Sequence record: OR776998
DNA from: Escherichia phage YX22
Strand: one strand, 5' to 3'
DNA: 64,000 nt
Part shown: piece after piece, positions 1-64,000 of the stretch
How positions within the stretch are numbered: the stretch's first letter is position 1
How the letters are laid out: each line of letters opens with the position of its first letter
The notes under the pieces: model-generated
Databases searched by the model: none
Told to the model about the DNA's origin: nothing
What the model saw: the letters and a program-made list of their open reading frames with translations, nothing else
Position numbers and translations under genes: made by a program

Positions 1-2
1 CA

Positions 3-311
3 GGTCAATTTATCACAGGCACCCCAGTTTATCTGACACAGCTGGCGTCAGACAAGAACTTACCATCGGAGCCGCGATTTGTCCCCCTTGGCTTGATGAC
101 AGGCCTGAAAGTTGGTCTGTATGTTGGCGTTGTGACGTTTGATAACGGCATCGAAGCGAAGGTTCTGCCATTCCAATTGAACAGCGAACAAATGCTGAAG
201 GATACGATCAGTGAACACCTGAACGCACAATGTCTGGCTTCTCTGGACAAATTGTTCGGTGTAGTAACTGATGAAGGCGAGGCCACCCCCGCCTATGTGA
301 ATCAAGATTAA
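3..311 (+). CDS. hypothetical protein, 5' end cut by window edge
   Basis: The frame of ORF 93..311 stays open back to nt 3 with no stop. It converges on the uvsW stop at 308. Confidence 0.4.
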   Translation, partial: GQFITGTPVYLTQLASDKNLPSEPRFVPLGLMTGLKVGLYVGVVTFDNGIEAKVLPFQLNSEQMLKDTISEHLNAQCLASLDKLFGVVTDEGEATPAYVNQD

Positions 312-1816
312 TCGTGATTACCCAGCGCCACCTTCATGAACTCCACAGGGTGGCGCTCTGCCAGGTAAAACTTGTAACGCTCGTGAGAGTGCCTAAGAGC
401 GTGGTTCGTGCTGGCGTTGTACGATGCATCATCCACTAAGTCCCATATCCACGCGACGTCCTTAGAGGAGTGCTGACGCATCAGACGACCCAATGTCTGT
501 ATGACGCGGATATATGACTTGCTCGGGTGTGCCAGTACAAGGTGGTGTAGCTTCTTGATCGACACTCCCTGCTGCATTGTCCCGTATGATGCCAACAGGG
601 TGATGTCCTCTCCATCCTCCATCGCTTTCTGTATGCGGCGGCGGTCTTCGATCTTTACTTCCCCGTTGATGACAAACACGTTGGGCTTGACCGCGCTCAG
701 CATATCATACACGACCATCATGTGACCATCAATACGTTCGAACATGATGGCCACGTTTCCTTTCAGATTCAGTGCCATCTTGGCGATCAGTTCGTTGCGG
801 GACTGGTGTGTGATAAGGTATTCTATTTCCTTGGAATAATCCCCGTCCAGACCAACAGCATCCGCCGGAGTGTGCTTCAGCTGGATCATCTTCACTTTGA
901 TGTCAGTGGCGTACCCGAGATTGATAAGATCGCGAGCCGTGATGATCTTATGGTACGCCCCGAAGTGAGCCACCACCTGAAGCCCGGCAACTTTGGTATT
1001 CGCCAGCGTACCTGTAACCCCCAGGCGCTGGTCGGCATAGATGCAGTTGTTTAGGATGTAAGACAGTTTCTCAGACTTGGAGGTGTGCACTTCATCCACC
1101 ACGATATCACCGAACTGGTGGAACCATTCCTTCGGCTGGTCTTGAATGCCTTGCCATGTACTGATGACGATTGGTTTGCTGATATCCTTTGTCGCGCCCT
1201 CAAAAATCAGCTGGGTGTTAACAACGGGCTTCCAATCACTGCCATGTGCATACTCTTCGAAGTTGTCGTACAGCTGAGTGACTAGGTGGATTGACGGCAC
1301 CACGATAAGCGTCTTCAGAGGACTTTCGAGAGCTTCTCTGCGCCGCCTGTAGTACCGCGCCATGACATACAGAATAAAGGACTTACCGGCACTCGTAGCC
1401 AGTTCACAGACGCATCTGGTTTGACGCATAGCCTTGGCGATGGTGTCGTACTGGTAGTCACGAGTCTCGGCATCGATATATTCGTGATTTTCGGTGCGGA
1501 TCTTTGGATGCAGACTGTCGATGAAGTCACGGATTTCTTCATCTGGGATGTCCTGAATGTACTTCAGTGCCGGATCCAGTTCAATGGTGTATCCGTTGTT
1601 CTTACAGAACTTAAATACCTCAAACAGCAGACCGATATCGATTAGACCAGATGACTTGGTAAATAGGCGGACAACCCCGTCCCATTTAGAAAAGGGGTTG
1701 GGAACGAAGTTCGGGTCTTCGAATTTGAAGTAGTCATTAAGTTCTTCCCTGATAGAAAGATCTGCGATGCAACGCATGCGGACTTCGTTAACCTTAACAA
1801 TCTGAATGTCTGCCAT
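308..1816 (-). CDS. uvsW: UvsW-type SF2 helicase
   Basis: Matches remembered T4 UvsW along its length: WDGvvRL, TSAGKS motif I, TWQ..QPKEWF..DEVH motif II, LHHLVLAH..IQTLGR. The ATG at 1816 (MADIQ) has a GGGAGA SD. The ORF-track TTG start overlaps the upstream gene. Confidence 0.85.
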   Translation of the reverse strand: MADIQIVKVNEVRMRCIADLSIREELNDYFKFEDPNFVPNPFSKWDGVVRLFTKSSGLIDIGLLFEVFKFCKNNGYTIELDPALKYIQDIPDEEIRDFIDSLHPKIRTENHEYIDAETRDYQYDTIAKAMRQTRCVCELATSAGKSFILYVMARYYRRRREALESPLKTLIVVPSIHLVTQLYDNFEEYAHGSDWKPVVNTQLIFEGATKDISKPIVISTWQGIQDQPKEWFHQFGDIVVDEVHTSKSEKLSYILNNCIYADQRLGVTGTLANTKVAGLQVVAHFGAYHKIITARDLINLGYATDIKVKMIQLKHTPADAVGLDGDYSKEIEYLITHQSRNELIAKMALNLKGNVAIMFERIDGHMMVVYDMLSAVKPNVFVINGEVKIEDRRRIQKAMEDGEDITLLASYGTMQQGVSIKKLHHLVLAHPSKSYIRVIQTLGRLMRQHSSKDVAWIWDLVDDASYNASTNHALRHSHERYKFYLAERHPVEFMKVALGNHD

Positions 1817-1841
1817 ACAAAATCTCCCAAGGATTATGGGG

Positions 1842-1848
1842 TATTTAG
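1842..1848 (-). promoter_or_regulatory. late-promoter-like core CTAAATAcccc
   Basis: The minus strand reads CTAAATACCCC about 25 nt upstream of the uvsW ATG. It belongs to an 11-member motif family. Confidence 0.45.
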
Positions 1849-2591
1849 TGATCCGGCCAGACTCCGTTTTGTTCTTTATCCATGCGATGATACAGACGAA
1901 CACGCTCAAACATCTTTGTCAGAATGTCATCACGGTTGAACTCAATGACGGTTGGTAGAGGGGAAGACTCGTTGGCGATCACGTTGATGAGGCGGGTGAT
2001 CTTGACGCCGAACATCTGCTGGAACATGACCGAATATAAGCATAGCTGGATACTGTAATCCTCGATCATGCCCCGCGTCTTCATGGTGTTCGATGTCTTG
2101 AAGTCGATGACAGCAGGTTTACCCTCATAAACCCCGATAAGGTCTACACGACCTGCAAGACCAAGCACCTCGCTATATAATGGGATCTCCTGAGCATAGA
2201 TCTTTGTCATCTTGTTCAGGTAAGGGAACAGCTGCTTGAACATGAACATGTATTCGCCAGCCGCTTCCAACACTTCTTTCATTGGGCGGTTCTTTAGATA
2301 CAGTTCACACGCAAGGTGCAGCTTCTCCCCTCGGTCAGCACAGCGCATGGTCTCAAGGTCAGCGGCCTCTGCGCCCAGCTTCTTCCTCCAAGACTCAAGC
2401 CATTCATGATCTCCAGTGCGTCCCAGCATAGTCGTGACGGATGTCAGTTTTACACCAGACGGTGAAACGTAATGACGACCATTCTCCGTCGTAACACACT
2501 CCAGTTCCTTGTAAGGAAGTTCGTATTGCTGGAATGTGTAATGACGGTTTTCGAAGTCGTTCAGCTTGCGTAGATCTTGGAGGGATGCCAT
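1845..2591 (-). CDS. PD-(D/E)XK (RecB/Cas4-like) nuclease
   Basis: GRVDLIGV...AVIDFKTS fits the D..(D/E)xK catalytic pattern. It sits next to the helicase. Confidence 0.6.
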   Translation of the reverse strand: MASLQDLRKLNDFENRHYTFQQYELPYKELECVTTENGRHYVSPSGVKLTSVTTMLGRTGDHEWLESWRKKLGAEAADLETMRCADRGEKLHLACELYLKNRPMKEVLEAAGEYMFMFKQLFPYLNKMTKIYAQEIPLYSEVLGLAGRVDLIGVYEGKPAVIDFKTSNTMKTRGMIEDYSIQLCLYSVMFQQMFGVKITRLINVIANESSPLPTVIEFNRDDILTKMFERVRLYHRMDKEQNGVWPDH

Positions 2592-2606
2592 TATGTGTGA
2601 TCCTCG

Positions 2607-3059
2607 TTATACACCATCAATATATTTTCTCCACTCAATAGCATTTTTCACTTCGTATCCCAGTTTGTTCAGGCGATCCAAACAAGTCTCTATGAACTTG
2701 ACTTTTGCTTTTTGTTCTTGTAACAGAACAGACAACTCCACATAGTCATCGTCTGCTTTGACCCATGTATCTAGGTCAGACTTCAGGGGGCGAACCTTCA
2801 GGGGGCGCTCTGCGTAGATGTTAGGGGGTAACTCCCCTGCATAGTAGCGGCGCAGATAGAGATCGATCTGGCGGAAGCGCCCGTTGAGAAATTCAAGATA
2901 ACGCCCCTCGCGCAGATAATGCCGCTGTACAGCCATCCAAGAGCGCCCGATTTTCAGTGAGATCTGGTCAAGGTTCATGTCTTCTGGGTCCACTGTGATC
3001 AGCGGCTCCAGTTCGTTCATGATGTCCTCGGTAGCCATTGTCTGTAGTTGTTCTTTCAT
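2607..3059 (-). CDS. hypothetical protein
   Basis: Clean 150-aa ORF in the minus-strand operon. No motif recognised. Confidence 0.6.
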   Translation of the reverse strand: MKEQLQTMATEDIMNELEPLITVDPEDMNLDQISLKIGRSWMAVQRHYLREGRYLEFLNGRFRQIDLYLRRYYAGELPPNIYAERPLKVRPLKSDLDTWVKADDDYVELSVLLQEQKAKVKFIETCLDRLNKLGYEVKNAIEWRKYIDGV

Positions 3060-3089
3060 AAAATATCCCAGCTTGTCAATGTCATAGAA

Positions 3090-3815
3090 TTATACCGCAT
3101 TTCGCGGATTAGAATCAATCGCCTTCCCACCAGATAGTGGAACCAGCTGTTGGAACTTGAAGGTCACTGTCGTCACCAGCTGAGGTACAGCTGCGTCTAC
3201 GTCCACCAGTACGTTGTCCAAAGCAGTCGGGCGGGCTTCCTCCAGCACGAGAGTGAGGCCAATCGGTCGGTTGAGGTTATCCAGCAATTCAATGGTAATG
3301 TCCTTGCTGACAGGCAAATCCTTGCCGACGTTGCTGGTAATCCATTGGTGGATCTGTAACCATGATTTCCAGTCCTCGTCTATAACGAAAGTAAATACGA
3401 CGGGATCATAGGTTAAACGCTCTGAAGGTATAGAAACCAACACGTCACCAGGAGACGGACCATCGATGCCTTCGGAGTACACCCCTGGTATACTGAAGTC
3501 GTGGATGTTACGGGTTAGGAGTACAAGGTCTCCGATAGTCAGACGCCACTTATCGGACGCCGCGAAATTAGGGTTTTCGTTCTTAAATTGTACGTTGGAC
3601 ATAATAGCACCTTTGCTGTGGAGATATTTTGTGACCCTGATGCGCGGGATCAGTAGATTGTTGTTGGCATGCTCGATGCTCTTGTTTACGAGCTGTCGCA
3701 TCTTTGTCACGCCAATAATTTCTGTTTCCGAACTCTGGAACCCAGAAGTGCGCACTGTACCTGTGACGTTGTCGGCCAGCGTTCCCACTTGTAACAAGGG
3801 TATGCTGGACATCAT
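3090..3815 (-). CDS. hypothetical (possibly structural) protein; start uncertain
   Basis: The minus frame looks coding up to about 3815. Alternative starts lie at 3701 and 3602 (MSNVQFKNE). The ORF-track start at 3905 would overlap the plus-strand gene. Confidence 0.5.
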   Translation of the reverse strand: MMSSIPLLQVGTLADNVTGTVRTSGFQSSETEIIGVTKMRQLVNKSIEHANNNLLIPRIRVTKYLHSKGAIMSNVQFKNENPNFAASDKWRLTIGDLVLLTRNIHDFSIPGVYSEGIDGPSPGDVLVSIPSERLTYDPVVFTFVIDEDWKSWLQIHQWITSNVGKDLPVSKDITIELLDNLNRPIGLTLVLEEARPTALDNVLVDVDAAVPQLVTTVTFKFQQLVPLSGGKAIDSNPRNAV

Positions 3816-3873
3816 CGTGCAAGAGTTCCAGCCCTTCCAGAAGCTCGTACCTTTAGGTTGCTTTGATGAGAAC

Positions 3874-4281
3874 ATGAGCACCCTCAAGCCATACTGGAAG
3901 ACCACAATTCCTCTCCTGCGGCATGGCGATGAAGGGAAGATTCCATACCTATCAGCAAGTATTTATTACTCTCAGAATAACAGCATCATTATCACTTTTA
4001 ATCCATCATTCCATGCCAAGCTGAAGCAACACATGGTTGGGCGACTGGATACAACATCAGATATAATCGTGACGTTCAAGATCATGAATGACTCAGATAA
4101 ACCAGTACGAATCGCAACTCAGGGTGTGTTCGTTAACAACGACGCGGTTGGAAATGGGATGAGTATCTTTGAAGTTAACCCAGGGGGAACGATCTTGATC
4201 AGACTGAGTAATGTGGGTGTGAACTCCCTGCTGTTGGATGGCATCGAACCAGTGGGAGTTCTTCCGGCGCGGGAGCACTGA
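3874..4281 (+). CDS. hypothetical protein on the opposite strand
   Basis: Only the C-terminal 135 aa of plus ORF 3466..4281 looks protein-like. No credible minus ORF covers 3906-4281. Its stop abuts the stop of the 4282 gene. Confidence 0.45.
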   Translation: MSTLKPYWKTTIPLLRHGDEGKIPYLSASIYYSQNNSIIITFNPSFHAKLKQHMVGRLDTTSDIIVTFKIMNDSDKPVRIATQGVFVNNDAVGNGMSIFEVNPGGTILIRLSNVGVNSLLLDGIEPVGVLPAREH

Positions 4282-5010
4282 TTACTTCAGCGCGTTCTTC
4301 AGATTATCGGAACCAATGCTGTTGATGACACCTCCGGCGCAGATATCTTTCGCCCACTCTGATATCACGTTGGCAAAAGAGAAGTTAAGACACTTACCAA
4401 CCATGTCTTGGATATGGGCTAACTCTGCTGCAATACCGTTCGTGATGTCTTGAGCAATAGAGGCTACTGATGCGACAGCAGTGTCGATGGCTTGAGTAAC
4501 TTCAGCAGCCAGTGCCCGAATAGCATCAAGACCAGCACTGACACCCTGAGCTACCAACTCAGCCAGCTCATTCATCTTGTTTGTGATAGTTGTGAGAACA
4601 CTTTGCATGGTGTTGATCCACTGTTTGCCGAGGTTCTGAATAACCCCAAATGCATTATTGATCAGATCACAGTTGTTCGGTTCTCGACCTATAGACTTCA
4701 GGGCGGACTTATACGACACAGATGTACCGATGCGGGAATATGCCTCGTTCACTGACTGGTCGCCATAGTTGTTCAAAGTAGTGATGCTGTTGTTGGCTGA
4801 GTTGAACATTGCTGTAGATTCGTTGAGTTTGGCTGTAGTCAACCCACCTGCCGTCAGCGCTTCCTGAATCTGCGCATTTCCGGTGTTAGCCAGTGACGCT
4901 GTAGTCGCCTTACCACTGGTGATTAACCCCTGTGAGGCGCTGCTGAGGGACGGGAGAGGATTGGTAAAGGCGTTGCCCTGTGATAGGGCGTCATAGATCT
5001 GTGCGTTCAT
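4282..5010 (-). CDS. hypothetical late protein
   Basis: The ATG at 5010 (MNAQIY) lies just downstream of a late-promoter motif. The longer ORF-track start runs through that promoter. Confidence 0.6.
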   Translation of the reverse strand: MNAQIYDALSQGNAFTNPLPSLSSASQGLITSGKATTASLANTGNAQIQEALTAGGLTTAKLNESTAMFNSANNSITTLNNYGDQSVNEAYSRIGTSVSYKSALKSIGREPNNCDLINNAFGVIQNLGKQWINTMQSVLTTITNKMNELAELVAQGVSAGLDAIRALAAEVTQAIDTAVASVASIAQDITNGIAAELAHIQDMVGKCLNFSFANVISEWAKDICAGGVINSIGSDNLKNALK

Positions 5011-5038
5011 AAGAAAATACCCCCATGGATGATGGGGG

Positions 5039-5045
5039 TATTTAG
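5039..5045 (-). promoter_or_regulatory. late-promoter-like core CTAAATAccccc
   Basis: The minus strand reads CTAAATACCCCCA. It forms an 11-bp inverted repeat with 5015-5025, next to the start codon. Confidence 0.55.
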
Positions 5046-5048
5046 GGA

Positions 5049-5219
5049 TCATGGTAGTTTGTAAACGAAGTTGGACCAGAACTTACGAACAAACTTCTTG
5101 ACATAAACCATTCGGTTGGCGTATTCCCCATCCTTCAGGTCATTGTAGGTCTCAATCCCTACCGCGCCCAAGAAGTACGCCGTGAAGATGTAACAGAACA
5201 GATTGATGACGACAAACAT
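5049..5219 (-). CDS. small membrane protein (56 aa)
   Basis: Below the ORF-track cutoff. GGAGA SD plus ATG at 5219. Hydrophobic N-terminus MFVVINLFCYIFTAYFLGAV. Confidence 0.45.
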   Translation of the reverse strand: MFVVINLFCYIFTAYFLGAVGIETYNDLKDGEYANRMVYVKKFVRKFWSNFVYKLP

Positions 5220-5260
5220 GATGTATCTCCGCTGTGTATACTCAAATTATTTATGATATG

Positions 5261-5683
5261 TTACAAAAGGCGCTTGGTCTTCGGCTTACCCATTAGAGTG
5301 ATATCCACAGGGAGGCCAGCTTTCTTGCAACGGTTGATCATGTCCAGGGTGCCAGTGGACGAACCATCCCACATCGCAATCGGATACACTTCCAGCTTGG
5401 TCTGCCTGACGAGATCCAATGCCTTGTCTAACATGTCCTGATTGCGTTTGTTGCCCATCCCTTTCCCATACTTTTCATAATAGCTCGGAGGTATTGGCAT
5501 AGGAGTGATATGAACATAATTGATTTCAGCCCAGTCACGGCAAATCTTGTCCACACCAGAGGCTTCACCCTCAATCAGTGTATAGACCTCATGAGGATCG
5601 AGGAGTTCGTCCAGCTTGGCGAATACCTTATCCCGCTCGGTGATTGAGCGGGAACCCGTAATGAGAACGATATACTTCTTCAT
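5261..5683 (-). CDS. DUF2493/SLOG-like Rossmann-fold protein
   Basis: The pattern MKKYIVLITGSRS...EGEASGVDKICRDWA...KRNQDML matches the DUF2493 (DprA/LOG-like) layout as I remember it. Start placed at internal M16. Confidence 0.5.
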   Translation of the reverse strand: MKKYIVLITGSRSITERDKVFAKLDELLDPHEVYTLIEGEASGVDKICRDWAEINYVHITPMPIPPSYYEKYGKGMGNKRNQDMLDKALDLVRQTKLEVYPIAMWDGSSTGTLDMINRCKKAGLPVDITLMGKPKTKRLL

Positions 5684-5688
5684 AGAAC

Positions 5689-6033
5689 TCACAGCGCCCC
5701 AAGATTGCCGATTACGTACAGGGAGCACAGAGGAGTGCCTGACGAACGCGGTTCGATCGTCATCCCGCTCAGGCGGATCAGTTCCAGTAAGCCGTCAGTG
5801 GTCTGATACGCGCGTGTCGAACCGTTCGGTCGATATAGCTCCAGCTCAGTTCGCCCTTCCTTTATTGCATTTCGAATGCGAGTGAACACGCTGTGGTCGC
5901 CGAACTTCTGTTTCAGAAGATCCAGCTTGGTGACCAGGCGGCGCGTTTTGCGTGGCTTGCGCTCACTCGGCTTTTCGAATTTGACGATGTGGGGGATCTC
6001 CACGGATTTGTTCAGTTTGGTGTCTGCTGCCAT
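5689..6033 (-). CDS. hypothetical protein
   Basis: 114-aa ORF with an AGAGGA SD. Confidence 0.6.
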   Translation of the reverse strand: MAADTKLNKSVEIPHIVKFEKPSERKPRKTRRLVTKLDLLKQKFGDHSVFTRIRNAIKEGRTELELYRPNGSTRAYQTTDGLLELIRLSGMTIEPRSSGTPLCSLYVIGNLGAL

Positions 6034-6187
6034 GGTAAAGTCCTCTATTTGTAGGGGATAGGGTATGCGGTTAACATACCCTGTTCAAAGGTTTAGAACA
6101 AATTGCTGCAATGTTACTTTGTAACGAGATTGGTGATAGTCCCTTCATTTCAGAGTCAGTGTTGTGCTGCTTATGGAATGAAGTATA

Positions 6188-6214
6188 CGGGGTTTATTGA
6201 AGAATTAAACCCCG
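6188..6214. terminator. 9-bp stem-loop between genes
   Basis: CGGGGTTTA/TAAACCCCG. The T-rich tail is on the plus side only. Two TTCAAT boxes here have no -10 element. Confidence 0.3.
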
Positions 6215-6235
6215 TTTATTGAATAAATTTAAAAT

Positions 6236-6472
6236 TTATTTGAAGCGATCAGGAAGGGTGTCGTGAACCTCGGCGCTCAGCACCAGAAACTTACCATCCG
6301 TCGTTGGGAAGCAATAGTCTTTCTTGATGTGACGCAAGTGTTCAGCTACAGCTGCCACGCAGTCATCTGTCACGTCGGTCTTCTCACCAACCCACATGCT
6401 GGTTTTGGTGTTCAACCTGCCCTGGAATATAGTACCAGTGAGAGGACTTGCGCCGATCTTTTTGATAATCAT
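6236..6472 (-). CDS. hypothetical protein
   Basis: 78-aa ORF with a GAGG SD. Confidence 0.55.
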   Translation of the reverse strand: MIIKKIGASPLTGTIFQGRLNTKTSMWVGEKTDVTDDCVAAVAEHLRHIKKDYCFPTTDGKFLVLSAEVHDTLPDRFK

Positions 6473-6480
6473 GTTTAACC

Positions 6481-6924
6481 TCAGTTGTTAATGCGGAACA
6501 GTTGTGGATAACCACCTGGATGCCCTTCTCCGGTCACGAAGACCTCGTACCGGGCACCTTTAACCAAACCGGGCAAATTGCCTGAGTCGAGTAGATATCG
6601 GATTTTATCCATAGTGTCCATCCAGGACTTAGCAGGTTCAGCTTCAGCCTCTCCACGATTGAGGACGAGTTCACCTTCAGAATAATACTTCCCGCTGTCC
6701 TTCATGTAGTACAGCTTGATATGGATATACTGAGGGGATGGAACTTCTGTCCAACCCTCATCGTTCAAATCCTGGCGATCATTGTCGAAACTCTGAAAAT
6801 CAACATCACCACATGCCAGGCGATAATCTTTGAATTTACGGAAACCTTCCACCTTGTCCCCAACGGAGCTACGGAAGAACTGTTTCTTGGCGGGACTAAT
6901 GAAAATGAAATTCTTGTTACACAT
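6481..6924 (-). CDS. hypothetical protein
   Basis: ATG at 6924 with an AGGAAGGA SD. The ORF-track start at 6945 is TTG. Confidence 0.6.
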   Translation of the reverse strand: MCNKNFIFISPAKKQFFRSSVGDKVEGFRKFKDYRLACGDVDFQSFDNDRQDLNDEGWTEVPSPQYIHIKLYYMKDSGKYYSEGELVLNRGEAEAEPAKSWMDTMDKIRYLLDSGNLPGLVKGARYEVFVTGEGHPGGYPQLFRINN

Positions 6925-6941
6925 GATATAGATCCTTCCTT

Positions 6942-7166
6942 TCAAAGAATGTTGTGTTCGTCGATATCGGACTGCGTTGCAATCTCCCAGCGGACGACAT
7001 TTTCGGTTGTGACGAAATCACGGTTCAGGTGAGAGGCTGGCACATACACCATCGTGTCGACCATGAAGTAACACTGCTCATTGTTACAAGAATCAACGTA
7101 AACCTCGATGAGGCGCACCTCGGCAACACCGGCTTTCGGCTTCTTCACGATCTTTTTCAAGTACAT
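6942..7166 (-). CDS. hypothetical protein
   Basis: ATG at 7166 (MYLKK) with a GAGGG SD, downstream of the promoter at 7196-7221. Confidence 0.55.
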   Translation of the reverse strand: MYLKKIVKKPKAGVAEVRLIEVYVDSCNNEQCYFMVDTMVYVPASHLNRDFVTTENVVRWEIATQSDIDEHNIL

Positions 7167-7195
7167 GGTACAACCCTCGGATAGTAGACGGGGCA

Positions 7196-7221
7196 ATAAT
7201 ACCTCTCACCCCGTTATTGAA
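7196..7221 (-). promoter_or_regulatory. TTCAAT-N14-TATTAT promoter-like element
   Basis: The minus strand reads TTCAATAACGGGGTGAGAGGTATTAT and points at the 7166 start. Confidence 0.5.
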
Positions 7222-7226
7222 AACTG

Positions 7227-7427
7227 TTATCCTTCTTGTTCTTCCCAACCCCATTCATCTTCCCAAGACTGGCGAGGTGTCTTGCCCGCTTCGTAGTCAT
7301 CACGCCAGGCGTCGGCGTCGGCGGCTGAACCACCCTGGCTTTTCGCGACTTTACATAATACGTCGTGCCACTCACGGAAGGTGGAGTTGGCGACTGTGGT
7401 GTTTACAGAATCTTCTTTCAGGCTCAT
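7227..7427 (-). CDS. hypothetical acidic protein
   Basis: 66-aa ORF with a GAGGA SD. Confidence 0.5.
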   Translation of the reverse strand: MSLKEDSVNTTVANSTFREWHDVLCKVAKSQGGSAADADAWRDDYEAGKTPRQSWEDEWGWEEQEG

Positions 7428-7456
7428 TGCGATTTCCTCGATTAATAGAGAGGGTA

Positions 7457-7482
7457 ATGATACCTTTCGCCCCGTTATTGAA
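7457..7482 (-). promoter_or_regulatory. TTCAAT-N14-TATCAT promoter-like element
   Basis: The minus strand reads TTCAATAACGGGGCGAAAGGTATCAT upstream of the 7427 start. Confidence 0.5.
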
Positions 7483-7490
7483 ATGTTCTT

Positions 7491-8963
7491 TTAGTTCAAG
7501 ACATATTTGATCAGTCCACAATTCCAAATCCTGACCAACCCGGCTTCGGTTGCTAATTGGCTTTCTGTTTTGCCTTCTACGTCATACCCCATGCGAGCAA
7601 ATGAACCTTTTCTGAAACCGAATTTGTGCTCACGCATAAATGTGCCAGGCTTGTGATATTTGTAGTCTGGCTTCTGTACTTCCTCTTCTACGAATCCGTG
7701 GGATAGGTAAATGTTGGACAACCTGCTTACAACACACCTATCCCCAAAGGAATAGATTTTGGTGCCGGTAAATTTTCTTCTGAAGTGTGAAAGAAGTTTA
7801 CTGAATGCCCCGTGGCAATCATTAGAGGCAAATCTGACTAATTCCAGGCCATCTTTCCTTTTAGTGAATAGCATCACGGCTTGTATGGCCCCACTCTTGT
7901 CAATTAACGACAAATGGTGGGTGGAAGAAACGGAACCTTGTATGTGGTGGTTGTCTAAAAACTCCCTCAAGCCGCTTATATTTCCCCAAACGACTTTGTG
8001 TTGGCGAGCATATGACGCAGGCGTTTTAATTCCAAGTTTAGCTTTCAGAAGAGATTTTACCACTTCCTGTTTCTCAACCCATTCATCTTCCCAGATGTGG
8101 ATCAACTGGATACCCTGAGTTTCACATATTTCAGTCTTTTCCAGGTGATAATGTTTCTCTTTAAAAACTTCTGAATGCCAGTACAGGCCATTAAATTCAA
8201 TCGCCAATTTGTGTTCAGGGCAATAGATATCCAGTTGTTTACCGGATAATATACTGTAATCAGAAACAGTGTTTACAACTCCCATTGATGTGAGAAACTC
8301 GGATATTTCCTTTTCATAAGAAGATTTCTTGTTCCTGATAGAACCATTGCTGAACAACGCACGTTTTAGTATGTTCGAATTTTTCATAGGGTTGTCAACA
8401 CCATAACGTTCTTGTAACGTTGCCAACGCCTTCTCCCTCACACCAGGTAATTGTAGTGTGGAGCAGCTTCCGTATTTGGATATATTCGAAGTCTCTATGG
8501 CTTTCCGACCAATCCCACCTTTACACATAGAAACCTGATAACATTCTTCAGAACAATATGTTCTGTAATCTTTATTATTGATGTAAAAGTTGGTTTCCTT
8601 GGAACACACCGGGCATATTTTCACGGTTCTATTGTACAGCCAAGCTGTGACTTTACAAGCCAAATCTTGTAGGGTGTTGTGGGTATTGGCGAACACTAAA
8701 AGGTCTACATTGATGTGCTTCATAAGCAGTTCAGATTTGCATTTTTGGATATCCAATTTGTTGTTCTTGGTAAACATATATTTGTAGAAAAATTGGCGAT
8801 ATGATTCCTCGTCAGACAATTCATTCACTGCTTCAAGGAAACCTTCCGGGAGGTTCTTTAGGGTGTTCGATGCGAAGGTCTTGCAAGCATCTGAACAAAA
8901 TTTCTTATCTTTCCTGGATGCTTTGAACTGTTCATGGCAGACACTACAGATTACCTGATACAT
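7491..8963 (-). CDS. free-standing homing-endonuclease-like protein (zinc ribbons + Vsr/PD-(D/E)XK-like core)
   Basis: Cys-pair ribbons CSVCHEQF..FCSDAC and CPVCSKE..YCSEEC, then LAIEFNGLYWHSE...IQLIHIWEDEW. The gene is A+T-rich and lies after the capsid gene. ATG at 8963 with a GGAGGAG SD. Confidence 0.6.
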   Translation of the reverse strand: MYQVICSVCHEQFKASRKDKKFCSDACKTFASNTLKNLPEGFLEAVNELSDEESYRQFFYKYMFTKNNKLDIQKCKSELLMKHINVDLLVFANTHNTLQDLACKVTAWLYNRTVKICPVCSKETNFYINNKDYRTYCSEECYQVSMCKGGIGRKAIETSNISKYGSCSTLQLPGVREKALATLQERYGVDNPMKNSNILKRALFSNGSIRNKKSSYEKEISEFLTSMGVVNTVSDYSILSGKQLDIYCPEHKLAIEFNGLYWHSEVFKEKHYHLEKTEICETQGIQLIHIWEDEWVEKQEVVKSLLKAKLGIKTPASYARQHKVVWGNISGLREFLDNHHIQGSVSSTHHLSLIDKSGAIQAVMLFTKRKDGLELVRFASNDCHGAFSKLLSHFRRKFTGTKIYSFGDRCVVSRLSNIYLSHGFVEEEVQKPDYKYHKPGTFMREHKFGFRKGSFARMGYDVEGKTESQLATEAGLVRIWNCGLIKYVLN

Positions 8964-8988
8964 AATTATTCTCCTCCATATGGTATCT

Positions 8989-9014
8989 AGTATAACCTGT
9001 TCGATAATATGAAC
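8989..9014 (-). promoter_or_regulatory. variant promoter-like element GTTCAT-N14-TATACT
   Basis: Sits between the capsid terminator and the endonuclease start. Confidence 0.3.
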
Positions 9015-9042
9015 AAATAAAAACCCCGCCGAAGCGGGGTTT
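9014..9042 (-). terminator. rho-independent terminator after the capsid gene
   Basis: AAACCCCGC-cgaa-GCGGGGTTT, followed on the minus strand by TTTTATTT. Confidence 0.7.
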
Positions 9043-9067
9043 GTCAGGGTTAAGGACAACTATTCGA

Positions 9068-10390
9068 TTAGAAAAGTCCTTTAATTAACCCTTTGCGGAA
9101 ATACACGTTGGTGTCCTTGGCGATACCATCCGCAGTCACATAGACCTGTGGATCCTGGTTCGCTGGGATCTGAACGAATGGGTTAGCACAAATCCCGTAG
9201 CGGGTCTTGAACGCCATACGTGGTGCGAAGGTGGTTTCACCCTGGGTGCGGTACATTTCCAGCGGTACATACGGTGCGAAGAAGATACCAGCATCCAGCG
9301 CGGTTGCGCCTTTGTATGCCAGGGTGATGTATTCTGCTACTGCATACGGGTCGATGTAGACACGCATACCGTTAGACAGCACACCAGCGAAGGTCTGGCC
9401 AGTCGGATCAATCGCCAGCTTGGTGTTTTCCTGCAGCGCCGGAGCATAATCCAGCATGCCGGACATCGCCAGAGCGGATGCTACGTTCGGGGAGCACAGA
9501 ACACGGTTGCCTTTACCACGACGGGTGTCAACACCGATGCCGTTCGCTTCGACTTCCAGCATGAAAGTCATGTACTTCCATTTTTCCAGCGCCCAACGAC
9601 CGGAGATGTCAGTGGAGATATCTACGATACCGTTGGTGCCGAATTTTTTGAAGCGTACTGCGCTGAAGTTCATGGTGCGGATAAACTCACGGTTCATCTC
9701 TGCCTGAATTTCAGTTACCATCACGTCGGACAGGATGCTGTCAACGTCTTCGCCGTGGATCGCCATCATGTCCTGGCGCAGTTCGTGGCTGTAGTCAGCG
9801 TACAGGCCGCGAGACTTCGCAGTCACGGTTGCTTTCTGAACGGTGATACCAACACGTGCCCATGGGTTGGTGGTGGTGCCCAGCAGTTCAGCGTCGGAGG
9901 TTGACATGCCTTTACCGATGGTGGTGGTAGCAGCGCCGGAACCTTCGATTTCAGTCTGGGAGAAGCCAGATGGGTCGCCAGCCTGTGCAGTATCGTCACC
10001 GGAGTAACCGGAGTTGGCTTCGTTCATGAACAGCTCAGCGCGGGACTGGGCAGTGTTGGAGCCGTCTGCAACGCCCTGGCGAGCACGCAGTGCGAAGATC
10101 TGACCGTCAGGACCAGACAGCGGCTGAACGCCGAAGAAGTCCATCGCGATGTTGACCGGAGCCAGACGTTTGGCCATGTCGATCAGGACTGGCTGCCATT
10201 TGCCCACAGAGGCGTTCACGGAGCCAGGAGCGTCGGATTCGCCCAGGTTTTTGGCGTTCCACTCAGCCTGGTTTTGCAGCAGACGGACGGCAACGTTTTC
10301 GGCAGAAAGCGGCTGGATGCTTTCAGATTCTTTCTGAAGAACTGGCAGCCACTGCTCGCGCATTTGTTCGGTAACAAGTTTCTTAGCCAT
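9068..10390 (-). CDS. major capsid protein
   Basis: 440 aa. Occupies the T4 gp23 position after protease and scaffold, and has its own promoter-like motif and a strong terminator. ATG at 10390 (MAKKLV). Confidence 0.8.
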   Translation of the reverse strand: MAKKLVTEQMREQWLPVLQKESESIQPLSAENVAVRLLQNQAEWNAKNLGESDAPGSVNASVGKWQPVLIDMAKRLAPVNIAMDFFGVQPLSGPDGQIFALRARQGVADGSNTAQSRAELFMNEANSGYSGDDTAQAGDPSGFSQTEIEGSGAATTTIGKGMSTSDAELLGTTTNPWARVGITVQKATVTAKSRGLYADYSHELRQDMMAIHGEDVDSILSDVMVTEIQAEMNREFIRTMNFSAVRFKKFGTNGIVDISTDISGRWALEKWKYMTFMLEVEANGIGVDTRRGKGNRVLCSPNVASALAMSGMLDYAPALQENTKLAIDPTGQTFAGVLSNGMRVYIDPYAVAEYITLAYKGATALDAGIFFAPYVPLEMYRTQGETTFAPRMAFKTRYGICANPFVQIPANQDPQVYVTADGIAKDTNVYFRKGLIKGLF

Positions 10391-10430
10391 GATGGTCATT
10401 CCTTACATTGATATTCAGTTAAGTTGAAAT

Positions 10431-10437
10431 TACTTAG
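10431..10437 (-). promoter_or_regulatory. late-promoter variant CTAAGTA
   Basis: One mismatch from CTAAATA. It lies between the scaffold terminator and the capsid start. Confidence 0.3.
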
Positions 10438-10440
10438 TAG

Positions 10441-10468
10441 TTCAAAATCAAGCCCCCTTTCGAGGGCT
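10441..10468 (-). terminator. terminator after the scaffold gene
   Basis: Minus-strand RNA forms AGCCCTC-GAAA-GGGGGCT followed by TGATTTTG. Confidence 0.5.
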
Positions 10469-10481
10469 GTGGCTGCTAAAA

Positions 10482-11333
10482 TTAGCCGTTGATGCCGAAG
10501 CGACGATTATAGTCGGCCAACTGACGCTTGATAGATTCTTTCAGCTCTTTGTCTGTTTCATCTTCATCGTCATCTTCATCGCCTTCTTTCTTAGGCTTTT
10601 TGCCTTCGGCTTTAACATCTTTGTTGTCGTCATCGCCGTCTTTTCCGCCGACTTTGTCCTGGAAGTCATCGTCATCGTCATCGCCTTCTTTCTTCACGGA
10701 CTTACCTTCTACCAGGTTGCGGAAGGTGTGTACGCGGGAAGCGAATTCGCTTTCGGTGGTGAACTGCACCGCTTCCAGCAGATTGACAACCGTTGCTTTC
10801 TTGGTATCGACCATACCTTCACAGATACGGGCGATCACAGAGTCACGCAGAGTCGCATTCGCGGCTTCTTTGATTTGACGGTTTTCGCTTTCAGCAGCCG
10901 CAGCGCGTTGTTCTGCTTCGGCCAGGCGGGCAGTCAACGCAGCGATCTGGCCGTTTTCGTCGGTGGCAAAGTTAATACCAGCTTCTTTCAGAACACCAGT
11001 CAGGCCAGTCAGCAGGTTTTCAGCCGCTTCACGTTTGATCTGAGCATCGATTGCAGGAGCGTTCTTGTTAGCCCACTCTTCTACAACAGCATTCAGGAAG
11101 CCATCGACTTTCGTCGCGATTTCCATCAAGTGAGACTCTTTCAGCTGAGCAATCTCAGCCTGATGAGCTTCAACCAGACGCAGGCGCTCAATATTGGCAG
11201 CGTTTTCGGTTTCTTGAATAGCGGTCAGGCGAGCGGCTTCTACTTTAGATTCCAGCAGACCAGACACTTTATCCAAGAAGTCGGTGCTGAGGCCGTTAAC
11301 GCCCTCAAACAGTTTTTGCAATTCAGGTTTCAT
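10482..11333 (-). CDS. prohead scaffold protein
   Basis: Ala/Glu-rich coiled-coil sequence with an acidic DDDDDD / EGDEDDDEDE tail. Occupies the T4 gp22 position. Confidence 0.7.
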   Translation of the reverse strand: MKPELQKLFEGVNGLSTDFLDKVSGLLESKVEAARLTAIQETENAANIERLRLVEAHQAEIAQLKESHLMEIATKVDGFLNAVVEEWANKNAPAIDAQIKREAAENLLTGLTGVLKEAGINFATDENGQIAALTARLAEAEQRAAAAESENRQIKEAANATLRDSVIARICEGMVDTKKATVVNLLEAVQFTTESEFASRVHTFRNLVEGKSVKKEGDDDDDDFQDKVGGKDGDDDNKDVKAEGKKPKKEGDEDDDEDETDKELKESIKRQLADYNRRFGING

Positions 11334-11360
11334 GATTGTTTCCTTCTGAACGATTTTCAG

Positions 11361-11367
11361 TATTTAG
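11361..11367 (-). promoter_or_regulatory. late-promoter-like core CTAAATAct
   Basis: 28 nt upstream of the scaffold ATG. Confidence 0.5.
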
Positions 11368-11378
11368 TGAGGCTGAAT

Positions 11379-12047
11379 TCAGCCCAGATGTTTCAATGCG
11401 ATATCGAGGCGGCGCAGGAAGTCGTCTTCTAACTGAATATTGGTTTTCACCAATGAATCGACCACATGCCCCTTAATGTCCTTAGGAACCCAAATTCCTG
11501 AAGATTCATCAAGCTGCCATTCCACAGATTCGCTCACAGCCTTTACATAACAAACTTGTCCAGAAGGACGGTCGACTGCATCAACAGCAGTGAGCATAAA
11601 GCCGGGTTGAACGTCATCATAGCCGTTCACTGACTTGGTCTCACCAAGGCCACGTGTAGACACGGCCAGGTTGAAGTCTGCTTCAGCCAGAGCACGAATG
11701 ATCTGACCTTTCGGTGTATTCAGGATCCGCGCTCGACCGATAGCGTTGGTGCCTTCCCAGCGCAAAGATTCGGTTTTGAGTGCAGCGTGTTCGATATCGG
11801 GGAAAGGATAATCCGGATGCTTGAGTTCACCGATTGCACGACGATCCTGGATATACTCTTTGTCGTATGCTTCGACAGCAGGGATACCCACCTTTTGGAG
11901 ATCGTAGTTGCGACCATTACGGTTCACCTGGTTACACATCACGAATGGACCTTCGATGTACATGGCCTTGCCGCCAGTAGCCGTGGCCGCTTCACCAATC
12001 TGAAGGTCTTTCCCTATCGCAGTGATCTCACGCAACAGTTTCATCAT
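11379..12047 (-). CDS. prohead core protease (T4 gp21-like)
   Basis: 222 aa. Lies between the core proteins and the scaffold. Contains a GELKHPDY-type segment. Confidence 0.65.
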   Translation of the reverse strand: MMKLLREITAIGKDLQIGEAATATGGKAMYIEGPFVMCNQVNRNGRNYDLQKVGIPAVEAYDKEYIQDRRAIGELKHPDYPFPDIEHAALKTESLRWEGTNAIGRARILNTPKGQIIRALAEADFNLAVSTRGLGETKSVNGYDDVQPGFMLTAVDAVDRPSGQVCYVKAVSESVEWQLDESSGIWVPKDIKGHVVDSLVKTNIQLEDDFLRRLDIALKHLG

Positions 12048-12054
12048 TCGCTCC

Positions 12055-12360
12055 TTAACTCAGCCCCATCATACGACGGAACTTCATTGCTTTTTTCTTA
12101 CGACGCTCGATTTTGCGCTGGTATCCCATACCCATGCGTTTCTTGGCTCGGATCGCCTTGCGGTTGCCCAGCTTGCGAGTACGGCGCTCACTGGCGACCA
12201 TCACTTCACAACGGGAACCATCCGCAGACAGTTTGAAACCAGGAGCACACTGCAGACGGCGACGGCGTTTGCCTTTTGCGTTCACCTTGTCAATGACTTT
12301 CTGCTCATCCATGCGGGAAGCCAGGAAATCAGCGAACGTTGCAACTTCTTCGATTTCCAT
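12055..12360 (-). CDS. very basic prohead core/internal protein (gp68 position)
   Basis: Arg/Lys-rich 101 aa. Called on synteny only. Confidence 0.45.
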   Translation of the reverse strand: MEIEEVATFADFLASRMDEQKVIDKVNAKGKRRRRLQCAPGFKLSADGSRCEVMVASERRTRKLGNRKAIRAKKRMGMGYQRKIERRKKKAMKFRRMMGLS

Positions 12361-12372
12361 GATACATTCCTC

Positions 12373-12549
12373 TTACTGGTCGTCGCCGAAAGGACCCATG
12401 TCTTGGCTCAGGGAGTTCAAGACATATTCAGTACCCTGCTGGACCAGTTCTTGGGCGCGAGCGGATAGCTCCATTTCGCATTCAGCAGCAGCGGCATCAG
12501 TATCACCAGCGATGATTGCTTTTACCAGATCGATAGCGGCCATGTTCAT
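12373..12549 (-). CDS. small acidic prohead core protein (gp67 position)
   Basis: ATG at 12549 with an AGAGGA SD. The ORF-track start overlaps the portal gene. Confidence 0.4.
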   Translation of the reverse strand: MNMAAIDLVKAIIAGDTDAAAAECEMELSARAQELVQQGTEYVLNSLSQDMGPFGDDQ

Positions 12550-12580
12550 ATCCTCTAAATGTTTTCTATACTTAGTCGAA

Positions 12581-14275
12581 TTATTCTTCACCACCAGGAG
12601 GGTTAGTCGCTGGGATGACGTTAGGTCTGAATTTCAGTGGACTGACTTCCCCGCTGCCGAAGCCGCCGGACTCATCTGCCTGTACTTCAGGATATTTGCC
12701 TTCTTTCTTCTCTTTCGCGATCTTCTCTTGCTGGTCTTTGATGTCTTCATCAGACATGCGCAGCAGATTGCGTTGAGCAAAATCGATAGAGAAGAGAGTG
12801 CCGATATATGGTTCGATCTGACCGAGAGCCGCCATACGCTGCGACAAGATTTCGTTCTCTTGTTGTTCACGGATGAAGCTGTCAGAAGTGAATTCGAACT
12901 TGACGAACGGCTTGATCTTCTCATTCCAGTCAGCCTGGTCTGTAATGCCTTTTAATATCAGATGGCGACGCAGAAGTTCCAGGAAGATACCAGAAGAATA
13001 ACGACGGCGCAGGCTCGCACAGAACTTGTTGAAGCGCAATTCTTCCTGCGTAATTTCAGCAAGATTGGAACCACCGATGTTGATGGAACCTTCCTCTTGC
13101 AGGCGGCTCTTAGGGATCATCAGAGCCTCGTAGAGTTTCTCGCGGAAGTATACCACATGATCCATTTGACCCAGTTGGTCGCCACCGCCTACGTTGGAGA
13201 TCTCGGTTGCGTTCTGTCCTTCGCGACGTGGTAGCCAGTAGTCCTCAGCGATACCCATCAAATGAGTGTTACCAGCCACCTTACCAGTGGTGCGATCATA
13301 CGCCAGACGGTTCTTGAATTTGCCCATCATGGCTTGCATGTATTCTTCGGCCGACTTCTTACCCAGCGTACCCACGTCGAGATAGAACGCTCGCTTCTCA
13401 GGAGCACGTGTGATCGCATAGATCACCGTTGCATCTTCAGTTGTAACAAGGTTGTTCAGGGGACGGATAGCTGGGTTCAGCAGGCTTGGTACAACCCCAT
13501 TCGCCAGAGGCTCTTCACCACTGTCCAGATACACTATGCTCTCATCATCAAACACCAGCTCTTGCTGTGACGGTTGGAAGTTCTGAGACGTACCGGACTG
13601 GCCAGTGAATTGGTTGCGGTTGTAGTTCGGGTTGTAGTAGTATTGAAGTTTTACGTCATTGATGACTTCGATACCGTCGCGCATCGCTTTTTGAACGATG
13701 TACACTGGGCGGATACAGCGTGAGTCCATCATGATGAGTTTGGCGATACCCGCTTTCTTGTTCTTCGGGTCCACTACAACGTGGAATGCCTGACGGCCTT
13801 CAATATACCATTTGCGGATCTTCTGATACGCCGTGTTGTCAAAGTCAAGGAGATGCATGATCTCTTTGAATGCGTCAGTGATCTTCTCTTTGACTTCGTC
13901 TGTGATGCCATCTACCTTTTCCAGGTTGATGGTTACAGGAGTCTCTTCCTCTTCACAGGTGACGATGTCGTTGACAATGATATCCACAGCTTTACGAATC
14001 TCAGGCTGCTGAGCCATAGACTGGTACTCTTCGACCAGCTGTTTGACGTTGAGCAACTCATTCTCAACACCAACGAAATTGAATGTGTTCGCGCCGCCCT
14101 GGAGGATGATCGAGCCATCCTGAGAATCGTCCAGCGCAACAACAGTCGCTTTTGAAAGCAACTTCTCTTCTTGGTTCGTGACCATCTTGTCGGTATCAAT
14201 CGGCGCTTCTACTTTGCCGCCTCTACCGAACAGGCCGAAGAACCCATTTCCGAATGCACCATTTCCGAATGCCAT
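12581..14275 (-). CDS. portal protein (T4 gp20-like)
   Basis: 564 aa. Lies between the tube gene and the prohead core genes. GAGGA SD. Confidence 0.8.
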   Translation of the reverse strand: MAFGNGAFGNGFFGLFGRGGKVEAPIDTDKMVTNQEEKLLSKATVVALDDSQDGSIILQGGANTFNFVGVENELLNVKQLVEEYQSMAQQPEIRKAVDIIVNDIVTCEEEETPVTINLEKVDGITDEVKEKITDAFKEIMHLLDFDNTAYQKIRKWYIEGRQAFHVVVDPKNKKAGIAKLIMMDSRCIRPVYIVQKAMRDGIEVINDVKLQYYYNPNYNRNQFTGQSGTSQNFQPSQQELVFDDESIVYLDSGEEPLANGVVPSLLNPAIRPLNNLVTTEDATVIYAITRAPEKRAFYLDVGTLGKKSAEEYMQAMMGKFKNRLAYDRTTGKVAGNTHLMGIAEDYWLPRREGQNATEISNVGGGDQLGQMDHVVYFREKLYEALMIPKSRLQEEGSINIGGSNLAEITQEELRFNKFCASLRRRYSSGIFLELLRRHLILKGITDQADWNEKIKPFVKFEFTSDSFIREQQENEILSQRMAALGQIEPYIGTLFSIDFAQRNLLRMSDEDIKDQQEKIAKEKKEGKYPEVQADESGGFGSGEVSPLKFRPNVIPATNPPGGEE

Positions 14276-14309
14276 GATTAAGTCCTCAACATTTTCTTGT
14301 AATTAGTGA

Positions 14310-14327
14310 GGGGGAATAAGATCCCCC
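14310..14327 (-). terminator. stem-loop between tube and portal genes (attenuator?)
   Basis: GGGGGA-ataaga-TCCCCC with no clear U-tract. Confidence 0.3.
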
Positions 14328-14340
14328 AGCACTGAGGACA

Positions 14341-14874
14341 TTAGAGAGACTTGTCTGAGATGGCCTGGAAGTAACGCAGGTCAACAGTGAACTGAGTATA
14401 AGAGTCCATTGCAGACATGTCCAGTTCCAGCTGACCGAGGTTCTGAGGCCAGGTGCCCTGAAGGGTCCAGGTCTTGGTGACGTTGTCATTCGCATCCAGC
14501 AGTTCCATGATTACATCACGGAAATAATCATCTGGGTTAGCAGACGCACGGTTGTTGTTGCTGCCGTTGATGTACTGCTGCCAGACTTCGAATGCGTTGT
14601 ACGGGGCGTTGTCCACGACGTTGATGAACGTCACAGGCAGCGCCTCGAAACGACGGTCACCTGGGAATGGAAGTTCACGACCACCCCATGGGACGAGTAT
14701 TTCTCCGAGCTGGCCTGTTGGGGTATTTGTGGTCACCGCCAACAGCGAAACATCACGGATAGTATCGCTTCCAGCCACGAAGGAAGGGAAGTTAACAGTC
14801 ACACGCCAACGGTGTTGGCGCTGAACGCCACCCCCGCGTGACATAGCTGCTCTGAATTCATTAACTGTAGCCAT
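14341..14874 (-). CDS. tail tube protein (T4 gp19-like)
   Basis: 177 aa, downstream of the sheath gene. Its size and pattern are typical of tube proteins. Confidence 0.75.
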   Translation of the reverse strand: MATVNEFRAAMSRGGGVQRQHRWRVTVNFPSFVAGSDTIRDVSLLAVTTNTPTGQLGEILVPWGGRELPFPGDRRFEALPVTFINVVDNAPYNAFEVWQQYINGSNNNRASANPDDYFRDVIMELLDANDNVTKTWTLQGTWPQNLGQLELDMSAMDSYTQFTVDLRYFQAISDKSL

Positions 14875-14894
14875 TATAGATTCTCCAGAAAGAG

Positions 14895-15608
14895 TTACAC
14901 AATTCTAATTAGCTGCCAACCCGTCGTGTTCAAACGCTCTGCGGTCGCAGTTTTCCTATGATACACAGACGGTGGTGGAACTGGAATACCCTTGTCGATG
15001 TAATCATAGAGTGCTGAATATTTAAGTCCCAACCTCTCCACATATTCACGACAGTTCCCGTGGATTTCGTGTTCTTCACCGGAAGGAGATACCAATTTGA
15101 ATCGCTTTGCATGACCGTTGTTCTTGCCCTTTCTGATTCCAGTTTCAATGCATTTTCGACTAAATGATAATTTACCTTCTTCTTTCCATTCAACCCCGAT
15201 CCGACAGCTAATGATTTCTCCTGTTTTCCACCGTGGATCATCGCAATCAACTAAACCGAGATGTTCACCAGTAGAAGTCAAAACTGCTCCGTGTTTATTG
15301 GAAAATGTGGACCCGTCTCCACCCCAGGTCTTGTTGTACCCTTTCTGAGTTGACATGTGGGTTCCGTGTTGCTTTATAAGAATGATTTCCAATTCTTTTA
15401 GATCTTCCAGGGATTTGGTCTGGGCTAACACTTGAACAGAAAAGGACTCTTCTCCGTACTTTCTTATTGCTTGGTGAATAAAGTAATCAGATCCCTTCTG
15501 AGCACTATTGCAGTGCTCCCACCACCTTTGCATAGGGTCTCTCGTCGTTATCCCAATATAGGCTTTCTGATTTACTAGATTTGTAATTTTGTAAACACTT
15601 CCGATCAT
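14895..15608 (-). CDS. GIY-YIG homing endonuclease (Seg-like)
   Basis: VYKITNLVNQKAYIGIT..R..EH motif. A+T-rich insert between the sheath and tube genes, with its own promoter-like element. Confidence 0.8.
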   Translation of the reverse strand: MIGSVYKITNLVNQKAYIGITTRDPMQRWWEHCNSAQKGSDYFIHQAIRKYGEESFSVQVLAQTKSLEDLKELEIILIKQHGTHMSTQKGYNKTWGGDGSTFSNKHGAVLTSTGEHLGLVDCDDPRWKTGEIISCRIGVEWKEEGKLSFSRKCIETGIRKGKNNGHAKRFKLVSPSGEEHEIHGNCREYVERLGLKYSALYDYIDKGIPVPPPSVYHRKTATAERLNTTGWQLIRIV

Positions 15609-15636
15609 TTCGATGCTCTCTCAGTAAAATCGTTCC

Positions 15637-15662
15637 ATTTTAACCCGCGAGAGACCATTGAA
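15637..15662 (-). promoter_or_regulatory. TTCAAT-N14-TAAAAT promoter-like element
   Basis: The minus strand reads TTCAATGGTCTCTCGCGGGTTAAAAT upstream of the endonuclease gene. Confidence 0.5.
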
Positions 15663-15682
15663 ATGCCCTCCGAAGAGGGCAT
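15663..15682 (-). terminator. stem-loop after the sheath gene
   Basis: ATGCCCTC-cgaa-GAGGGCAT with a weak U-tract. Confidence 0.45.
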
Positions 15683-15690
15683 GGGGTAAA

Positions 15691-17586
15691 TTAAGAAGCG
15701 GCTACGATACCACCACCGGATTCGATCTCACTGAATTCCATGTCTGGACGCACGGAAGCAAAATCAAGATACACCCAATTTATACTGTATTCTGGTTTCA
15801 GCCAGATACCCGCGACCATGGTGTTGGCTGCGATAACATCAGCGGTGTTGTTGTCCTCGTCACACTTCACCATCCCGTCATAGATCGCGCCCATGTTGGC
15901 CAACTGGCGGATATATGGGCGGACAGCGTTGCTGAACAACCCACGAGTGAATGCATCGTTGTTCTCACCAAGGTAGTATTTGGCGATGGCTGCGATGTTC
16001 TGCTCTGCCATAATGAACAGACCACGAACGTTGATGCGGTCGAACGCAGATGGGCGGGTCAGACCAGTCTTGTCGCCGTACAACACGATGCCTTCGTTGG
16101 AGAAGGTGACGATGCTGTTTATCTGGTTGCGATACAGCACAGCACGCTCATCAGAAGACGCAGACCACGCCATTCGATTATAGTTGTTGTATTTACCACG
16201 GTTGTGGAACGCCGGAGATTTGTAGATACCCGCGATTTCAATGCTTCGCGCCCAAACACCTGCGGTGCCACCACAAGCCGGAATCCAACGCATTTTGTCG
16301 TTGTACTTGTCGTACACATACGCCCAGTTGTCATCCATGAAGAAGTAGGAGGAGTCGCGAACAAGGCTTTCACGCCAGGCCACAACATCATCCATCTCAC
16401 GGCCACGGTTTCCGACGACCGTATCGCGAAGAGGAGACACGAAGGACACTGTGTCTTTACGCTCAGTGGACAGGTCGATCAGTGCCTGCTGCTCAATCAG
16501 TTCTTCACAGAAACCGAACACTGGCTTGGCATCATACGCTTCGGCGTTGTTCAGTGCCTGGATAGCCGCAACACGGTTCCCAGTGTAATCGTCTACACCA
16601 CCTTCGAGTTCAATCACACCAGCAGCCAGGGTAGTGGCGAAGGTGTACACCCAATTTGAGTTGCCGTTGATCACGTCTTTGAAGTACGCATTGGATCCAT
16701 CAGATTTCTTAGAACCCTGAGCGGTCTGCACCAGTTCATACTTCTCGATGATCGTACCGGAAGCACCAACAGTGGTGACGGCAGCGGTAGCAGTCAGACC
16801 ATTCGCGTCTGGAACAATCGCAGTCGCAGCCTGAGGACCGATTGCTTTGTGAGTGACGGTGACGGTGTTGGACTTCACGACAACAGAAGAATACACGTCA
16901 GTCAGAGCCGTCAACGCAGTGCCGATTTTGGTCGCCAGGGTGGCCGGGGTGTCAGTGTCAGTGTACGCCACGTCTTCGCCAGCAACAGAGATTGAGCCTG
17001 CACCAGTAGCCGTACCGGATACAGAGATACGATCAACCTGACCAACAGCACCGGAAGAATCTGTGATGCGACCTACTTTGTCAACGATGGCGATATGGTA
17101 CTCGCCATCCTGCGGAGCATATGCGAAGTTGTTACGGAATTCCCAGGTCGGGAACAGCGCAGCGTCACAGATGTTCACAGCAATGTCGTTACCCAGAGAG
17201 CCAGCATAGCGGCCTGTCCAGGTAATAGACGCAGATGGGGACGCAGTTTCGAAGTCTAGTTTGTTGCGGATAAGGATTGCAGTCTGACCTTTGGTTACAG
17301 CGTTGCGTGCCGCCGGACCGACCACACGGGTCACCCATGCAACAGAGCTGTAAGACAGGAAGTCAGCAATCACCAAGAAGTCGGTGGCAGTTGCATCGTT
17401 TGGCTTGAAGAATTTCTTCACCAGACCAGTTTCGCCACCAGTGACCAACACAGGGAGTTCTGCTTCACCCCATTGGAATTTGCCGACAGTCGCACCCTGA
17501 ACAACAACGGATGGAGACGTCTGAAGCGTGGCATCACGCTCAGTCCACTGTACGGACGGCGCAACGCTGAAGCTTTGAGTTGCCAT
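15691..17586 (-). CDS. tail sheath protein (T4 gp18-like)
   Basis: 631 aa, between the terminase and tube genes. ATG at 17586 (MATQSF) with an AAGGA SD and a late motif upstream. Confidence 0.8.
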   Translation of the reverse strand: MATQSFSVAPSVQWTERDATLQTSPSVVVQGATVGKFQWGEAELPVLVTGGETGLVKKFFKPNDATATDFLVIADFLSYSSVAWVTRVVGPAARNAVTKGQTAILIRNKLDFETASPSASITWTGRYAGSLGNDIAVNICDAALFPTWEFRNNFAYAPQDGEYHIAIVDKVGRITDSSGAVGQVDRISVSGTATGAGSISVAGEDVAYTDTDTPATLATKIGTALTALTDVYSSVVVKSNTVTVTHKAIGPQAATAIVPDANGLTATAAVTTVGASGTIIEKYELVQTAQGSKKSDGSNAYFKDVINGNSNWVYTFATTLAAGVIELEGGVDDYTGNRVAAIQALNNAEAYDAKPVFGFCEELIEQQALIDLSTERKDTVSFVSPLRDTVVGNRGREMDDVVAWRESLVRDSSYFFMDDNWAYVYDKYNDKMRWIPACGGTAGVWARSIEIAGIYKSPAFHNRGKYNNYNRMAWSASSDERAVLYRNQINSIVTFSNEGIVLYGDKTGLTRPSAFDRINVRGLFIMAEQNIAAIAKYYLGENNDAFTRGLFSNAVRPYIRQLANMGAIYDGMVKCDEDNNTADVIAANTMVAGIWLKPEYSINWVYLDFASVRPDMEFSEIESGGGIVAAS

Positions 17587-17628
17587 AATCTTATTCCTTC
17601 TCTGTAGAGTTTCGCTCAATTTGAAAGA

Positions 17629-17635
17629 TATTTAG
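17629..17635 (-). promoter_or_regulatory. late-promoter-like core CTAAATAtc
   Basis: 43 nt upstream of the sheath ATG. Confidence 0.5.
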
Positions 17636-17638
17636 TGA

Positions 17639-19849
17639 TCACCGTCTCAGCCATTCTTCCATAGACATACCAGAGCGTTCATCATAAACCTGAATTCCAC
17701 CGAACCCTGAGATGTTCTCCACAGAGTGAGGATCTGGCGTCGACATCATACCCCCAAATGGTAGCATCTGAGATTCTTCCATCGCAGACAACCGTCCTCT
17801 CATGTCCACAGAGATATTTGAATTGGTGAGATCACTAAACCATTCTTGTTTCACCGCCCATGCATACAACACGAGGGGCATTACACAGTCATCATGACAA
17901 CCATCATCGGCTTCATACCTTGTTCCAGTCCATACGAATGTACTGAGTTCATCTATCGTGTCCTGGTCATCTATCACCAGCATTTCACGTTCAATCAGGG
18001 CTTTCAGGTTGGCACAGCCGTTTGTGCGCACCTTCTTGTTGGTATTGATACCAGGTTCAGGGCGGCGACCACCGATTCTCTTGCCTGTACCCTTGGTATC
18101 TGTTGTGGTGAAGATGATCTCTGGATATTCAATTTCTTGGTATAGAATTGTGATTACCTGACCACCCACGTCGTTGTTGGTCTCGACTAGCATCGGGCAC
18201 GTTCCATACTTCTCACCCATATCGGCGATTGTGTACGCATACATCATTGGAGGTATCGTGTTATTTCGATACTTGGCTGCGATCTTGTGAGGATAGTCTG
18301 TGATGTCGATAATGGTCAGCACAGAATAATCCCCTTCGACACCCTTGCCTGTATCTGCGATACCCATATAGATGCGCTTAGGATCGTAGTCGTGATAAAT
18401 CTTGGTGAACTCGTTCGGCTCCTGATACAGCTTCGAGGTCATCTTGTCCAGACACTTGGCAGGTATCAGTGATCCCACAGAACCACGGAACTTAATGCCA
18501 AATTCTTGATCGAAACGTGCATCACCCAGCTTCGCCCTTTGTTTGGATTCCCAGTCTGGATCTTTGGTGTACGTTGGAACACGATACCATGGGACCTCGG
18601 TGAGTTTGAAGTCGTTGTATTGTGGGTGTTCTGGGTTCGCCTTGGTGACGATGTCGTAGAACAACCCGCGCTGACCTTTCGGCGTACTGGTCAGAATACA
18701 ACGTGAAGTCTCTGCAGATGCAATCGCCGGGAATGTAGACTCCCAGAATTCAAAGTCGTTTTCAATGAACGCCACTTCGTCCACATACAGGAGCGATACA
18801 GATCGACCACGGATGGAGTCGGAAGATGTCGCATAGGCGTAGATCTTTGATCCGTTTTCGAACTCTATCAGCGTGGAACCGAACTTCTCACAACCCTGTT
18901 GGAGGAAGAATGGCAAATCTTGATATGCTTTGCGAATACGATCTAGGATTTCAATCGCCTGCTTCTCTTTGTTCGCCAGTACTGCGATCTCTTTGTCGGA
19001 GTGGAACATCGCATACCAGAGCAGGAACGCTGCCACGACAGTCGTGTTGTGGCTGAGGAAGCCGTTGGTGTAGTAGCGCTGATCACTAGATTTCACCTGT
19101 AGGTCATACATGTGATGCGTCTCACCAGTCTGCCAAACCTCACGGATTTCTTCTGGACCTTCTGACGTCATGATGTATGACCCAGCATTCAGGTCTTTGG
19201 CAAATATCTCCTTCATTTCCGGAGTGAAGAATATATGTTCGTCGGCCACGTTAATTCGCCGCCCAGTAACAGTCACAATAACGAATTCCGCATATTTCTT
19301 CGTCTTATGCGCTGCGATAACCGGAACCCAGCCACTATCGGATTGCACAAAGTAACGTTTGCCGAAGCGGCTGTCCACGAACTTGTCATGGTTGCCAATG
19401 GTATTCAGCGGCACAGCGTGGTTGACGTCCTCGAAGCGGCTGTGAAGCTCCCCTATGGTCAGGAGCAACTGCTCTTGGCTGAGAGTATCGTAAACTGTGA
19501 CAAGCGTGTCACCTTTTACACATTTCCCAGACTGACGAGCCTGGACGACCGCATTGAATCGATAGTCCTGGAAGTCATGGAACAACTGCTTCTGGTAATC
19601 GTGCATGTCAAAGAGGATGAAGCCTTTATCGATGGTCGTGATCTTGTAGTAGTTGGCGGCGAAGTAATGGGCGTCCATCGCACACTCGACGAACTCCGAT
19701 TCTTGTTCGTCGGTTAGCATCAACTCCACACGAGGTGCACGCACAGACGGCTTGCGCATGAACGTTTGGTCCATACGCAGTCTGACGTCTTCTGTCTTAA
19801 ACCCCGTCTTGAGCGGGGCGTATTCTACATCACGCTTCTGATACGCCAT
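17639..19849 (-). CDS. terminase large subunit (T4 gp17-like), intein-containing
   Basis: Once residues 113-271 are removed the Walker A reads QARQSGK|TTVVAAFLL, as in T4 gp17 SRQLGKTTVVAIF. Walker B is LLYVDEVAF. Confidence 0.9.
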   Translation of the reverse strand: MAYQKRDVEYAPLKTGFKTEDVRLRMDQTFMRKPSVRAPRVELMLTDEQESEFVECAMDAHYFAANYYKITTIDKGFILFDMHDYQKQLFHDFQDYRFNAVVQARQSGKCVKGDTLVTVYDTLSQEQLLLTIGELHSRFEDVNHAVPLNTIGNHDKFVDSRFGKRYFVQSDSGWVPVIAAHKTKKYAEFVIVTVTGRRINVADEHIFFTPEMKEIFAKDLNAGSYIMTSEGPEEIREVWQTGETHHMYDLQVKSSDQRYYTNGFLSHNTTVVAAFLLWYAMFHSDKEIAVLANKEKQAIEILDRIRKAYQDLPFFLQQGCEKFGSTLIEFENGSKIYAYATSSDSIRGRSVSLLYVDEVAFIENDFEFWESTFPAIASAETSRCILTSTPKGQRGLFYDIVTKANPEHPQYNDFKLTEVPWYRVPTYTKDPDWESKQRAKLGDARFDQEFGIKFRGSVGSLIPAKCLDKMTSKLYQEPNEFTKIYHDYDPKRIYMGIADTGKGVEGDYSVLTIIDITDYPHKIAAKYRNNTIPPMMYAYTIADMGEKYGTCPMLVETNNDVGGQVITILYQEIEYPEIIFTTTDTKGTGKRIGGRRPEPGINTNKKVRTNGCANLKALIEREMLVIDDQDTIDELSTFVWTGTRYEADDGCHDDCVMPLVLYAWAVKQEWFSDLTNSNISVDMRGRLSAMEESQMLPFGGMMSTPDPHSVENISGFGGIQVYDERSGMSMEEWLRR
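19046..19522 (-). mobile_element. mini-intein (159 aa, no endonuclease domain) in the terminase P-loop
   Basis: Starts with CVKGDTLV and ends with YDLQV...NGFLSHN followed by Thr. Both junction codons were checked in the DNA. Confidence 0.8.
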
Positions 19850-20537
19850 TGTCTTCACCTTCTTCCTTCGGCTGCGGCTCGGCCTGAACGTCGATTACAT
19901 CTTCTTCGGGTTCAGGTCCTTTGGACGCAGCTTTCGCTGCAGCACGTTCTTCAGCACGTTTACGGGCGTCTTCGATGGTCTTCAGTAGATCACGGGAAGA
20001 CCTGGCCTGTTTACCGACGTTGACCGTGGTTGTGCCATCAGGGGACGTGGTGACCTCGACGGTTGTTTCATCTCCAGGAGGTGGCTCTCTGTCGCCCGTG
20101 ACCGCCTTGATAGTTTTCTGGTTCTCCATCAGGTCTTTGTTCAGGCCGCGCATGAGTTCACCCAACTCTTTGAAGACTGTAAAGGCACGGGGTGCTTCAG
20201 TCGTCGTCGCAAGTTTGGCTGCCTGTCCCATCATGAACATCGTGGCTTCCTGCATGGCATAAGTCGTGTCACGGATGCGTTTGTAGTCGGTGGTGGCATC
20301 AGTGTCTTCGAAGTCTGGAACCTTAGACTCCTTGGGCTTCAGCTCTTCTGGGTCCAATGAAGGAGGAAACACCACAGGCTCATACCCCGCAGGCTTTTCA
20401 CCCAACCATTCGCCTGTATCCGGATCGTAATCTTTTCCGGCCATAGGCGAGGTCTTCTCCATGACTTCTTGAGCGACCTCATCCCGCGCTTGGATAGCAC
20501 TGAGGGTGGATAATAGGCGTTCTGACATAGCACTCAT
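19830..20537 (-). CDS. terminase small subunit (gp16 position)
   Basis: Sits just upstream of, and overlapping, the large terminase gene. ATG at 20537 with a GGAGAT SD. Called on synteny only. Confidence 0.5.
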   Translation of the reverse strand: MSAMSERLLSTLSAIQARDEVAQEVMEKTSPMAGKDYDPDTGEWLGEKPAGYEPVVFPPSLDPEELKPKESKVPDFEDTDATTDYKRIRDTTYAMQEATMFMMGQAAKLATTTEAPRAFTVFKELGELMRGLNKDLMENQKTIKAVTGDREPPPGDETTVEVTTSPDGTTTVNVGKQARSSRDLLKTIEDARKRAEERAAAKAASKGPEPEEDVIDVQAEPQPKEEGEDNGVSEA

Positions 20538-20539
20538 AA

Positions 20540-21235
20540 TCAATCTCCAGGATGATGTACACCGTCTTTGTCAACACGGAACCACTCCGGCAGTTCCGTC
20601 CACGGTGTTTTCAAATCATTAGACATTTCGATAATTATCTCTTTGATCCCGTTAGGATCCCCGCCTCCCTCGTTGTCCACCCAATAGTCATACCCGTAGA
20701 TGAAGCCGCTCAGCTGGAACATGAAGGAGCAGTCGACGTGTGGTGAATCAGAAGCATCCCCTTCCCAGTTATCGGACATCTGGTGGCTGACCAGTTGGAT
20801 CTTGATCTTCTGGTCTTGCTGTAGTGTATCGTTGTCCTTGATACCACAGTCTAGAGAGGGAGTGAATACCGAATAAACCTGCTCTAGCACCTGTAACATC
20901 TCAACTAATTTCTTGGTTCGGATATTGTACTCAAAATCGATAATCAGGGGGATTCGCTGCTTCGCCCCTGCTGTTGGTGTCGATTGTCGATTGTGGTACG
21001 TCTTCGTCACCTGTTTGTTGATCTCAAACTGACCAAAAGAGAAGGTCGCAAATGGAAGCATGTTGGACGGCACGTTCCTGTTGAGGTCATTGCGTCTCCC
21101 GATGGCCATGTGTAATGGGACTTCCATAAGACCACGCTCTGTGTTCACCTTCAGATCAGACATAATGGTGGCAAACAGATTGATGTATTTCATCAATGAA
21201 TCATGGTAGAAGTAATTTTCAAATGGTCTGGCCAT
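20540..21235 (-). CDS. tail completion/sheath stabiliser (gp15 position)
   Basis: Called on synteny with T4 genes 13-14-15-16-17. Confidence 0.45.
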   Translation of the reverse strand: MARPFENYFYHDSLMKYINLFATIMSDLKVNTERGLMEVPLHMAIGRRNDLNRNVPSNMLPFATFSFGQFEINKQVTKTYHNRQSTPTAGAKQRIPLIIDFEYNIRTKKLVEMLQVLEQVYSVFTPSLDCGIKDNDTLQQDQKIKIQLVSHQMSDNWEGDASDSPHVDCSFMFQLSGFIYGYDYWVDNEGGGDPNGIKEIIIEMSNDLKTPWTELPEWFRVDKDGVHHPGD

Positions 21236-21237
21236 GA

Positions 21238-21888
21238 TTATTCTCCAAAGTCGATCTTCATATCGTCTGTTGCAAGCCCCTTCTCAAGATCATCTGCTAA
21301 AGCATTGTCAGTCTGTAGAGAAGAATCCTTGTACACGTCCGGTTCGTTCTCTTCGTCCAAGATGGACAGACGTTTGTCGATATCGTCGATCTCCGGAACG
21401 CCCGTATCGAAGTTTTCGTTGCCGTACTGGAACAACGTGCACGGCAGAGAGAACGTATACCATTTGCCAAATTGCATGAAGTCTTCATCGTTGTTCGGGT
21501 TGTTGACCTTGAAGATCTTGTTCGCCAGTGGTAGATAGATCAGGTCACCTTCCTGAGGTTGTTGTTCAATCCCAACACCGTTGCCTATCACCTCGGCAAA
21601 TCGGCGGCGCGAGATAGAGAACGTCACTTCGTCTTGCAATTGGATACCCCCAAACTTCTCCCACATCTGGGTGTTGAAGCCCTGATAATCCTGCATGTAC
21701 GCTTCGATGTCGAACGCCTGGTCGAATCTGTGGTTAGCATCGTTGGTGATAGGAAATTTTTCAACGATGGAACGGGGTATATACTTGATGTCTATCCCGC
21801 GCAACTCAATCATTTCCTGTACCAAATCTTCAATCAGCTTCTGTGTGCCTTGGTGATTGGTGGCGTTGAAATATTTAGAAGTGGCCAT
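21238..21888 (-). CDS. neck protein (gp14 position)
   Basis: Called on synteny. A late motif lies upstream. Confidence 0.45.
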   Translation of the reverse strand: MATSKYFNATNHQGTQKLIEDLVQEMIELRGIDIKYIPRSIVEKFPITNDANHRFDQAFDIEAYMQDYQGFNTQMWEKFGGIQLQDEVTFSISRRRFAEVIGNGVGIEQQPQEGDLIYLPLANKIFKVNNPNNDEDFMQFGKWYTFSLPCTLFQYGNENFDTGVPEIDDIDKRLSILDEENEPDVYKDSSLQTDNALADDLEKGLATDDMKIDFGE

Positions 21889-21911
21889 ATCGATACCCTC
21901 AATTTTGAAGG

Positions 21912-21918
21912 TATTTAG
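21912..21918 (-). promoter_or_regulatory. late-promoter-like core CTAAATAcc
   Basis: 24 nt upstream of the 21888 ATG. Confidence 0.5.
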
Positions 21919-21947
21919 TCGAAGTTTATTCTTTTGAGGAATAGCTC

Positions 21948-22160
21948 ATGCAAGTGGAAGACATCAAAGAAGTTCGCAGCGGTCGTCGCGTCCGAATCAT
22001 CTGTGTGGACGCCAAGATTGGAGGTGGTGATTACGACATCGTCGGTCTGGTGAAAGAAGTAGATGGCACAGACTTCATTGAGTGGTGGAACTCCAAAGAT
22101 AAGACAGAAGACGGTCTGCTGCGTGGTAGTGGCGACGGAAACCTGGATTTGAAAATCTAA
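21948..22160 (+). CDS. hypothetical protein, opposite strand inside the neck module
   Basis: GAGGA SD and a terminator directly after the stop. Confidence 0.5.
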   Translation: MQVEDIKEVRSGRRVRIICVDAKIGGGDYDIVGLVKEVDGTDFIEWWNSKDKTEDGLLRGSGDGNLDLKI

Positions 22161-22163
22161 AAG

Positions 22164-22185
22164 AAGGGCGGGTAATCCCGCCTTT
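22164..22185. terminator. bidirectional terminator
   Basis: AAGGGCGGG-taat-CCCGCCTTT between convergent genes. Confidence 0.65.
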
Positions 22186-22187
22186 CC

Positions 22188-22946
22188 TTATCCCATGTAG
22201 AAGTCGATAGGGTACTGCTGACCAGTACGCAATTCTTCCTCTAAACGCTCGATCTCCGCTTCAGCCTCACTGAACATACTATCGCCATCCAGCTCGATAC
22301 CGCCAGGGAGACGGATGCCTCTTGCCTTCTTGAGCACTTCTGCCCAGCGGCGCTTGACCAACGCAGTTGCATATGCCTTCAGCCACATATCATTCCATGC
22401 TTCTTCATTACCCTCAACCTCTGGGTCGATGTTCTGGAAGCATTTGAACGCCAACACCTCGTCCTTTGTCAGGGCGAATTGTGGGTAGAGTTTGCGCTGG
22501 AATTTCTTGTAAACGAAGGTGCGCTTCACGTTCAGCACACTGGTGATGTCAGACAAACGCTGTTGCATTGAAACATAGTCGACCAAGCGGATGGAAACGA
22601 GGGCGGCCTTTGGTACCAACATGGCTTGGGCCATCTGCCATTGAGGGGTTGCCCAGTTACCGATCGATTCAATCGGAGGGCCAACGATGACTTCAACCAC
22701 GTCGTCGATGTCTTTGGGGAATTCGATGTAACCGTTGGTGATAGTTTCTTCAGTCACCTGGTGAACAAAGAATGCGTCCTGACTGCCATCACGATGATAC
22801 TCCCAAAACTTCTGTAGAGCATCGTCTACAGCATCCGAAACTTGCGTTGGGTCAAGGTTGATCTGAATTACAGGTGCCCCCAATTTCTTGAGAATGTAAT
22901 TCATAAATCCTTTACGATCAACAATAGAATTAACGGCCATTGCCAT
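22188..22946 (-). CDS. neck/head-completion protein (gp13 position)
   Basis: Called on synteny only. Confidence 0.45.
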   Translation of the reverse strand: MAMAVNSIVDRKGFMNYILKKLGAPVIQINLDPTQVSDAVDDALQKFWEYHRDGSQDAFFVHQVTEETITNGYIEFPKDIDDVVEVIVGPPIESIGNWATPQWQMAQAMLVPKAALVSIRLVDYVSMQQRLSDITSVLNVKRTFVYKKFQRKLYPQFALTKDEVLAFKCFQNIDPEVEGNEEAWNDMWLKAYATALVKRRWAEVLKKARGIRLPGGIELDGDSMFSEAEAEIERLEEELRTGQQYPIDFYMG

Positions 22947-23268
22947 TCCCCTTGTTGCTCTGGATATCAGCGACGGTGATACGTAAAGTGCGAACGTCGT
23001 CGGATAGACTGTTGCTATTGAGTTTCAACTCAGCAACGTTCTGCTTGACGTAGTTAACGTCTGTGTTTAACACAGCAATCTTCTCATTCATATCGTTCAC
23101 CTTGGTGAGGATTAGGTCGACCTTGTTGGAGTCACGCTCAACCACATCAAGGCGATTCTCAAATTTACCCATCATCCAAACAACCGAGCCAACAGAGACT
23201 ATCGTCGCCGTCAGCACCCCGGTGAGGATCGCTTTCACATCGATCATAGTGTCAGTTTGGGTTGCCAT
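22930..23268 (-). CDS. membrane-anchored coiled-coil protein
   Basis: Start at MATQTD. One TM segment (ILTGVLTATIVSVGSVVWMM) followed by heptad-like sequence. An i-spanin-like layout is possible but unproven. Confidence 0.45.
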   Translation of the reverse strand: MATQTDTMIDVKAILTGVLTATIVSVGSVVWMMGKFENRLDVVERDSNKVDLILTKVNDMNEKIAVLNTDVNYVKQNVAELKLNSNSLSDDVRTLRITVADIQSNKGNGNGR

Positions 23269-23500
23269 CTTGGCCTCCTGACGGGAGTTCAATCCCGAGG
23301 TGTTCCGCCATGAGTTGTACCATCGCTGTTAGTTGATCTATTTGCGCTGCCTGCGCTGCAATAGTTCTGTCCTTTTCTTCCTGATTTCGACGAGCGTTCA
23401 GTGCTGCCAAACCGGCAGCATTGTCTGTGCAGATGATAGCCCCAGGGCAAGAGCTACTTCTCATCATCGATGCATGCCCTTGTACTTTTACACCACGCAT
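23252..23500 (-). CDS. hypothetical protein
   Basis: 82-aa ORF with an AGAGGA SD. Confidence 0.5.
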   Translation of the reverse strand: MRGVKVQGHASMMRSSSCPGAIICTDNAAGLAALNARRNQEEKDRTIAAQAAQIDQLTAMVQLMAEHLGIELPSGGQDGNPN

Positions 23501-23519
23501 GATAATATCCTCTGTTAAT

Positions 23520-23536
23520 GGCGGGGTTGCCCCGCC
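23520..23536 (-). terminator. stem-loop after the 1612-aa gene
   Basis: GGCGGGG-ttg-CCCCGCC. Confidence 0.4.
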
Positions 23537-23549
23537 TTGTTAATACTAC

Positions 23550-26500
23550 TTATGCCAGAGCAATCAAACGGAAATCTTTGAATGACGGCGGTGCTATACG
23601 GTTGCCTCTGACCAGCAGGCGGATCTTCAGGCCAACGAAAGGATTGGTGCTGTCTACAGTCTTGTCATACTCATATTCGAAGAATGCAGAACCGTCATTG
23701 ACCAGAGGGGATGTCGGTGTCACAGTTTCCCATGCCACATTATCCATCTCCTGACCTGCGCGCAGCAGTTTAACCTGCACAGTCATTGAAGACTGAGAAG
23801 GTAGCATCGCGCCGAAGTATTGCTTCAGAGTGGTGCAAGGGTTATCGAATCCGATATCCTTGGTCACATAGCTGAACACATCTTCAAACGGATCCACACC
23901 GTAGGTGTTGAAGATGATAGTGAAATCATCACCGTCGATCATTGGAGCCGTGTAGACATTACTCTCGTTGCGAGTCATGGTTGCACGAACCTGGAAGTCG
24001 CCCACCTGACGATAGATACCTTCCGTCGGCAGAGACACGTCCGTATCGGATTCGAACTCAACCCAATCAGAGAATGAGTTGGAGGTCGCATCGCGATAGC
24101 GGTATTCCAGTTTCAACACAGATCCTTCCAGGGCTGAATTGGTGACGCTTGCGTAGAACATGTCTACCAAGTAGTTGCCTAGGAAAGAAGCCGCTTCACC
24201 ACCAATCTGACCGTCGGAGTCGGCGTTGGAACTCAGAACGAATTTGAACGTCGTGAACGTCGCATCAGTCACAGTGTGTTGAGCGTTCAGTTGCTCAGGA
24301 GTGAAACCGCAACCACCCGTCAGACCAGACAGAGTAACACTTTCGCCCGCAGTCAGGCCATGCCCCGGAGCGTACACAGTAACAGTTGAAGAACCATTGA
24401 CACATTTCACGGTGTTCAGACCCAGAGGGCGGATCTTCGGACCGACTTTAGCATCGAAGGTCACGATGTTTGAACCAGCGGAGAAGTTACAGCGATACAC
24501 ACGGAACTTCATATCGGCAGTCTGGTTTGGAGTCCAGGTCGTACCATTTGAAGATGTGAAGAACACGCCAGTGTACGGCTGTTTGGCAATGAACTCGTTG
24601 GTCAGCAAGTTCTTCTTGCCCATCTCTGCGATGTATGCGTTGTAGTCCTGAGTGTTGGCCAAGAGAACAATCGCGAACTCAGTCTGCGCCTGCAGATACA
24701 CAGGATAATCAAACTTGAACATCGTCGGCACAGAAGAGTCTGTGGAGACGGAAACTTCTGATGGATTCAAAGTCTTACGAGTGACGACAGTCGTCGCTGG
24801 CAGACCATTGCTCATCTCACGGATTTCCAAAGTGATTGGAATATCGCGAGACTTGGTAGAGAAGAACACTTCGATGCCTTCGATGTATTCGCCGCCGATA
24901 TTGGTGGCAACCATAAAGGACTGGGCGATAGGATCTTTCCACTTCGCGACTTCAACCGTCTCTGTTTTGTTTTCCGTAGACTTGGTCGCAGTGTATCCCA
25001 GGACGCGGGTGTTGACATAAGTCTTCTGGATGCCCTGTTTCTTACCGAAGGACTTATGAACAGCCTCAGCATTGGTCAGGGTATCATCAGCAGACTTGCT
25101 GTCCACAGGACTGTCAGTCAGACGGAAGACATTGTCACCCGTGTTAAACTTGATAGTCTCGTTCTGAGGAACCGCAAACACGCCTTTGATGTTGCCGTTG
25201 GCGTCAGTATTCAACGCACCACCCAGAGCGCCACCGTTTGGGGTACAGTACGCGCTCACATCACGCCCAGAGAAGAACGGATACACACGAGTGAACGGAC
25301 GCAGGCCTGTGGCTTCGAAGTTGATGTTCGTTTTGCGCATGTATGGGATTACCTGCGTTTCAACGATCTGCTCGCCAGTCAGGGTAGTGGTCGTCTTGTC
25401 GGTGTACGTGTACGTGGTGACGTCACGGGTAGACACAGTCGTGCGGTAGCGATAGCCCCACCATACACCACCTGCACCATGCGGTTCCCACACACGCTCA
25501 GACACGGACACAGTACGCCATGTGCCATACACAGAACCTTCTTTGATCGCACCACGGGTGTTGATCGTTTCGTTGATCACACGTGGAGTAACATAGTAGT
25601 TCTCAAACCAGTAATCAGTAGTTGGGTTCAGTTTCAGGAATCCTTCCCAGTTGAACACCGCATACGGGTTCACGTTGATGGTCGTGGTTGCATAGTCCTG
25701 GCGGACAGAGATCTCACGGGTGTAGTTGCATACAACCATGCCATCCTGAACGTTGTTCCAACCGACTGGCGTCAGGTCAATCGCGTTCTGCTGAACAAAC
25801 GGACGCAGACGACCATTATCAGTGTCGATTGAACCCACCCAGTCTGCAGACAAATCGTCGATCAGGCGGAAGTCTTTGAACGGGTCTGCTGCGATACCGT
25901 TCTTGAAGCGCGGGTTGCCAGTAATTGGATCGAACACCTGTTGTGACATCGCCGAGGATTCCAGCTGAGACAGTGAGGTGTAATATTCGACATTGGAGAT
26001 ACGGGTCTCCAGTTTACCGATATCGCGCATCGTGTAGCGGCGGTTGTCGATAGTACGAATCTGGATGTCGTCAATGTTGGCCGTGTAAGGCGGGATCATC
26101 AATTCATACAGGCGCATGCCGTTGTCTGGGATCGCAGGGGAAGCCAGGTTGTTGGAACTCACACCACGAGCAACGTTGAACACACCGTTGTCTGCCAGAT
26201 ACACAGCATCAATACGAGGCAGATAGTACTCTGCATCTAGGATGATCGCGGTGTTCGGGCGAACCATGTCCGTGTCAGACGCTCCGCTGGTGATCTTGGG
26301 ACGGAAGTCCAGACTGTCGGCCAACCCATACACAGTACCAGAACTGGATGAAACATAGTTCGGGATGTCTGGATAGTTGATGGACGAATAGGAGTCCGCT
26401 GTGAAGAAATCACCAGAGCTGTGAGCGAAATACTGATACACCACCGTGAACGTCCCTGAAATGGCTCCAGTGGACGATATGAGGTTAGAAAGGTAGTATG

Positions 26501-28388
26501 CCGCATCGCGTTGACCACCGTCCAGAGTGAAGTTAGAGGTGACGTCAGCGCCATTTGCGTTCTTCACGCTGATCAGCTTGTAACCATCATGGTTCCCAAG
26601 TTGTGCGCTGGCTGTCGCAGTAAACGTCACAGTCTCGGTGGCTTCGGTAACAGTCTTGGTCTTGATCGTCGCTGTGGTGCGGACCATCAATGCCAACAGG
26701 TTGATAGACTGGTTGGCGTACCCCGCGCCCAGGGAAATCTGCAGTGCTGAACCAACCGGAGTACCAGCCAGAGACAGTCCCGAAGAGATATCAAACTGAG
26801 CTGCAGTGCCATCTGCTTTCGCTGCGGAGTACAGTGAAAACTCAGGGCTGAAGCTGTAACCCAGAGGAGCAGAAATTGAGCCTGCACCAGCAGCGTTCAA
26901 CGTGATCTTGTTTGACCGCAGGACAGTGTAGTTGATGTCGATGGTGCCTGTAGGTGCTAGAGTCTTCACACCAAATACAGGCAGAGGGAAGATCAGGTCA
27001 ATTGCTGAACTCTGACTGAACTGATTGGACTCCAGTTCGCAGGAGAACATCGTTGTACCGCTTTCTTCATAAGCGACTTTGGTAACAGTACCCATGTCCC
27101 CAGTCACAACCAGGTCGCGCATATACAGACGGAATTCAGTACCAGAGCGCTCTGCCGAAATCAGCAGGGCGGTGGCCTGCACATCGCTGGATGCGTTCAG
27201 GAACTTGTAGCGGATTGTGCGGGAGACAACCGGAACCCCTTTGGAGTTCTTGGACACCAGATAGTTGCCAGTCGAAACAGCCACAGGGTTGTTGTTCAGG
27301 ATATCAGTGTCACGGGCTTTGTCAATTATGACCAGCTCTTCGCCGAGGTTTTCGATACGACGACCACGAACGTAGGAAATGCCTGGCTTCATAACCGCCA
27401 CGAATTTGCTTTCATCACCACCTTCAGCCGGAGTGTAAACGCCGCCGTTGTTGTTCTGTTTCAGATGTTCGCGCAGGTCGATCTGGTGAGTAGAGACGTT
27501 GTAGTCACCATTGGTCTCATAGGTACGCTGAGCCATGGCGTCTTCGAGGATGTTGTACGTTGACTGGGTGACCATGGACTGAACACGACCGTCTTTCACC
27601 TTCGCCAGTTCAACGAAGTCGGCCACTTCTTCATCATAACCGTAGCGAGACAACACGAGGTCGACGCGCAGGCGATGCGCACCAGGGGCTTTAGAGTTCG
27701 GAGTACCCTGAGCATTGGAGAACAGACTTTCATCTTCTGCTTCGGTCACGATTGTTTCTGTAACTTTGAAGCCAATGCGGTGAGATGTAGAGTTCGATGC
27801 GTTGTCTACGATCAGAGTGGCTGGTTCAACATCCAGGAACATACCACGAACGAAATAAACACCCTTTGTCATGCGAGCGACAATCGAACCGCCAACAGTA
27901 TCGGCCACACCATAGCCGACACGGATGAAGTTATCGTTCACGTCATAGGTGTTGAAATATAGATTGTCGCCAGCTTCGAAACCGTCTGAACTACCACTCT
28001 CAGTCATCTCTAAGATGGCATACATTGTATCTGGCTCAGCCGGATAACGTTCCAAGGACAGGACGCGTGCTTTCGCATTGTTGTCCTTGCCCAGAACATA
28101 GAGTTCGGAGATACCTTCCAGATCAGTGAACTCACTACCACCAGCCAGAGTGAACTTCATGGACACAGCAGTGTTGGTGATCGTTAGGCCGCCGGGGATA
28201 ACCATTGAACCGTCTTTGAACAGATGGTTGCCAAGTTTCTCCAGTTGATCCTGGAAGATGGTCTGCATCTGGTTCAGTTCACGCGTCTGAACTTTGATAG
28301 GTGCCGGACGGAATAGGATGCGCGAAAAACGCTTCTCTGGATTCCAGTCATCCCAATATGGGCGGCGGTTGAGGTTCATTTCTTGCAT
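23550..28388 (-). CDS. very large virion structural protein (baseplate/fibre-associated)
   Basis: 1612 aa from the ATG at 28388 (MQEMNLNRRPYW). The N-terminus RILFRPAPIKVQTRELNQMQTIFQDQLEKLG recalls DUF4815-type phage structural proteins, from memory. Confidence 0.6.
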   Translation of the reverse strand: MQEMNLNRRPYWDDWNPEKRFSRILFRPAPIKVQTRELNQMQTIFQDQLEKLGNHLFKDGSMVIPGGLTITNTAVSMKFTLAGGSEFTDLEGISELYVLGKDNNAKARVLSLERYPAEPDTMYAILEMTESGSSDGFEAGDNLYFNTYDVNDNFIRVGYGVADTVGGSIVARMTKGVYFVRGMFLDVEPATLIVDNASNSTSHRIGFKVTETIVTEAEDESLFSNAQGTPNSKAPGAHRLRVDLVLSRYGYDEEVADFVELAKVKDGRVQSMVTQSTYNILEDAMAQRTYETNGDYNVSTHQIDLREHLKQNNNGGVYTPAEGGDESKFVAVMKPGISYVRGRRIENLGEELVIIDKARDTDILNNNPVAVSTGNYLVSKNSKGVPVVSRTIRYKFLNASSDVQATALLISAERSGTEFRLYMRDLVVTGDMGTVTKVAYEESGTTMFSCELESNQFSQSSAIDLIFPLPVFGVKTLAPTGTIDINYTVLRSNKITLNAAGAGSISAPLGYSFSPEFSLYSAAKADGTAAQFDISSGLSLAGTPVGSALQISLGAGYANQSINLLALMVRTTATIKTKTVTEATETVTFTATASAQLGNHDGYKLISVKNANGADVTSNFTLDGGQRDAAYYLSNLISSTGAISGTFTVVYQYFAHSSGDFFTADSYSSINYPDIPNYVSSSSGTVYGLADSLDFRPKITSGASDTDMVRPNTAIILDAEYYLPRIDAVYLADNGVFNVARGVSSNNLASPAIPDNGMRLYELMIPPYTANIDDIQIRTIDNRRYTMRDIGKLETRISNVEYYTSLSQLESSAMSQQVFDPITGNPRFKNGIAADPFKDFRLIDDLSADWVGSIDTDNGRLRPFVQQNAIDLTPVGWNNVQDGMVVCNYTREISVRQDYATTTINVNPYAVFNWEGFLKLNPTTDYWFENYYVTPRVINETINTRGAIKEGSVYGTWRTVSVSERVWEPHGAGGVWWGYRYRTTVSTRDVTTYTYTDKTTTTLTGEQIVETQVIPYMRKTNINFEATGLRPFTRVYPFFSGRDVSAYCTPNGGALGGALNTDANGNIKGVFAVPQNETIKFNTGDNVFRLTDSPVDSKSADDTLTNAEAVHKSFGKKQGIQKTYVNTRVLGYTATKSTENKTETVEVAKWKDPIAQSFMVATNIGGEYIEGIEVFFSTKSRDIPITLEIREMSNGLPATTVVTRKTLNPSEVSVSTDSSVPTMFKFDYPVYLQAQTEFAIVLLANTQDYNAYIAEMGKKNLLTNEFIAKQPYTGVFFTSSNGTTWTPNQTADMKFRVYRCNFSAGSNIVTFDAKVGPKIRPLGLNTVKCVNGSSTVTVYAPGHGLTAGESVTLSGLTGGCGFTPEQLNAQHTVTDATFTTFKFVLSSNADSDGQIGGEAASFLGNYLVDMFYASVTNSALEGSVLKLEYRYRDATSNSFSDWVEFESDTDVSLPTEGIYRQVGDFQVRATMTRNESNVYTAPMIDGDDFTIIFNTYGVDPFEDVFSYVTKDIGFDNPCTTLKQYFGAMLPSQSSMTVQVKLLRAGQEMDNVAWETVTPTSPLVNDGSAFFEYEYDKTVDSTNPFVGLKIRLLVRGNRIAPPSFKDFRLIALA

Positions 28389-28422
28389 TTTGATGCTCCA
28401 TCGATAGGTGCCATTATAGAGA

Positions 28423-28429
28423 TATTTAG
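28423..28429 (-). promoter_or_regulatory. late-promoter-like core CTAAATAtc
   Basis: 35 nt upstream of the 28388 ATG. Confidence 0.5.
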
Positions 28430-28445
28430 TATACAACCAACCGAG

Positions 28446-28475
28446 GAATAGAAAGAAATAAGCCCGAAGGGGCTT
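28446..28475 (-). terminator. terminator upstream of the late promoter
   Basis: The minus strand forms AAGCCC-cttc-GGGCTT followed by ATTTCTTTCT. Confidence 0.5.
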
Positions 28476-28494
28476 TGATTATCTTTCTGTGGTT

Positions 28495-28626
28495 ATGGTC
28501 ATGGATTCGAGACCTCTGCCATTCATGGTAGATGGTATTCAATTAGGTATGTTTAATATATCAGGTCAGACTATTACCTTAACTGCTGTATCGATTAGGG
28601 TAATGCAAACAGTAAACTCTATATAA
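28495..28626 (+). pseudogene. truncated paralogue of small ORF 33385..33624
   Basis: 43 codons. The last 35 align codon for codon with the 33385 ORF. Confidence 0.4.
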
Positions 28627-28650
28627 AAAGTATTATTAATAAGTAAAAAC
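28522..28650. repeat. 129-bp intergenic repeat, copy A
   Basis: Near-identical to 33520-33648. Confidence 0.85.
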
Positions 28651-28677
28651 AACCCCATAGAAGTGGGGTTGTTTTTA
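28644..28677. terminator. bidirectional terminator
   Basis: AAAAAC-AACCCCA-tagaag-TGGGGTT-GTTTTT. Confidence 0.7.
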
Positions 28678-28689
28678 AGTGATTATTAC

Positions 28690-30603
28690 TTACATAACAA
28701 CTGCGGCAGATATGTATCCTGAATCTTGATACGATCCAGAAAGGTCAAAAACTTCTAAGTTAAAAGAGTCAGGGGATGTACTTACGGCATTAATTACTAA
28801 TTTCCCTCCGCTAGTGGTATTGCCAACACTGCATAAAACAGCATAAGCAGAGGAGGGCATAGTATTAGATAGGTTGACGGTATATTTACCGGTCCCGGTT
28901 TTAGTTACAGTTGCTCCATCCGCATACACTAACGACCCCGAAATTCCATTAAAATTGATCATTGCCCGTGTACATGCACTCGACCTTTTTGCGACGGTAG
29001 ACCCAATAAATGCGTATTCTTGGGCCTTGTTAATATAAATCTTATTAACAGAAGTGTCAGGTACTTGTAAGACGTTGTCTATAACAACATTACAGGCTGT
29101 TGCTCCAGATACGGTAGAGCATCTATCTATCTCATAATTGTCGATATTAATAGCCCTTACAAAACCTATACCCCCAAATGCTGACCAGTTTTGTTTAACA
29201 AGAACACCGGAAATACCGGACAGGAAAATAAGATCGCCTGTCGTATCTTTGCTAAACGTGTTGTTGGTTATTGAAACAGAAGAAGAACGCGGTGAGTGAC
29301 TATCATCTGCAACATATACCCTGGCTAAAGAAGAAGCAGTATTCTCTTCAAAGTAGTTACCATCTACCAGTAACTGCTGTGCACCCCCGGCGACAACACC
29401 TACGTCATAGCCCGTGTTTGCTTCAAATAGAGAGTCTCTGACTATGAAATTTCGTACACTACTTGCAGTACCTGAGTCTCCGATAAGAACACCGTTAACA
29501 CCATCAAAGAAAGTACAATTATCAACTTTAACTACGTTGATATCTACCTTTGACGTTTTTACACCATTTGCACATTTAGCGAAATAGCATGAAGTTAGTT
29601 CAGCTACTCCGGAAAAATAGTCTGGGCTATCGTAATGTAAATAGACCCCATATCGAGCGTTTCTGACAACGCAATCTTGAAGTTTTAAATACCAAGCCCC
29701 ACCGAAATCAAAGCCATCAGATGATGAATCCTGGATATCCAGAAAAAGTCCAGAAATCTTAGCTCCTATCGCACCACCTTGAACCCGAATGGCGGGTGAC
29801 GCTAACCCGGTAAACTTAATTACTGAACCTGTTGTTTGGTCATTAACATGTCCAAAACTATTACCAACAATACATAGACTATCAGTGGCAGTTATGATTA
29901 AAGTAGAGCTTATAAGATAAATACCATCCGGTATGTATAAACTCTTTTTCGAATCTATTGCTGCCTGAAACGCGGCGGTATCATCGGTCACACCGTCGCC
30001 AACAGCCCCGAAGTCCTTGACTGACACCAGGTCTTTATTTTTATCATATAGTGTTCGCTTAATGGAGTTGGCCAGAGGTGACTTAAATCCGACCAGACCA
30101 GCGCCATCATCAGATGCAAGATTGATTCTCAAGGCTGCATCACCAACACTAACCCATTTGCCTAACCCAGTACCACCAGCACTTTCAGGAGTTGAGCCAG
30201 AAGAAACGGTTTTAGGTAACTCGCCATCCCAGCGATACTTACCTGTTGTATGGGTAAGCAATTCATTTTTAACATTAAGTGTAGCACCAGTGTCAAACGA
30301 CCCAGGCAATGTAACGTATTCTTCACGGGATACGGCTAATTCCCCAAGATCTATGGAACCAGCTGAATGTACAAGTACAGCATTAGTACCAAGACTTACA
30401 GCAGTAGTTCCTGCCGGAAGTACAGGTAATGAGTAAGCTCGTTGAGTAGTCTTATCGTAAATGACCTTGTAACCACCTAAGTCTACACCTACAGCAAAGT
30501 AGACTACTTCATTCTGCTTAACACCAAACTTACGGGCAATGGCTTGCTTATTGGTAAGAATACCAGTGGAGCCTTTACCACCTTGGGAGAACATCTCGTT
30601 CAT
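28690..30603 (-). CDS. tailspike, pectate-lyase-type beta-helix depolymerase
   Basis: Shared N-terminal module, then DFGAVGDGVTDDTAAFQAAIDS, the typical start of a pectate_lyase_3 tailspike. A+T-rich. Confidence 0.75.
   Translation of the reverse strand: MNEMFSQGGKGSTGILTNKQAIARKFGVKQNEVVYFAVGVDLGGYKVIYDKTTQRAYSLPVLPAGTTAVSLGTNAVLVHSAGSIDLGELAVSREEYVTLPGSFDTGATLNVKNELLTHTTGKYRWDGELPKTVSSGSTPESAGGTGLGKWVSVGDAALRINLASDDGAGLVGFKSPLANSIKRTLYDKNKDLVSVKDFGAVGDGVTDDTAAFQAAIDSKKSLYIPDGIYLISSTLIITATDSLCIVGNSFGHVNDQTTGSVIKFTGLASPAIRVQGGAIGAKISGLFLDIQDSSSDGFDFGGAWYLKLQDCVVRNARYGVYLHYDSPDYFSGVAELTSCYFAKCANGVKTSKVDINVVKVDNCTFFDGVNGVLIGDSGTASSVRNFIVRDSLFEANTGYDVGVVAGGAQQLLVDGNYFEENTASSLARVYVADDSHSPRSSSVSITNNTFSKDTTGDLIFLSGISGVLVKQNWSAFGGIGFVRAINIDNYEIDRCSTVSGATACNVVIDNVLQVPDTSVNKIYINKAQEYAFIGSTVAKRSSACTRAMINFNGISGSLVYADGATVTKTGTGKYTVNLSNTMPSSAYAVLCSVGNTTSGGKLVINAVSTSPDSFNLEVFDLSGSYQDSGYISAAVVM
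30124..30603. repeat. ~480-bp shared RBP N-module, copy 1
   Basis: Encodes ..YKVIYDKTTQRAYSLP..VSREEYVTLPGSFDTGATLNVKNELLTH..KYRWDGELPKTV... Also similar at DNA level to the other copies. Confidence 0.8.
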
Positions 30604-30660
30604 AACAACCTCTTTGTTTTTCTAGTAAACCACCCCTTATGGGGGTGGGGGAGTAGTTGA

Positions 30661-33324
30661 TTAGCTTAATGGTTTTACTTCCCATCGCTTGTCATAGTAA
30701 TGTGCAAAACCACAGTAGGATACAGACAGATGAACGATTGCATTTACTAGGCTTGCTGTAGGTAATGCAATTCTGACAAATGTTTTACCGTCACGTACCA
30801 GTTTAGTTACTGTTACCCCGGAAAGAGATTTATCACCAGCAATCATATTAGACCAGACTGCACCAGAGGCTACATTTTCCTGTGTGCTACCGGATAGCCC
30901 AAACAGAATACTGCCCCCTGATTCAGTACCAGCCAAACCATTTTTGTTAACTGGAATGATATCTGCACGCCCAGCAACGAAGCAACCATCTGGGATTTTA
31001 GTCTCTTCCCCTACAGCACAGAGAAATATATCCAAAGCCCTGTTCCATGGAACCAGTACAGTAGCTTCCTTGTGGTCAACACTCCGGAAGAACGAACTGC
31101 TATTAGAGTGAATTGCCGACAAAGTAGTGCCTGTATATGAGTTACGACCCTGTACAATATCTTCTCCATATACCCTGCCCCGGTAAAGGTTACCACGGTT
31201 ATATGTAGATATTGTGTAGGAACCATCGCTAACTTTTAAAAATTCAAAATTACTATTTAATGTAACACTACGCCCAATATACTGGTTACTTGGAGAAGTG
31301 GTATTCTCCATCAATTTGATAGCATAGTCAGAGTTAACGTAACCACTGTCAAAGATAATCCTACCAGCCTGGTACTCATTAGTAGGTAACTCAATAAAAT
31401 GAGTTACACCAGTATTCATTTTAGACTGAATCCAACAAGAAACATCTCTGAATACGATTGTTGTTTGTGCAGCAGGGGAAGCTAACTGTGAGAAGTCTAA
31501 TGCCACTGGCCCATTTATCCCTTCAATACCGAAGCCAGAGAATGAGAGGCTACGAATATCTCCATAAAATTTATGAGGTAAAATGCAACCATCTGCTGCA
31601 ATGTTGCTAGTAGCAACATACATGACAGGCAATCCATTACTGACTGGCTCATATGTAGTACGGTTAATGGCAGCTCCCCATAAAAAACCAATGTCACAAT
31701 GGTGTGCCCAAATAGATGACATATCCGTACTAGTGCTTCCATTGATACCAAAACCATAGGTACAGTCATATGCATACAAATTGGTCATAACACTAACAAA
31801 GCAAGCCATAGGCAAAGCGAACTTATAGTGGTAAAAGTCCACATCATGCACATTAAATGTCTTACCGCCACCACCTATGCCATTGCTTAAATCGAATGAA
31901 CTAATAACAAGAGGACTACCTACGTAATCAGAATCAGCATTTCGGAAAGAGAGGCGACCAATAGTAATATTGTGTCCCCATCTGGTAGAGATGAATCCAC
32001 CCTTACCTGATGTATAAATAATACTTTGTCTCTGACCAAGACCCGTAATGGATAGAGATCTGCCAGTCCAACGCTGATTGCTAATATCAATCTGTGTATC
32101 ACCAATATACATTGGTTGGGTAATTTTGATATTCAACCCATTAGCTACAGCATATGAATAGGTTGCTAACAAAGCATCCCCATCATTGTGCACACCAGTC
32201 AGGTCAGCAGCCCCCATACTTGGTGCTTTAGGATACGGACCGCCCTGAATGGTGCTGCCGTCGATATATGGGGCGTCCATCCACGCACCAAACATAGATG
32301 GGGTAACTTCGGTGCTACCACGTAAATCACGTACCCAACGTTTGCCGGATGCAGTAACAATAGTCATACCATTATCATCTGCTGATGTAACAGATGGTTT
32401 ATATACAAAATACCCGCCACCTAAATCACCGGCATTGGTTGCAATCATACCGTCAGTATGGGCTTCTACGTAAATACGTTGTTCAGCATAGGTAGGCTCA
32501 ATTGTTCGCAGTACTGCAATATTGGGGCATGTACCAATCAGCTTACTACCATCAGGCTTGCTCAGGTCTTCTCTGAGACTAGCACCAGAATTTGGGACTT
32601 CCATCAAATCTACGGTAATGTTACCTGGACTGTAGGTTAACTGACCATTAGACACAGAACTAATATAGACATTGGTCGGTAATGAAGGCAGGCCATAAAT
32701 TTTCTGAGCAGCTGCATCGAAGATAACTTTCTTGTTATCGAGTACTTGAGATGTATCCGTATTAAGAATTACCTCAGAATCTTTTACATTAGCTGAACGA
32801 GCGATTTCTTGAATACTTCGGTCAAACAACGGACTGATATTCGGTTGTTTAACAGACATTTCAGCGACTACCCAAACGCCTGCAGTCAGCGCAGTTTGTA
32901 AAGACACTTTCCCTGTCGTGCTGTCATAGGAATATTCAATTTCTGGTGTTTTGTACTCACCACCGATATAAAGAGATTGGACTCCATAAGATGTGTAATC
33001 AGGAGTGAACTCGGTTTCACCTCCTATAGCCTGAAACTTATAGATTCGAATCCCGGTTTTATAATCTTCTGGAGACAGAATCTTATCAAACAGACAGAAC
33101 ACAACGTCACCTTTGGATAATGCACACCCGAGATTCAACGTATTTCCATCGATTTCAAAGTTGTCTAACGGAACTTGCATACCACCGTTGATTGTGACTA
33201 TACCCGTGACAGGGTAGAAAGGGAGGGAGATAAACTTCTCTCCGCCCGTTGCTGTGTAAGTGTATGGAATCTGGTGCGGAGCTGTTACGACCGCTCCAAA
33301 GATGCTCTCGACGTTTCTGGTCAT
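30661..33324 (-). CDS. tailspike/receptor-binding protein with N-terminal docking domains
   Basis: 887 aa from the ATG at 33324 (MTRNVESIF). Ig-like N-terminal repeats, a weak copy of the shared module, and a large C-terminal domain. A+T-rich. Confidence 0.6.
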   Translation of the reverse strand: MTRNVESIFGAVVTAPHQIPYTYTATGGEKFISLPFYPVTGIVTINGGMQVPLDNFEIDGNTLNLGCALSKGDVVFCLFDKILSPEDYKTGIRIYKFQAIGGETEFTPDYTSYGVQSLYIGGEYKTPEIEYSYDSTTGKVSLQTALTAGVWVVAEMSVKQPNISPLFDRSIQEIARSANVKDSEVILNTDTSQVLDNKKVIFDAAAQKIYGLPSLPTNVYISSVSNGQLTYSPGNITVDLMEVPNSGASLREDLSKPDGSKLIGTCPNIAVLRTIEPTYAEQRIYVEAHTDGMIATNAGDLGGGYFVYKPSVTSADDNGMTIVTASGKRWVRDLRGSTEVTPSMFGAWMDAPYIDGSTIQGGPYPKAPSMGAADLTGVHNDGDALLATYSYAVANGLNIKITQPMYIGDTQIDISNQRWTGRSLSITGLGQRQSIIYTSGKGGFISTRWGHNITIGRLSFRNADSDYVGSPLVISSFDLSNGIGGGGKTFNVHDVDFYHYKFALPMACFVSVMTNLYAYDCTYGFGINGSTSTDMSSIWAHHCDIGFLWGAAINRTTYEPVSNGLPVMYVATSNIAADGCILPHKFYGDIRSLSFSGFGIEGINGPVALDFSQLASPAAQTTIVFRDVSCWIQSKMNTGVTHFIELPTNEYQAGRIIFDSGYVNSDYAIKLMENTTSPSNQYIGRSVTLNSNFEFLKVSDGSYTISTYNRGNLYRGRVYGEDIVQGRNSYTGTTLSAIHSNSSSFFRSVDHKEATVLVPWNRALDIFLCAVGEETKIPDGCFVAGRADIIPVNKNGLAGTESGGSILFGLSGSTQENVASGAVWSNMIAGDKSLSGVTVTKLVRDGKTFVRIALPTASLVNAIVHLSVSYCGFAHYYDKRWEVKPLS

Positions 33325-33330
33325 TTGAAG

Positions 33331-33404
33331 ATACCCCATAGAGGATTTGCCAATATGGGGTATTTAGTCTGAACTAATAAATTTATGAACAAAGGTATAA
33401 CAAG
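33331..33404. repeat. ~74-bp promoter/leader repeat, copy A
   Basis: Matches 36708-36780 with a 1-nt indel. It includes the late motif and the first 20 nt of the small plus-strand ORF. Confidence 0.8.
33361..33367 (-). promoter_or_regulatory. late-promoter-like core CTAAATAcccc
   Basis: Forms a 10-bp inverted repeat (33331-40 with 33354-63) that spans the promoter and the RBS. Confidence 0.55.
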
Positions 33405-33624
33405 GAGAACCAATGGAACTACAATAGTAGGTTCAGATGCCAGTACCAAAGTTCAGGGTGTAGATATAGCCAACAGGGATAACGTTTTAGCTACTTACAC
33501 ACTAGGTTCAGCAGACCCTTTCATGGTGGATGGTATACAGTTAGGTATGTTCAACATATCAGGTCAGACTATTACCTTAACTGCTGTATCAGTAAGGGTA
33601 ATGCAAACAGTAAACTCTATATAA
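33385..33624 (+). CDS. small conserved protein antisense to the tailspike operon
   Basis: 79 aa. Against the partial copy at 28522-28626, 7 codons differ and 6 of those are synonymous third-position changes in this frame. Confidence 0.6.
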   Translation: MNKGITRRTNGTTIVGSDASTKVQGVDIANRDNVLATYTLGSADPFMVDGIQLGMFNISGQTITLTAVSVRVMQTVNSI

Positions 33625-33648
33625 AAAGTATTATTAATAAGTAAAAAC
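33520..33648. repeat. 129-bp intergenic repeat, copy B
   Basis: Near-identical to 28522-28650. Confidence 0.85.
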
Positions 33649-33676
33649 TAACCCCGCCGAAGCGGGGTTTTGTTTA
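33643..33676. terminator. bidirectional terminator
   Basis: AACCCCGC-cgaa-GCGGGGTT with A- and T-tracts on either side. Confidence 0.7.
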
Positions 33677-36600
33677 TTACTTCTGTTCAAGAGCAGAAAG
33701 TCTGGCTTCGATTCTTTCCAGTTTTCTTCGCTGATAAGCAGCTTCAGCAAAGAAAATTCCGTCAGGCCGCACGCCCCACTCCTCACCCTCTTCGTGAATA
33801 ACCACCTCAGTGAATACAGGCTCTTCCGTGGTGGTGACATTACCCTCCTCGTCAGTGTGTTCAACGATTTCATTGTGCGAAAATACCATATCGGTCATCC
33901 GTGGATACTTGTCATAGCACAGAACGGCATAACGACAATCCGTACTGTTTTCGTCCATCAGACCATGTGCAATGAATACATCACGAATTTGCTGAGCAAT
34001 AACCCCGAAGTGAATACGAGCTTCATTGCCTTTCAGTTGAACAGCATCTAACCACTGGTACATGATGTAGTGAACGTCACCCCAGGCATCCAGGAAAGCA
34101 TCATCAAAAACTACCGGCTCCGTTTTCTTCTCTCCGTTAGAAGTAACAATAGGGTTGCTTCCGAGGTATGCAGTGGTGAAACGGTTGCTGGGCCCACCAA
34201 GAGCAATAGCGTTATCGTTATAAGGCTTAACATCAGCAGTCTGGAACAGGTGCTCAGCTCCGTTGTAAACTATCCTGCGAGAAGCTGTGTTATTCGCACC
34301 GTAAAGCGTAATCTGTGCACCAGTAGAAGAACTGGTTCCTTCTCCACCGCAAAATATGGTGCGCTGTCCTGCTGGGTTATTAGTAGGTACAGATTTCCCA
34401 ATAAACCCATACTCGCCTTCCAGTAGCATTTCAGAGCGAATGTTATTACTGGTGCTGGCCCTAAGGGTCACATGACCTAAACCCAAATCTCCTGTAAATT
34501 CCATTGGCGCAGGGACAGTGCGAACCCCATTCGTATCAAAAAACACGGGAACAGCTCTGTCAGGTACAGCACCATATCTGAAATCCCTGGAAACACGATT
34601 GTCTGGGCCAATCTTCATTTTGTAGCAATACAAATCTGAGGGATGACCATCTGATTTGAATGGGTCTTTCGCTGAGTTATCTCCATATGTCCAGGGGTTC
34701 AGATGGTCTTCCCCACCGAACATGTAATAGATATAACTATCCTTAACAACCACTGAGCCAACACCGACTCCAGAGTTGACAATACCGCCCTGATAAATCT
34801 GGTCAGTGATATTCACCCACTGAGTATTATCCAGGTTCCAGGTGTCTAGGTTCACTCGCGTGTAGAACGTTCGTGGATAAGAAGTAAAGTATCGTTGATC
34901 AGGTACATTGGCTTCCCATTCGTTATCAGCACGCTCTGTGGCGAAAATGATTAGTTCATTACCGACTTTAGCGAACGGCAACGTAGAGTGGTGAACATTA
35001 TTAGGAAATCTGAGTGATTCCCAAGTCATGCCCAAATCATGACTACGATGCAACGAACTCCCCAAACGATCTGAACGAGTACCACGAGTTAAGACATAAA
35101 GAACGCCATCAAAATATTTAACGCAAGGCTCTGCCGCATCAGGTTCATAATCAGCAGGAATACGACGTTTTTGGTATAAACCCGGGTTATTAAACGCATC
35201 CGGGAAATACAACATGCCAACTTCACGAGGAGCAACATCACCTTGGTGATACCCCATCATGAATGAATCATTATTGATGGCGGTAAAACTATGAACTTCA
35301 GTCACCATTGGGATTAACCCAAGGCTGGTTTTACGCCACGGCGACTCATGGAACGATGTACCCATATGCCAACGGCTGGTAGAATTATTTTGGTCAAACG
35401 CCTGTTGATTTGGCGTGGTAACTGTGAAAGTGTTGCGGTCAATAACTGAAGTTACAGTCATATTCCCTGAAACTCCAGTCACCCCAGAGTTTGAGAAGTT
35501 AACAAAATCCCCAGCAAAAAGACCGTGTTCAGGGATAGTAATTACAGCCACAGGCTGGTTGGCGGCTTTAGTGATACCGCCTGTCGGATGGTAGTTACGG
35601 GACATGGGGCGATCCCACAACTCACAGGTTACCAGTGCGTTAGATGCCAATGTACGGGTCTCAATCATCGCAAAGAGACGATTACGCATCACCCCCATAC
35701 TCATGCAGTGGTAGTTAACTGTCGGATAGTCAGGATGTAGGTCGGTTAACCACTCCGGGGTTGTCCAGGTCTGTCCGTCATCCCCTGAACGAACCCAGGA
35801 TACATGCAGCCTGCTAACCCCATGTCTATCACTAGCCATGAACGGACAGTAAATAACATCGTCGTAAACGAACGCTTTATCTTGTGGCCACGCATTGTAA
35901 TAAGGGGTGTCCGTTATTTTGAACAGCTCGCCCTGAACAAATTCTTCAGAGGCATAATAAAGCGGCTGACCAGGAATACGCTCATAAACAAAACGAGTGT
36001 TGACGAATCGACTAATGTCAGGCAAGGATGTGACCTTATATGTCTTCCCATTGCCATTAATTTTCTGACCAACTGGTGCGGCGTTTAATACGCCATTAAG
36101 CGCTGAGGTGTCATCGGTGACCCCATCACCTTTTGCATTCCACCCGCGCGGGTCGAATGTGTCTCTCCATCTTGCGATCTGCAAATCTGGATATTTTGTT
36201 GCGCCATCAGGGTCAGAAAGCTGGCTTCTTAATGAAGCATCACCAACACTAACCCATGCACCAGTTCCAGTGCCACCAGTACTCCCAGGAGTTGAACCAG
36301 CTGGAACTGTTTTAGGGAATTCACCCTCCCAACGATACTTACCCGCTACATGAGTAAGGAGTTCATTTTTAACATTAAGTGTAGCACCAGTATCAAACGA
36401 CCCAGGTAAAGTCACATATTCTTCGCGACTTACGGCTAACTCCCCAAGGTCTACAGAACCAGCCGAATGAGCGAGGATTGCCTGTTCGTTCAGACTAACA
36501 GCAGTCGTTCCTGAAACAATACCTGAAGGAAGAGAATAAGCCCGTTGGGTAGACTCATCATAAATTACTTTAAATCCACTGAGATCAATACCAGCAGTGA

Positions 36601-36703
36601 AATAAACGACTTCGTCTTCTTTGACACCGAAATTTCGAGCGATAGATTGTTTGTTAACTTCTATGGAAGTGGAGCCGCGTGGTTGATTGAATTGAGAAAT
36701 CAT
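33677..36703 (-). CDS. endosialidase tailspike (endo-N-acylneuraminidase) with C-terminal intramolecular chaperone
   Basis: Long stretches match K1F endoNF as I remember it: HGVSRLHVSW..SGDDGQTW, GTRSDRLGSSLHRS, YLGSNPIVTSNGEKKTEPVVFDDAFLDAWGDVHYIMYQWLDAVQLKG, ..RKLERIEARLSALEQK. Confidence 0.9.
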   Translation of the reverse strand: MISQFNQPRGSTSIEVNKQSIARNFGVKEDEVVYFTAGIDLSGFKVIYDESTQRAYSLPSGIVSGTTAVSLNEQAILAHSAGSVDLGELAVSREEYVTLPGSFDTGATLNVKNELLTHVAGKYRWEGEFPKTVPAGSTPGSTGGTGTGAWVSVGDASLRSQLSDPDGATKYPDLQIARWRDTFDPRGWNAKGDGVTDDTSALNGVLNAAPVGQKINGNGKTYKVTSLPDISRFVNTRFVYERIPGQPLYYASEEFVQGELFKITDTPYYNAWPQDKAFVYDDVIYCPFMASDRHGVSRLHVSWVRSGDDGQTWTTPEWLTDLHPDYPTVNYHCMSMGVMRNRLFAMIETRTLASNALVTCELWDRPMSRNYHPTGGITKAANQPVAVITIPEHGLFAGDFVNFSNSGVTGVSGNMTVTSVIDRNTFTVTTPNQQAFDQNNSTSRWHMGTSFHESPWRKTSLGLIPMVTEVHSFTAINNDSFMMGYHQGDVAPREVGMLYFPDAFNNPGLYQKRRIPADYEPDAAEPCVKYFDGVLYVLTRGTRSDRLGSSLHRSHDLGMTWESLRFPNNVHHSTLPFAKVGNELIIFATERADNEWEANVPDQRYFTSYPRTFYTRVNLDTWNLDNTQWVNITDQIYQGGIVNSGVGVGSVVVKDSYIYYMFGGEDHLNPWTYGDNSAKDPFKSDGHPSDLYCYKMKIGPDNRVSRDFRYGAVPDRAVPVFFDTNGVRTVPAPMEFTGDLGLGHVTLRASTSNNIRSEMLLEGEYGFIGKSVPTNNPAGQRTIFCGGEGTSSSTGAQITLYGANNTASRRIVYNGAEHLFQTADVKPYNDNAIALGGPSNRFTTAYLGSNPIVTSNGEKKTEPVVFDDAFLDAWGDVHYIMYQWLDAVQLKGNEARIHFGVIAQQIRDVFIAHGLMDENSTDCRYAVLCYDKYPRMTDMVFSHNEIVEHTDEEGNVTTTEEPVFTEVVIHEEGEEWGVRPDGIFFAEAAYQRRKLERIEARLSALEQK
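36224..36703. repeat. shared RBP N-module, copy 2
   Basis: Same module as 30124-30603. Confidence 0.8.
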
Positions 36704-36707
36704 GATA

Positions 36708-36780
36708 ATACCCCATAAAGGATGACCAATATGGGGTATTTAGGCTGAACTAATAAATTTATGAACAAAGGTATAACAAG
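36708..36780. repeat. promoter/leader repeat, copy B
   Basis: Matches 33331-33404. Only the first 20 nt of the small plus-strand ORF survive here. Confidence 0.8.
36737..36743 (-). promoter_or_regulatory. late-promoter-like core CTAAATAcccc
   Basis: Forms an 11-bp inverted repeat (36707-17 with 36730-40). Confidence 0.55.
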
Positions 36781-36801
36781 AACCCTGCCGAAGAGGGGGT
36801 T
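36781..36801 (-). terminator. degenerate stem-loop after the 993-aa gene
   Basis: AACCC...GGGTT, at the position where the other cassettes have terminators. Confidence 0.35.
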
Positions 36802-36805
36802 AGTT

Positions 36806-39787
36806 TTACGGGTAAGCACTCTCGAACTTACAGAACCAAGTCGTTCCTCCATCAGTTGTTGACAACCTAAAAACTTGTGTTCCAGCTGCTGTCAAAGATG
36901 GGGTACTACTTGCTAATATAACATTTGCACCAAATGTTATTGTTTTAGATGTTGTTGAATAGACAGCCAAAAGAACCTCAACATAACCAATTAGTGTATT
37001 TGTTAATACTGCTGGAGTTATTGTTACATCTCCTGTAACTGTAGCTGCGATGTAAGATGCGTCTGAAAAGTCAGGCGCATAACTTGCTGTTGGCGTCTCG
37101 AACTTTGGATTTCTTACCAATACAGGAACTCCAACATTTTTCCTGAAAATTGTACTATTGCAAACCATATCATACTCTATACCAACAAAATTCTTAGCTG
37201 CGAGTATGTTAGTAAATGTCTGGTCCGCAGAGTAAATATGAGTTATCAGCCTTGCCACCCATGCTGGTGAGTTTGAGTTTTCACACTCAATGAATGAGCA
37301 GTTGGTACTACCAACAGCGAATGGCATTAATGATGCCGTATATGAAGATAGCCCTGCGTCATTGAATGCATTCATATTCACAAAAGTCTGGCATTGAGAG
37401 AACGTATTACCGGTGGCTCCACCATCAATAAAAAAGCCAATCCCGCCGTTAATATAACCATCTACAGGATCTAAATTAGCTTTCGTGTAGTCCCATTTTG
37501 ATGGAGAATCTGCAAAACATTGATTGAAGGAATTGTTTATTGAGTTCTGTACAACAAAGCAGCATTTCATCCTTGAGTTCTGGTCAGTGACTGTATCGTC
37601 ATACATGCCCCAGTTGTGCACCTTACCAATTCTGTTATTACCACCACCACGAACCCAGGTACCAAATCGGAAATAACGACCTTCACCCATGCTAACCTGA
37701 TGATCGCTACCTTCAACAATGTGGGCTGTGCTGAGCGGATTAGTTGGTTTTAATACACCAACAGCATAAAACTTCAATAGGTGCACACCCATACCGCCAG
37801 CAATATGGATGCCATGACCATCAACGTTGGCTACGTAAATGCCTTCTAACTTGTTAGCATAGCCATCGGATATCTTAAACCCATTAACAGTTTTTGCACG
37901 GGCATCAATTAATAAGTTGCTGATATGCCCAGCGTATTGATTACCCGTCCCTTTATCGCATTTAACAGCATAGCCAGAGGAGTCTGCAACGAAGTCATCG
38001 GTGAGGTACACCCCACCGAAACCAGCATCAATGCTAACATCTCCGTGAATGTGTAGTGTCGTACTGATAGGATATTTCTTCCCATTCAGCCTGATAACTT
38101 TGCTTACAGTGTTAGGTTGTAGCCAGTCAGGATGGTTAGCAGCACTACTTGGTGCATGTTCTAAACCTGTTAAAGCTGCCGCAGCATCAATCGCATCCTG
38201 TAATGATGGATACATATCCGGGTTGACATTTATAATTTTCTTAAGCGCATTGCCAACAGTACCAGTTTCGTAATCAATTGACTTATCAAAACCTGAAAAA
38301 CCTGCTCCTGTAGGTTTAGCCAATTCTGACTTCAATGAAGCATCACCAACACTAATCCATGCGCCAACACCAACGCCGCCTGTTGTCATAAGAGTTGAGC
38401 CAGGAGCAACGGTTTTAGGAAGTGTACCATCCCAACGATACTTTCCATCAGTATGGGTGAGTAATTCATTTTTAACATTGATGACAGCACCAGAATCAAA
38501 TGTCCCAGACAATGTAACATATTCTTCACGAGATACAGCCAATTCCCCGAGATCTACAGAACCCGCTGAATGCACAAGTACAGCGGAAGAACTAAGACTG
38601 ACAGCAGTAGTACCAGGGACAATATCAGCAGGCAAGGGATAAGCCCTTTGCGTCTCCTTGTCATAAATAACTTTATACCCACTTAACGCAGCACCAACAC
38701 TAAAATAAACGACCTCTGTATCTTTAACATTGGTTACACGAGCAACTTCCCGCAAAGTATAATCAATTTGATTATAGATGTTTGGTGTTCCATTGATAAT
38801 TACAACAACTTCATCCTCTGGTTCCAGTTCTTGCGCAAGAGTGATTTTACTGGTTAATGGATCGAATGTGAATCCCAGATTTTTATACTGGCGACTTCCG
38901 TTTATATCAATGGCCGGAACATCATCAACAACGACGTCCAACGTGATTTCGGTTTCACCGCCAATCGCTGAACCCCCATTATAGACCCAGGTAATCGTAG
39001 AAGAACTAGAACCACCGCCATTACCCAATTGAATAGGAGTATATTCAATCACCTGAAGTTCTGTGTTGGCTGGCAAAGAAGGGCTGAAAGTGATTACATT
39101 CCCATCTAGTGAATATTTGGATTCCGCAAGACGTTTTCCGTCAGCATACACGTCCACGATTGTTGGTGGGGTATTGAGAGCGACAGTACTTGTTTCAGAC
39201 GCCAAAATTTTTGTAAAGATTTCACGACTGTAGACGCGACCTTGGCCAAGACCGACGCCGGATGTAATAATCCAACCTTGTTCAGGTCCAGACCAAGTGA
39301 ACGTTGCTGATACGTTATCAGTTGTTATAGCCATGTCTTCAGTGGAGCCATACAAATTATTTCCAGAAGGAGACACAGTCAATGGGTAAGTGGCAAATTT
39401 CCCATAAGCATCACAAATAGTAACGGAATCCCCAATACGCGTAGGGGAAGGGAGAACCACTGTAGATGCCCCTGTGGTATTATTAATGAGATAGCCTCGC
39501 CCTTCAGTGAGCGTTGCCGTAGAGGCATGCGGAAGGACTTCCCAGCGGATACCACCGCCACCCAGCGGCAACCATCCACCATTTTCATAGAAGCCCTCAA
39601 ATTCGTCGGAGTCGGCATTGTAGCGAACGGAAGACGGGAGTCCTGCGCTGGCATTACCCTCGGGTAAAGTCAGGACAGCATCTGGTCCATGCTCAATCGT
39701 ACCCGTGTTGAGGAGACCAGCCAAAGTAGACTGCTCTTCAGCCGCCAGACCGAGAGGGAAAACAGGCTGTGTTGGTTTATTAGCCAT
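36806..39787 (-). CDS. tailspike/branching receptor-binding protein
   Basis: 993 aa from the ATG at 39787 (MANKPTQP). Fibre-type N-terminus (VRYNADSDEFEGFYENGGW), Ig-like repeats, an internal copy of the shared module, and a C-terminal enzyme-like domain. Confidence 0.7.
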   Translation of the reverse strand: MANKPTQPVFPLGLAAEEQSTLAGLLNTGTIEHGPDAVLTLPEGNASAGLPSSVRYNADSDEFEGFYENGGWLPLGGGGIRWEVLPHASTATLTEGRGYLINNTTGASTVVLPSPTRIGDSVTICDAYGKFATYPLTVSPSGNNLYGSTEDMAITTDNVSATFTWSGPEQGWIITSGVGLGQGRVYSREIFTKILASETSTVALNTPPTIVDVYADGKRLAESKYSLDGNVITFSPSLPANTELQVIEYTPIQLGNGGGSSSSTITWVYNGGSAIGGETEITLDVVVDDVPAIDINGSRQYKNLGFTFDPLTSKITLAQELEPEDEVVVIINGTPNIYNQIDYTLREVARVTNVKDTEVVYFSVGAALSGYKVIYDKETQRAYPLPADIVPGTTAVSLSSSAVLVHSAGSVDLGELAVSREEYVTLSGTFDSGAVINVKNELLTHTDGKYRWDGTLPKTVAPGSTLMTTGGVGVGAWISVGDASLKSELAKPTGAGFSGFDKSIDYETGTVGNALKKIINVNPDMYPSLQDAIDAAAALTGLEHAPSSAANHPDWLQPNTVSKVIRLNGKKYPISTTLHIHGDVSIDAGFGGVYLTDDFVADSSGYAVKCDKGTGNQYAGHISNLLIDARAKTVNGFKISDGYANKLEGIYVANVDGHGIHIAGGMGVHLLKFYAVGVLKPTNPLSTAHIVEGSDHQVSMGEGRYFRFGTWVRGGGNNRIGKVHNWGMYDDTVTDQNSRMKCCFVVQNSINNSFNQCFADSPSKWDYTKANLDPVDGYINGGIGFFIDGGATGNTFSQCQTFVNMNAFNDAGLSSYTASLMPFAVGSTNCSFIECENSNSPAWVARLITHIYSADQTFTNILAAKNFVGIEYDMVCNSTIFRKNVGVPVLVRNPKFETPTASYAPDFSDASYIAATVTGDVTITPAVLTNTLIGYVEVLLAVYSTTSKTITFGANVILASSTPSLTAAGTQVFRLSTTDGGTTWFCKFESAYP
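38327..38755. repeat. shared RBP module, copy 3 (internal)
   Basis: Residues ~355-497 of the ORF: ..YKVIYDKETQRAYPLP..VSREEYVTLSGTFDSGAVINVKNELLTH..KYRWDGTLPKTV.. Confidence 0.8.
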
Positions 39788-39824
39788 TTCAAATACCCCT
39801 AAATGTGTTCGTTTCATCTAGGGG

Positions 39825-39831
39825 TATTTAG
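39825..39831 (-). promoter_or_regulatory. late-promoter-like core CTAAATAcccc
   Basis: Forms an 11-bp perfect inverted repeat (39791-801 with 39819-29). Confidence 0.55.
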
Positions 39832-39839
39832 TTTTCACT

Positions 39840-41030
39840 TTAGAAAGAAGCTACAATAGAATAATCGACCGAACAAGCAGTTGTTGTATTCGCATTAACA
39901 ACGGAAATTCTCAATTTACCGCCCACCACAGCCCCTGTGAACGTCACTGTACCGCTCGTACTTTTCTGAACCAACAACTCCGATTTGATCGTTCCGTCGC
40001 GAGTTATAGTTACTCGATATGTATCAACAACGTCACCTGTTCCCCATTGCGCGGTCACCAGTATTTGACAAAGGTTCACCAAATCAAAATCTGGAAGAGC
40101 CGTCGTCCCAGAAGCCGAAACCGTGTAAGAAGACAAATTCGTTTTGGTACGATAAACGGCGTTCCCTAAACTATTGTCGACAGAGGTCATCTTGGCATTA
40201 TACGTTGATACATTAACTTTATCACTGGAAAGAGAACTGATGCTGTTATCCAGAGATGTCATCTTCGTGTTGTACGTGCTGACCTCGACTTTATTACCCA
40301 GAGACGTATTGATATTGGAGATACTCAAATCCAACGATGCCATCTTAGTGTTGTAAGTCGATGTGTTGACTTTCCCGTTCAACGACGTGTTGATGCCATT
40401 AATCTGGGACTCTAGACTCAGCATATCTGCGTCATACGCTGTCGTTGTCACATATCCACCAAATCGGTTATCTGCAAACAACGCATCAAAAAATGCAGTC
40501 ATTGTCCAATAACGCGCTCCAGAATCTGTTTGTACTGGAATTGAAGTCGGCAGTGTTGATCCGGTATACGCAGACAATCTGGTGAAGTCCAAATTGAATT
40601 TGTAATATCCGGATGCCAACAACTCCCCAGCCAAACCAGAACCAGGTGGGGTAGTGTCTTCACTGACACCATGCTTTCTCAGCATGCTCAGGTTAACACC
40701 ATCTGTCGCTACCACAGGCTCATCCACGATAGACAGTTTCTTTCCAGCCGGAACAGTCAGGCCGCCGTTGGCTGTCAACAACGCAGCAAAAGTCTTGTTC
40801 CCGTTGATCGTTTGTTCACCACCGTCGGTGCGGATCACTTTGTTTTCCAGTGTGTCGTAGATATTATCCACAGAACGCTTCAGCTCGTATGTCAAATGAG
40901 CTGAAGGAGGGAACAACGGATCATCAACAGCGAAATCGTTGACAACATCAGTCTTGCTTATTTTATCGTCAACAGAAGAAAGGATTGCATCAATCTGCTG
41001 ACCTGTGTATCGACTCAGAAAATCGGCCAT
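39840..41030 (-). CDS. tail fibre protein
   Basis: Fibre-like N-terminus (..EQTINGNKTF..LTANGGLTVPAGKKLSI..) and VSTYNxKMxSLDxS repeats. Confidence 0.7.
   Translation of the reverse strand: MADFLSRYTGQQIDAILSSVDDKISKTDVVNDFAVDDPLFPPSAHLTYELKRSVDNIYDTLENKVIRTDGGEQTINGNKTFAALLTANGGLTVPAGKKLSIVDEPVVATDGVNLSMLRKHGVSEDTTPPGSGLAGELLASGYYKFNLDFTRLSAYTGSTLPTSIPVQTDSGARYWTMTAFFDALFADNRFGGYVTTTAYDADMLSLESQINGINTSLNGKVNTSTYNTKMASLDLSISNINTSLGNKVEVSTYNTKMTSLDNSISSLSSDKVNVSTYNAKMTSVDNSLGNAVYRTKTNLSSYTVSASGTTALPDFDLVNLCQILVTAQWGTGDVVDTYRVTITRDGTIKSELLVQKSTSGTVTFTGAVVGGKLRISVVNANTTTACSVDYSIVASF
40170..40400. repeat. three degenerate tandem repeats (~72-81 bp) inside the fibre gene
   Basis: Units begin near 40188, 40260 and 40341 (catcttNgNgttgtaNgt...). 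They encode V(N/E)xSTYN(T/A)KM(A/T)S(L/V)D. Confidence 0.6.
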
Positions 41031-41032
41031 TT

Positions 41033-41887
41033 TTAACTCCTTGAACTTTCTAGGAATACAGTAAACCCAGCAGGATGGAAATGCTGACGGAAGACGCGGT
41101 CAAACACACCTTCAAAATCAGATACGTTGCCAGGAACTCTTATCACATACGTGAATTCATCATAGTAGTAATCGTCACGCATTCCTGTCGCGCCGTCACA
41201 TTCAAAGTTGTCATCCAGGCCACCAATTGCTTCCTTGGGATAATACACACTCACTGGGCAACCAAAGTAAATCCAGAAGAACAATTCAATCGCTTTCTTC
41301 GTCCCGCGAATGCGATAAATGTGTTTAAGTAACTTCAACCAGCGTACATGGTCCAGTGTCCGGCGTTCAGTTCCCTCGACATACACAGAGAGTGTGTCTC
41401 CGTCTGAAGTCACCAAACTGTCCGAACCAACTGGCACAAACTTCCCGAACTCCAGGAAGGACTTATCAACCGTTCTCTGGAATCCAAAATCAGCATACCA
41501 ATCGTCGATGCGTTCGTTCTTGTCTTCCATTGAGATTAATGGTCGACCGTCCACGTCCAGCAAATCTTCGAAGTCTAGCGCCATCATGTTCTCAAACGTG
41601 CGCGTCAGGAACTTGTCTTCCAAGAAGTCTTTGGCCTCAGTACCTGGCGTCTTGCGCTTCTTGATGTCAATCAACTGCTCAATAGGAGACTGATCCGTAT
41701 TTGGGTTCACCCAACCACCAGTGTCTGCCAGATACGCCAAGATCTCCTCTTCGGTGAATCCCTGCTGGCGATACAACCAGTTGAAGAACGTATCCATAAA
41801 CTCGATGAATACTGGGAATTCATTCTGGTAAAACAATGGGGTTTCATATTTCACCCCATTGTGTCCGTTATTAAGATCTTTGGACAT
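41033..41887 (-). CDS. baseplate wedge protein (P2 gpI-like)
   Basis: Lies between the gpJ-like gene and the fibre gene. Contains an IYRIRGTKKAIELFFWIYFG-type motif. Confidence 0.55.
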   Translation of the reverse strand: MSKDLNNGHNGVKYETPLFYQNEFPVFIEFMDTFFNWLYRQQGFTEEEILAYLADTGGWVNPNTDQSPIEQLIDIKKRKTPGTEAKDFLEDKFLTRTFENMMALDFEDLLDVDGRPLISMEDKNERIDDWYADFGFQRTVDKSFLEFGKFVPVGSDSLVTSDGDTLSVYVEGTERRTLDHVRWLKLLKHIYRIRGTKKAIELFFWIYFGCPVSVYYPKEAIGGLDDNFECDGATGMRDDYYYDEFTYVIRVPGNVSDFEGVFDRVFRQHFHPAGFTVFLESSRS

Positions 41888-43649
41888 AACGCACCTCCGG
41901 CTCCACAGTTACAGCACCGATGCGGAGCACCTGATTCTGTGTGGCCTGAATGTTCTGGTCAAGACCGTCTGGAGACACAATTATTGTCACACCCTCAGTG
42001 TTGTAGTTGGATACTATGATACGCTGGAGTTCAACAACGCCAGTCGCATAATCAACCTTTCCAACAGCTTGTACCAGATATTCCTTGGTCGTGTCTGTTG
42101 TACTCACCTTGTACATATTCAGGACACCACTGACGTCGCGTATGTAGTAAGTGAATTCGACCTCGGCCGGAAGCGGCTTAAACCCACTGATACGCACAGA
42201 ACCAGACGCAATCGAGCGCCCATAATCGAACGTGAAGCTGTCCAGTACCCCATAGTCTGGCTTGAAATGGCGCTTATACTTCACAGAAGTGATGTTTGAC
42301 ACTATCGATCTGTCCATGTCGGTGATTGCCGACTGTAACTGCTCTTTATCGAACAGTTCGTCGAATCCTTCTAGATTCCCCAAGCCCCAGTTGACAACAC
42401 CGTTCTTCACGACTGTCTTCAACTGCTCTTCGGTATAGGACGTGGAAGTCGGATCCCAGAACACGCGGGTGATGACATCAACATAAGTCAGTTCAGCGTC
42501 GACAATCTTGGGTGTGATCGTGCCCACATTGTACTTGTCTAACGTCGCCACGATATCTGCCTTCTCAGCGTCCGAGAGCGCCTCACCAACAGAAGGTATC
42601 ACAGCAATGTAAACGTATCCGGAGTCGGGCGGAGAGAGCGTGTCGCCGCCATATGCTTTGGCGCGGGAGACGTTAGAGAACAGACGCTCGGTCAACACAG
42701 CATAATCGACTTCGGCCACTGCCGCACCCTCAGCCTGATAAGCCAGCGGAGCAAGACGCTTGATGTCCTCAATGCTCTCTGGGTCCTTACCACCGGAAGA
42801 ACGTTCTGACACCAGCTCAACATCTACAAGGTTGAATCCCCCGATGGAAGACGCGGAGGACAAGGCAGTGATGTCATTGCCGTCTGCACCAGCTGTCTCC
42901 AGATACTGGAGGTACACGATGTTCCCGTCTTCTACTCGCTTACAGATATACCCATCACCGAATTCGAACGTGTACATCCCGTCCAACCCCAGCTCAACGA
43001 AGTAGAGTTGCGCATACTGGCTCAAATCGAACGGGCTGACATATCGTGAGAAGGTAGACCGCACGTCAGATGTCTCAGATTCCTGCACCTGCACCACCAT
43101 ATGGTCGATGTCCACGGAAGAAGATGGGATCACATAGGTAGAGATCGCGCTGCCTTCCACATCATAGGACTTGTACAGCCAGTTACCCTGTATGAGTTTG
43201 ATGTTCTCGAACTTGTAAGAGCCGTCTACAAGAGAGGCACTCACAGGTTGGTCAACCGTGAAGTTATAGGATTTTCCATCCTTCACCCCAATGAACATCG
43301 CGCGGCGATCCATCACAATCGTGTCTGGAGCCGTGCTGGCGTCATATGGAGTGACTGTGACGTTTGCGTACAGGTACGCTGCCTGGTAGTTGTGAGGGGT
43401 GTAAGATAAGAACCCCGCCGCCAGACCGACATTAGAACGCTGTTGAGCAGAGTGAAGATGGCTTTCGCCATTCAACATGTTCTGCATGAACCCGATAGAG
43501 TTGGCATCCGAGGCCAAGATACGCACGATTGCACTGAGACCAGAACCTTCAAAGTCATAATCCTTGAAAGTTGGATCAGCTTTCATGCGCTTCTTGATAA
43601 GATACTCGAAAGCCCTGACATCGAGTGAAGGGACTGTTTGCGTGGCCAT
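41871..43649 (-). CDS. baseplate wedge protein (gpJ / T4 gp6-like)
   Basis: 593 aa from the ATG at 43649 (MATQTV) with a GGAGAT SD. It is the first gene behind a late motif. Confidence 0.55.
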   Translation of the reverse strand: MATQTVPSLDVRAFEYLIKKRMKADPTFKDYDFEGSGLSAIVRILASDANSIGFMQNMLNGESHLHSAQQRSNVGLAAGFLSYTPHNYQAAYLYANVTVTPYDASTAPDTIVMDRRAMFIGVKDGKSYNFTVDQPVSASLVDGSYKFENIKLIQGNWLYKSYDVEGSAISTYVIPSSSVDIDHMVVQVQESETSDVRSTFSRYVSPFDLSQYAQLYFVELGLDGMYTFEFGDGYICKRVEDGNIVYLQYLETAGADGNDITALSSASSIGGFNLVDVELVSERSSGGKDPESIEDIKRLAPLAYQAEGAAVAEVDYAVLTERLFSNVSRAKAYGGDTLSPPDSGYVYIAVIPSVGEALSDAEKADIVATLDKYNVGTITPKIVDAELTYVDVITRVFWDPTSTSYTEEQLKTVVKNGVVNWGLGNLEGFDELFDKEQLQSAITDMDRSIVSNITSVKYKRHFKPDYGVLDSFTFDYGRSIASGSVRISGFKPLPAEVEFTYYIRDVSGVLNMYKVSTTDTTKEYLVQAVGKVDYATGVVELQRIIVSNYNTEGVTIIVSPDGLDQNIQATQNQVLRIGAVTVEPEVRYVQRS

Positions 43650-43688
43650 GATAATCTCCATCACCTGAGTTTGAATATGGTGTTGAAG

Positions 43689-43695
43689 ATATTTA
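43689..43695 (-). promoter_or_regulatory. late-promoter-like core CTAAATAtc
   Basis: 40 nt upstream of the 43649 ATG. Confidence 0.5.
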
Positions 43696-43708
43696 GCCAA
43701 CGGGAATC

Positions 43709-43726
43709 AAAACGCTCGCGCGCGTT
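43709..43726. terminator. stem-loop at the divergence point
   Basis: AAACGC-tcgcgc-GCGTTT. A TTTTG run follows on the minus strand. Confidence 0.3.
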
Positions 43727-43951
43727 TAATTTATTCGAATATAACTCGCAAGGGGGCTGACGCCCTCGCTCGTAACACCGCCCTATGCGGGCAGCACCAT
43801 TCCACAGCCATGGAGGCTGCTTCTCGTTGTTCGTTAACACTCACAACTCGAAGGGCACTGCGTTAGGATACAGTTTCTTGATGTTGTAGAAAAGTAGTTT
43901 TTGCCTATTAATAATCACTGTCATTGTTTTATTGGCCATTCCTGTGTTTAT

Positions 43952-43977
43952 ATTCAATAAACATACTCCCAATATAA
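43952..43977 (+). promoter_or_regulatory. TTCAAT-N14-TATAAT promoter-like element
   Basis: TTCAATAAACATACTCCCAATATAAT, 38 nt before the 44015 ATG. Confidence 0.6.
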
Positions 43978-44014
43978 TAACGGAGACATTTAATCAATCC
44001 AGTGAGGCTCCGGA

Positions 44015-44584
44015 ATGCACATTAACACAGCAATCATGAAACACATTATTCCTTTGTTAGCAAAATACGAAGGGGAACGCGCCACGAAAATCCCTTTTGG
44101 AACAATCACCGATGAAGTGAAACGCCTGACAGGTAAAAGTATCAATTTCCGTCGCGTTATTGAATCTGCGTTAGAGTTGGCCCGTTCTGATTTACGAAAT
44201 CCAACATTTTCATTTAATATTGACATAACTTCTTCACTTCGACAAGAAATGGAAGAATCATCACAAGCGCGGCGCAATCGTTTCCGTCATTTATATGTTC
44301 GTAACGAATTCTCTGAAGGTCGTGTTGGTATGAAACTGGAGTCTATTCGTTCTGACATTTGCTTCACTGTCAACTATGTTTTAGAGCCAGAAAGCGGGCG
44401 CATTTATTTTGGTGCGATTATCGGTTTCTATGGGAACTCTATTAATGGTTGGGCAGAACGTGTTGGATTAAAAGAAACCCAGAACACTCATTCCACACCT
44501 TCTACCCATTATATGACGCATGAAGCTGCTGGCGAATATGTTTACCTTCTGCGTCGTATTGTGAAGTTAGAAGTGTTAAAATAA
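44015..44584 (+). CDS. hypothetical protein, first gene of the RNA/tRNA unit
   Basis: 189-aa ORF. No motif recognised. Confidence 0.6.
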   Translation: MHINTAIMKHIIPLLAKYEGERATKIPFGTITDEVKRLTGKSINFRRVIESALELARSDLRNPTFSFNIDITSSLRQEMEESSQARRNRFRHLYVRNEFSEGRVGMKLESIRSDICFTVNYVLEPESGRIYFGAIIGFYGNSINGWAERVGLKETQNTHSTPSTHYMTHEAAGEYVYLLRRIVKLEVLK

Positions 44585-44591
44585 CGCTTTA

Positions 44592-44615
44592 TTCAATAAA
44601 GAATTGCAGTAAAGT
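44592..44615 (+). promoter_or_regulatory. weak TTCAAT-N12-TAAAGT element
   Basis: The box is perfect, but the spacing and the -10 element are off-consensus. Confidence 0.25.
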
Positions 44616-44641
44616 TAGTTGCATGGAAGGGAGGGAACACT

Positions 44642-44788
44642 ATGTTTTACATGATGTTACTCCTCATCCTCCTGATCGGGATTACCTTTACTCTCCTGGG
44701 TCTACCCGATCAGTCTGGTAAACAGACGCCCACTTCGGCGCATCCGGTTTTGAGTGAAGGTTCGTCCGCACTGCTGTGGGCAGTGTAG
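44642..44788 (+). CDS. small membrane peptide (48 aa)
   Basis: Below the ORF-track cutoff. Strong GGGAGGG SD. MFYMMLLLILLIGITFTLLGL is a TM helix. Confidence 0.5.
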   Translation: MFYMMLLLILLIGITFTLLGLPDQSGKQTPTSAHPVLSEGSSALLWAV

Positions 44789-44989
44789 CTCAAAGAGGAG
44801 AGGATTTTTCAAATTAGCTGGGCTGTAGTAAAGTATTAAACACGAGGCGAATAGCGCGGTGGTAGTAGGGCTGGAACCCGAAACCAGGAAAGCCCAGTCT
44901 CAGGGCACCGTGACGAATAGAGGCGTAATATCAACCTCGCTGGTGTCGGTGGACGCACTGACCGTCGGAGAACGAAACCCCCTGTTGTA

Positions 44990-45079
44990 GCGTGATTAGC
45001 TCAGATGCTTGAGAGCGCCCCGTTGGCGAGTCGACACCAACATATAGGGGAGGACGGATCTGCCAGGTTCCATCACGCC
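44990..45079 (+). ncRNA. tRNA-like module (aberrant anticodon and T arms)
   Basis: Perfect 7-bp acceptor GCGTGAT/ATCACGC and a D arm TA-GCTC..GAGC. The anticodon arm is replaced by a 9-bp arm with a 10-nt loop. Confidence 0.35.
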
Positions 45080-45765
45080 GACAACATTATGAGTCTTCGT
45101 AGAGGGTTCATAATGTTGCGTCAAAGGGCAACACAGGCTCCTGTTGGTAGAATTAACTTGATTCATAGTTCCTGCTGATCTTCCCGGATTCGAAGGAGCA
45201 CCAACAGGCGAGGCCGGATGCGTAAGTTCCGGCAAAACGATGGTGGCACCCTCGCCAACAAAATAAAAGGTTTTATCAATAACGGGTTACAAAGTATAGT
45301 TAACCCACTGAACGGCAAGCTGTTTGAGTCCTGGTCACTCATAGCGTTGTGAACTAAGACAGGTACGTTTAGGACTCAAACAGGTTTTCGTTGTGCGTGA
45401 CTTTGCGGGTTTTTAGAAACTGACCAAGCAAATAAATGCTAATGATTCCGAAGTTCTGATGGCGGCGTAATAGCCTATAAGTCAGCGGGGTATTCCAGTT
45501 CCCTGTAACAGAATCTGGCGCATCGCGGCCCTGAGATGTGATTAATAAGTCAGGGCATACAATGACAATTCATTCACATGATAACTTGTCAGCAATCTGT
45601 GAAATTGTTTGTAGGCATACGAACAAGAGGTAATTCGAGGGAGAATCGGCTCCTACCGTGTAACAGACCAAGTGACGTACCACTAAACCGTCCCGGGCGG
45701 TCGAAATGTGGGGAGATGAGAGTGGTCCCCTGAAGTTATCAGTTGAATGAATTGTTAAATAAAAT

Positions 45766-45891
45766 GCCGTTACATCTGACTGTCCAAAGGGGATAATCTC
45801 CTGAGTAAGCAGAGGTGGGTTGCCTAAGTCAGATGGGATGTAAGGTCAACGCTGGCCGAACATTTGGGTTCGACTCCCTAAAACGGCACCA
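45766..45891 (+). ncRNA. 126-nt tRNA-like RNA ending in ACCA
   Basis: GCCGTT/AACGGC acceptor, GGGTTCGACTCCC T arm, and an encoded A-CCA. The core is expanded by a 9-bp helix (45773-81 with 45827-35). Confidence 0.4.
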
Positions 45892-46804
45892 CATCTTTGA
45901 GGATATTCTCACGAGTATCTTGAAAGATGTGAGCGAAGTCTTGCCATCAGCCCTGATCCCTGGCAGGTGAAGGGCACACAAATCGAAGTGCCTTGACAAT
46001 TTATCTTAAACCCAAAGGTTGATCTACAAATTGGGCGGCCAATCCGGTGGACGATAACAGCATATTGGGCCATACTGTTGAGTCAGGGCACTTCGATTTG
46101 TGAACTTGAGAGAGCATTGGGTGAAATAGACCATGCCTTGCAGATTGCGATGCCTACACATTCCGGACACTGGTGGGCACCAAGAAGAACTCAGTAGCAG
46201 ACGAGCCATCAGGGTTAGCTACCCGGCGCGGCGAGGACTGGGAGGCCGAACTAAGGGGAAACCCGAGACAGGCGTAGTATTCTCAAGTTCACAAAATGAA
46301 GAGCATTTAAAGAGTTCGATTCTCTTTCAGGCCATTCGTGGTGTGATGTGAGTCATGAATGTTCTTCATCTTTGGGTGATTTTATGTTGCCGGGCTATCA
46401 ACCCATGCTTGCTGGAGCAACCAGCGGCTCTGAATCAACCAGCCAGCCTCGTTTGGTCCGAGCGTTAGAGGACAAGTTGCTTCTACATAGAAGCTGCGAG
46501 TTTTAACATTTGGTTGCAACTTTGATGGCTCTGGATTTTATAAACCATGTCTATGGGTGACGCGGGATCTTTAGTACCAGAGCTATCAAAGTTGTGTCCA
46601 ACCCGATCTTGCAAGCCCGTATCCCTGTATGGTTAAGACTTGCAAGTGGAAAGCCCTGGAAAAATAAACGCCTGTGGCGAGGCTATGGTGCAAGCCAAAG
46701 ACCCACAGAAGCGCATGCCGTGAGGCGCACAAACAGGCATGCATGAACTGATCATGCACAAACGGGATAAAGGGTTGACAGTCCTTGGTTGGTCACAATA
46801 ATTT

Positions 46805-46881
46805 GGTCCTGTAGCTCAGTCGGTTAGAGCAGTGAACTCATAATTCATTGGTCGTTGGTTCAAATCCAACCAGGATCACCA
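46805..46881 (+). tRNA. tRNA with CAU anticodon (Met by anticodon; ileX-like, so possibly Ile2 reading AUA)
   Basis: Full cloverleaf: GGTCCTG/CAGGATC acceptor, GCTC..GAGC D arm, GTGAA-CTCATAA-TTCAT, GTTGG-TTCAAAT-CCAAC, encoded CCA. The variable loop TTGGTCG matches E. coli ileX. Confidence 0.9.
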
Positions 46882-47134
46882 TGTTAAGGGGTGTGAAACA
46901 TAACACTCCGACAAACACAGTAAGCGTTGCAGCCAGCTGTGTATAAAATGGGGATGACTCCGCATCGGAAACGATGCCCCAACTTCCAGAAATGGTCGGG
47001 CGCAAAGCCTGTAAAGTTCCAGGAGATCGAACCAGAAGGCACTGGTCGCCAGTTAACCAATCGGCGCTGAGAAGCGCGGGGAGTTGGGCTACGGCAGATC
47101 AAATGCTCAATCGGGTGTGAAGCCCGTCCAAATT

Positions 47135-47223
47135 GGAAGGTTGCCCGAGAGGTTTAAGGGACTCGACTGCTAATCGAGTGGGGCTTTTAGCCCCCGAAGG
47201 TTCGAATCCTTCACCTTCCGCCA
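47135..47223 (+). tRNA. tRNA-Ser (GCU)
   Basis: Class II cloverleaf: GGAAGGT/ACCTTCC, CTCGA-CTGCTAA-TCGAG, long variable arm GGGGC-tttta-GCCCC, GAAGG-TTCGAAT-CCTTC, G-CCA. Confidence 0.9.
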
Positions 47224-47442
47224 AATTACGGGCGTGACTTCCTGAAGAGTTAGAAGATGTGCATGTCGACTCTCTCTCGTAATCGGGGTGTTTAGGAAGT
47301 TAAGAAAATCGCGGCGAGGATAGTGAAATGCAAATAGCTTTCTCTACGTCGACGACTTCAGGTTCGACTCCTGACGCGCTCTCCCATAGGGTAGTACCAG
47401 TGCAAGCGTGTAGTCTTTCAACCCATCCCATCGATGTGGTGT

Positions 47443-47471
47443 AGCCGGATATCCTATCCGGCTTTCTTTTT
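47443..47471 (+). terminator. rho-independent terminator ending the RNA/tRNA unit
   Basis: AGCCGGATA-tcc-TATCCGGCT followed by TTCTTTTT. Confidence 0.75.
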
Positions 47472-47528
47472 ATCCCTGTCTTATTATCTTCTTATCGACC
47501 CAAGCATGTTCTCCTTTATCGTAGTTTG

Positions 47529-47555
47529 TTCAATGATACAAAGGGGGTTTAAAAT
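47529..47555 (+). promoter_or_regulatory. TTCAAT-N15-TAAAAT promoter-like element
   Basis: Upstream of the 47597 gene. It overlaps the GGGGGTT/AACCCCC hairpin. Confidence 0.4.
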
Positions 47556-47596
47556 TTAACCGTTAACCCCCCTATCATAGATTTGAGGATACACTA

Positions 47597-48259
47597 ATGC
47601 GTAATGTTTCTATCTGGGAATTGAACGAAGTGATTTCCCATGACACCCCTCCAATTGTCAGACTCTTCCAATACAAGGGTGTCAAGCGCACTCTGAATGA
47701 GTTCCTGTCGCCTGTTTACGTCTACCGTGATGGCGGGTTCTTCCGCCGCGATAAAAACATCCCGAACCTTGGTATGACGTTTGATTTGAGTATCAAAGGC
47801 CAGGTTGTATTGATGGGTTATGGTAGCCTAGAACAATCTGAGAAAGGCCAGGGCGCTCCACTTATGGTCTTCGGTTCGTTTGAACAAGCCGTGCACTGGC
47901 TGATCAGAAACGGATATGATTTCTATGGCGAAGAAAGCGCCAATTGGCGTCGTCGCAAGGTCAAGTCTGTTAATCTGGTGGATTTGAATCTGATGTACCA
48001 GGCCATGGCTCGCGAGTACGAAAAGAATCTCGTCAAGCCTGTCGCCCAGGAGAACAATAACAATGTTGTTAACGACGCAACTGAGTCTTCTCATCATGAC
48101 GTGAACATCGTTCCAGCCTGTGAAACGAAAGCGCCGACACCGCCCACTCCTCCGGCCAGTCGTGTTCTGAATGATCAGGGCGCTCCGGTAAAACAAAAGG
48201 TCAAGAAGCCGACTTTCATGGAAAACATGATGAAGTTCCTTCGTCTGTTCAAGAAATAA
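47597..48259 (+). CDS. hypothetical protein
   Basis: 220-aa ORF with a GAGGA SD. Confidence 0.65.
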   Translation: MRNVSIWELNEVISHDTPPIVRLFQYKGVKRTLNEFLSPVYVYRDGGFFRRDKNIPNLGMTFDLSIKGQVVLMGYGSLEQSEKGQGAPLMVFGSFEQAVHWLIRNGYDFYGEESANWRRRKVKSVNLVDLNLMYQAMAREYEKNLVKPVAQENNNNVVNDATESSHHDVNIVPACETKAPTPPTPPASRVLNDQGAPVKQKVKKPTFMENMMKFLRLFKK

Positions 48260-48283
48260 GCCGAGATTCTCCTTTTCTATATT

Positions 48284-48319
48284 CCTGTAGATACGCTATG
48301 ATAAGCCAATGTCTACAGG
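48284..48319 (+). promoter_or_regulatory. hairpin overlapping the SD of the PLP-enzyme gene
   Basis: CCTGTAGA/TCTACAGG (8 bp). The 3' arm runs into the AGGAG SD, 10 nt before the ATG. Confidence 0.35.
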
Positions 48320-48328
48320 AGAAATAGA

Positions 48329-49522
48329 ATGAACAAGACCATCTTCGATATCCTTTCCCTCGACCGCAACCTGGTCCATTGGGAAGATTATCTCTACAAG
48401 CACACCCCGTGCGAACTTGTCGTCAACCCAGAAACCAACCAGCAGGTCTGGTTCAAGCGTGAAGATTATTTTGCGCCGCTGTCTAACTATGCCAACGCCA
48501 AGCAGGGCATCAATGGCAGCAAACTCCGCCAGGCCATCTGGTTGATGGTTGAGCACCTCAAGGCCGGAGGCTCCCCTGACATCATCCATGGTACTGTCGT
48601 TGGTAGTCCGCAGTCCCCTATGGCGACGGCAGTCTCTCGGCACTTCGGCGGCAAGACAACCACTGTACTCGGAGCGACCAAACCCACCACCTGTATGAAC
48701 CACGACATGGTGGCAATGTCAGCCTGGTTTGGTAGTGAGTTCAACTTCGTCGGCTCGGGTTACAACAGCACGATCCAGCCGCGCTGTAAGAAGTTGATCG
48801 AACAACAGAATCCAAAGGCGTATTATCTGGAATATGGTATCACCCTCGACCATACAGCGCATTCTCCTGAGCGCATCGCTGGCTTCCATATGCTGGGTGG
48901 CGAGCAGGTTGCCAACATCCCTGACCATATTACCGATCTGATTATCCCAGCCGGATCGTGCAACTCTTGCACAAGTATCCTGACCGGGCTGGCAATGCAT
49001 CCGAAGCCTAATCTGAAGCGTGTGTATCTGATTGGCATCGGTCCGAACCGCCTGGACTTTATCGAGAGCCGTCTGCGCATCATCGGCAAACATGCCAATC
49101 TGCCGCACATTGTCGACTTCACCCGTCGCTATCACGACAACCCAGACTATGTACACGGCAAGAAGGAGCTTCAGCATGCCTCTAAGAGCGTTTCGCTGGC
49201 TGGCCTCCTGAGTGGTATCAGACATAAGGAAGAGCCAGAGGTCGTGCTTCCTCGCTTTGAGGTACACCATTGGGATCTTCATACCACTAATTGGGTTCGT
49301 TACAATGACCTGATGGAATATCAGTGGGGTGATATTGAGTTGCACCCTCGCTATGAAGGCAAGGTCATGACCTGGATCCAGCAGAACAAGCCAGAGGTGC
49401 TCAATGAGAACACTCTGTTCTGGATTGTGGGTAGCAAGCCATACATCGATCCGATGAAGGCAGCATGCCCTGAGCTGGCTATCCCTGAAACAGTTCCTGT
49501 AAACGAATTCACCCCTTCCTGA
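48329..49522 (+). CDS. PLP-dependent enzyme, ACC deaminase / D-cysteine desulfhydrase family (fold type II)
   Basis: FKREDY...NGSKLRQ (PLP lysine), IPAGSCNSCTSILTG (phosphate loop) and HPRYEGKVM, compared with the family motifs KRED..GGNKxRKL, GSxxG and DPVYEGK. Confidence 0.7.
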   Translation: MNKTIFDILSLDRNLVHWEDYLYKHTPCELVVNPETNQQVWFKREDYFAPLSNYANAKQGINGSKLRQAIWLMVEHLKAGGSPDIIHGTVVGSPQSPMATAVSRHFGGKTTTVLGATKPTTCMNHDMVAMSAWFGSEFNFVGSGYNSTIQPRCKKLIEQQNPKAYYLEYGITLDHTAHSPERIAGFHMLGGEQVANIPDHITDLIIPAGSCNSCTSILTGLAMHPKPNLKRVYLIGIGPNRLDFIESRLRIIGKHANLPHIVDFTRRYHDNPDYVHGKKELQHASKSVSLAGLLSGIRHKEEPEVVLPRFEVHHWDLHTTNWVRYNDLMEYQWGDIELHPRYEGKVMTWIQQNKPEVLNENTLFWIVGSKPYIDPMKAACPELAIPETVPVNEFTPS

Positions 49523-49617
49523 CCCTCCTGAACACCCCATACAATCCGTGTGGGGTATCTATGAAAACCTTCCTCCAATATTTCCGAGAGGCGTCCTGTA
49601 CAAACCAGACCTGGCAC

Positions 49618-49624
49618 CTAAATA
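49618..49624 (+). promoter_or_regulatory. late-promoter-like core CTAAATAccccc (plus strand)
   Basis: 34 nt upstream of the 49658 ATG. It is the only plus-strand member. Confidence 0.5.
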
Positions 49625-49657
49625 CCCCCATATGGCTAACCCACTGAGGAACCCAAC

Positions 49658-50116
49658 ATGCCAACCTCCAAATTGTTTGAATCAGAATACACCAATGACA
49701 TCCCTGTATGGACTGGTGTTCAAGACGGTATCACGATTGAGCTGTTTGATCGTGAAGAGACAGGCGCGGAAGAGATCTATGCAGGCGTTGAAGGCACTGA
49801 TGTTGTCCGCGCCGCCGTAGCACTTGCCACCTTCCTGGAAGATGCACCGATTGATGGCGTGCCGTTCGAGGCGCACGTAGATCCTAAGGATCCGACCTCT
49901 ATCATCATTACAGTGAATGGGGTGCCATACACTTCGTACAGCATCGAGACGGACGAAGAGGGCAGCGGAGCGCTGTATATTGCCACCGACCTGCAGCTGG
50001 AAGACGATGAGATGGATTATCTGATTCAGAACGGGGTGCTGCCACCGTTTACCGATGAAGAACTGGACACGGAACTGGCTGCTGTCGGGGACGACGAAGA
50101 CTTCTGGGAAGAATAA
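49658..50116 (+). CDS. acidic hypothetical protein
   Basis: 152-aa ORF with a GAGGA SD. Confidence 0.6.
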   Translation: MPTSKLFESEYTNDIPVWTGVQDGITIELFDREETGAEEIYAGVEGTDVVRAAVALATFLEDAPIDGVPFEAHVDPKDPTSIIITVNGVPYTSYSIETDEEGSGALYIATDLQLEDDEMDYLIQNGVLPPFTDEELDTELAAVGDDEDFWEE

Positions 50117-50118
50117 GA

Positions 50119-50139
50119 AAAGGGGCGTTAAGCCCCTTT
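50119..50139. terminator. bidirectional terminator
   Basis: AAAGGGGC-gttaa-GCCCCTTT between convergent genes. Confidence 0.65.
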
Positions 50140-50141
50140 CT

Positions 50142-50693
50142 TCATTTCACCTTGCGAGTTGGATATTGGTTAAAGAGTTTGCCCAGCTTAGACACGTTGA
50201 TGATCGTCTGGGTCTTCCAGCGCTGGATCCCTTCCGGGGTAGTCACGGTCAGGATTGAATGCCCCCAAATGTGAGAACCGTCCAGCACAGCCGCGCTGTG
50301 GCTACCAATCTTGTCTTCCAGTTTGCAAATGAAAGATTCATACTGATGGGCAGCGTTGCAACGGGCTTCTTTGATGAACAGACGCTGGCGCTCTGGATCA
50401 GACTTGACGATGTTAGGCGCACCCACTTGATAAGAGCGGTTCGGCGGGTTATTGTCGGCGGTCAGGCTCATATACAAAGACTGCTTTGCCTTCATGTGTT
50501 GGTAATCGTGGTGATCCATTCTGATGCCAACAGTTGATGGCCAAGGAGCGCACTTCTGAATATCCCAGCCGTTGGCGGCTAGATCGTCCATCACGTTCTT
50601 GATGATTTTGTTCGCGTACTGCTCGGCAGCTTCTTCGGCTTGCGACAACAGAGGCTCAACAGCGATACGGACAGCAGTTTTTGGTATTGTCAT
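50142..50693 (-). CDS. hypothetical protein
   Basis: ATG at 50693 (MTIPKT) with a GAAGGG SD. Confidence 0.6.
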   Translation of the reverse strand: MTIPKTAVRIAVEPLLSQAEEAAEQYANKIIKNVMDDLAANGWDIQKCAPWPSTVGIRMDHHDYQHMKAKQSLYMSLTADNNPPNRSYQVGAPNIVKSDPERQRLFIKEARCNAAHQYESFICKLEDKIGSHSAAVLDGSHIWGHSILTVTTPEGIQRWKTQTIINVSKLGKLFNQYPTRKVK

Positions 50694-50739
50694 GATATAG
50701 CCCTTCAGTTCAAAGTAAGCCCCCGGAGGGGCTTTGTAA

Positions 50740-51048
50740 TTAGACAAAGATGAATTTAGAATCTTTGAATGTCAAGCGGGAGCAAACTTCTTCAACCGCG
50801 TCAACCACCATAAAATCGTTGAATGCTTTGTGTAGGGCTTTCAGGAAGGAAGCCGGAACCAGCCCACACGCTGGGTTGTCAAACAAAGCCGAAGAGACGA
50901 CAGAGTTGAAAGTTGAGTCTGGAGTACAAGACTGGGCAATCATAAGCGCTTCTGCGTTTCTCACTGCGTGGAACTTAAAGGTAGCAACAACGGTTTCTTT
51001 GTTATATTTAGCCAGTTGTGCTTCAAATTGTTCTTTTGTGATTGCCAT
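50740..51048 (-). CDS. hypothetical protein
   Basis: ATG at 51048 (MAITKEQ) with an AAGGA SD. Confidence 0.55.
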   Translation of the reverse strand: MAITKEQFEAQLAKYNKETVVATFKFHAVRNAEALMIAQSCTPDSTFNSVVSSALFDNPACGLVPASFLKALHKAFNDFMVVDAVEEVCSRLTFKDSKFIFV

Positions 51049-51091
51049 GATGTATTTCCTTCTCTTCAGATTGTTGTTTGTTCGTACTACA

Positions 51092-51117
51092 ATTAGAAGT
51101 ATACGCCAGTTATTGAA
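51092..51117 (-). promoter_or_regulatory. TTCAAT-N14-TCTAAT promoter-like element
   Basis: The minus strand reads TTCAATAACTGGCGTATACTTCTAAT upstream of the 51048 start. Confidence 0.4.
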
Positions 51118-51143
51118 GAAGTAAACTTTATTCAATAAATATT

Positions 51144-51356
51144 TTAATAAATTTTGAACTCTGCTCCTTTATACACAGCCGACCCTCGTTCTATGAGACC
51201 GTCAGGGACAATTACCTTTGTTGGCCAACCACCATCTGGAGCCTTAACAGTCAGGCGCGTCTTATGATCGCCCAGCTGTGTTTGTTCATATATCCTTCCG
51301 CGCACTATCGTCGCCCCGCCTTGGGTGACGAGCAATCTCTTGTTTACCACATTCAT
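51144..51356 (-). CDS. hypothetical protein
   Basis: 70-aa ORF. Confidence 0.5.
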   Translation of the reverse strand: MNVVNKRLLVTQGGATIVRGRIYEQTQLGDHKTRLTVKAPDGGWPTKVIVPDGLIERGSAVYKGAEFKIY

Positions 51357-51375
51357 TCCCTAAACACCAAAAGAA

Positions 51376-51393
51376 AGGGGAGTTTCCTCCCCT
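51376..51393 (-). terminator. terminator
   Basis: AGGGGAG-tttc-CTCCCCT. TTTCTTTTGG follows on the minus strand. Confidence 0.6.
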
Positions 51394-51398
51394 TGAAC

Positions 51399-51971
51399 TT
51401 ATTTCTTCAGATCAGGCCACGCACCAGAGGTCGCAGTAGACCCAGCTGGGGGAGCAGACTCAAGATCGGGAGAACCCGACTGAGTAACAACAGTGGGATC
51501 TTTCTGTACGACCCGAACCCCAAATTGCTTGAGAGCATCCATAGCTTGGGCTTTTCGCCTGTTGCTTTTGTAGTGGTTGTAGCCTTTGATACCGAATGAT
51601 GCACTAATTGCTGTCAATAACGAATAGGTATACCATTCAGGTGCGGTATCTAGTGCCTGAAGGCCACCGATTACTGCTTTGATGAAATCCCCTTTATGAT
51701 ACTCACCAGGGAACAGAATCAGTTCCACAACCGGAGCAGTCATGACGAGGATGGCGGGTATGGCCAACACGATAGTCCAGAATTCGTCTTTCCAAGACCC
51801 GCCGACTTCGGTAATCTTAGACAGCTCCCAATCTGAGGAGGACTTGATGGCCTCCAGCTTGACGTCGTGTTTGGCCTGTACAACTTCCCGCTTATATTGG
51901 ATCAAATCAGTCCCGAGGTTCCAGAGTTGCTTGAGCACCCCTGGGATCATACCAACGAGGGGGATTGCCAT
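51399..51971 (-). CDS. membrane protein (possible holin-like)
   Basis: ATG at 51971 with an AAGGAG SD. TM segments FWTIVLAIPAILVMTAPVVELILF and YSLLTAISASFGI. The holin idea is speculative. Confidence 0.5.
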   Translation of the reverse strand: MAIPLVGMIPGVLKQLWNLGTDLIQYKREVVQAKHDVKLEAIKSSSDWELSKITEVGGSWKDEFWTIVLAIPAILVMTAPVVELILFPGEYHKGDFIKAVIGGLQALDTAPEWYTYSLLTAISASFGIKGYNHYKSNRRKAQAMDALKQFGVRVVQKDPTVVTQSGSPDLESAPPAGSTATSGAWPDLKK

Positions 51972-52050
51972 AATAAACTCCTTGGTCAATGAATGGCTCT
52001 ATGGTTAAATATGCCCACGTGCTAACGGCACGGATAACCTGGAGAATTAC

Positions 52051-55050
52051 ATGACCGTTTTCTATACGAACGTTGCCCGCAGGGGCAATGACCTGTTGAT
52101 TCGAATTGCAGATGACATGGGTAATCGCCGTCTGTTGAAAAAGAAATTCGAACCCACTCTCTATTTACCCACGGCTGACTATTCAAATGTTGAAAAGGTC
52201 GGCCTTCTCAATGAACCCCTGGTAGCCAAGCAGTTCCCTTCCATGCGTGACGCTGATAACTATCTTGAAGAGTACAAGGAAGTCCAGGGTGCTGCCATTT
52301 ACGGGCAGACCGATTATGCATACCAGTTCATTGCCCATAGCTTTCCTGGAAAGATTGAGCCGGATTATTCCAACATCCATATTGCTAACCTCGATATCGA
52401 AGTGTTCTCCGCCGGGTGGAAAGATGGAAAGATGACCAAAGGTCCATTCCCTCACCCAACCATTGAGCAGCAGACGTTCAAAGGAAATGAGGCGCGCATT
52501 CGCCGCTTCCATAAACAAGTGCTGGCCAACCATGACTTCATCCGTGAGCACTTCCCTGGTTCTTTCATCAGCAACAACGTCACTGATCAGTTCCCTATCA
52601 TTGACAGCAACGGCAAGATCACCCAAGACATGAATGCGGCGTTCCCTATCACGCTTATCCAGCTTCAGGACATGGCGACCAATAAGTTCATGGTGTGGGG
52701 TATGCCGTGCGCGAAGGATCGTGCGAAGTTCAGATACGATCCAGAAGACGCGGAGATCGGTGGACTTGAGGTTGTCTATCAGGAGTTCACTACTGAACAA
52801 GATCTGCTGCGCTCTTTCCTGGACTTCTGGTCGGAGCGTCAGTTTGATGGCTGGACAGGCTGGAACATTGAAACGTTCGATAGCCCGTATCTTGTTGAGC
52901 GCATGAATCAGGTTCTGGGTGAGGCTGAAACGTCGCGCCTCAGTCCTTGGGGTATCATTAAGAAGCGTATCATTCGCGATAAGAAGGGCGATATCACGAC
53001 GTATCAGTTCGTGGGTTGCCCTATGCTCGATTATATGCAGATCTACAAGAAACACACGTACACCACCCGTGAACGCTACTCTCTTGACTGGATTGCGTAT
53101 TGTGAGCTGGGTGAGAAGAAGATGGACTACAGTGAGAGCAAGTCACTCTTTGATCTGTACTTCAACGACTACTGCAAACACACCCGATATGGTATCAAAG
53201 ACGTTAAGCTGGTATGGCGACTTGAACAGAAGCTGCGCCTGCTCCAGCTGATGTTCGTCCTGGCCTACCGCACCAAGTCCAACTATGAAGACGGTCTGGG
53301 CACTGTGGCTCCGTGGCTGGCCATGTGCTACTATCGTCTGTATGAGAAGGGGATAGTGCCTAAGATCCAGCGTGTATACGATGGTCCGACCGACTTTGAG
53401 GGTGCATACGTCATGGATGTGACACCAGGAATCTACTTCTGGGTCTTCTCGGAAGATTTGAACTCCCTGTATCCTCACATCATTCAGCAGTACAACCTCG
53501 GTCCAGAGACTATCGTTGGCGACAAACACCAGCGCCGTGAGATTATTGAGGCTATGTGTGAAGAGCTGGCTGCTCAGATGAATAACATGGCAACGCCGAT
53601 GCACAAACGTCGGTTGATGAAAGCCCTTCACGACAAGCTGTTGCGTGCGGTTGACGAACGCCTGCAGGTTGTTGATGAGTTGGTTGCCCTGGGTGAGTTC
53701 CACTTTGAAACCCTGCGCCGTTACAACGTGTCGTTCACGCCGAACGTTCAATTCTTCAGCAACGAGAAGATGTCGTTCCTGTCTGAAATCATGCGCGGTA
53801 TCTACAGCGACCGTAAAGTAGAGAAGGCCAAGGGTCTGAAGTATGAGCAGTGGGCTGGCTGGTGTAAAGAGATGTCGAAGGGTGACTTCCATCTTGAGTC
53901 TGCCATGAAGTCTCGCTACTATGACCCAGAGTGGTATGAAGAGCACAAGAACATTGATCTTGATGCCCTGACCGAAGTGATGAAGAAGTGGGAAGACCTG
54001 GGCGTCGCTCAAGATACCCTACAGCAAGGTCTGAAGATCTTGATGAACGCAGGTTATGGCGCTATCTCGAACGTCTGGTTCAAAGAGTACTTCAACCTCA
54101 ACATTGCCGAAGCCATCACCACATCCGGTCAGCTGATCAACAAGTGGAATAAGCGTTACACTGATGACTATCTGAACAAGCTGTGTGGTACAACAGGCCA
54201 GGACTTCGTCATCGCAGGGGATACCGACTCCAACTACATCTGCATTGAGCGTCTTGTCAAGCAGTTGTGGCCTGATGTTACTGACCATCATGCTATGGTT
54301 GATAATATCGACCAATGGATCAAAGACAACTACCAGCCGAAGACCAATGAGTGGGCACAGCTTCTGTGTAACACCATGAACGGATTTGAACAGCGCATGG
54401 TGTGGGAGCGTGAGGTCATTGCGTCAGCCGCTGTCTGGCGAGCCAAGAAGATGTATGCCATGGCCGTGTACGACAGTGAGGGTATCAAGTACGAGAAGCC
54501 GAAGATCAAGTTCAAAGGTCTGGAAGCCCGCAAGTCCACCACGCCGGAATGGTGTCGTGAACGCCTTGTCAAGTGCTATGAGAAGATCCTACTCGGCACC
54601 GAAGAGGAAGTACAGACGCTCATCTCCCAGTACAAAGAGGAGTACATGAAACTCTCTGTAGACGATATCGCCAAGGCTTCCGGCGTGTCCGACATAGAGA
54701 AGTGTGTGGCTGCTGACGGATCGTTCATCTCTGGTGCTCATTTTGCTGCAAAGGCTTGTGTGGGTTACAACCGTCTGGTTGAGAAGAACGAAGATCTGGG
54801 TCTACCGATGATCGAGTCGGGTGATAAGGTACAGATGGTGTTGTTGAAGCCAGGCAACCCATTCGGCCAGAATTACTTTGCATATCCTGAGTTCTTCCCC
54901 GAGGAGCTTGGTCTGGGTAAATGGGTGGATTATCAGGCGGCCTTTGAGAAGTCCTTCATTGATCCGATTCAGTCTATCCTCGACGTGGTCGGCTGGTCAC
55001 ACAAGCGCCGTGTGAACCTTCTTGCCATGATGCAAAAGAAGAAAGGTTGA
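52051..55050 (+). CDS. family B DNA polymerase (T4 gp43-like)
   Basis: ExoI LDIEVF, motif A DLNSLYPHII, motif B KILMNAGYG, motif C IAGDTDSNY. Confidence 0.95.
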   Translation: MTVFYTNVARRGNDLLIRIADDMGNRRLLKKKFEPTLYLPTADYSNVEKVGLLNEPLVAKQFPSMRDADNYLEEYKEVQGAAIYGQTDYAYQFIAHSFPGKIEPDYSNIHIANLDIEVFSAGWKDGKMTKGPFPHPTIEQQTFKGNEARIRRFHKQVLANHDFIREHFPGSFISNNVTDQFPIIDSNGKITQDMNAAFPITLIQLQDMATNKFMVWGMPCAKDRAKFRYDPEDAEIGGLEVVYQEFTTEQDLLRSFLDFWSERQFDGWTGWNIETFDSPYLVERMNQVLGEAETSRLSPWGIIKKRIIRDKKGDITTYQFVGCPMLDYMQIYKKHTYTTRERYSLDWIAYCELGEKKMDYSESKSLFDLYFNDYCKHTRYGIKDVKLVWRLEQKLRLLQLMFVLAYRTKSNYEDGLGTVAPWLAMCYYRLYEKGIVPKIQRVYDGPTDFEGAYVMDVTPGIYFWVFSEDLNSLYPHIIQQYNLGPETIVGDKHQRREIIEAMCEELAAQMNNMATPMHKRRLMKALHDKLLRAVDERLQVVDELVALGEFHFETLRRYNVSFTPNVQFFSNEKMSFLSEIMRGIYSDRKVEKAKGLKYEQWAGWCKEMSKGDFHLESAMKSRYYDPEWYEEHKNIDLDALTEVMKKWEDLGVAQDTLQQGLKILMNAGYGAISNVWFKEYFNLNIAEAITTSGQLINKWNKRYTDDYLNKLCGTTGQDFVIAGDTDSNYICIERLVKQLWPDVTDHHAMVDNIDQWIKDNYQPKTNEWAQLLCNTMNGFEQRMVWEREVIASAAVWRAKKMYAMAVYDSEGIKYEKPKIKFKGLEARKSTTPEWCRERLVKCYEKILLGTEEEVQTLISQYKEEYMKLSVDDIAKASGVSDIEKCVAADGSFISGAHFAAKACVGYNRLVEKNEDLGLPMIESGDKVQMVLLKPGNPFGQNYFAYPEFFPEELGLGKWVDYQAAFEKSFIDPIQSILDVVGWSHKRRVNLLAMMQKKKG

Positions 55051-55076
55051 TTCAATAAACCAAAGGGGGATATAAT
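55051..55076 (+). promoter_or_regulatory. TTCAAT-N14-TATAAT promoter-like element
   Basis: TTCAATAAACCAAAGGGGGATATAAT directly after the polymerase stop. Confidence 0.55.
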
Positions 55077-55112
55077 TCCCCCTGTTAACCCTTTGACAAA
55101 CAGGTGATTGAA

Positions 55113-55454
55113 ATGAAACTCAATAAGATTCTTCTGGTGTGCGCTCTGGCTTTCTCTACCACTGCGTGCTCCACCCTTCTGGACGTTGCGTCTACTGTAG
55201 ACCTTGACGCGCCGACGTTCACCAATGAGCAGGCTGTGTCCAAGATGGAAGACACCATCAAGGCGCATGCGGCGTTGGATAACGCCACCCCAGGTCCGCT
55301 CCAAACTGTCTGCAACTATGACGATTCCATCCAGGAAGACGAAACTTACCACTGCATCACCTACGTGAAGCAGGCCTCCGTCGTTCTGTATGCAGATTGT
55401 ACCGAAGAACAGTGTGTTGCTACAGGCTACGATAAAGTTGAGGAAGACAAATGA
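55113..55454 (+). CDS. putative lipoprotein
   Basis: MKLNKILLVCALAFSTTAC is a signal peptide with a lipobox-like TTAC. AGGTGA SD. Confidence 0.55.
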   Translation: MKLNKILLVCALAFSTTACSTLLDVASTVDLDAPTFTNEQAVSKMEDTIKAHAALDNATPGPLQTVCNYDDSIQEDETYHCITYVKQASVVLYADCTEEQCVATGYDKVEEDK

Positions 55455-56230
55455 ACAACCTGGTTTGTATCTATGATATGAAATCAAAGGTCGGTGGTCT
55501 GTATCGCGTCCTCGTGGATGTTGACCTGACGTTGGTCGACAGCCTCTCCCCTTGGGTGCAGTGGTTCAATGAAGAGAACATCGCCGCCGCTGCTATCGCT
55601 ACGGGGGAACATAAGTCATACCAGTTCCAGCCGATTACTAAAGAGTGTTATATGTCCCATGCTGGCGACCTGGCTATTCTGATGCGTGAACGTGCGCATC
55701 CGGCGTGGCTATACCATGAAGTCCAATTGGGGATGCACAAACAACGTGTGCCAAGCGGTAACGATCCTATGGACTGGTGGCGTCGCCCTGACTTGTACGC
55801 CAAGATGAACCCGCTCCCCGGCGCTTACGAGTTCCTGGTAAATCTGAAGGATATCTTGCTTGAAGATTTCGACAATGTTGAATTCATCGCGGTGTCGAAG
55901 TGCGAGCCGGAACACGAGCGCAGCAAGCGCCAGTTTGTCTATGACAAGTTCCCTGGTATCTTCAACGGGTTTGTCAGCACCGACGAAAAGCATCTGCTGG
56001 CTGGCGATGTCCTGATTGATGACAATCCGAAGTATGTCGAGCCATGCGGCCTGAACAACATCTTTGTCATCTTTGTTCCTCAGGGCAATTATGAAAAACT
56101 GGATCTTTCGAACTCGGAAGATATGCTTTATATTAAACCAGTAGAAGGCCAGAACCACTTCGACTTCCTGAATCACAATATTATTGAAGTGGTCAATCGC
56201 CTGATTAGTCATTATCAATACGTCCGATAG
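55451..56230 (+). CDS. HAD-superfamily 5'(3')-deoxyribonucleotidase-like protein
   Basis: DVDLTLVD (DxDxT motif I) and a late VLIDDNP (DD motif). Confidence 0.55.
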   Translation: MNNLVCIYDMKSKVGGLYRVLVDVDLTLVDSLSPWVQWFNEENIAAAAIATGEHKSYQFQPITKECYMSHAGDLAILMRERAHPAWLYHEVQLGMHKQRVPSGNDPMDWWRRPDLYAKMNPLPGAYEFLVNLKDILLEDFDNVEFIAVSKCEPEHERSKRQFVYDKFPGIFNGFVSTDEKHLLAGDVLIDDNPKYVEPCGLNNIFVIFVPQGNYEKLDLSNSEDMLYIKPVEGQNHFDFLNHNIIEVVNRLISHYQYVR

Positions 56231-56239
56231 GAGGACATC

Positions 56240-56545
56240 GTGCAAGAACAATCCAAGTTTGGGGAAACCCCAGACAAGCGTTCCGGTGATAGCGACATGG
56301 ATAGCGTGATTAACCATGTGAACAACTTCATTCGTCAGCAGGAGACTCCAACTCCTATCGGTGCAGCCAAGGCTCTTCATGATGTACTGGTGAAGATCGG
56401 CCAGCGCTCTGAAGCGGATGAAATCTTCTATAACTTTGAAGACCAGTATAAAGTGAAGTTTGAAGAAAACGGTCGTCCGCAGGTTGCTGTGTTCTGGGCA
56501 CCTTGGCTGGGCGGCGTGAGCTGGCGTATTGAGGATGCTGTGTGA
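56240..56545 (+). CDS. hypothetical protein (GTG start)
   Basis: AGGAGG SD 6 nt before the GTG. Confidence 0.5.
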   Translation: MQEQSKFGETPDKRSGDSDMDSVINHVNNFIRQQETPTPIGAAKALHDVLVKIGQRSEADEIFYNFEDQYKVKFEENGRPQVAVFWAPWLGGVSWRIEDAV

Positions 56546-58143
56546 TGTCTCGCTACCATTACACATATAGGATAACCCATGTCCCAACTGGTAGATTCTA
56601 CGTCGGGATTCGGTCTTGTTCATGCACCCCCGAACAAGATCCCTATATGGGTTCTGGTGTGATCATCAAAAGGTTGTTGGAATCTCACCCCGCTTCTGAA
56701 TTCTTAAAGACGATAATAGAAAAGTTTGAAACCAGGTTGGAAGCATCCGACCTGGAGTCTATTATTGTTACGGAAGAGTTACTGTTGGACCCATTATGCC
56801 TGAACCTGAAATTGGGAGGAGACAATTCTATCATCCCAAACCAATTTAAGGCGGCGTTGGCTAGGACTGGCAAGAAATACAAATCTGGTATAAATCCTTG
56901 GGATGATCCAGAATACCGGGAACGTGTAATAAAATCAATAAAGGAGAACAGGGGTAATTCTCCCTACCCATTCATGGTTTCAAATGGTTATTGGTGGGTT
57001 TGGAAGGACGCCTGTAGGATCTATGATAGATGGGTGAACAACGGTGGTACTGTGAATCCTACCTGTATGCCAAAACGAGGATGTGGTTACAAATCTATCG
57101 GATTGTGGTATTCTAAACTACTGGACACAGAGTATCGTAATCTAAAGGGCGATGAGAGCGTCTTTCGTAATATGATCGCCATGTTTAAAGATGGTTGGAT
57201 TCCCAAAGAGGACAAACGTTTTATGACTATGATAAATTCTAGCGTGACGCCGGGTATTGTCGTTATTCGCGGGACAAGTGGAACGGGAAAGGGGACTCGT
57301 GTCGTTCAATTCCTTGAGTGGTTGAGAACCAAATATGAGCCAGAACTCATAGAATACGAATTCGACAAGAAGATGATCCAGGTTGGGTTTTGGTTCAAGG
57401 AAATCAATCTGGTGTTCATCGGCAAGTATACAGTGTCCAACAAATCAGGTCTAGCATCATGGACTTCCATGGATTTCATACACTCCACTCTCAAGTCTTC
57501 TGAGATGGCCAATTCGTTGTTGAAGTATCTCAAAATAAAGTTCAAAGATGCAACTATCATCTTGGAGGGGGAACCTATGATGCAGAGCCATCGTTGGCGT
57601 CCCGAGTTCGTACACCAGGACTTGGGGTTCAACAACATGGCATTCATCTCCTTTATTTACCAAGCGCGGGAAGATTACGACAAACGTATCATCGGTCGTT
57701 CTGGTAAGGCGGCGAAGGACACTGGCTGGGGAAGAAATGAACAATACACCAAGGATCACGTCAAGATCATGGGTGAGTACGCTTCCATCGGATACGAACT
57801 TGAACCAGACTCTCAGAATGAGTTGTTCATTGCAAAGGCAGCGAATGAAAATGGTGTAAAGGCAGTTGGTTGGAATATACTGAAATTCTTCGATGCCCCT
57901 CTCCACTTTATTGGTAGTTTTATTATAGATTTTGTTGGATTGAGAGGGTTGTCCAAAGAAGAGTTTCAAAAATATTGCGACACCACACCAATGTTGCGCA
58001 AGATTAAGGGTAGCAACCCTTTGGCGCACAGAGTCCCTGAGAAGCCGCAGAAGGCATCCAAAACTAAAACCAAGGCGAGCGCCCAGCCAGAAGCAACGAA
58101 GGCAGCGTCGCGCTCTCTCCTTGACCTGATGAAGAAGGGGTGA
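56545..58143 (+). CDS. GIY-YIG nuclease domain fused to a P-loop NTPase/kinase-like domain
   Basis: The N-terminus YTYRITHVPTGRFYVGIRS..DPYMGSG is GIY-YIG. From about residue 240, VVIRGTSGTGKGT is a Walker A and TIILEGEP is Walker-B-like. It is one uninterrupted frame and is A+T-rich. Confidence 0.65.
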   Translation: MSRYHYTYRITHVPTGRFYVGIRSCSCTPEQDPYMGSGVIIKRLLESHPASEFLKTIIEKFETRLEASDLESIIVTEELLLDPLCLNLKLGGDNSIIPNQFKAALARTGKKYKSGINPWDDPEYRERVIKSIKENRGNSPYPFMVSNGYWWVWKDACRIYDRWVNNGGTVNPTCMPKRGCGYKSIGLWYSKLLDTEYRNLKGDESVFRNMIAMFKDGWIPKEDKRFMTMINSSVTPGIVVIRGTSGTGKGTRVVQFLEWLRTKYEPELIEYEFDKKMIQVGFWFKEINLVFIGKYTVSNKSGLASWTSMDFIHSTLKSSEMANSLLKYLKIKFKDATIILEGEPMMQSHRWRPEFVHQDLGFNNMAFISFIYQAREDYDKRIIGRSGKAAKDTGWGRNEQYTKDHVKIMGEYASIGYELEPDSQNELFIAKAANENGVKAVGWNILKFFDAPLHFIGSFIIDFVGLRGLSKEEFQKYCDTTPMLRKIKGSNPLAHRVPEKPQKASKTKTKASAQPEATKAASRSLLDLMKKG

Positions 58144-58145
58144 TC

Positions 58146-58343
58146 ATGAAACGGTTGTCTAATTATCTGTTGTTCATTGGTCTGGTTATGGCAGCCGTTT
58201 CAATGTGTACTGCCCTAGCCTATCATTTCACCCCTCTGGACTTAACAACCTCAGAGAAGTTGAACGTGACTGTGATGTACTGTATTGGCGCGGTGATGTC
58301 TATCGGCGCTGCTGGTTACAAAATATTCAAGGAACCAAAATGA
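58146..58343 (+). CDS. small membrane protein (2 TM)
   Basis: LLFIGLVMAAVSMCTALAY and VMYCIGAVMSIGAAGY. Confidence 0.5.
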   Translation: MKRLSNYLLFIGLVMAAVSMCTALAYHFTPLDLTTSEKLNVTVMYCIGAVMSIGAAGYKIFKEPK

Positions 58344-58717
58344 AAATTCAAATCCCTCGCGATGCTGTGGCTGTTGCGATTGACTACACCGGAAACGCCA
58401 AGCACATTACTGCCGTGCGCCTGATTCCTGAAAAGAACTGCGTCATCCCTCAGTTCCAGCTGAATGCTAATCCGTCGTCCAAAGACTTCGGCAAGTGGTT
58501 GCAGGCTGCTCCGTTCCGTACCCAGACGAATGCTCAGATGTTCATCTCGGGTAAGACCCAAACTGCAGCCCGTCTGTGGTTCGTGACCGCTGACCGTCGC
58601 TTTGTCGATATGTGGGAACGTCCGATGGGGTTCGTGAAGCCGGAAGATATTCAGCTGGATCCTGAGCCTGAAGCTGTGGCTCCTGAAGAGGAAGCGAAAG
58701 ATGCATCATTTATCTAA
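58340..58717 (+). CDS. hypothetical protein
   Basis: The ATG at 58340 overlaps the previous stop (ATGA). The earlier part of the ORF-track frame is discounted. Confidence 0.5.
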   Translation: MKIQIPRDAVAVAIDYTGNAKHITAVRLIPEKNCVIPQFQLNANPSSKDFGKWLQAAPFRTQTNAQMFISGKTQTAARLWFVTADRRFVDMWERPMGFVKPEDIQLDPEPEAVAPEEEAKDASFI

Positions 58718-59936
58718 AATGCCGACGGGCTATACGCCTCCGGCTGAATGGAAGTACCCGATTGACCTGGCTGTTGATTATCGCAAGCCTGAGAATCGCA
58801 TGTACCTGCTCAAGGCTTGGGTGGAGGCGCTGTCCTACACAGAAGAGCACAACCAGCAGATGCGTCTGATGGACTATGCGATCGAAGTCACTGAAGGCAT
58901 CAGCCTCGAACAGAAAGTCGAGCGCAAGATCTGGATGGCATTCCTGTGGGGTTGTTGCTATAACGCTGTCGGACCGTGGACAATCTACAGTGAGTTCCCT
59001 GTACCACCCCAGTCCAAAGAAGAGATGCAGCGCTTCTCAGACTGGTACAACCTGAACTTTGAACGCATGCGATTCGATACCGACTGTCGCTACCGCAAGT
59101 CCAAGATGATTCCGTGTGTTCAGTCCTATATTGACTGGCTGGCTGGCCGTACTCAATATGACGCTTTCCGTGGGATGTTGGTGTGCATCGATAAGACAGA
59201 ACAATTCACCCAGCTGTGGGACACGGCGATGTCCTGGAAATACTTCGGTCGCCTGAGCGCCTGGAACTTCCTGGAAGCCCTGAACATGGTCTTCGGGAAC
59301 GAATACACCATTGACGTCCCTGGGTTCATGTTGCGTGACCGTGATGGAAGCGAGTCCAACCGTAATGGCGCGGCGTTCTTGTCCAACCGTGACGATTGGG
59401 TGACTAAACACGGGAAGAAAAAGATCAACGGTTGTCCTATCACGGATGAAGAGTGTGACATCCTTGAGGCCGACCTTGAGCAGGCGTTCCAGGATTGTGT
59501 GGCTGAGTTCGGGCACCTGACGTTCATCAACCGCCTGAACTTTGAAACCTCCGGTGCTTGTTGGCTGAAGAAATTCTTCCGACTGAAGAATACCCGTTAC
59601 ATCGGGTGGGACGCAGAGCGTACCTGGGATGAGATAGACTACATGGAACGCGTCTGGCCTGAATACTCCTGCGCAGCGCTCTGGGAAGCCCGTTCTCTCT
59701 GGCTGCCAGATACCCTGTTGTGTGAAAAGGCTCCTGCAGGGCACGTTCCAGGCGTCCAGAAGTGGAAGATGCCTGTGTTCTTTGAGACTGGTGTTCCTCT
59801 GCATATCTGGCACCTGCAAAGGGGTACGCGCTGGGAACCGTCCGAGGTATGTACGAACCTGAAGATGCCTGTGCGCAAGGTTGAGGACAAGCCGAAGTCC
59901 AGCAGCGTCAACCTCATGACACTCTTGAAACGCTGA
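58701..59936 (+). CDS. hypothetical 411-aa protein, Trp/Cys-rich
   Basis: GAGGA SD. No motif that I can name with confidence. Confidence 0.6.
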   Translation: MHHLSKMPTGYTPPAEWKYPIDLAVDYRKPENRMYLLKAWVEALSYTEEHNQQMRLMDYAIEVTEGISLEQKVERKIWMAFLWGCCYNAVGPWTIYSEFPVPPQSKEEMQRFSDWYNLNFERMRFDTDCRYRKSKMIPCVQSYIDWLAGRTQYDAFRGMLVCIDKTEQFTQLWDTAMSWKYFGRLSAWNFLEALNMVFGNEYTIDVPGFMLRDRDGSESNRNGAAFLSNRDDWVTKHGKKKINGCPITDEECDILEADLEQAFQDCVAEFGHLTFINRLNFETSGACWLKKFFRLKNTRYIGWDAERTWDEIDYMERVWPEYSCAALWEARSLWLPDTLLCEKAPAGHVPGVQKWKMPVFFETGVPLHIWHLQRGTRWEPSEVCTNLKMPVRKVEDKPKSSSVNLMTLLKR

Positions 59937-59941
59937 TATAA

Positions 59942-59968
59942 ATATCCTCGCCTATAAAGCGAGGATAT
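59942..59968 (+). promoter_or_regulatory. 10-bp hairpin sequestering the SD of the next ORF
   Basis: ATATCCTCGC-cctataaa... pairs with GCGAGGATAT. The GAGGA SD of the 59973 ORF lies in the 3' arm. Confidence 0.35.
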
Positions 59969-59972
59969 TATC

Positions 59973-60140
59973 ATGTTACAAGATCTGCTGGTTTATGCGC
60001 TTCCTGGCGCGGTTGTCGGCTTCATCGCTGGTGCTCTGGTCTTCCGTAAACACGCGCAAGATGGTGAAGTGATTGTTCAGAAAGGCAAAGAGATTCTGGA
60101 CCAGATCGAAGCCAAACTGGAAGAGCTGAAGAAAAAGTAA
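59973..60140 (+). CDS. small membrane protein (55 aa)
   Basis: Below the ORF-track cutoff. TM segment LLVYALPGAVVGFIAGALVF, then a charged helix. Confidence 0.45.
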   Translation: MLQDLLVYALPGAVVGFIAGALVFRKHAQDGEVIVQKGKEILDQIEAKLEELKKK

Positions 60141-60159
60141 TCTGACTGGGGTTGCTTCC

Positions 60160-60185
60160 TTCAATAAAGGGGAATGGGTTATTAT
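60160..60185 (+). promoter_or_regulatory. TTCAAT-N14-TATTAT promoter-like element
   Basis: The -10 element sits in the loop of the terminator hairpin. Confidence 0.4.
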
Positions 60186-60207
60186 TAGCCCGTTCCCCTT
60201 TCTTTTT
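60169..60207 (+). terminator. rho-independent terminator
   Basis: GGGGAATGGG/CCCGTTCCCC (10 bp, one G.U) followed by TTTCTTTTT. Confidence 0.7.
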
Positions 60208-60308
60208 GCAAGAATATACATCATGGCAATGCAACGAATTGAAGATATGTCTCTACTCAACATGGAAGCGACTTTTGGCGCTTCCGTTATCGTCATGGGA
60301 GAATCCAA

Positions 60309-60527
60309 ATGATCAAGAATACCCGAACAATGAAGCGCGCAATCGCTCACTGTGTCCATTCAGTGGCAACTATTATGTTCCGCCACCACATCACATTTGA
60401 TGAAGCACTGGACCCACAGTACCATGAAGAGCGTTGGGATTTGTTGTTAAAGAACGGTGCCAATCCTGAGCATAAAGATCAACTCCTTGGGATGACCAAG
60501 GCGCAGCTCGTCGGTGAATCCAAATGA
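60309..60527 (+). CDS. hypothetical protein
   Basis: 72-aa ORF with a GGGAGA SD. Confidence 0.5.
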   Translation: MIKNTRTMKRAIAHCVHSVATIMFRHHITFDEALDPQYHEERWDLLLKNGANPEHKDQLLGMTKAQLVGESK

Positions 60528-61636
60528 TCTACCTCCTGTTTGGTGTGCCATTGGTACTGGCTATCCTGTTTGTGATCTACCACCGCAAGACCCATGAGCC
60601 GAAAGAGACTCTGATAGCGACCGCGATTGTAGTGGTGCTATCCTGTCTGATTCAGGCGGGGACTTATGCTGCGTTCTCCCTTGGCAGTTCAGGGGATGTT
60701 GAGATCCTGAACGGGTACGTCACTGCAAAGGAGCGGAATGAGGTGAGCTGTGAGCATTCATATGAATGCAACTGTTACTACACCACATCGTGCTCCGGCT
60801 CCGGCAGCAGCAAGTCCTGTACCCGCACTCGCCATTGCAGTACATGTTATGAGCATTCATATGACGTGGACTGGGATGTGTTGACGACTGTCGGTAATCT
60901 GACGATTGACCGCATTGATCGTCGCGGCCTTGGTCAGCCCCCGCGCTGGGCGCAGGTTCAGATCGGCGAACCCGCAGCCCGTGAGCATTCCTACATGAAC
61001 TATGTGCTGGGTAACAAGGACTCTCTGTTCTCTCGTTCAGACCAGCAGTTTGCTGAGCGCTTCAAAGACAAGATTCCGAAGTATCCCGAAGTCTATGACT
61101 ACTATCGCGTCACTCGTGTACTGAATGTGTCTGGTCTGGCGTTACCGACCACATACTGGAACGATTATCTGAACAATACTCTGAAAACATTAGGTGCTTC
61201 ACGTCAGGTCAATATCGTCTGGGTTGTGACATCCGGTCAGCCAGTTGAATACTTCCAGGGCTTGGTCTATGCTTGGGATGGTGGTAAAAAGAACGACGTT
61301 ATCGTCGTGACCGACATCAGCAAAGATCTGAAGATCAACTGGGGTAAGAGCACTTCGTTCGCTGATGGTATGCATAACCGTGAACTCCATTCTCGTAATG
61401 GCATGGCTCTCACAGGTCACGACATGGGCGTCGGTGTCATGGCTGATGTTGTCGCTAACATCACCAAAGGCTACAACCGCGTTGAGATGAAGGAAATGGA
61501 GTACCTGAAGTGGCGGGAACTCAAGACCTGGGAAGTTGTGGTTGTTGTTCTGCTGGGCTGCTTACCATTCACCGCAATTTTCATATTGCAGCGAATGGAG
61601 TACAATGGTGGTCGTCGTTATCCGTTTAATTTTTAA
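60524..61636 (+). CDS. Cys-rich membrane protein
   Basis: Two N-terminal TM segments and one C-terminal TM. CEHSYECNCYYTTSC..CTRTRHCSTCYEHSY cluster, with the EHSY motif occurring three times. Confidence 0.6.
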   Translation: MIYLLFGVPLVLAILFVIYHRKTHEPKETLIATAIVVVLSCLIQAGTYAAFSLGSSGDVEILNGYVTAKERNEVSCEHSYECNCYYTTSCSGSGSSKSCTRTRHCSTCYEHSYDVDWDVLTTVGNLTIDRIDRRGLGQPPRWAQVQIGEPAAREHSYMNYVLGNKDSLFSRSDQQFAERFKDKIPKYPEVYDYYRVTRVLNVSGLALPTTYWNDYLNNTLKTLGASRQVNIVWVVTSGQPVEYFQGLVYAWDGGKKNDVIVVTDISKDLKINWGKSTSFADGMHNRELHSRNGMALTGHDMGVGVMADVVANITKGYNRVEMKEMEYLKWRELKTWEVVVVVLLGCLPFTAIFILQRMEYNGGRRYPFNF

Positions 61637-61654
61637 TCAAAAGAGGAAGTAAGA

Positions 61655-62224
61655 ATGTCTCAATCTAAGGGTATTGCAACAGGTTGGATAGTTGGTTTGG
61701 CTTTGCTGGGTGTAGTGATTCTCGGCATCGGTACAGTCATCAGCTACTTCAACGACTTCAACCGCACTGAGCAGCAGGTCAAGAAGTTCAACAAAGACTC
61801 CGAGAACTACCTGAGCAACTACACGCTCAAAGTTCAAGAGACGGCGCAGATTCCTGACATGTATAAAGACGGCCTGAAGGAAGTGATCAAAGGCACGTTC
61901 GAAGGACGTTATGGCGCTGATGGTTCCAAGGCCGTCATGCAGTGGATCCAAGAGCAGAATATTCAGTTCGATTCCAGCCTGTACAAAGAGATCCAGGTGG
62001 TGATCAGTTCTGGGCGTGATGAATTCCGCATCAGCCAGACCAAGAAGCTGGATATCTGCACAATATACGAAACCAAGCTGGCTCAGTTCCCTGGTTCGTT
62101 GATTGCTGGCATGTTCGGCTACCCGCGTATCGACCTTGACAAGACCTGTCAGGTGGTGAGTGATACCCGTACCCAGGCCGCGTTCGACGCTGGTATTCAG
62201 AAACCGATTAACTTCAAAGGCTGA
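61655..62224 (+). CDS. LemA-like membrane protein
   Basis: N-terminal TM, then a C-terminal ..IYETKLAQFPGSLIAGMFGY.. that matches the LemA ending YN..I..FPxNLxAxxFGF. Confidence 0.6.
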   Translation: MSQSKGIATGWIVGLALLGVVILGIGTVISYFNDFNRTEQQVKKFNKDSENYLSNYTLKVQETAQIPDMYKDGLKEVIKGTFEGRYGADGSKAVMQWIQEQNIQFDSSLYKEIQVVISSGRDEFRISQTKKLDICTIYETKLAQFPGSLIAGMFGYPRIDLDKTCQVVSDTRTQAAFDAGIQKPINFKG

Positions 62225-62228
62225 TGTC

Positions 62229-62642
62229 ATGAGCGTGAAACTCACTGAATCCCTGACACTGGACCAACAGCAGGCTCTGTTGGATGAAGTAGTGATCTCT
62301 GCTATCAAGCAAGGGATTATCAAAGACGACTTGTTGATTGACCGCCCCGAGATGATCCATCATCTGGTGGTGTGCCTGGGTGAGGCCAGCAACCCTCGCA
62401 AGAAGATCGTGCTGTTTACTGATGGTGTGATCCTTCCGAGCGGGAAATGTGCGTTCTTGGATGTGGTTGAACATCCGAACACGAAAGGCAAAGAGGTCAA
62501 GACTTCTGTTCCGGTGACTCCATACACCGAGGGTGTTGACCAGCTGTCTTGGTTTGAGACAATCAACACCATTTATGTGATGACACCGGACGGTAAACCA
62601 GTTCGGGATCTACGAGGCGGCAAAGTAGAATCTGAAGACTAA
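62229..62642 (+). CDS. hypothetical protein
   Basis: The ATG at 62229 (MSVKLTE) follows the LemA stop. Confidence 0.5.
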   Translation: MSVKLTESLTLDQQQALLDEVVISAIKQGIIKDDLLIDRPEMIHHLVVCLGEASNPRKKIVLFTDGVILPSGKCAFLDVVEHPNTKGKEVKTSVPVTPYTEGVDQLSWFETINTIYVMTPDGKPVRDLRGGKVESED

Positions 62643-62648
62643 TCGTTC

Positions 62649-62674
62649 TTCAATAAAAGGGGATAGGGTATTAT
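62649..62674 (+). promoter_or_regulatory. TTCAAT-N14-TATTAT promoter-like element
   Basis: TTCAATAAAAGGGGATAGGGTATTAT. Confidence 0.4.
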
Positions 62675-62690
62675 TGCTCTATCCCCTTTT
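62659..62690 (+). terminator. rho-independent terminator
   Basis: GGGGATAG...CTATCCCC followed by TTTT. Confidence 0.6.
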
Positions 62691-62753
62691 CATGGACAGG
62701 AACATGACAGACAAGCCAAGAAAGATGAAGAACAAACGCCGGAGCAAACGCTG

Positions 62754-63209
62754 ATGACTACCAAACCAACTTATGAAGAACTGGCACAGACCGTTCTGAC
62801 CTTTGACAGCACCCTGAAGAATCTTTACAAGGTGCTGGGAAATAACCCGACTTCAGAGTCAGGAGAAACAGTTAATCTTCTGTTACTGATGAACCCTCTG
62901 TGGGATATTGATGCCACTGTTGCTGCCCTGAAAGATCCTGAGGCACAGGAGCCGGAGCCAACCCCTGTATCCACTGGGATTCAGAAATACCTGGAGAACT
63001 TTGACGAGTACTCCTTCACCGATCTGCTCCTGCGTGATATGATCAACGCAGAACGCCGTCGCCAGGGGAAGAACTGTCCTGTGGTCCAGTCTGATGAAGA
63101 AATCGAGCAGAGTGTTCGAGAAGATCTGAACAACACCTACTCGCCGATCGATCTGGCTGTAATGATTGTTCAGGCGCTGTCCTATGCTGCCAAGGGGGAA
63201 ACGAAATGA
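62754..63209 (+). CDS. hypothetical protein
   Basis: 151-aa ORF with a GGAG SD. Confidence 0.55.
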   Translation: MTTKPTYEELAQTVLTFDSTLKNLYKVLGNNPTSESGETVNLLLLMNPLWDIDATVAALKDPEAQEPEPTPVSTGIQKYLENFDEYSFTDLLLRDMINAERRRQGKNCPVVQSDEEIEQSVREDLNNTYSPIDLAVMIVQALSYAAKGETK

Positions 63210-63406
63210 AGAAATCATCTGCGGCTGTTGCTGCTATGCTAGCGCTGTCAGAAATGGAAATCGTCGCCGCGCATCGTGGTGATGACATGTGGGGGCGTCG
63301 TTACACTCAGGGTGGCACACCCGGCGAACCGGGACATGGTCGCCCGTCTGTAACCCGCAAGAAGAAGGCGAAGACCAATGGAAAGAACAAGCGCAAACGT
63401 AAGTGA
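63206..63406 (+). CDS. small basic protein
   Basis: ATGA overlap with the previous gene. Lys/Arg-rich tail. Confidence 0.45.
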   Translation: MKKSSAAVAAMLALSEMEIVAAHRGDDMWGRRYTQGGTPGEPGHGRPSVTRKKKAKTNGKNKRKRK

Positions 63407-63468
63407 GGAGTGCCTGAAGGATCTTTCTGCAGGCACTCCAAAGTTGGCCAGATCATGGGTGATGTTTG

Positions 63469-63894
63469 ATGACCGACGAGATAATCTTCCTTCGAGCAGA
63501 GGTCGCTCGATTAAGTAAAACCGAACCCAAAAGTAGAGGATATGTTATGAGTTCTATTGAACAGCTGATCACCCCACAGTATGTGTACTCCAACATTGTT
63601 GAGCACCTGCGCTCACAGTTGAACGTGGGAACCCTGAGCAGCACTGACCTGAAAGATCTACAAATCGTTGAAGTCGAAGTGGCGGCCTTTGGTTCTCGCT
63701 ATCACTTCAATGTGGAATACACGCGTGTAGAAGAGCAGCAGTCCTCTATCATCGCGCTGGCTACTCCAGTCAACCCACGCAAAGAGCCTGTGTCGGTCAC
63801 TCGCACCATCATCGGCTATCTGGAAGAGAAGTTGGAACCTGGTGCCCAGCGCCCAACATTCGACTTCCAGGCGCGATTTGCCACCGAAGATTGA
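63469..63894 (+). CDS. hypothetical protein
   Basis: ATG at 63469. A terminator follows. Confidence 0.55.
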   Translation: MTDEIIFLRAEVARLSKTEPKSRGYVMSSIEQLITPQYVYSNIVEHLRSQLNVGTLSSTDLKDLQIVEVEVAAFGSRYHFNVEYTRVEEQQSSIIALATPVNPRKEPVSVTRTIIGYLEEKLEPGAQRPTFDFQARFATED

Positions 63895-63902
63895 TCTGAA
63901 CA

Positions 63903-63925
63903 AAGCCCTCAGTCGAGGGCTTTTT
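63903..63925 (+). terminator. rho-independent terminator
   Basis: AAGCCCTC-agtc-GAGGGCTT followed by TTT. Confidence 0.7.
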
Positions 63926-63950
63926 CAATTGAAGACACCCACCGTATTAT
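63924..63950 (+). promoter_or_regulatory. TTCAAT-N15-TATTAT promoter-like element
   Basis: Directly after the terminator, pointing out of the window. Confidence 0.35.
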
Positions 63951-64000
63951 ACCCACTCAACCAATATGTTTCCCTTTGACATTGATAGGATTTCTATACT

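Follow-up and report, generated by a model that had tools for sequence, protein, structure and literature searches.

The first tailspike gene in the window (the whole 64-kb stretch of DNA that was analysed) is preceded by a CTAAATA box that forms one arm of an inverted repeat, and the other arm ends just before the start codon. [quoted passage not shown] The window belongs to an Agtrevirus (Ackermannviridae, ViI-like) and is 98% identical to OL656110 and PQ306799. The searchable literature yielded neither 5′ ends nor expression data for phages of the Ackermannviridae, and a review of the family was silent on promoters.

The CTAAATA box as a putative late promoter

Exact CTAAATA occurred 13 times in the window, compared with 5.2 ± 2.3 times in shuffled sequences, and none of 100 shuffles reached 13. 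The longer form CTAAATACCCC, allowing at most one mismatch, was present in 8 copies (6 exact) against 0.55 expected. Eleven of the 13 CTAAATA copies, as many as in the original prediction, preceded a plausible start codon, with gaps of 23-42 nt between box and ATG; the copy at 49618 was on the plus strand and the other ten were on the minus strand. The genes downstream were mostly structural, and the remaining two copies (21872 and 51005) were intragenic. The earlier statement that the box is usually followed by CCCC was slightly generous, CCCC being present after 6 of the 11 boxes.

T4-type late promoters consist of an 8-bp TATAAATA-like box and have no -35 element. The window sequence (a/c/g)CTAAATA matched the T4 box at 7 of 8 positions and equalled the late-promoter variant of the T4-like phage Aeh1, (a/g)CTAAATA (PMC2988020). 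CTAAATAcCcc itself is a published regulatory motif of the Ackermannviridae (“Viunalikevirus”), and the paper on the EspM4VN genome (PMC7283392) lists it among two “unique regulatory motifs”. The late-transcription factors that the original prediction proposed to look for were sought in PQ306799 rather than in the window itself, and profile matches to both gp55 (phrog_234, 3e-52) and gp33 (phrog_254, 3e-20) were present in this near-identical relative. The sliding clamp (gp45 equivalent) is annotated there as a DNA polymerase processivity factor, just upstream of the window, and gp55, gp33 and the clamp have all been reported from ViI-like phages. With a published motif, an Aeh1-type box and both factors in the relative, the label “late-promoter-like” was right. 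By analogy with T4, CTAAATA is probably the box of gp55-dependent late promoters. In T4 the box extends from -13 to -6 and is separated from the start by roughly one helical turn (PMC2988020), and the same geometry places the predicted +1 of the first tailspike transcript at about 39819 (A).

Two other sources of transcription were rejected. A divergent promoter on the opposite strand did not fit the sequence, as the 3′ arm, read as its reverse complement, gives TCAAATA and not CTAAATA. Sigma-70-like promoters feeding the tailspike cluster were fewer than in shuffled sequences (23 candidates vs 32.7).

Hairpins that contain the SD sequence

At five loci, CTAAATA supplied the 5′ arm of an inverted repeat of 9-15 bp, with AAATA forming the base of the stem, so that all five motif-linked repeats described earlier were recovered. 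The 3′ arm carried GGGG or GAGGG, 7-9 nt before the ATG, at all five loci, which bears out the claim that this arm supplies a G-rich SD. The coordinates are given in Table 1. The stem of the first tailspike leader had 11 perfect base pairs, or 15 when one G.T pair was counted. A scan of the whole window for hairpins of at least 9 bp, ending 2-10 nt before the ATG of an ORF of at least 60 aa, returned 13, five of them with CTAAATA in the 5′ arm; among the others, +48329 alone was judged to lie at a genuine gene start. At gathering thresholds, Rfam models matched two tRNAs in the window and nothing else.

Table 1. Boxes, hairpin arms and neighbouring features in the window
Feature	Position	Strand	Remarks
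First tailspike gene	36806-39787	-	start codon 39785-39787
First tailspike box CTAAATA (putative late promoter)	39825-39831	-	would align with -12 to -6 by T4 geometry
First tailspike 5′ arm AAATACCCCTAGATG	39815-39829	-	overlaps the box and the stretch from box to predicted start
First tailspike 3′ arm CATTTAGGGGTATTT	39791-39805	-	contains SD AGGGG (39796-39800)
Second tailspike leader	36707-36743	-	box 36737-36743, ATG 36703
Second tailspike arms	36730-36740 and 36707-36717	-	11 bp perfect
Third tailspike leader	33331-33367	-	box 33361-33367, ATG 33324
Third tailspike arms	33354-33363 and 33331-33340	-	10 bp perfect
Bona fide terminator upstream of third tailspike promoter	33650-33669		terminator scan
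gp14-like neck (head closure) gene leader	21893-21918	-	box 21912-21918, ATG 21888
gp14-like arms	21906-21914 and 21893-21901	-	9 bp including one G.U
242-aa “GTP-binding domain” gene (4282-5010) leader	5015-5045	-	box 5039-5045, ATG 5010
“GTP-binding domain” gene arms	5032-5043 and 5015-5026	-	12 bp perfect
Early-type promoters upstream of “GTP-binding domain” gene	7196-7221, 7457-7482	-	same strand as the gene
Helicase (uvsW-like) leader	1816-1848	-	box 1842-1848; degenerate hairpin, 4+3 bp around internal loop
gp6-like baseplate wedge leader	43650-43696	-	box 43690-43696
CTAAATA before head gene	11361-11367	-	internal comparison, no SD-occluding hairpin
CTAAATA before tail sheath gene	17629-17635	-	internal comparison, no hairpin
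CTAAATA before 1614-aa VrlC-like gene	28423-28429	-	weak structure only
Box CTAAATACCCCC before orf152 (49658-50116)	49618-49628	+	no hairpin in window

The true starts of the five genes were 39787, 36703, 33324 (not 33339), 5010 (not 5052) and 21888, and PHROG profiles aligned from residue 1 at all of them except 21888, with phrog_7992 at the first tailspike gene. The N-terminus of this protein, MANKP, was kept across four genera, and the Miltonvirus version begins MST. In the GenBank record PQ306799, the annotated starts of the first tailspike and “GTP-binding domain” genes seem to be incorrect ATGs that lie upstream of the true ones.

The gp6-like wedge leader showed an imperfect 12-position pairing between ATCTTCAACACC and GGTGATGGAGAT that covered its SD, GGAG. 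About half of the putative CTAAATA promoters had no hairpin; therefore, the hairpin would not be required for promoter function. Stem lengths at CTAAATA sites were bimodal (3-7 bp and 10-15 bp), in a set for which the hairpin pattern had itself served to pick many of the loci.

Translational coupling to the upstream cistron was rejected as a general explanation because the distances from the upstream stop codon to the arm were inconsistent: 3-12 nt at the first tailspike and “GTP-binding domain” genes, 65 nt at the second tailspike gene and 337 nt at the third, and at the gp14-like gene the upstream neighbour sits on the other strand.

Conservation and covariation of the stems

The leader was recognisable in 266 phage records. 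Orthologues of the first tailspike leader in five genera kept the stem and had divergent loops; one stem pair varied among them as G.U, G-C and A-U, and in Miltonvirus the stem was changed on both sides (CTAATG/CATTAG vs CTAGAT/ATTTAG). A scan of IMG/VR that fixed only CTAAATACCCC...GGGGTAT...ATG and left the inner stem free returned 59 loci with 39 distinct sequences. In most of them the free inner stem was complementary, with more than 10 different inner sequences and loops of 3-16 nt; over all hairpin loci the loops ranged from 3 to 18 nt. In metagenomic contigs, the same module of box and hairpin preceded GIY-YIG or NUMOD3 homing-endonuclease genes. The hairpin of orf152 measured 12-13 bp in the Miltonvirus orthologue and was absent in Agtrevirus and Taipeivirus, which indicates that a hairpin is gained or lost at one and the same gene between genera. 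The evidence for covariation comes from comparing the loci arm by arm; the formal count on the nine-sequence first-tailspike alignment, in which the outer 10 pairs were almost invariant and the inner pairs were misaligned by loop indels, found no pair changed on both sides. Conservation in five genera together with the covarying inner stems indicates that the hairpin is under selection.

These comparisons bear on two explanations in which the RNA plays no part. The repeat might have no function, arising from a recent duplication of tailspike leaders or because the C-rich flank of a promoter happens to complement a G-rich SD. The second and third tailspike leaders have a duplicated stretch of about 65 nt in common, and CCCC opposite GGGG alone gives 4 bp for free. 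However, the gp14-like, “GTP-binding domain” and first tailspike genes carry independent copies with different inner stems and loops, the chance that a 10-mer meets its complement within 30 nt is about 3e-5 per site, and the structure is kept across genera. Tailspike duplication, which the original prediction had weighed as the sole source of the repeat, does not account for the gp14-like and “GTP-binding domain” copies. The comparative data already contradict an element of no function, and we give this explanation almost no credence.

The perfect palindromy of the arms at the DNA level would suit a symmetric site for a dimeric regulator, as the original prediction also proposed, or a DNA cruciform. 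The distance between the arms, however, can be as short as 3 nt or as long as 18 nt, and the inner stems remain complementary although their sequences change from locus to locus. Isolated stem mismatches, read on the coding strand, comprised 8 G.T vs 2 A.C (about 6 vs 2, thus few independent events, once related copies were removed), and this excess of G.U wobble points to the RNA of the sense strand. It is also to the start codon, not to the promoter, that the 3′ arm is tied. A DNA site is thus unsupported and very improbable.

Folding of full leaders and predicted late transcripts

The full leaders folded into stable structures at the first tailspike (-21.0 kcal/mol, z -8.6), second tailspike (-19.6 kcal/mol, z -4.2), “GTP-binding domain” (-17.2 kcal/mol, z -3.4) and gp14-like genes (-11.2 kcal/mol, z -3.0). 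When the same leaders were cut at a +1 whose position was itself placed by T4 geometry, they were essentially without structure, with energies between -0.9 and -5.7 kcal/mol and z values near 0. The probability that the SD was unpaired was 0.00-0.20 in the full leaders vs 0.26-0.53 in the predicted late transcripts; for the first tailspike gene, it was 0.00 vs 0.43.

Alternatively, late transcription could start at or upstream of the box, and the hairpin would then be a 5′-terminal stem-loop of the late mRNA, acting as a stabiliser or as an operator to be opened by a phage factor. The start position was predicted here by T4 analogy only, the box runs into CCCC where T4 late promoters have an AT-rich melting region, and a RegA-like translation repressor is annotated in the genome of the relative. 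Against these points, the CTAAATA sites without a hairpin precede structural genes and keep the same distance from the start codon, which is what a -10-type box should do. With the SD held in a stem of -17 to -21 kcal/mol, the output of abundant virion proteins would be choked, and T4 gene e, with an identical layout, has mapped late 5′ ends within the structure. We regard a hairpin on the late mRNA itself as quite improbable.

A proposed translational gate of the T4 gene-e type

A hairpin that hides the ribosome-binding site and has a late promoter within its 5′ strand is known from T4 e, soc, 49, I-TevI/II/III and segB and from Aeh1 mobE, and the structure at T4 e reduces lysozyme synthesis 100-fold (PMC3014915, PMC2988022). 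The original prediction, which knew of no such coupling in T4, was mistaken on this point: the arrangement is documented for T4 e, soc, 49 and I-TevI, and it was re-derived here for gene e, whose leader (TATAAATAccttc...GGAGGtattATG) folded with -14.9 kcal/mol and z about -5. The arm AAATACCTTC is identical in T4 gene e and in the gp14-like leader of the window. In both systems, the box (TATAAATA or CTAAATA) provides AAATA and a C/T-rich run as the 5′ arm, and the 3′ arm consists of the SD and TATT(T) immediately before the AUG; the late transcripts should likewise be without the 5′ arm, as predicted here. The two differ in the SD (GGGG here, GGAG in T4) and in the stems, which are longer in the window, up to 15 bp and -21 kcal/mol.

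We judge it reasonably probable that the element is a translational gate of this type, and by this analogy the window hairpins would be a new example of a known mechanism. CTAAATA would be the -10-like box of a gp55-dependent late promoter, occupying -12 to -6, and RNA polymerase would start about 6 nt past it, at the A after the pyrimidine run (39819 at the first tailspike gene). In RNA, AAATA of the box and CCCCxx would pair with xxGGGGTATTT, which contains the SD 7-9 nt before the AUG. RNA entering from upstream, either early/middle read-through or long polycistronic late RNA, would carry both arms and fold at -11 to -21 kcal/mol, with the SD buried in the hairpin and the gene untranslated; at some copies, partial transcription termination at the hairpin may occur too. 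RNA from the gene's own late promoter would be without the 5′ arm, leaving the SD free for translation, and synthesis of each gated protein would then depend on its own late promoter alone. As to the original option of an RNA leader hairpin, the hairpin stood, but it would form on read-through transcripts and not on those of this promoter.

The same nesting of a promoter in a hairpin could serve chiefly as an intrinsic terminator or insulator against upstream transcripts, from which the late promoter escapes and to which the hiding of the SD would be secondary. As in overlapping terminator-promoter modules, upstream transcripts would form the hairpin and transcripts of the nested promoter would not. 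In the stems TATTT comes after a GC-rich core, the copy at 5010 continues with TATTTTCTT, a tetraloop and a run of 7-8 T precede the ATG in several metagenomic copies, and early-type promoters in the window are nested in terminator-like hairpins (for example, 60160-60204 and 62649-62690). Nevertheless, the T-tract of the late modules is weak and variable: the hairpin tails in the window have 3-6 U in 8 nt, and the tract of the tailspike leaders is not conserved across genera (TATTTGAA in Agtrevirus, TATTACAA in Kuttervirus and TATCAAAA in Miltonvirus). The terminator scan called none of the five copies, and the third tailspike promoter already has a separate, bona fide terminator upstream. The constant feature of the 3′ arm is the SD at its fixed range from the AUG. 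A role chiefly in termination is unlikely, though it carries some weight.

Returning to the translational gate, T4 places its gated genes in early/middle transcription units, where the gate delays expression, whereas three of the five gated genes in the window are tailspike genes within the late structural cluster. The “GTP-binding domain” gene has early-type promoters upstream; between these and the gene, no strong terminator was called, and one weak candidate was found on the same strand (6825-6804). The units upstream of the tailspike genes are late genes. The early/late timing rationale of T4 is not obvious for the tailspike genes because their cluster is late, so that read-through would be mostly late RNA.

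The published consensus can also be reread. T4 late promoters continue into AT-rich DNA, whereas the window boxes run into CCCC. Of the 7 CTAAATA copies with CCCC in the complete genome of a relative, 5-6 were hairpin arms; therefore, the “cCcc” of the consensus may reflect an RNA hairpin rather than recognition by the polymerase. The published accounts of Ackermannviridae that were read gave the motif only, with no complementary arm or SD sequestration, and no description of a hairpin at Ackermannviridae tailspike genes was found in the literature searched.

Implications for the Ackermannviridae

The translational gate of T4 gene e would extend past the Straboviridae and past genes embedded in early units. 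A gate on late structural genes asks why insulation from late read-through is needed. As a tentative and rather doubtful generalisation, the Ackermannviridae may use a “promoter inside a hairpin” grammar in which both promoter classes silence or terminate upstream RNA: in the early-type class (TTCAAT-N14-TATAAT) the loop of a stem resembling a terminator would hold the -10, and in the late class (CTAAATA) the box would be part of the 5′ arm of a stem that hides the SD.

The swapping of tailspikes is an active field of work in Kuttervirus and Agtrevirus. A tailspike gene moved without its module of box, hairpin and SD, or transcribed through the hairpin from a foreign promoter, is predicted to be poorly translated. 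If the general grammar of promoters inside hairpins is true, “cCcc” in the late consensus would represent a hairpin arm and not a promoter element, each tailspike gene would be a self-contained, insulated cassette for late expression, and these phages could swap receptor-binding genes without disturbing dosage.

The CTAAATA box as a putative late promoter

Exact CTAAATA occurred 13 times in the window, compared with 5.2 ± 2.3 in dinucleotide-preserving shuffles, of which 0 of 100 reached 13, and CTAAATACCCC with at most one mismatch was found 8 times against 0.55 expected. Two of the 13 copies were intragenic. The other 11 were located 23-42 nt upstream of a start codon; in agreement with the original prediction, ten of these were minus-strand copies and the eleventh was on the plus strand. 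Most of the genes behind them encode virion components (gp6-like wedge, three tailspikes, VrlC-like giant, gp14-like neck, sheath and the product of a head gene); the remaining three specify a uvsW-like helicase and proteins of 242 aa (role unknown) and 152 aa. The base before the box was a in 7 copies, c in 3 and g in 1; 4-5 pyrimidines followed each box, and in every copy an A was present at one of positions 5-7 downstream, where the start would be expected.

The late-promoter-like character proposed for the motif was borne out. [quoted passage not shown] The T4 late box TATAAATA lies at -13 to -6, the position of the -10 element (Geiduschek and Kassavetis, PMC2988020), and Aeromonas phage Aeh1 has a/gC at -13/-12, giving an (a/g)CTAAATA late box (PMC2988020). 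The CBA120 paper of 2011 described the late sequence as still unidentified and noted homologues of gp55, gp33 and gp45 (PMC3184105; homologues also PMC3121705). The gp55/gp33-like factors whose search had been proposed were both found in a close relative, with matches of 3e-52 and 3e-20 to the PHROG late sigma factor and late-promoter co-activator families, respectively, and the relative's clamp gene was annotated just beyond the window edge. CTAAATA as a late promoter is well supported but unproven; no transcript mapping was found in the literature for any member of the Ackermannviridae.

Inverted repeats at five gene starts

The 3 kb around the first tailspike leader showed 98% identity to vB_EcoM-RPN242 and LHE287 (Escherichia phages) and Salmonella phage vB_CECAV_050, and about 87% to Kuttervirus phages such as Det7. 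vB_CECAV_050 belongs to Ackermannviridae, Aglimvirinae, Agtrevirus, and was collinear with the window. The leader studied precedes the first of four tailspike genes in a row on the minus strand; the fourth has neither box nor hairpin.

Features of the window and of scanned loci
Feature	Position	Strand	Remark
Tailspike gene 1	36806-39787	-	PHROG profile confirms
Tailspike gene 2	33677-36703	-	PHROG profile confirms
Tailspike gene 3	30661-33324	-	PHROG profile confirms
Tailspike gene 4	28690-30603	-	PHROG profile confirms
Arms, first tailspike	39791-39805 / 39815-39829	-	11 bp perfect, 15 bp with one G.T
Arms, 5010 gene	5015-5026 / 5032-5043	-	12 bp perfect
Arms, second tailspike	36707-36717 / 36730-36740	-	11 bp
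Arms, third tailspike	33331-33340 / 33354-33363	-	10 bp
Arms, gp14-like gene	21893-21901 / 21906-21914	-	9 bp with one G.T
Duplicated block, tailspikes 3 / 2	33341-33405 / 36718-36790	-	about 65 nt
Terminator upstream of block, third tailspike	33650-33669		strong
Terminator copy, second tailspike	~36780-36802		degenerate
Hairpin-nested early-type promoters	60160-60204, 62649-62690, 55051-55085, 45275-45300	+	
Hairpin-nested early-type promoter	7196-7221	-	
Homing-endonuclease genes	14895-15662, 7491-9059	-	
Module before GIY-YIG or NUMOD3 genes	L048, L053, L063, L069, L076, L080, L081		IMG/VR contigs other than Ackermannviridae isolates

The predicted inverted repeats with a G-rich Shine-Dalgarno (SD) sequence in the downstream arm were present at all five loci, each 3' arm holding GGGG or GAGGG 7-9 nt upstream of the ATG. 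Both strands were scanned for stems of 9 bp or more with their end 2-10 nt upstream of the ATG of an ORF of 60 codons or more. This gave 13 cases, 5 with CTAAATA in the 5' arm; among the other 8, we judge just one to lie at a genuine gene start. The coupling of box and hairpin is therefore specific and far beyond chance. Duplication failed as the origin of the repeats, since only the second and third tailspike leaders were mutual copies, sharing a block with cttgttatacctttgttcataaatttattagttcag, the box and the 5' arm. The block, with the terminator upstream of it, looks like a repeated cassette boundary.

In-frame upstream ATGs were found at 39817 in the hairpin loop, at 33339 in the 3' arm and at 5052 upstream of the promoter box, and in PQ306799, a related GenBank record, the annotated first tailspike and 5010 genes begin at such codons. 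These upstream starts are probably wrong, because PHROG profiles matched from residue 1 at the downstream ATGs (39787, 5010, 33324) and, for the 5010 gene, 1-nt indels distinguished relatives in the interval between its two ATGs. The 242-aa product of the 5010 gene (4282-5010, minus strand) matched only the C-terminal half (259-500 of 500) of PHROG 289, “GTP-binding domain”, and in a relative a separate upstream gene (window ~5261-5728, minus strand) was also annotated GTP-binding domain. The gene may have been split, with the distal half under its own late promoter.

Evidence for an RNA hairpin

Of the two options first proposed for the repeat, an RNA hairpin, on the coding strand, is indicated by four kinds of evidence; the variable spacing and the covariation effectively rule out the other, a symmetric protein site, as well as chance pairing. 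Full leaders folded at -21.0 (z -8.6), -19.6 (z -4.2), -17.2 (z -3.4) and -11.2 (z -3.0) kcal/mol. The gap between the arms was 4, 5, 9, 12 and 13 nt in the window and 3 to 18 nt among relatives, a range that a dimeric DNA-binding protein would not tolerate. An IMG/VR scan with CTAAATACCCC-N6-30-GGGGTAT-N3-9-ATG, in which the outer stem alone was fixed, gave 59 loci with 39 distinct sequences. The free inner positions were paired in most of them, with more than 10 kinds of inner stem, including TAGATG/CATTTA, ATA/TAT, CAT/ATG, TAG/CTA, TAATG/CATTA, AATGA/TCATT, ATAC/GTAT, GTA/TAC, TGTGT/ACACA and TAGGA/TCTTA. Stem length over the CTAAATA sites compared, many of them chosen by the hairpin pattern itself, was bimodal: a background mode of 3-7 bp was accompanied by another of 10-15 bp.

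The tailspike leader was recognisable in 266 phage records. In first-tailspike leaders of Agtrevirus, Kuttervirus, Limestonevirus, Taipeivirus and Miltonvirus the stem was kept while loop sequence and length varied; the twelfth pair was G.U, G-C or A-U by genus, and Miltonvirus had both-side changes further inward. Isolated non-Watson-Crick positions on the coding strand were G.T in 8 cases and A.C in 2, from few independent events, which is the direction expected for RNA. At a given gene the hairpin is also gained and lost: a stem of 12-13 bp was present at the Miltonvirus orthologue of orf152 and lacking at those of Agtrevirus and Taipeivirus, and a Limestonevirus paralogue had one.

Side observations concerned other hairpins and insertions in the window. 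Early-type TTCAAT-N14-TATAAT with at most 2 mismatches occurred 17 times against 5.6 expected. These too were nested in hairpins, the G-rich spacer pairing with a C-run just past the -10, which lay in the loop; those at 60160 and 62649 had long perfect stems and then T-runs, like a promoter inside a terminator. The 397-aa gene starting at 48329 (region 48282-48331, plus strand) had a 12-bp hairpin, TTCCTGTAGATA / TGTCTACAGGAG, with SD AGGAG in the 3' arm, a TATGAT hexamer in the loop and no CTAAATA; it may be the same gating trick with a different promoter class. The region 49527-49650 (plus strand) was a decayed module, with the box now CTGAACA, the hairpin CACCCCATAC / GTGTGGGGTA retained and a 29-codon ORF remnant behind it. 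This is apparently what is left of an orf152 (49658-50116) paralogue that became a pseudogene; in Limestonevirus (L021, minus strand near 9360) the paralogue was intact and gated by a hairpin. Both homing-endonuclease genes were insertions among the late structural genes, one located between sheath and tube and the other following the major head gene, and the one at 14895-15662 had an early-type promoter-like site at 15637-15662.

A proposed translational gate of the T4 type

What goes beyond sequence, structure and conservation we infer. If the box occupies -12 to -6, late transcription of the first tailspike gene would start near 39819 and the RNA would keep just the last nucleotides of the 5' arm, so the ribosome-binding site would be hidden only on RNA entering from upstream. 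Leaders cut at the predicted +1 folded at -0.9 to -5.7 kcal/mol with z near 0, compared with -11.2 to -21.0 for full leaders, and the mean SD unpaired probability was 0.26-0.53 in the former and 0.00-0.20 in the latter. A hairpin on the late mRNA itself would need a start upstream of the box; this fits neither the CTAAATA sites lacking a hairpin, which keep the same distance to starts, nor the ends mapped for T4 e. A terminator role is plausible for some copies, as the 5010 copy runs on as TATTTTCTT and metagenomic copies have 7-8 T, but the T-run of the tailspike leaders was not conserved among genera and scans called 0 of the 5 copies. Terminator activity may supplement the gate instead of substituting for it.

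The coupling, at first thought unfamiliar from T4, is in fact the arrangement reviewed for T4, and the same mechanism was described for I-TevII, I-TevIII, segB and Aeh1 mobE (PMC2988022). In the folded T4 gene e leader (ttTATAAATAccttcTATAAATActtaGGAGGtattATG), AAATACCTTC paired with GGAGGTATT; the energy was -14.9 kcal/mol (z about -5), and the 5' arm of this leader, CTAAATACCTTC, was also present in the gp14-like leader of the window. In several metagenomic hits the CTAAATACCCC...GGGGTAT...ATG module stood before SegE-type GIY-YIG (6e-38, 4e-34) or NUMOD3 homing-endonuclease genes, which is the T4 context. The module also preceded a family-B DNA polymerase gene (L046, L077). The 5010 gene is in the classical context, with early-type promoters upstream: there are two same-strand copies of TTCAAT-N14-TATNAT, at 7196-7221 and 7457-7482, each with one mismatch. 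The scan of the stretch from these promoters to the gene called one weak terminator-like candidate (6825-6804) and no strong one. T4 uvsW is a late gene; the helicase of the window resembles it in coming after replication and recombination genes, and its hairpin was only a degenerate version.

In contrast to T4, the tailspike genes sit within the late structural cluster. RNA reaching them would be chiefly the polycistronic late product of the gp6-like promoter (43690), or transcripts leaking through from the small genes of the minus strand above 44 kb. The motif is already known, and so is the mechanism in T4-like phages; we found no description in the literature of the mechanism in Ackermannviridae at tailspike, neck or other late genes. 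In a complete relative genome 5-6 of the 7 CCCC-bearing consensus copies were hairpin arms, and no mention was found in the literature that most such copies are. These results are of practical relevance to start-codon annotation and tailspike engineering. Since read-through into the tailspikes would be mainly late, the gate there would insulate dosage rather than set timing.

Follow-up and report, generated by a model that had tools for sequence, protein, structure and literature searches.

The tailspike locus and its relatives

Four adjacent tailspike genes, all on the minus strand, lie in the window, that is, the whole 64-kb stretch of phage DNA analysed here (Table 1). The locus begins with baseplate (wedge) genes, followed in order by tsp4, tsp3, tsp2 and tsp1, and then by a gene encoding a 1628-aa DUF4815 (VriC-like) protein. 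This arrangement, a tsp cluster flanked by baseplate genes and a vriC-like gene, matches the description of the family Ackermannviridae, which allows for up to four adjacent tsp genes. The phage is an Agtrevirus-like member of the family: positions 20-44 kb of the window align with Agtrevirus vB_CECAV_050 at 98% identity over 71%, and with the type phage Ag3 at 92% identity over 53%. A phi92-like phage, suggested by the combination of an endosialidase with multiple spikes, was considered and rejected, since the backbone is that of an Agtrevirus and the TSP4 body alone is phi92-like.

Table 1. Features of the tailspike locus. Limits of the TSP4 AD and XD domains are taken from PMC8825819; those of the TSP4 neck were transferred by alignment from CBA120 TSP3 residues 155-168.
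Feature	Position	Strand	Description
tsp1 gene	28690..30603	-	637 aa: head, neck, pectate-lyase-like beta-helix body
TSP1 D1-D2 head	30142-30603	-	aa 1-154; best match CBA120 TSP1 (4OJ5), 287 bits
TSP1 neck	30100-30141	-	
tsp2 gene	30661..33324	-	887 aa: XD2, XD3, D1 only, then body
TSP2 XD2	33061-33324	-	
TSP2 XD3	32821-33060	-	
TSP2 D1	~32575-32811	-	half-copy; only first module half aligns
tsp3 gene	33677..36703	-	1008 aa: D1-D2 head, neck, endosialidase, C-terminal chaperone domain
TSP3 N-terminal peptide and D1	36416..36703	-	aa 1-96; 94% identical to CBA120 TSP3 D1
TSP3 D2	36242..36415	-	aa 97-154; not TSP3-type
TSP3 neck helix	36200..36241	-	aa 155-168; junction to endosialidase
tsp4 gene	36806..39787	-	993 aa; aa 1-338 match 7REJ, aa 344-507 match 5W6H
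TSP4 anchor domain (AD)	39551..39787	-	aa 1-79; aligned to 7REJ; 71% identical to CBA120
TSP4 XD1	39254..39550	-	aa 80-178; 92% identical to 7REJ XD1
TSP4 XD2	39029..39235	-	aa 185-253; 94% identical to 7REJ XD2
TSP4 XD3	38783..39028	-	aa 254-335; 95% identical to 7REJ XD3; strongly acidic
TSP4 internal D1/TD1	38519..38770	-	aa ~340-423; first module half; 84% identical to CBA120 TSP4 D1
TSP4 internal D2/TD2	38345..38518	-	aa 424-481; second module half; PF18668; 90% identical to CBA120 TSP4 D2
TSP4 neck helix	38303..38344	-	aa 482-495; junction to receptor-binding body
TSP4 receptor-binding body	36809..38302	-	aa 496-993; 92% aa identity to WWY66334.1 (phage BME3)

The gene order is the same in Kuttervirus CBA120 (structures 4OJ5, 6W4Q/5W6P, 6NW9/5W6F, 5W6H and 7REJ), and alignment indicates that the four genes are orthologues of CBA120 TSP4, TSP3, TSP2 and TSP1, not mere lookalikes. 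Residues 1-338 of TSP4 follow the crystal structure 7REJ (TSP4-N335), residues 1-338, residue for residue (88% identity, E 2e-196), and residues 1-349 of TSP2 match the TSP2 structure 6W4Q with E 5e-143. TSP1 residues 1-168 and TSP3 residues 1-163 align from residue 1 with 4OJ5 and 6NW9, respectively, the latter being the best match of the TSP3 head; identity of each head to its counterpart is 82-83%, and the first ~13 residues of both proteins, crystallographically disordered, are identical to those of CBA120. Both phages thus have the domain order AD-XD1-XD2-XD3 followed by the D1-D2 head in TSP4, XD2-XD3-D1 in TSP2, and D1-D2 in TSP1 and TSP3, with assembly domains 82-95% identical and an equal charge pattern. 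They differ in genus, in the anchor domain, in the type of the TSP3 D2 and in all four receptor-binding bodies, TSP3 being an endosialidase here and an O-antigen hydrolase in CBA120. In addition, TSP1 has a Lys where CBA120 TSP1 has the His that binds axial Zn, a point against the CBA120-type reading.

For both the 993-aa and the 887-aa protein, the start codon initially chosen coincides with the start of the CBA120 counterpart (MANKPTQP... in the case of TSP4), and each ATG has a G-rich, ribosome-binding-like motif upstream of it. The open frame of tsp4 extends further upstream, to another ATG at 39817. The XD and head domains also have matches in PDB entries 9D80-9D84 (Gp48, Gp49 and a tail fibre), whose source paper was not found by entry code.

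Copies of the head module

A tblastn search of the window with the TSP1 head (aa 1-168) found exactly three places and none elsewhere: the query itself (30100-30603), the start of TSP3 (36200-36703; 71.6% identity, E 2e-69), and an internal segment of TSP4 (38303-38752; 68.9% identity, E 2e-63). Local protein alignments gave 62% identity over 219 columns for TSP1 and TSP3, 65% for TSP3 8-168 and TSP4 335-495, and 44% for TSP1 22-322 and TSP4 348-662. Pfam family PF18668 (Tail_spike_N, labelled TSP1/Gp66 N-terminal domain) is present in all three copies at 73-88 bits, the gathering threshold being 25 bits: 88.0 bits in TSP3 and 77.4 bits in TSP1 (aa 90-155 in each), and 72.9 bits in TSP4 (aa 427-492 in the numbering of the 1003-aa frame). 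It spans the second half of the module alone, which corresponds to D2. The module is the D1-D2 (TD1-TD2) head with the neck helix of Ackermannviridae tailspikes. Searches, alignments and Pfam agree with the first-pass annotation in placing it at the N-terminus of the 637-aa TSP1 and of the 1008-aa endosialidase. Its internal position in the 993-aa protein had also been recognized correctly, but the residues given for it (~355-497) are counted along the longer 1003-aa frame; in TSP4 itself the module occupies residues ~340/345-495, which fits the DNA interval assigned to it in the same annotation.

A fourth copy, diverged and reduced to D1, lies inside TSP2 (~aa 172-250); its aligned D1 segment is 34% identical to TSP1 (residues 1-170 compared). 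TSP2 has no PF18668 match and hence no D2. Common N-terminal elements, previously proposed for the 993-aa and 887-aa proteins, are limited to XD2 and XD3 (the XD3 domains align over 49 aa with 35% identity, E 1e-5); TSP2 lacks counterparts of the anchor domain and XD1.

The reported likeness of the three full copies in DNA is real and moderate. Pairwise they are 62-72% identical in amino acids and 64-68% in nucleotides across ~520 aligned nt, with a core at 80-89%, and the longest exact DNA matches are 17-30 nt. A repeat search detected three in-register copies of 283 nt with 78% identity (30129-30411, 36229-36511 and 38332-38614), which fall within the intervals first proposed (30124-30603, 36224-36703 and 38327-38755). 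Such similarity could stem from a recent duplication within the genome or from ongoing gene conversion (concerted evolution), and not from separate functional constraint. Indeed, the D2 of TSP3 has 83% identity to the TSP1 D2 of its own genome, against 69-72% to its counterparts in TSP3 orthologues, and the two own-genome D2 segments share a 30-nt exact match, with one 30-nt bin at 96% identity. We nevertheless regard this explanation as unlikely, because overall nucleotide identity is just 64-68%, the same codon is used for only 55-58% of identical residues, and D1 groups by spike position across genera, with orthologues 84-97% and paralogues 66-79% identical. This strict clustering in two genera implies that the paralogues predate the split of Agtrevirus and Kuttervirus; recent duplication or conversion is rejected for D1, and any conversion in D2 would be confined to its first part. 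The copies of the module are old paralogues.

Probable docking platforms and a probable branched complex

The four genes very probably encode a branched receptor-binding complex of the CBA120 type. The earlier suggestion that the longer proteins dock the shorter spikes, as in CBA120 and G7C, is supported by domain-by-domain orthology, and comparison with known tailspike docking domains yielded matches to all of 7REJ, 6W4Q, 4OJ5, 6NW9 and 4QNL. Both the observation and its reading were right, but they are already textbook for CBA120-like Ackermannviridae and carry little weight as a discovery. Work on the family from 2014-2024 had described the D1-D2 head and noted that it is N-terminal in TSP1 and TSP3 and internal in TSP4; the truncated copy within TSP2, the XD domains as docking platforms, and recombination at the head were reported as well. 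For annotation, the gain is that the four spikes can be named TSP1 to TSP4 and their domains delimited.

The window itself shows the domain architecture, the orthology, the pattern of charges and the breakpoints of recombination; contacts and order of assembly are transferred from CBA120, where the evidence comes from ultracentrifugation and electron microscopy. In that phage, ultracentrifugation demonstrated that the TSP1 head binds TSP4 XD3 and that deletion of XD3 abolishes TSP1 binding, TSP2-TSP4 binding goes through XD2, and TSP3 binding requires its own head and the TSP2:TSP4 complex; all binary, ternary and quaternary complexes form with TSP4-N335, which lacks the head, and equally with TSP4-N490, which retains it (PMC8825819). 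The mechanism in the orthologous system is also covered by PMC11414711.

By orthology, TSP4 would be the backbone spike of the complex, anchored to the baseplate by its AD; this domain is merely 71% identical to that of CBA120, and the attachment may therefore differ in detail. TSP4 XD2 would be the site of interaction with TSP2, whose XD2 would pair with the TSP4 XD2 trimer. TSP4 XD3 is a candidate docking platform for the TSP1 head, with the basic N-terminal D1 of TSP1 docking on the acidic XD3 trimer, and TSP2 XD3, held beside TSP4 XD3, would receive the N-terminal peptide and D1 of the endosialidase spike TSP3 as a plug. The N-terminal module would thus serve as the plug of a docked spike, and the internal module (D1-D2 in TSP4, D1 alone in TSP2) as a connecting head, with the XD platform on one side and the neck and enzyme body on the other. 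The net charge of TSP4 XD3 is -9, TSP1 D1 is basic (pI 8.0), and the D1 domains of TSP3 and TSP4 are acidic, a pattern that reproduces the complementarity described for CBA120. Since TSP3 D1 is acidic, the binding mode of TSP3 on TSP2 is hard to account for even in CBA120.

The docking role originally ascribed to the module would hold for its N-terminal copies, as illustrated by the TSP1 head in CBA120, but not for the internal copy, the TSP4 head of that phage being dispensable for every complex formed; the platform in the long proteins is more probably formed by XD2/XD3 upstream of the module. It could be argued that the internal TSP4 module is itself the docking site, with short spikes bound head to head: the shared fold and 65-69% identity between internal and N-terminal copies could suggest homotypic contacts, and the CBA120 model permits lateral contacts of adjacent heads. 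This arrangement is very unlikely given the full set of complexes formed by TSP4-N335, the same behavior of TSP4-N490, and the loss of TSP1 binding upon removal of XD3, which is 95% identical here.

A further reading, to which we give quite low probability, is that the internal TSP4 D1-D2 and the TSP2 D1 have an undetected partner or a regulatory role instead of being passive connectors. Examples would be gating or occupying XD3 in cis until TSP1 arrives, or a latent socket or contact for further spikes, with which the complex could grow beyond four spikes. According to the CBA120 data, the known contacts can form without the TSP4 head; lack of any function does not follow from them.

The CBA120-type complex can also be questioned as such: each spike might attach singly, with the module serving only as a generic element for trimerisation or as a neck. 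PF18668 occurs in K1F gp17, IME207 and IME392, which have D2, neck, endosialidase and C-terminal chaperone in common with TSP3 (in K1F, 80% amino-acid identity to TSP3 from aa 54 onward) and differ in lacking D1 and in their N-terminal anchors (T7 gp17-like, among other types). These features point to direct attachment of those spikes, not to docking on an XD3 platform, so that finding D2 by itself is no proof of docking. In our locus, however, an anchor domain is confined to TSP4, the sequences of TSP1 and TSP3 start directly at D1 with N-terminal peptides identical to those of CBA120, and XD2 and XD3 are conserved at 94-95%, all of which makes separate attachment extremely improbable.

In Gamaleyavirus G7C the N-terminal D1-D2 head of gp63.1 (4QNL) matches the module (E 6e-62 to 8e-48), and its docking site is XD3 of gp66 (PMC8825819). 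G7C differs in being a podovirus with two spikes only, whose long protein has XD2-XD3 without XD1 and another anchor domain. The XD2-XD3 domains, termed gp10-like, gave no sequence-level match to T4 gp10 (5IV5) at E up to 10, the criterion of likeness being a shared beta-jellyroll fold; the T4 partners lack D1-D2 heads, and gp10 lacks an enzyme body.

Recombination breakpoints and the endosialidase spike

Shuffling of the module by recombination, also suggested by the first-pass annotation, is borne out by breakpoints mapped at the module edges. Many Kuttervirus matches to tsp4 stop at nt 1486-1497 (numbering of the 1003-aa frame), the end of D2/neck, and similarity of TSP4 to the BME3 spike starts at ~aa 491. 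Recombination at the head has already been proposed and experimentally tested (PMC8432352, PMC11414711); the GTTAVSL motif, a recombination site proposed in the literature, was found in all three full copies. Since every spike has a conserved head just before a variable body, the D1/D2 and D2/neck boundaries very probably serve as joints for homologous recombination, allowing receptor-binding bodies to move between spike positions and between phage families. For engineering, the same breakpoints are candidate graft sites for a new receptor-binding body that would leave assembly undisturbed.

TSP3 contains PF18668, four endosialidase domains and Peptidase_S74. The matches of its body to PF12218, PF12217 (E 1e-204), PF12195, PF12219 and PF13884 are all above cut-offs and identify it as a predicted phage endosialidase with an N-terminal extension, a beta-propeller with an inserted beta-barrel, a stalk, and a C-terminal intramolecular chaperone. 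The gene is a three-part mosaic of an Agtrevirus D1, an orphan D2, and an IME207/K1F-like neck and endosialidase, with switches at ~nt 300 and ~nt 450. Its first 150 nt are ~100% identical to tsp3 of vB_CECAV_050, with 86-100% identity up to nt 300, and from ~nt 451 it follows the endosialidase gene of Shuimuvirus IME207 at 96-100% identity (nt 451-700). The intervening D2 is 69-72% identical to the TSP3 D2 of CBA120 and vB_CECAV_050 and 83% to the TSP1 D2 of the same window, and the phage collection offers no DNA match to it better than 81%. If D2 contributes to contacts between neighboring heads, assembly of the chimeric TSP3 is not guaranteed.

The sequence collections searched held no full-length match to TSP3, an exact look-up of the protein in public assemblies returned no record, and nothing specific on endosialidase-bearing Ackermannviridae was found in the literature, coverage of which was incomplete. 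The endosialidase-bearing TSP3 is the sole item that appears mildly new. With an endosialidase at this position, the phage is predicted to target K1-capsulated (polysialic acid) E. coli as well.

A similar exchange is seen in the TSP4 body, which is 92% identical in amino acids (TSP4 aa ~491-992) to the spike WWY66334.1 of BME3, a phi92-like Justusliebigvirus. The BME3 protein differs in having a short N-terminal adaptor of another kind and no D1-D2; a separate 103-aa ORF directly downstream of the BME3 spike carries a D1 fragment.

Identity of the repeated module

Four consecutive genes, all on the minus strand, occupy 28.7-39.8 kb of the window, with baseplate-wedge genes upstream and a gene for a 1628-aa DUF4815 protein downstream. 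The 20-44 kb region shows 98% DNA identity over 71% of positions to Salmonella phage vB_CECAV_050 (Ackermannviridae, Agtrevirus) and 92% over 53% to Ag3, the type phage of Agtrevirus, the parts without a match in these comparisons being the spike bodies.

Domains were assigned by sequence search of the PDB, where each piece matched a solved structure from the Kuttervirus CBA120, which forms a branched TSP1-TSP4 complex. Residues 1-338 of the 993-aa protein align residue-for-residue with 7REJ, the TSP4-N335 fragment comprising the anchor domain (AD) and domains XD1, XD2 and XD3 (E 2e-196), and residues 344-507 match the N-terminal D1-D2 of the TSP4 body structure, 5W6H. Residues 1-349 of the 887-aa protein match CBA120 TSP2 (6W4Q, E 5e-143), while the heads of the 637-aa and 1008-aa proteins have their best matches in CBA120 TSP1 (4OJ5, 287 bits) and TSP3 (6NW9, 288 bits), respectively. 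This identifies the four genes as tsp4, tsp3, tsp2 and tsp1. Identity between the window TSP4 and CBA120 TSP4-N is 88% overall (AD 71%, XD1 92%, XD2 94%, XD3 95%).

Features of the spike locus (positions in the window)
Feature	Coordinates	Strand	Remarks
tsp4	36806-39787	-	993 aa; ORF also open from 39817 (1003 aa)
tsp3	33677-36703	-	1008 aa
tsp2	30661-33324	-	887 aa
tsp1	28690-30603	-	637 aa
Internal TSP4 head stretch	38303-38752		
tsp3 D2 segment	36244-36414	-	
TSP1 residue 25	30529-30531	-	Lys (ARKFGV)
ORF in tsp3-tsp2 gap	33385-33624	+	79 aa
Partial copy of ORF region	28519-28656		138 nt, 92% identical; downstream of tsp1
55-nt element before tsp3	36726-36780		98% identical to the copy before tsp2
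55-nt element before tsp2	33350-33404		
Hairpin ahead of tsp4	39790-39830		11 bp; ATG at 39787
Terminator-like hairpin	33650-33669		directly after tsp3
Terminator-like hairpin	28644-28677		directly after tsp1

The module repeated among these spikes is the CBA120 'head', composed of D1 (residues 13-96), D2 (97-154) and a neck helix (155-168). D1 and D2 are named TD1 and TD2 in later papers, and Pfam PF18668 spans D2 only. Module positions in the window coincide with the published TD1 ranges (1-96 in TSP1 and TSP3, 157-257 in TSP2, 344-421 in TSP4). The same head occurs in gp63.1 of phage G7C (4QNL).

With TSP1 residues 1-168 as a query, tblastn found exactly three places in the window: TSP1 itself, the start of TSP3 (71.6% identity, E 2e-69) and the internal stretch of TSP4 (68.9%, E 2e-63). 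Pairwise local protein alignments gave 62-65% identity across 160-220 residues, and the DNA is 64-68% identical over about 520 nt, with a core of 80-89% and longest exact runs of 17-30 nt. A repeat search returned a three-member family (283 nt, 78% identity) within the three intervals listed in the first-pass annotation. Its description of three copies, two N-terminal and one internal, similar also as DNA, is thus confirmed. The internal position that it gave in the 993-aa protein stands as well, with a correction of the numbering: residues 355-497 fit the 1003-aa ORF, and the module lies at about 340-495 of the 993-aa protein. A fourth, half-length copy is located inside TSP2 (approximately residues 172-250).

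At residue 25, where the window TSP1 has Lys, CBA120 TSP1 has the His of ARHFGV, which coordinates an axial Zn ion in the D1 helix bundle; this position is filled by Val in TSP4 and Ser in TSP2. Asn24, Mg-binding in TSP3, is conserved.

Inferred docking of the short spikes

In CBA120, TSP4-N335 is sufficient to nucleate the complex. TSP1 attaches by its head to TSP4 XD3 and no longer binds once XD3 is deleted; TSP2 binds via its XD2; TSP3 depends on its own head and on a TSP2:TSP4 complex that has already formed and contains TSP4 XD3; and extending TSP4 to include its head (construct N490) makes no difference (PMC8825819). The XD3 domains have later been summarized as docking stations for TD1 of TSP1 and TSP3 (PMC11414711). 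The window locus shows every testable defining feature of this complex, as read from its sequence. By published structure comparison T4 gp10 shares the XD folds (PMC8825819); no sequence-level link between T4 gp10 and the window XD domains was detectable.

The earlier proposal that the long proteins dock the short ones is supported by the CBA120 orthologues, with a refinement of the part played by the module, and the arrangement itself is already known. The socket would be the XD region that precedes the module in the long proteins and the N-terminal module the plug of the short spikes, the internal module probably serving only as a connector to neck and body. The charge pattern fits the CBA120 docking picture: TSP4 XD3 has a net charge of -9 and TSP1 D1 a pI of 8.0, while D1 of TSP3, TSP4 and TSP2 is acidic. 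The first 13-20 or so residues of TSP1 and TSP3, disordered in the crystals, are identical to those of CBA120, a conservation that would fit a role at the interface.

Recombination at the module edges

Head alignment of the window, vB_CECAV_050 and CBA120 sorted D1 by spike position, with orthologues at 85% (TSP1, window versus CBA120), 92-97% (TSP3) and 84-96% (TSP4) identity, and paralogues at 66-79%. The copies are therefore old, each held to its own position. D2 also follows position (TSP4 88-98%; TSP3 of vB_CECAV_050 versus CBA120 90%), except in the window TSP3, whose D2 shares only 69-72% identity with that of TSP3 orthologues and 83% with D2 of the window TSP1.

Module shuffling by recombination, as suggested at first pass, is borne out by switches at module edges in tsp3 and tsp4. 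The tsp3 gene is a three-part mosaic. Identity to vB_CECAV_050 tsp3 is 100% over nt 1-150 and 86-100% over nt 151-300, and drops to 63-76% past nt 300, the D1/D2 boundary, where nt 301-330 are 96% identical to the window tsp1. An endosialidase gene, that of the unrelated Shuimuvirus IME207, is matched at 96-100% from nt ~451 (end of D2 and the neck), and further downstream identity is 91% to the G7C-like phage UE-S5a and 82% to K1F. Searching the phage collection with the D2 segment gave no DNA relative closer than 81% (G7C-like pSb-1); the segment is an orphan between a D1 and a neck that are each ~100% identical to known phages. Matches to tsp4 in many Kuttervirus genomes begin at nt 1 and break off at nt 1486-1497 (numbering of the 1003-aa ORF); the body from about residue 491 shares 92% identity with a BME3 spike (phi92-like phage) whose N-terminus is different. 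After that spike, a 103-aa ORF (BME3 10553-10861) encodes a D1 fragment 80% identical to TSP4 D1, apparently a trace of exchange across phage families. All three full head copies contain GTTAVSL, a proposed recombination site; exchange of tsp genes and bodies via conserved 5' regions was earlier proposed and experimentally shown (PMC8432352, PMC11414711).

TSP3 joins an Ackermannviridae D1-D2 head to a K1F/IME207-type endosialidase and a C-terminal chaperone domain. No record in a collection of 50,697 phage records has D1 joined to an endosialidase, no protein among 5.8 billion clusters covers TSP3 end to end, and public assemblies contain no exact match to the protein; the literature searched, with incomplete coverage, does not mention an endosialidase in Ackermannviridae. 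Of all the findings, only this chimera is mildly new, and what is new is the combination of known parts, not the mechanism. The chimera predicts that an Agtrevirus-like phage targets the K1 (polysialic acid) capsule.

Sequences flanking the tsp genes

The two copies of the 55-nt element contain an AT-rich box (CATAAATTTATTAG) and a hairpin, AAATACCCCAT...ATGGGGTAT, with its G-rich 3' arm a few nt ahead of ATG; a similar hairpin (AAATACCCCTA-N17-TAGGGGTATTT) precedes tsp4. These may represent a shared late promoter or a translation-control structure, and the element also gives 5' homology for whole-gene swaps. Strong bidirectional hairpins resembling intrinsic terminators follow tsp3 and tsp1, and weaker GC hairpins follow tsp4 and tsp2, so each tsp gene looks like its own cassette.

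The tsp3-tsp2 gap is unusually long (337 nt) and holds the opposite-strand 79-aa ORF, whose match to the function-unknown family phrog_17779 is confined to positions 136-207 of 208, the C-terminal third. UE-S5a and pSb-1, both G7C-like phages, have homologous DNA, as do several Ackermannviridae records (e.g. LHE287). The ORF region resembles a gene remnant or recombination scar that two tsp genes share in their 3' flanks.

What the first reader, a model, noticed from the sequence alone, without database searches (positions are those of the whole stretch)
43952..43977. Recurrent TTCAAT-N14/15-TA(T/A)(T/A)AT element: a non-sigma70-spaced promoter class
**Instances.** I found the same bipartite motif at least 10 times.
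- Plus strand: 43952, 47529, 55051, 60160, 62649, 63924.
- Minus strand: 7221, 7482, 15662, 51117.
- Weaker variants: 44592 and 9014.

Each copy is intergenic and points at the next gene.

**Architecture.**
- Two copies have a perfect TATAAT.
- The 14-nt gap is too short for a sigma70 -35 element.
- It resembles the activator-box layout of T4 middle promoters, where a MotA box sits about 12 nt from the -10 element.

**Other observations.**
- Several copies overlap terminator hairpins, giving terminator-promoter modules.
- Both free-standing endonuclease genes have one.
Basis: partly seen in the sequence, partly recalled or inferred. Interest (0 to 1): 0.6.

Follow-up and report, generated by a model that had tools for sequence, protein, structure and literature searches.

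The report
Known Ackermannviridae promoter–terminator cassette motif
The repeated TTCAAT-14 bp-TATAAT element is real. It is the already published hallmark promoter motif of ViI-like (Ackermannviridae) phages, here usually fused to a terminator hairpin, and what reads its oddly placed upstream box is still unknown.

Summary
The window comes from an Agtrevirus-like Ackermannviridae phage, about 97% identical to Escherichia phages PC3/PH4.

**Observation.** The motif is confirmed. There are 8 exact copies against 0.17 expected, and all lie in the 8% of the window that is intergenic. Each points at the next gene, 28-41 nt upstream of a start codon. One listed copy, 51117(-), is instead an ordinary TTTACT-N16-TATACT promoter.

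**Already published.** TTCAAT[N14]TATAAT is described as one of two "unique regulatory motifs" of this phage group.

**What I add.**
- The 14-bp spacing is a sharp preference, not 17 bp.
- A purine sits 7 nt after the -10 element, where a transcription start would be expected.
- In most copies the -10 lies in the loop of a G-run/C-run hairpin. The stems differ between copies and orthologues but stay paired.
- Copies mark cassette insertions and deletions between close relatives.

This matches the PeSL/PmSL promoter-terminator cassettes of T4-like phages.

**Upstream box.** It occupies the position of the T4 MotA box. A complete close relative has no MotA, AsiA or extra sigma factor detectable by sequence. 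The activator idea is therefore geometrically apt but unproven.

Interest is low to moderate.

The parts
43953..43978 (+). TTCAAT-N14-TATAAT copy. It lies in the divergent region between the late baseplate operon (-) and gene 44015-44584 (+). Only a weak 4-bp CTCC/GGAG stem surrounds the -10.
   Evidence: The -10 ends 36 nt before the ATG at 44015, and there is a G at the 7th nt after the -10.
47529..47571 (+). TTCAAT-N15-TAAAAT copy (47529-47555). A GGGGGTT/AACCCCC hairpin (47543-47571) encloses the -10. The copy is upstream of gene 47597-48259.
   Evidence: (dG -15.3, z -4.5).
48275..48324 (+). Variant TTCTAT-N16-TATGAT (48275-48302). Its -10 lies inside a 12-bp CCTGTAGATA.../...TCTACAGG hairpin. 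It is upstream of the PALP-like gene 48329-49522.
   Evidence: (dG -22.2, z -7.4).
55051..55083 (+). TTCAAT-N14-TATAAT copy (55051-55076) that starts directly after the DNA polymerase stop codon. The -10 is the loop of the GGGGGA/TCCCCC hairpin (55064-55083). It is upstream of gene 55113-55454 and of the thymidine-modification genes.
   Evidence: The site is conserved after the DNA polymerase gene in 22 of 23 related loci and in Erwinia phage phiEa2809, with compensatory changes in the stem.
60160..60210 (+). TTCAAT-N14-TATTAT copy (60160-60185). A 16-bp hairpin (60166-60201) is followed by CTTTTT, which makes it a full intrinsic-terminator shape with the -10 in and around the loop. It is upstream of a 29-aa ORF (60223-60312).
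   Evidence: dG -26.5, z -6.9; top terminator-like hit.
62649..62693 (+). TTCAAT-N14-TATTAT copy (62649-62674). The structure is an A-tract, a 15-16 bp hairpin (62655-62690) and a TTTT tract. It is upstream of a 16-aa basic ORF (62704-62754) and gene 62754-63209.
   Evidence: (dG -26.7, z -7.1).
63905..63950 (+). TTCAAT-N15-TATTAT copy (63924-63950) with no hairpin around the -10. Instead a terminator hairpin, GCCCTC-agtc-GAGGGC (63905-63920), lies immediately upstream, and its T-tract runs into TTCAAT.
7188..7221 (-). TTCAAT-N14-TATTAT copy (7221-7196). A CGGGG.../...CCCCG hairpin (7214-7188) encloses the -10. It is upstream of the 74-aa ORF ending at 6942.
7457..7482 (-). TTCAAT-N14-TATCAT copy directly after the homing-endonuclease stop codon and upstream of the 66-aa ORF 7427-7227. 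Together with the 7221 copy it flanks a 261-bp cassette that is absent from Salmonella phage vB_CECAV_050.
15614..15680 (-). TTCAAT-N14-TAAAAT copy (15662-15637), upstream of the free-standing homing-endonuclease gene 15608-14895 inside the late structural module. A TCTCTC/GAGAGA hairpin surrounds the -10, and a separate GCCCTC/GAGGGC terminator hairpin lies just upstream (15680-15665).
   Evidence: (z -3.0).
51098..51125 (-). NOT a member of the class. This is TTTACT-N16-TATACT, a canonically spaced T4-early-like promoter.
44592..44615 (+). Weak variant TTCAAT-N12-TAAAGT, upstream of the small ORF 44642-44788.
8989..9014 (-). Weak variant gTTCAT-N14-TATACT, after a terminator hairpin and upstream of the homing-endonuclease gene 8963-7491. 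It can also be read as TTTGTT-N17-TATACT.

Best explanation
These are copies of the conserved TTCAAT[N14]TATAAT promoter of enterobacterial Ackermannviridae (ViI-like) phages. They are built as compact promoter-terminator cassettes of the PeSL/PmSL type.

**Shown**
- Each copy is a bipartite box, TTCAATA(A)-N12/14-TAtwAT, preceded by G at -15/-14.
- It is followed by a C-rich stretch with a purine at the 7th nt, then a Shine-Dalgarno sequence and a start codon.
- In most copies a G-rich/C-rich hairpin encloses the -10 or lies directly upstream.
- The stems covary, and their G.U pairs lie on the sense strand.
- Copies sit at the borders of small gene cassettes that come and go between close relatives.

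**Inferred mechanism**
- Transcripts arriving from upstream fold the hairpin and terminate or pause there.
- Host RNA polymerase with sigma70 binds the -10 and starts about 7 nt downstream, inside the 3' arm. The new transcript therefore lacks the 5' arm and is not terminated.
- The TTCAATA box lies at about -32 to -26. That is too close to the -10 for the normal sigma70 region 4/-35 contact.
- My best guess (about 0.45-0.5) is that the box is read by, or with the help of, an unidentified phage-encoded factor that replaces the -35 contact, functionally like T4 MotA/AsiA.
- That would make this a delayed-early or middle class, distinct from the TTTACT-N16/17 early class and from the CTAAATAcC late class.
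For: **Identity**
- The window is an Agtrevirus-like Ackermannviridae phage.
- The motif is listed verbatim as a regulatory motif of this group (PMC7283392).

**Promoter anatomy**
- There are 8 exact copies against 0.17 expected, all intergenic and co-oriented with the next gene.
- In the complete relative, 10 of 12 copies lie in the 6.9% of the genome that is intergenic, 29-41 nt (one at 82 nt) before the ATG.
- TTCAAT is among the top enriched hexamers upstream of genes: 27 against 4.7 expected.
- The spacing peaks at 14 bp.
- The logo shows a purine at the 7th nt after the -10 in 28 of 39 sites, against 2-11 of 39 at neighbouring positions.

**Conservation**
- TTCAAT is invariant at the site after the DNA polymerase gene across genera, down to 63-64% polymerase identity.

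**Hairpin**
- Copies fold with z-scores from -3 to -7.4.
- There are compensatory stem changes: GGGGGA/TCCCCC, GGGGGC/GCCCCC, GTGGGGC/GCCCCAC and GTGAGGC/GCCTCAC.
- 91.5% of cells are paired. Seven of 16 pairs show double changes. The covariation score is 0.369 against 0.199 shuffled (0 of 500 shuffles reach it), and all slid registers score lower.
- In a permutation test the mean stack is 6.6 against 4.2.
- Two copies have the full intrinsic-terminator shape.

**Cassette behaviour**
- A 261-bp motif-plus-ORF unit is flanked by two copies, and the relative carries a single chimeric copy.
- Two further replacements begin at a promoter/5'UTR-ORF junction.

**Precedent**
[quoted passage not shown] PmSLs are the Mot-box version (PMC2839356; PMC4122927).

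**Separate class**
- Nine TTTACT-N16/17 promoters coexist in the same genome.
- The late motif is spatially segregated.
- The box geometry equals that of the MotA box.
Against: - No transcription start, reporter or in vitro data exist for any of this. I found no Ackermannviridae transcriptome in the library.
- No MotA, AsiA, second sigma factor or other recognisable RNAP-directing factor appears in a complete close relative. This was tested by phmmer and by Pfam on 116 unknown ORFs. Kutter et al. reached the same conclusion (PMC3184105).
- A weak TTnTTC hexamer sits at 17 bp (T at 31/39 and 24/39 sites), and G is frequent at -14. Direct recognition by unmodified sigma70 holoenzyme therefore cannot be excluded.
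- Only 2 of the 9 window copies have a U-tract, so 'terminator' may mean attenuator or 3'-end stabiliser in the others.
- The covariation alignment was hand-picked from hairpin-bearing copies, and many sites are orthologues rather than independent observations.
Confidence: 0.6

Rival explanations
1. These are ordinary early promoters read directly by unmodified host sigma70 RNA polymerase. The -10 does most of the work, helped by G at -14/-15 and a weak TTnTTC -35 at 17 bp. TTCAATA is conserved for another reason, for example because it is part of the terminator's A/T flanks or serves as recombination homology.
For: - The -10 is an excellent sigma70 element.
- The consensus scanner picks up TTGATT-N18-TATAAT at 55047 and TTTTCA-N17-TATTAT at 63922.
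- T is enriched at the two positions that would be -35 and -34.
- The published descriptions treat the motif as a sigma70-like regulatory element (Adriaenssens et al. 2012, from my own knowledge).
- No activator gene was found.
Against: - The spacing peak is at 14 bp, not 16-18 bp.
- The overlapping 17-bp hexamer matches TTGACA at only 2 of 6 positions.
- No TGn extended -10 is present.
- TTCAAT itself is invariant across genera while the three bases before it vary.
- The genome keeps a separate, canonically spaced TTTACT-N16/17 class with AT-rich upstream regions.
Confidence: 0.33
2. The element is primarily an RNA element, either a terminator or a 3'-end stabilising or processing hairpin with a conserved 5' flank. 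On this reading the -10-like loop sequence is incidental and no transcription starts here.
For: - The hairpins covary and carry sense-strand G.U pairs.
- Two copies are full intrinsic terminators.
- TTCAATAAA also precedes hairpins that have no -10 in the loop, for example upstream of two TTTACT promoters in the relative.
Against: - Copies with no enclosing hairpin (43953, 63924) keep the exact TTCAAT-N14/15 -10 arrangement.
- The loop is always a TAnnnT hexamer at a fixed distance from the box.
- There is a purine at +7 and a fixed distance to the Shine-Dalgarno sequence and ATG.
- Copies stand at divergent junctions and ahead of inserted homing-endonuclease genes, which need their own promoter.
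Confidence: 0.05
3. The promoters are read by an alternative host sigma factor or by the phage late sigma gp55.
For: The spacing is non-canonical. For example, sigma32 promoters have spacers of 13-15 bp (my own knowledge).
Against: - The -10 is TAtwAT preceded by G-runs. It is not CCCCATnT (sigma32), GCCGATAA (sigma28), or a C(-13) CTATACT (sigmaS) (compared with consensus sequences from my own knowledge).
- The gp55-type late motif CTAAATA(C/T)C forms a separate, spatially segregated set.
Confidence: 0.02

Closest known systems
Conserved 'TTCAAT[N14]TATAAT' regulatory motif of ViI-like phages (genus 'Viunalikevirus', now family Ackermannviridae)
   Same: The sequence and spacing are identical and the phage family is the same. 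The EspM4VN paper lists it with CTAAATAcCcc as 'two unique regulatory motifs' (PMC7283392). Both motifs are present in the window.
   Different: Nothing differs for the motif itself. The held literature gives only the pattern and its positions. It does not mention the hairpin enclosing the -10, the cassette behaviour, or the question of what recognises the box. The presumed original description, Adriaenssens et al. 2012 Arch Virol (from my own knowledge), is not in the library and I could not read it.
PeSL / PmSL composite promoter-terminator cassettes of T4-like myoviruses (RB49/phi1, PST/T4, nt-1/KVP40)
   Same: - Both are an intergenic promoter plus a polyG-loop-polyC stem-loop placed upstream of, between the boxes of, or over the -10.
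- Both have G.T pairs in the stems.
- Both flank small ORFs of unknown function.
- Both lie at insertion/deletion borders, with chimeric copies in relatives.
   Different: - The phage family is different.
- The upstream box is TTCAAT at 14 bp. PeSLs have TTGACA or TTTACW at 17 bp, and PmSLs have TGCTT.
- Promoter and terminator activity and mini-circles were demonstrated for RB49/phi1, not here.
T4 middle promoters (MotA box plus sigma70 -10; sigma appropriation by MotA/AsiA)
   Same: - Both have a strong -10 and no usable -35.
- Both have a conserved box centred near -30 that ends about 12 bp from the -10.
- In the relative, copies precede nrdA, a gene 32-like SSB and gene 55, and copies also precede homing endonucleases. 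These are typical middle-type genes.
   Different: - The box sequence is unrelated (TTCAATA against TGCTTtA).
- No MotA or AsiA homologue is present.
- No experimental evidence of activator dependence exists.
T4-type early / canonical sigma70 promoters (TTTACW-N17-TAYWAT)
   Same: Both have a sigma70-type -10 and an intergenic position. This class is also present in the genome (window 51125-51098; 9 copies in the relative).
   Different: The TTCAAT class has 14-bp spacing, shorter leaders and no AT-rich upstream element.

Membership tests
Ackermannviridae TTCAAT[N14]TATAAT regulatory motif | The genome belongs to the ViI-like/Ackermannviridae phages. | tested here: met
   The window is 97% identical to Escherichia phages PC3/PH4. 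Its relative vB_CECAV_050 is classified as Ackermannviridae; Aglimvirinae; Agtrevirus.
Ackermannviridae TTCAAT[N14]TATAAT regulatory motif | The pattern TTCAAT, a 14-nt spacer and a TATAAT-like hexamer recurs in intergenic regions. | tested here: met
   There are 8 exact copies against 0.17 expected, all intergenic. The spacing peaks at 14 bp. The partner late motif CTAAATAYC occurs 10 times.
PeSL/PmSL promoter-terminator cassette | A stem-loop (G-run/C-run) is placed upstream of, between the boxes of, or over the -10 of the promoter. | tested here: met
   Seven of the 10 window copies have a hairpin enclosing the -10, and 2 have one immediately upstream. Covariation supports the structure.
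PeSL/PmSL promoter-terminator cassette | Copies flank small ORFs and coincide with insertions, deletions or replacements between close relatives, leaving chimeric copies. | tested here: met
   The cassette at 7222-7482 is flanked by two copies, and the relative has a single chimeric copy. Replacements at 60229-60309 and 50148-51040 start at a promoter/leader-ORF junction.
PeSL/PmSL promoter-terminator cassette | The promoter part is a sigma70 consensus (-35 at 17 bp) or a MotA-box promoter. | tested here: not met
   The box is TTCAAT at 14 bp. It is neither TTGACA/TTTACW at 17 bp nor TGCTT.
PeSL/PmSL promoter-terminator cassette | Promoter and terminator activity and mini-circle formation have been demonstrated. 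| not testable with these tools
   This needs reporter fusions and inverse PCR, as in PMC2839356.
T4 middle promoter (sigma appropriation) | There is a sigma70 -10 (TAnnnT) with a box centred at about -30, 12+/-1 bp from the -10, replacing the -35. | tested here: met
   TTCAATAA ends 12 bp before TAtwAT. The definition is from PMC2988021.
T4 middle promoter (sigma appropriation) | The box has the MotA box sequence (a/t)(a/t)(a/t)TGCTTtA. | tested here: not met
   The consensus is TnnTTCAATAAa.
T4 middle promoter (sigma appropriation) | The phage encodes MotA and AsiA. | tested here: not met
   - phmmer of T4 MotA and AsiA against all ORFs of the window and of the complete relative gave best E-values of 1.6 and 0.63.
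- Pfam on 116 unknown ORFs found no MotA_activ, MotCF, AsiA or Sigma70 family.
- Structural analogues are not excluded.
T4 middle promoter (sigma appropriation) | Transcription depends on the activator and appears after early transcription. | not testable with these tools
   No TSS or RNA-seq data were found for this family.
Canonical sigma70 -35/-10 promoter | There is a TTGACA-like hexamer 16-18 bp upstream of the -10, or a TGn extended -10. | tested here: not met
   Only TTnTTC (2 of 6 matches) lies at 17 bp. Positions -15/-14 are G/G, not T/G. Only 3 of 546 TTCAAT sites have a -10 at N17.
Intrinsic (Rho-independent) terminator | A GC-rich hairpin is followed by a U-tract. | tested here: inconclusive
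   The feature is met at 60166-60210 and 62655-62693. The other hairpins lack a clear T-run on the sense strand.

The most novel reading that the evidence does not exclude
Ackermannviridae replace the sigma70 -35 contact at a whole promoter class by using a factor unrelated in sequence to MotA/AsiA, either a new activator or a sigma-remodelling protein. This factor would read TTCAATA at -30. The class would be hard-wired into terminator hairpins, so that each cassette is transcriptionally insulated and switches on only after the factor is made. A still more exotic version is that the extruded hairpin presents the -10 as single-stranded DNA. The sense-strand G.U pairs argue against that version.
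Probability: 0.35. Interest if true: 0.7.

Novelty: already known. Interest (0 to 1): 0.3.

Why it matters
The motif is a published hallmark of ViI-like phages, so finding it again is routine annotation.

Two points are still worth something:

1. **Genome plasticity.** The same promoter-terminator cassette logic that drives modular gene shuffling in T4-like phages (PeSLs) appears to operate in a second family of therapeutic and biocontrol phages. This helps explain their small-gene plasticity. It also helps engineers, because each cassette is a natural insulated expression unit.

2. **An open mechanistic question.** How does a large class of promoters work with a conserved box at -30 and no MotA/AsiA? 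This is directly testable with in vitro transcription and 5'-end mapping. The answer could reveal a new way of redirecting host RNA polymerase.

Tried and rejected
**Literature**
- I tried to read the presumed original description (Adriaenssens et al. 2012, Arch Virol) by DOI, PMC id and PubMed id. It is not held. The prior-art claim therefore rests on PMC7283392 plus my own recollection.
- Literature searches for Ackermannviridae transcriptomes or TSS maps found nothing relevant.
- No held paper links PeSLs to this family.

**Sequence diversity**
- A second IMG/VR scan with a polymerase alignment added no new diversity.
- MAFFT did not keep the post-polymerase hairpins in register because the spacer varies from 13 to 16 nt. 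I used equal-length segments instead.

**Search for a factor**
- I looked for MotA/AsiA with phmmer and with Pfam, and found nothing.
- I followed a lead from Vibrio phage K483, which encodes a sigma70-family protein beside its DNA polymerase. The Agtrevirus genome has no homologue (best E-value 0.34), and K483 lacks the TTCAAT motif. The lead does not apply here.
- PHROGs gave 'unknown function' for all 19 window ORFs scanned, which include those downstream of the copies.
- The only ORFs in the window behind an early-type promoter (50142-51048) are themselves variable between close relatives, so they are poor candidates for an essential factor.

**Other**
- I considered host alternative sigma consensus sequences (sigma32, 28, 24, 38, 54) and rejected them on sequence.
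- I considered 45275(+) (ATCAAT-N14-TATAGT with a hairpin) as a further copy. It lies opposite a disrupted minus-strand gene, so I left it out.

Full report
**What the window is.** Megablast of 40000-50000 finds about 300 phage records. The best are Escherichia phages PC3 and PH4 (97.2% identity) and Salmonella phage vB_CECAV_050 (96%), which is classified as Ackermannviridae; Aglimvirinae; Agtrevirus. I transferred that record's annotation to the window. The layout is:
- 1-7500: replication and recombination genes and small ORFs, mostly on the minus strand.
- About 7500-43700 (-): the late structural module, with two free-standing homing-endonuclease genes (7491-8963 and 14895-15608).
- 43950-64000 (mostly +): small unknown ORFs, two tRNAs, DNA polymerase (52051-55050) and thymidine-modification genes.

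**Check of the observation.** TTCAAT-N13-16-TAWWAT occurs 8 times against 0.17 expected.
- All 8 copies lie in the 8.2% of the window that is intergenic. Shuffled intergenic sequence gives 0.054, with a maximum of 2 in 500 shuffles.
- 7482(-) is a ninth copy, with TATCAT as its -10.
- All copies point at the next ORF, and the -10 ends 28-41 nt before a start codon.
- The quoted coordinates are one base off. The element is 43953-43978.
- 51117(-) does not belong. Its TTCAAT is 8 nt from TATACT and sits in the spacer of TTTACT-N16-TATACT.
- 44592 (N12, TAAAGT) and 9014 (gTTCAT) are weak.
- So only one of the two endonuclease genes has a true copy.

**It is a genuine, family-wide element.** I rebuilt the complete genome of the 97%-identical relative.
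- It has 12 exact copies. Ten are fully intergenic, although intergenic DNA is only 6.9% of the genome. All are co-oriented with the next gene, and nine of the ten lie 29-41 nt from the ATG (the tenth is at 82 nt).
- An unbiased hexamer count in upstream regions ranks TTCAAT/TCAATA/CAATAA (27 against 4.7 expected, p about 1e-12) beside TATAAT and the late-promoter words TAAATA/CTAAAT.
- Over 546 distinct TTCAAT sites in the window, the relative and 23 IMG/VR loci, a good -10 lies 14 bp downstream in 39 sites. The counts are 10, 10 and 13 at 13, 15 and 16 bp, and only 3 at 17 bp.
- The logo is TnnTTCAATAAa...G(-15)G(-14)nTATwATt, followed by a C-rich stretch with a purine at the 7th nt in 28 of 39 sites. 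Neighbouring positions have a purine in only 2-11 of 39 sites. That is what a transcription start looks like.
- At the site immediately after the DNA polymerase stop codon, TTCAAT is invariant in 22 of 23 loci and in Erwinia phage phiEa2809, down to 63-64% polymerase identity.
- More distant genera carry 3-5 copies per 7.5-21 kb locus.
- A Vibrio phage with 49% polymerase identity lacks the motif.

- From my own knowledge, the pair of motifs comes from the 2012 proposal of the genus 'Viunalikevirus' (Adriaenssens et al., Arch Virol). I could not read that paper here.
- Earlier genome papers found only about 8 sigma70-like promoters. They stated that ViI-like phages have no MotA, AsiA, Alt or ModA, and that the early and middle promoters were unidentified (PMC3121705; PMC3184105).
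- The second motif is also in the window. CTAAATAYC occurs 10 times against 0.49 expected. Nine copies are on the minus strand, most of them just upstream of late structural genes.

The copies fold as follows:
- 60160 and 62649: A-tract, a 15-16 bp stem, TATTAT in and around the loop, then a T-tract (dG about -26.5; z -6.9 and -7.1).
- 55051: GGGGGA-TATAAT-TCCCCC.
- 47529: GGGGGTT...AACCCCC.
- 7221: CGGGG...CCCCG.
- 15662: TCTCTC...GAGAGA.
- 48275 (TTCTAT variant): 12 bp.
- 63924 and 15662 also have a terminator hairpin directly upstream, with its T-tract running into TTCAAT.

The stems differ in sequence but stay complementary.
- At the post-polymerase site they are GGGGGA/TCCCCC, GGGGGC/GCCCCC, GTGGGGC/GCCCCAC and GTGAGGC/GCCTCAC.
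- In an ungapped alignment of 11 copies, 91.5% of cells pair against 82.5% in shuffles. Seven of 16 pairs have double changes. The covariation score is 0.369 against 0.199 (0 of 500 shuffles reach it), and all slid registers score lower.
- Permuting the 3' flanks among sites lowers the mean stack from 6.6 to 4.2 bp.
- Wobble pairs are G.U on the sense strand: 25 cells against 4 A.C. That points to a structure used in sense-strand RNA, meaning transcripts that read in from upstream.
- Caveats: I chose the hairpin-bearing copies by eye, and many sites are orthologues rather than independent observations.

**Cassette behaviour.**
- The window carries a 261-bp unit, consisting of a motif copy plus a 66-aa ORF (7227-7427), that is absent from vB_CECAV_050.
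- The unit is bounded by the 7482 and 7221 copies. The relative's single copy combines a base typical of one copy with bases typical of the other.
- Two other differences, 60229-60309 and 50148-51040, begin a few bases into the first ORF behind a promoter.
- At the post-polymerase site, some relatives have a different gene behind the same motif, or an insertion in its place.

**Comparison with known systems.** This anatomy is that of the PeSL cassettes of T4-like phages.
[quoted passage not shown] They have G.T pairs, experimentally shown promoter and terminator activity, and a role in shuffling small ORFs. PmSLs are the Mot-box version (PMC2839356; PMC4122927).
- The difference is the upstream box: TTCAAT at 14 bp instead of TTGACA or TTTACW at 17 bp.
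- No held paper links PeSLs with Ackermannviridae.

**How it most likely works.**
- Shown: the promoter-like anatomy, the conserved hairpin and the cassette borders.
- Inferred: incoming transcripts fold the hairpin and stop or pause. RNA polymerase binds the -10 and starts inside the 3' arm, so the new RNA cannot form the hairpin. Each cassette is thus insulated from its neighbour.

The open step is recognition of TTCAATA at about -32 to -26.
- This is where the T4 MotA box sits, 12+/-1 bp from the -10 (PMC2988021).
- The same genome keeps a separate class of 9 canonical TTTACT-N16/17-TAtact promoters, several of them with AT-rich upstream regions and most with longer leaders. One of them is the window's 51125-51098.
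- In the relative, TTCAAT copies precede nrdA, a gene 32-like SSB (N12) and gene 55 (internal). Copies also follow the DNA polymerase gene and precede the inserted endonuclease gene.
- Two conserved architectures argue for two recognition modes, hence for a phage factor. I put this at about 0.45-0.5.
- Against it, T4 MotA and AsiA find nothing in any ORF of the window or of the complete relative (best E-values 1.6 and 0.63).
- A sigma70-family protein from Vibrio phage K483 has no homologue (E-value 0.34).
- Pfam on 116 unknown ORFs shows no MotA, AsiA or sigma family.
- A weak TTnTTC at 17 bp, together with G at -14, leaves direct recognition by host holoenzyme open, at about 0.33.

**Verdict.**
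- The 'non-sigma70-spaced promoter class' is real but already published for this phage family.
- The MotA analogy is correct for geometry and unsupported for membership.
- The added value is the PeSL-like promoter-terminator-cassette reading and a clear statement of the unanswered question.
- Novelty: already known. Interest: about 0.3.

Noticed in passing
window 1840, 5037, 17627, 21910, 28421, 33359, 36735, 39823, 43688 (-) and 49618 (+): The late-promoter motif CTAAATA(C/T)C occurs 10 times against 0.49 expected. Most copies lie just upstream of structural genes. This is the second published 'unique regulatory motif' of this family, presumably read by gp55/gp33.
   Followed up: partly
window 51098-51125 (-); 9 sites in PQ306799.1: There is a third, canonically spaced promoter class, (G)TTTACT-N16/17-TAtacT. 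It resembles the T4 early consensus TTTACW-N17-TAYWAT. Several copies have AT-rich upstream regions, and two share a repeated leader (TCATTCCATAAGCAG).
   Followed up: partly
window 62704-62754 and 60223-60312: Micro-ORFs follow two of the promoters directly. One is a 16-aa, very basic ORF (MTDKPRKMKNKRRSKR). The other is a 29-aa ORF. The stop codon of each overlaps the ATG of the next gene (TGATG / ATGA).
   Followed up: no
window 58701-59936, 48329-49522, 55451-56230: These are thymidine-hypermodification genes: an amino acid:DNA transferase (Pfam ADDT, E 4.5e-60), a PALP-like enzyme and an NT5C-like nucleotidase. A 5-hmdU DNA kinase is found elsewhere in the relative's genome.
   Followed up: no
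window 7491-8963 (-) and 14895-15608 (-): Two free-standing homing-endonuclease genes are inserted in the late structural module. Each is preceded by a terminator hairpin and its own promoter-like element. They are only 84% and 78% identical to those of vB_CECAV_050, while the flanking genes are 94-99% identical.
   Followed up: partly
window 28690-36703 (-): The tail-spike/tail-protein module is largely unrelated to that of the 97%-identical relative. Only the N-terminal parts match. This is the known swapping of receptor-binding modules.
   Followed up: no
window 46805-47223: The window has only two tRNA genes (Met-CAT, Ser-GCT), where vB_CECAV_050 has five. A near-consensus TTGACA-N16-AATAAT lies at 46775-46802, ending 3 nt before tRNA-Met.
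   Followed up: no
L054 (Vibrio phage K483) 2301-4103: A distant relative (49% polymerase identity) encodes a 600-aa sigma70-family protein (Pfam regions 2 and 4) next to its DNA polymerase. It lacks the TTCAAT motif. The enterobacterial Ackermannviridae have no homologue of this protein.
   Followed up: yes
PQ306799.1 76672-77175 (outside the window): This gene is annotated as 'RNA polymerase ADP-ribosylase'. It matches only a C-terminal slice of a 1480-position PHROG profile (E 1e-12) and has no Pfam hit, so the annotation is doubtful. It is preceded by a TTCTAT-N14-TATGAT hairpin element.
   Followed up: partly
window 6160-6209 (-): Two TTCAATAAA repeats flank a CGGGG...CCCCG hairpin, followed by TATACT (TTTAAT-N16-TATACT). 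The gene behind it is a truncated remnant of a 282-nt gene that is present in the relative.
   Followed up: no
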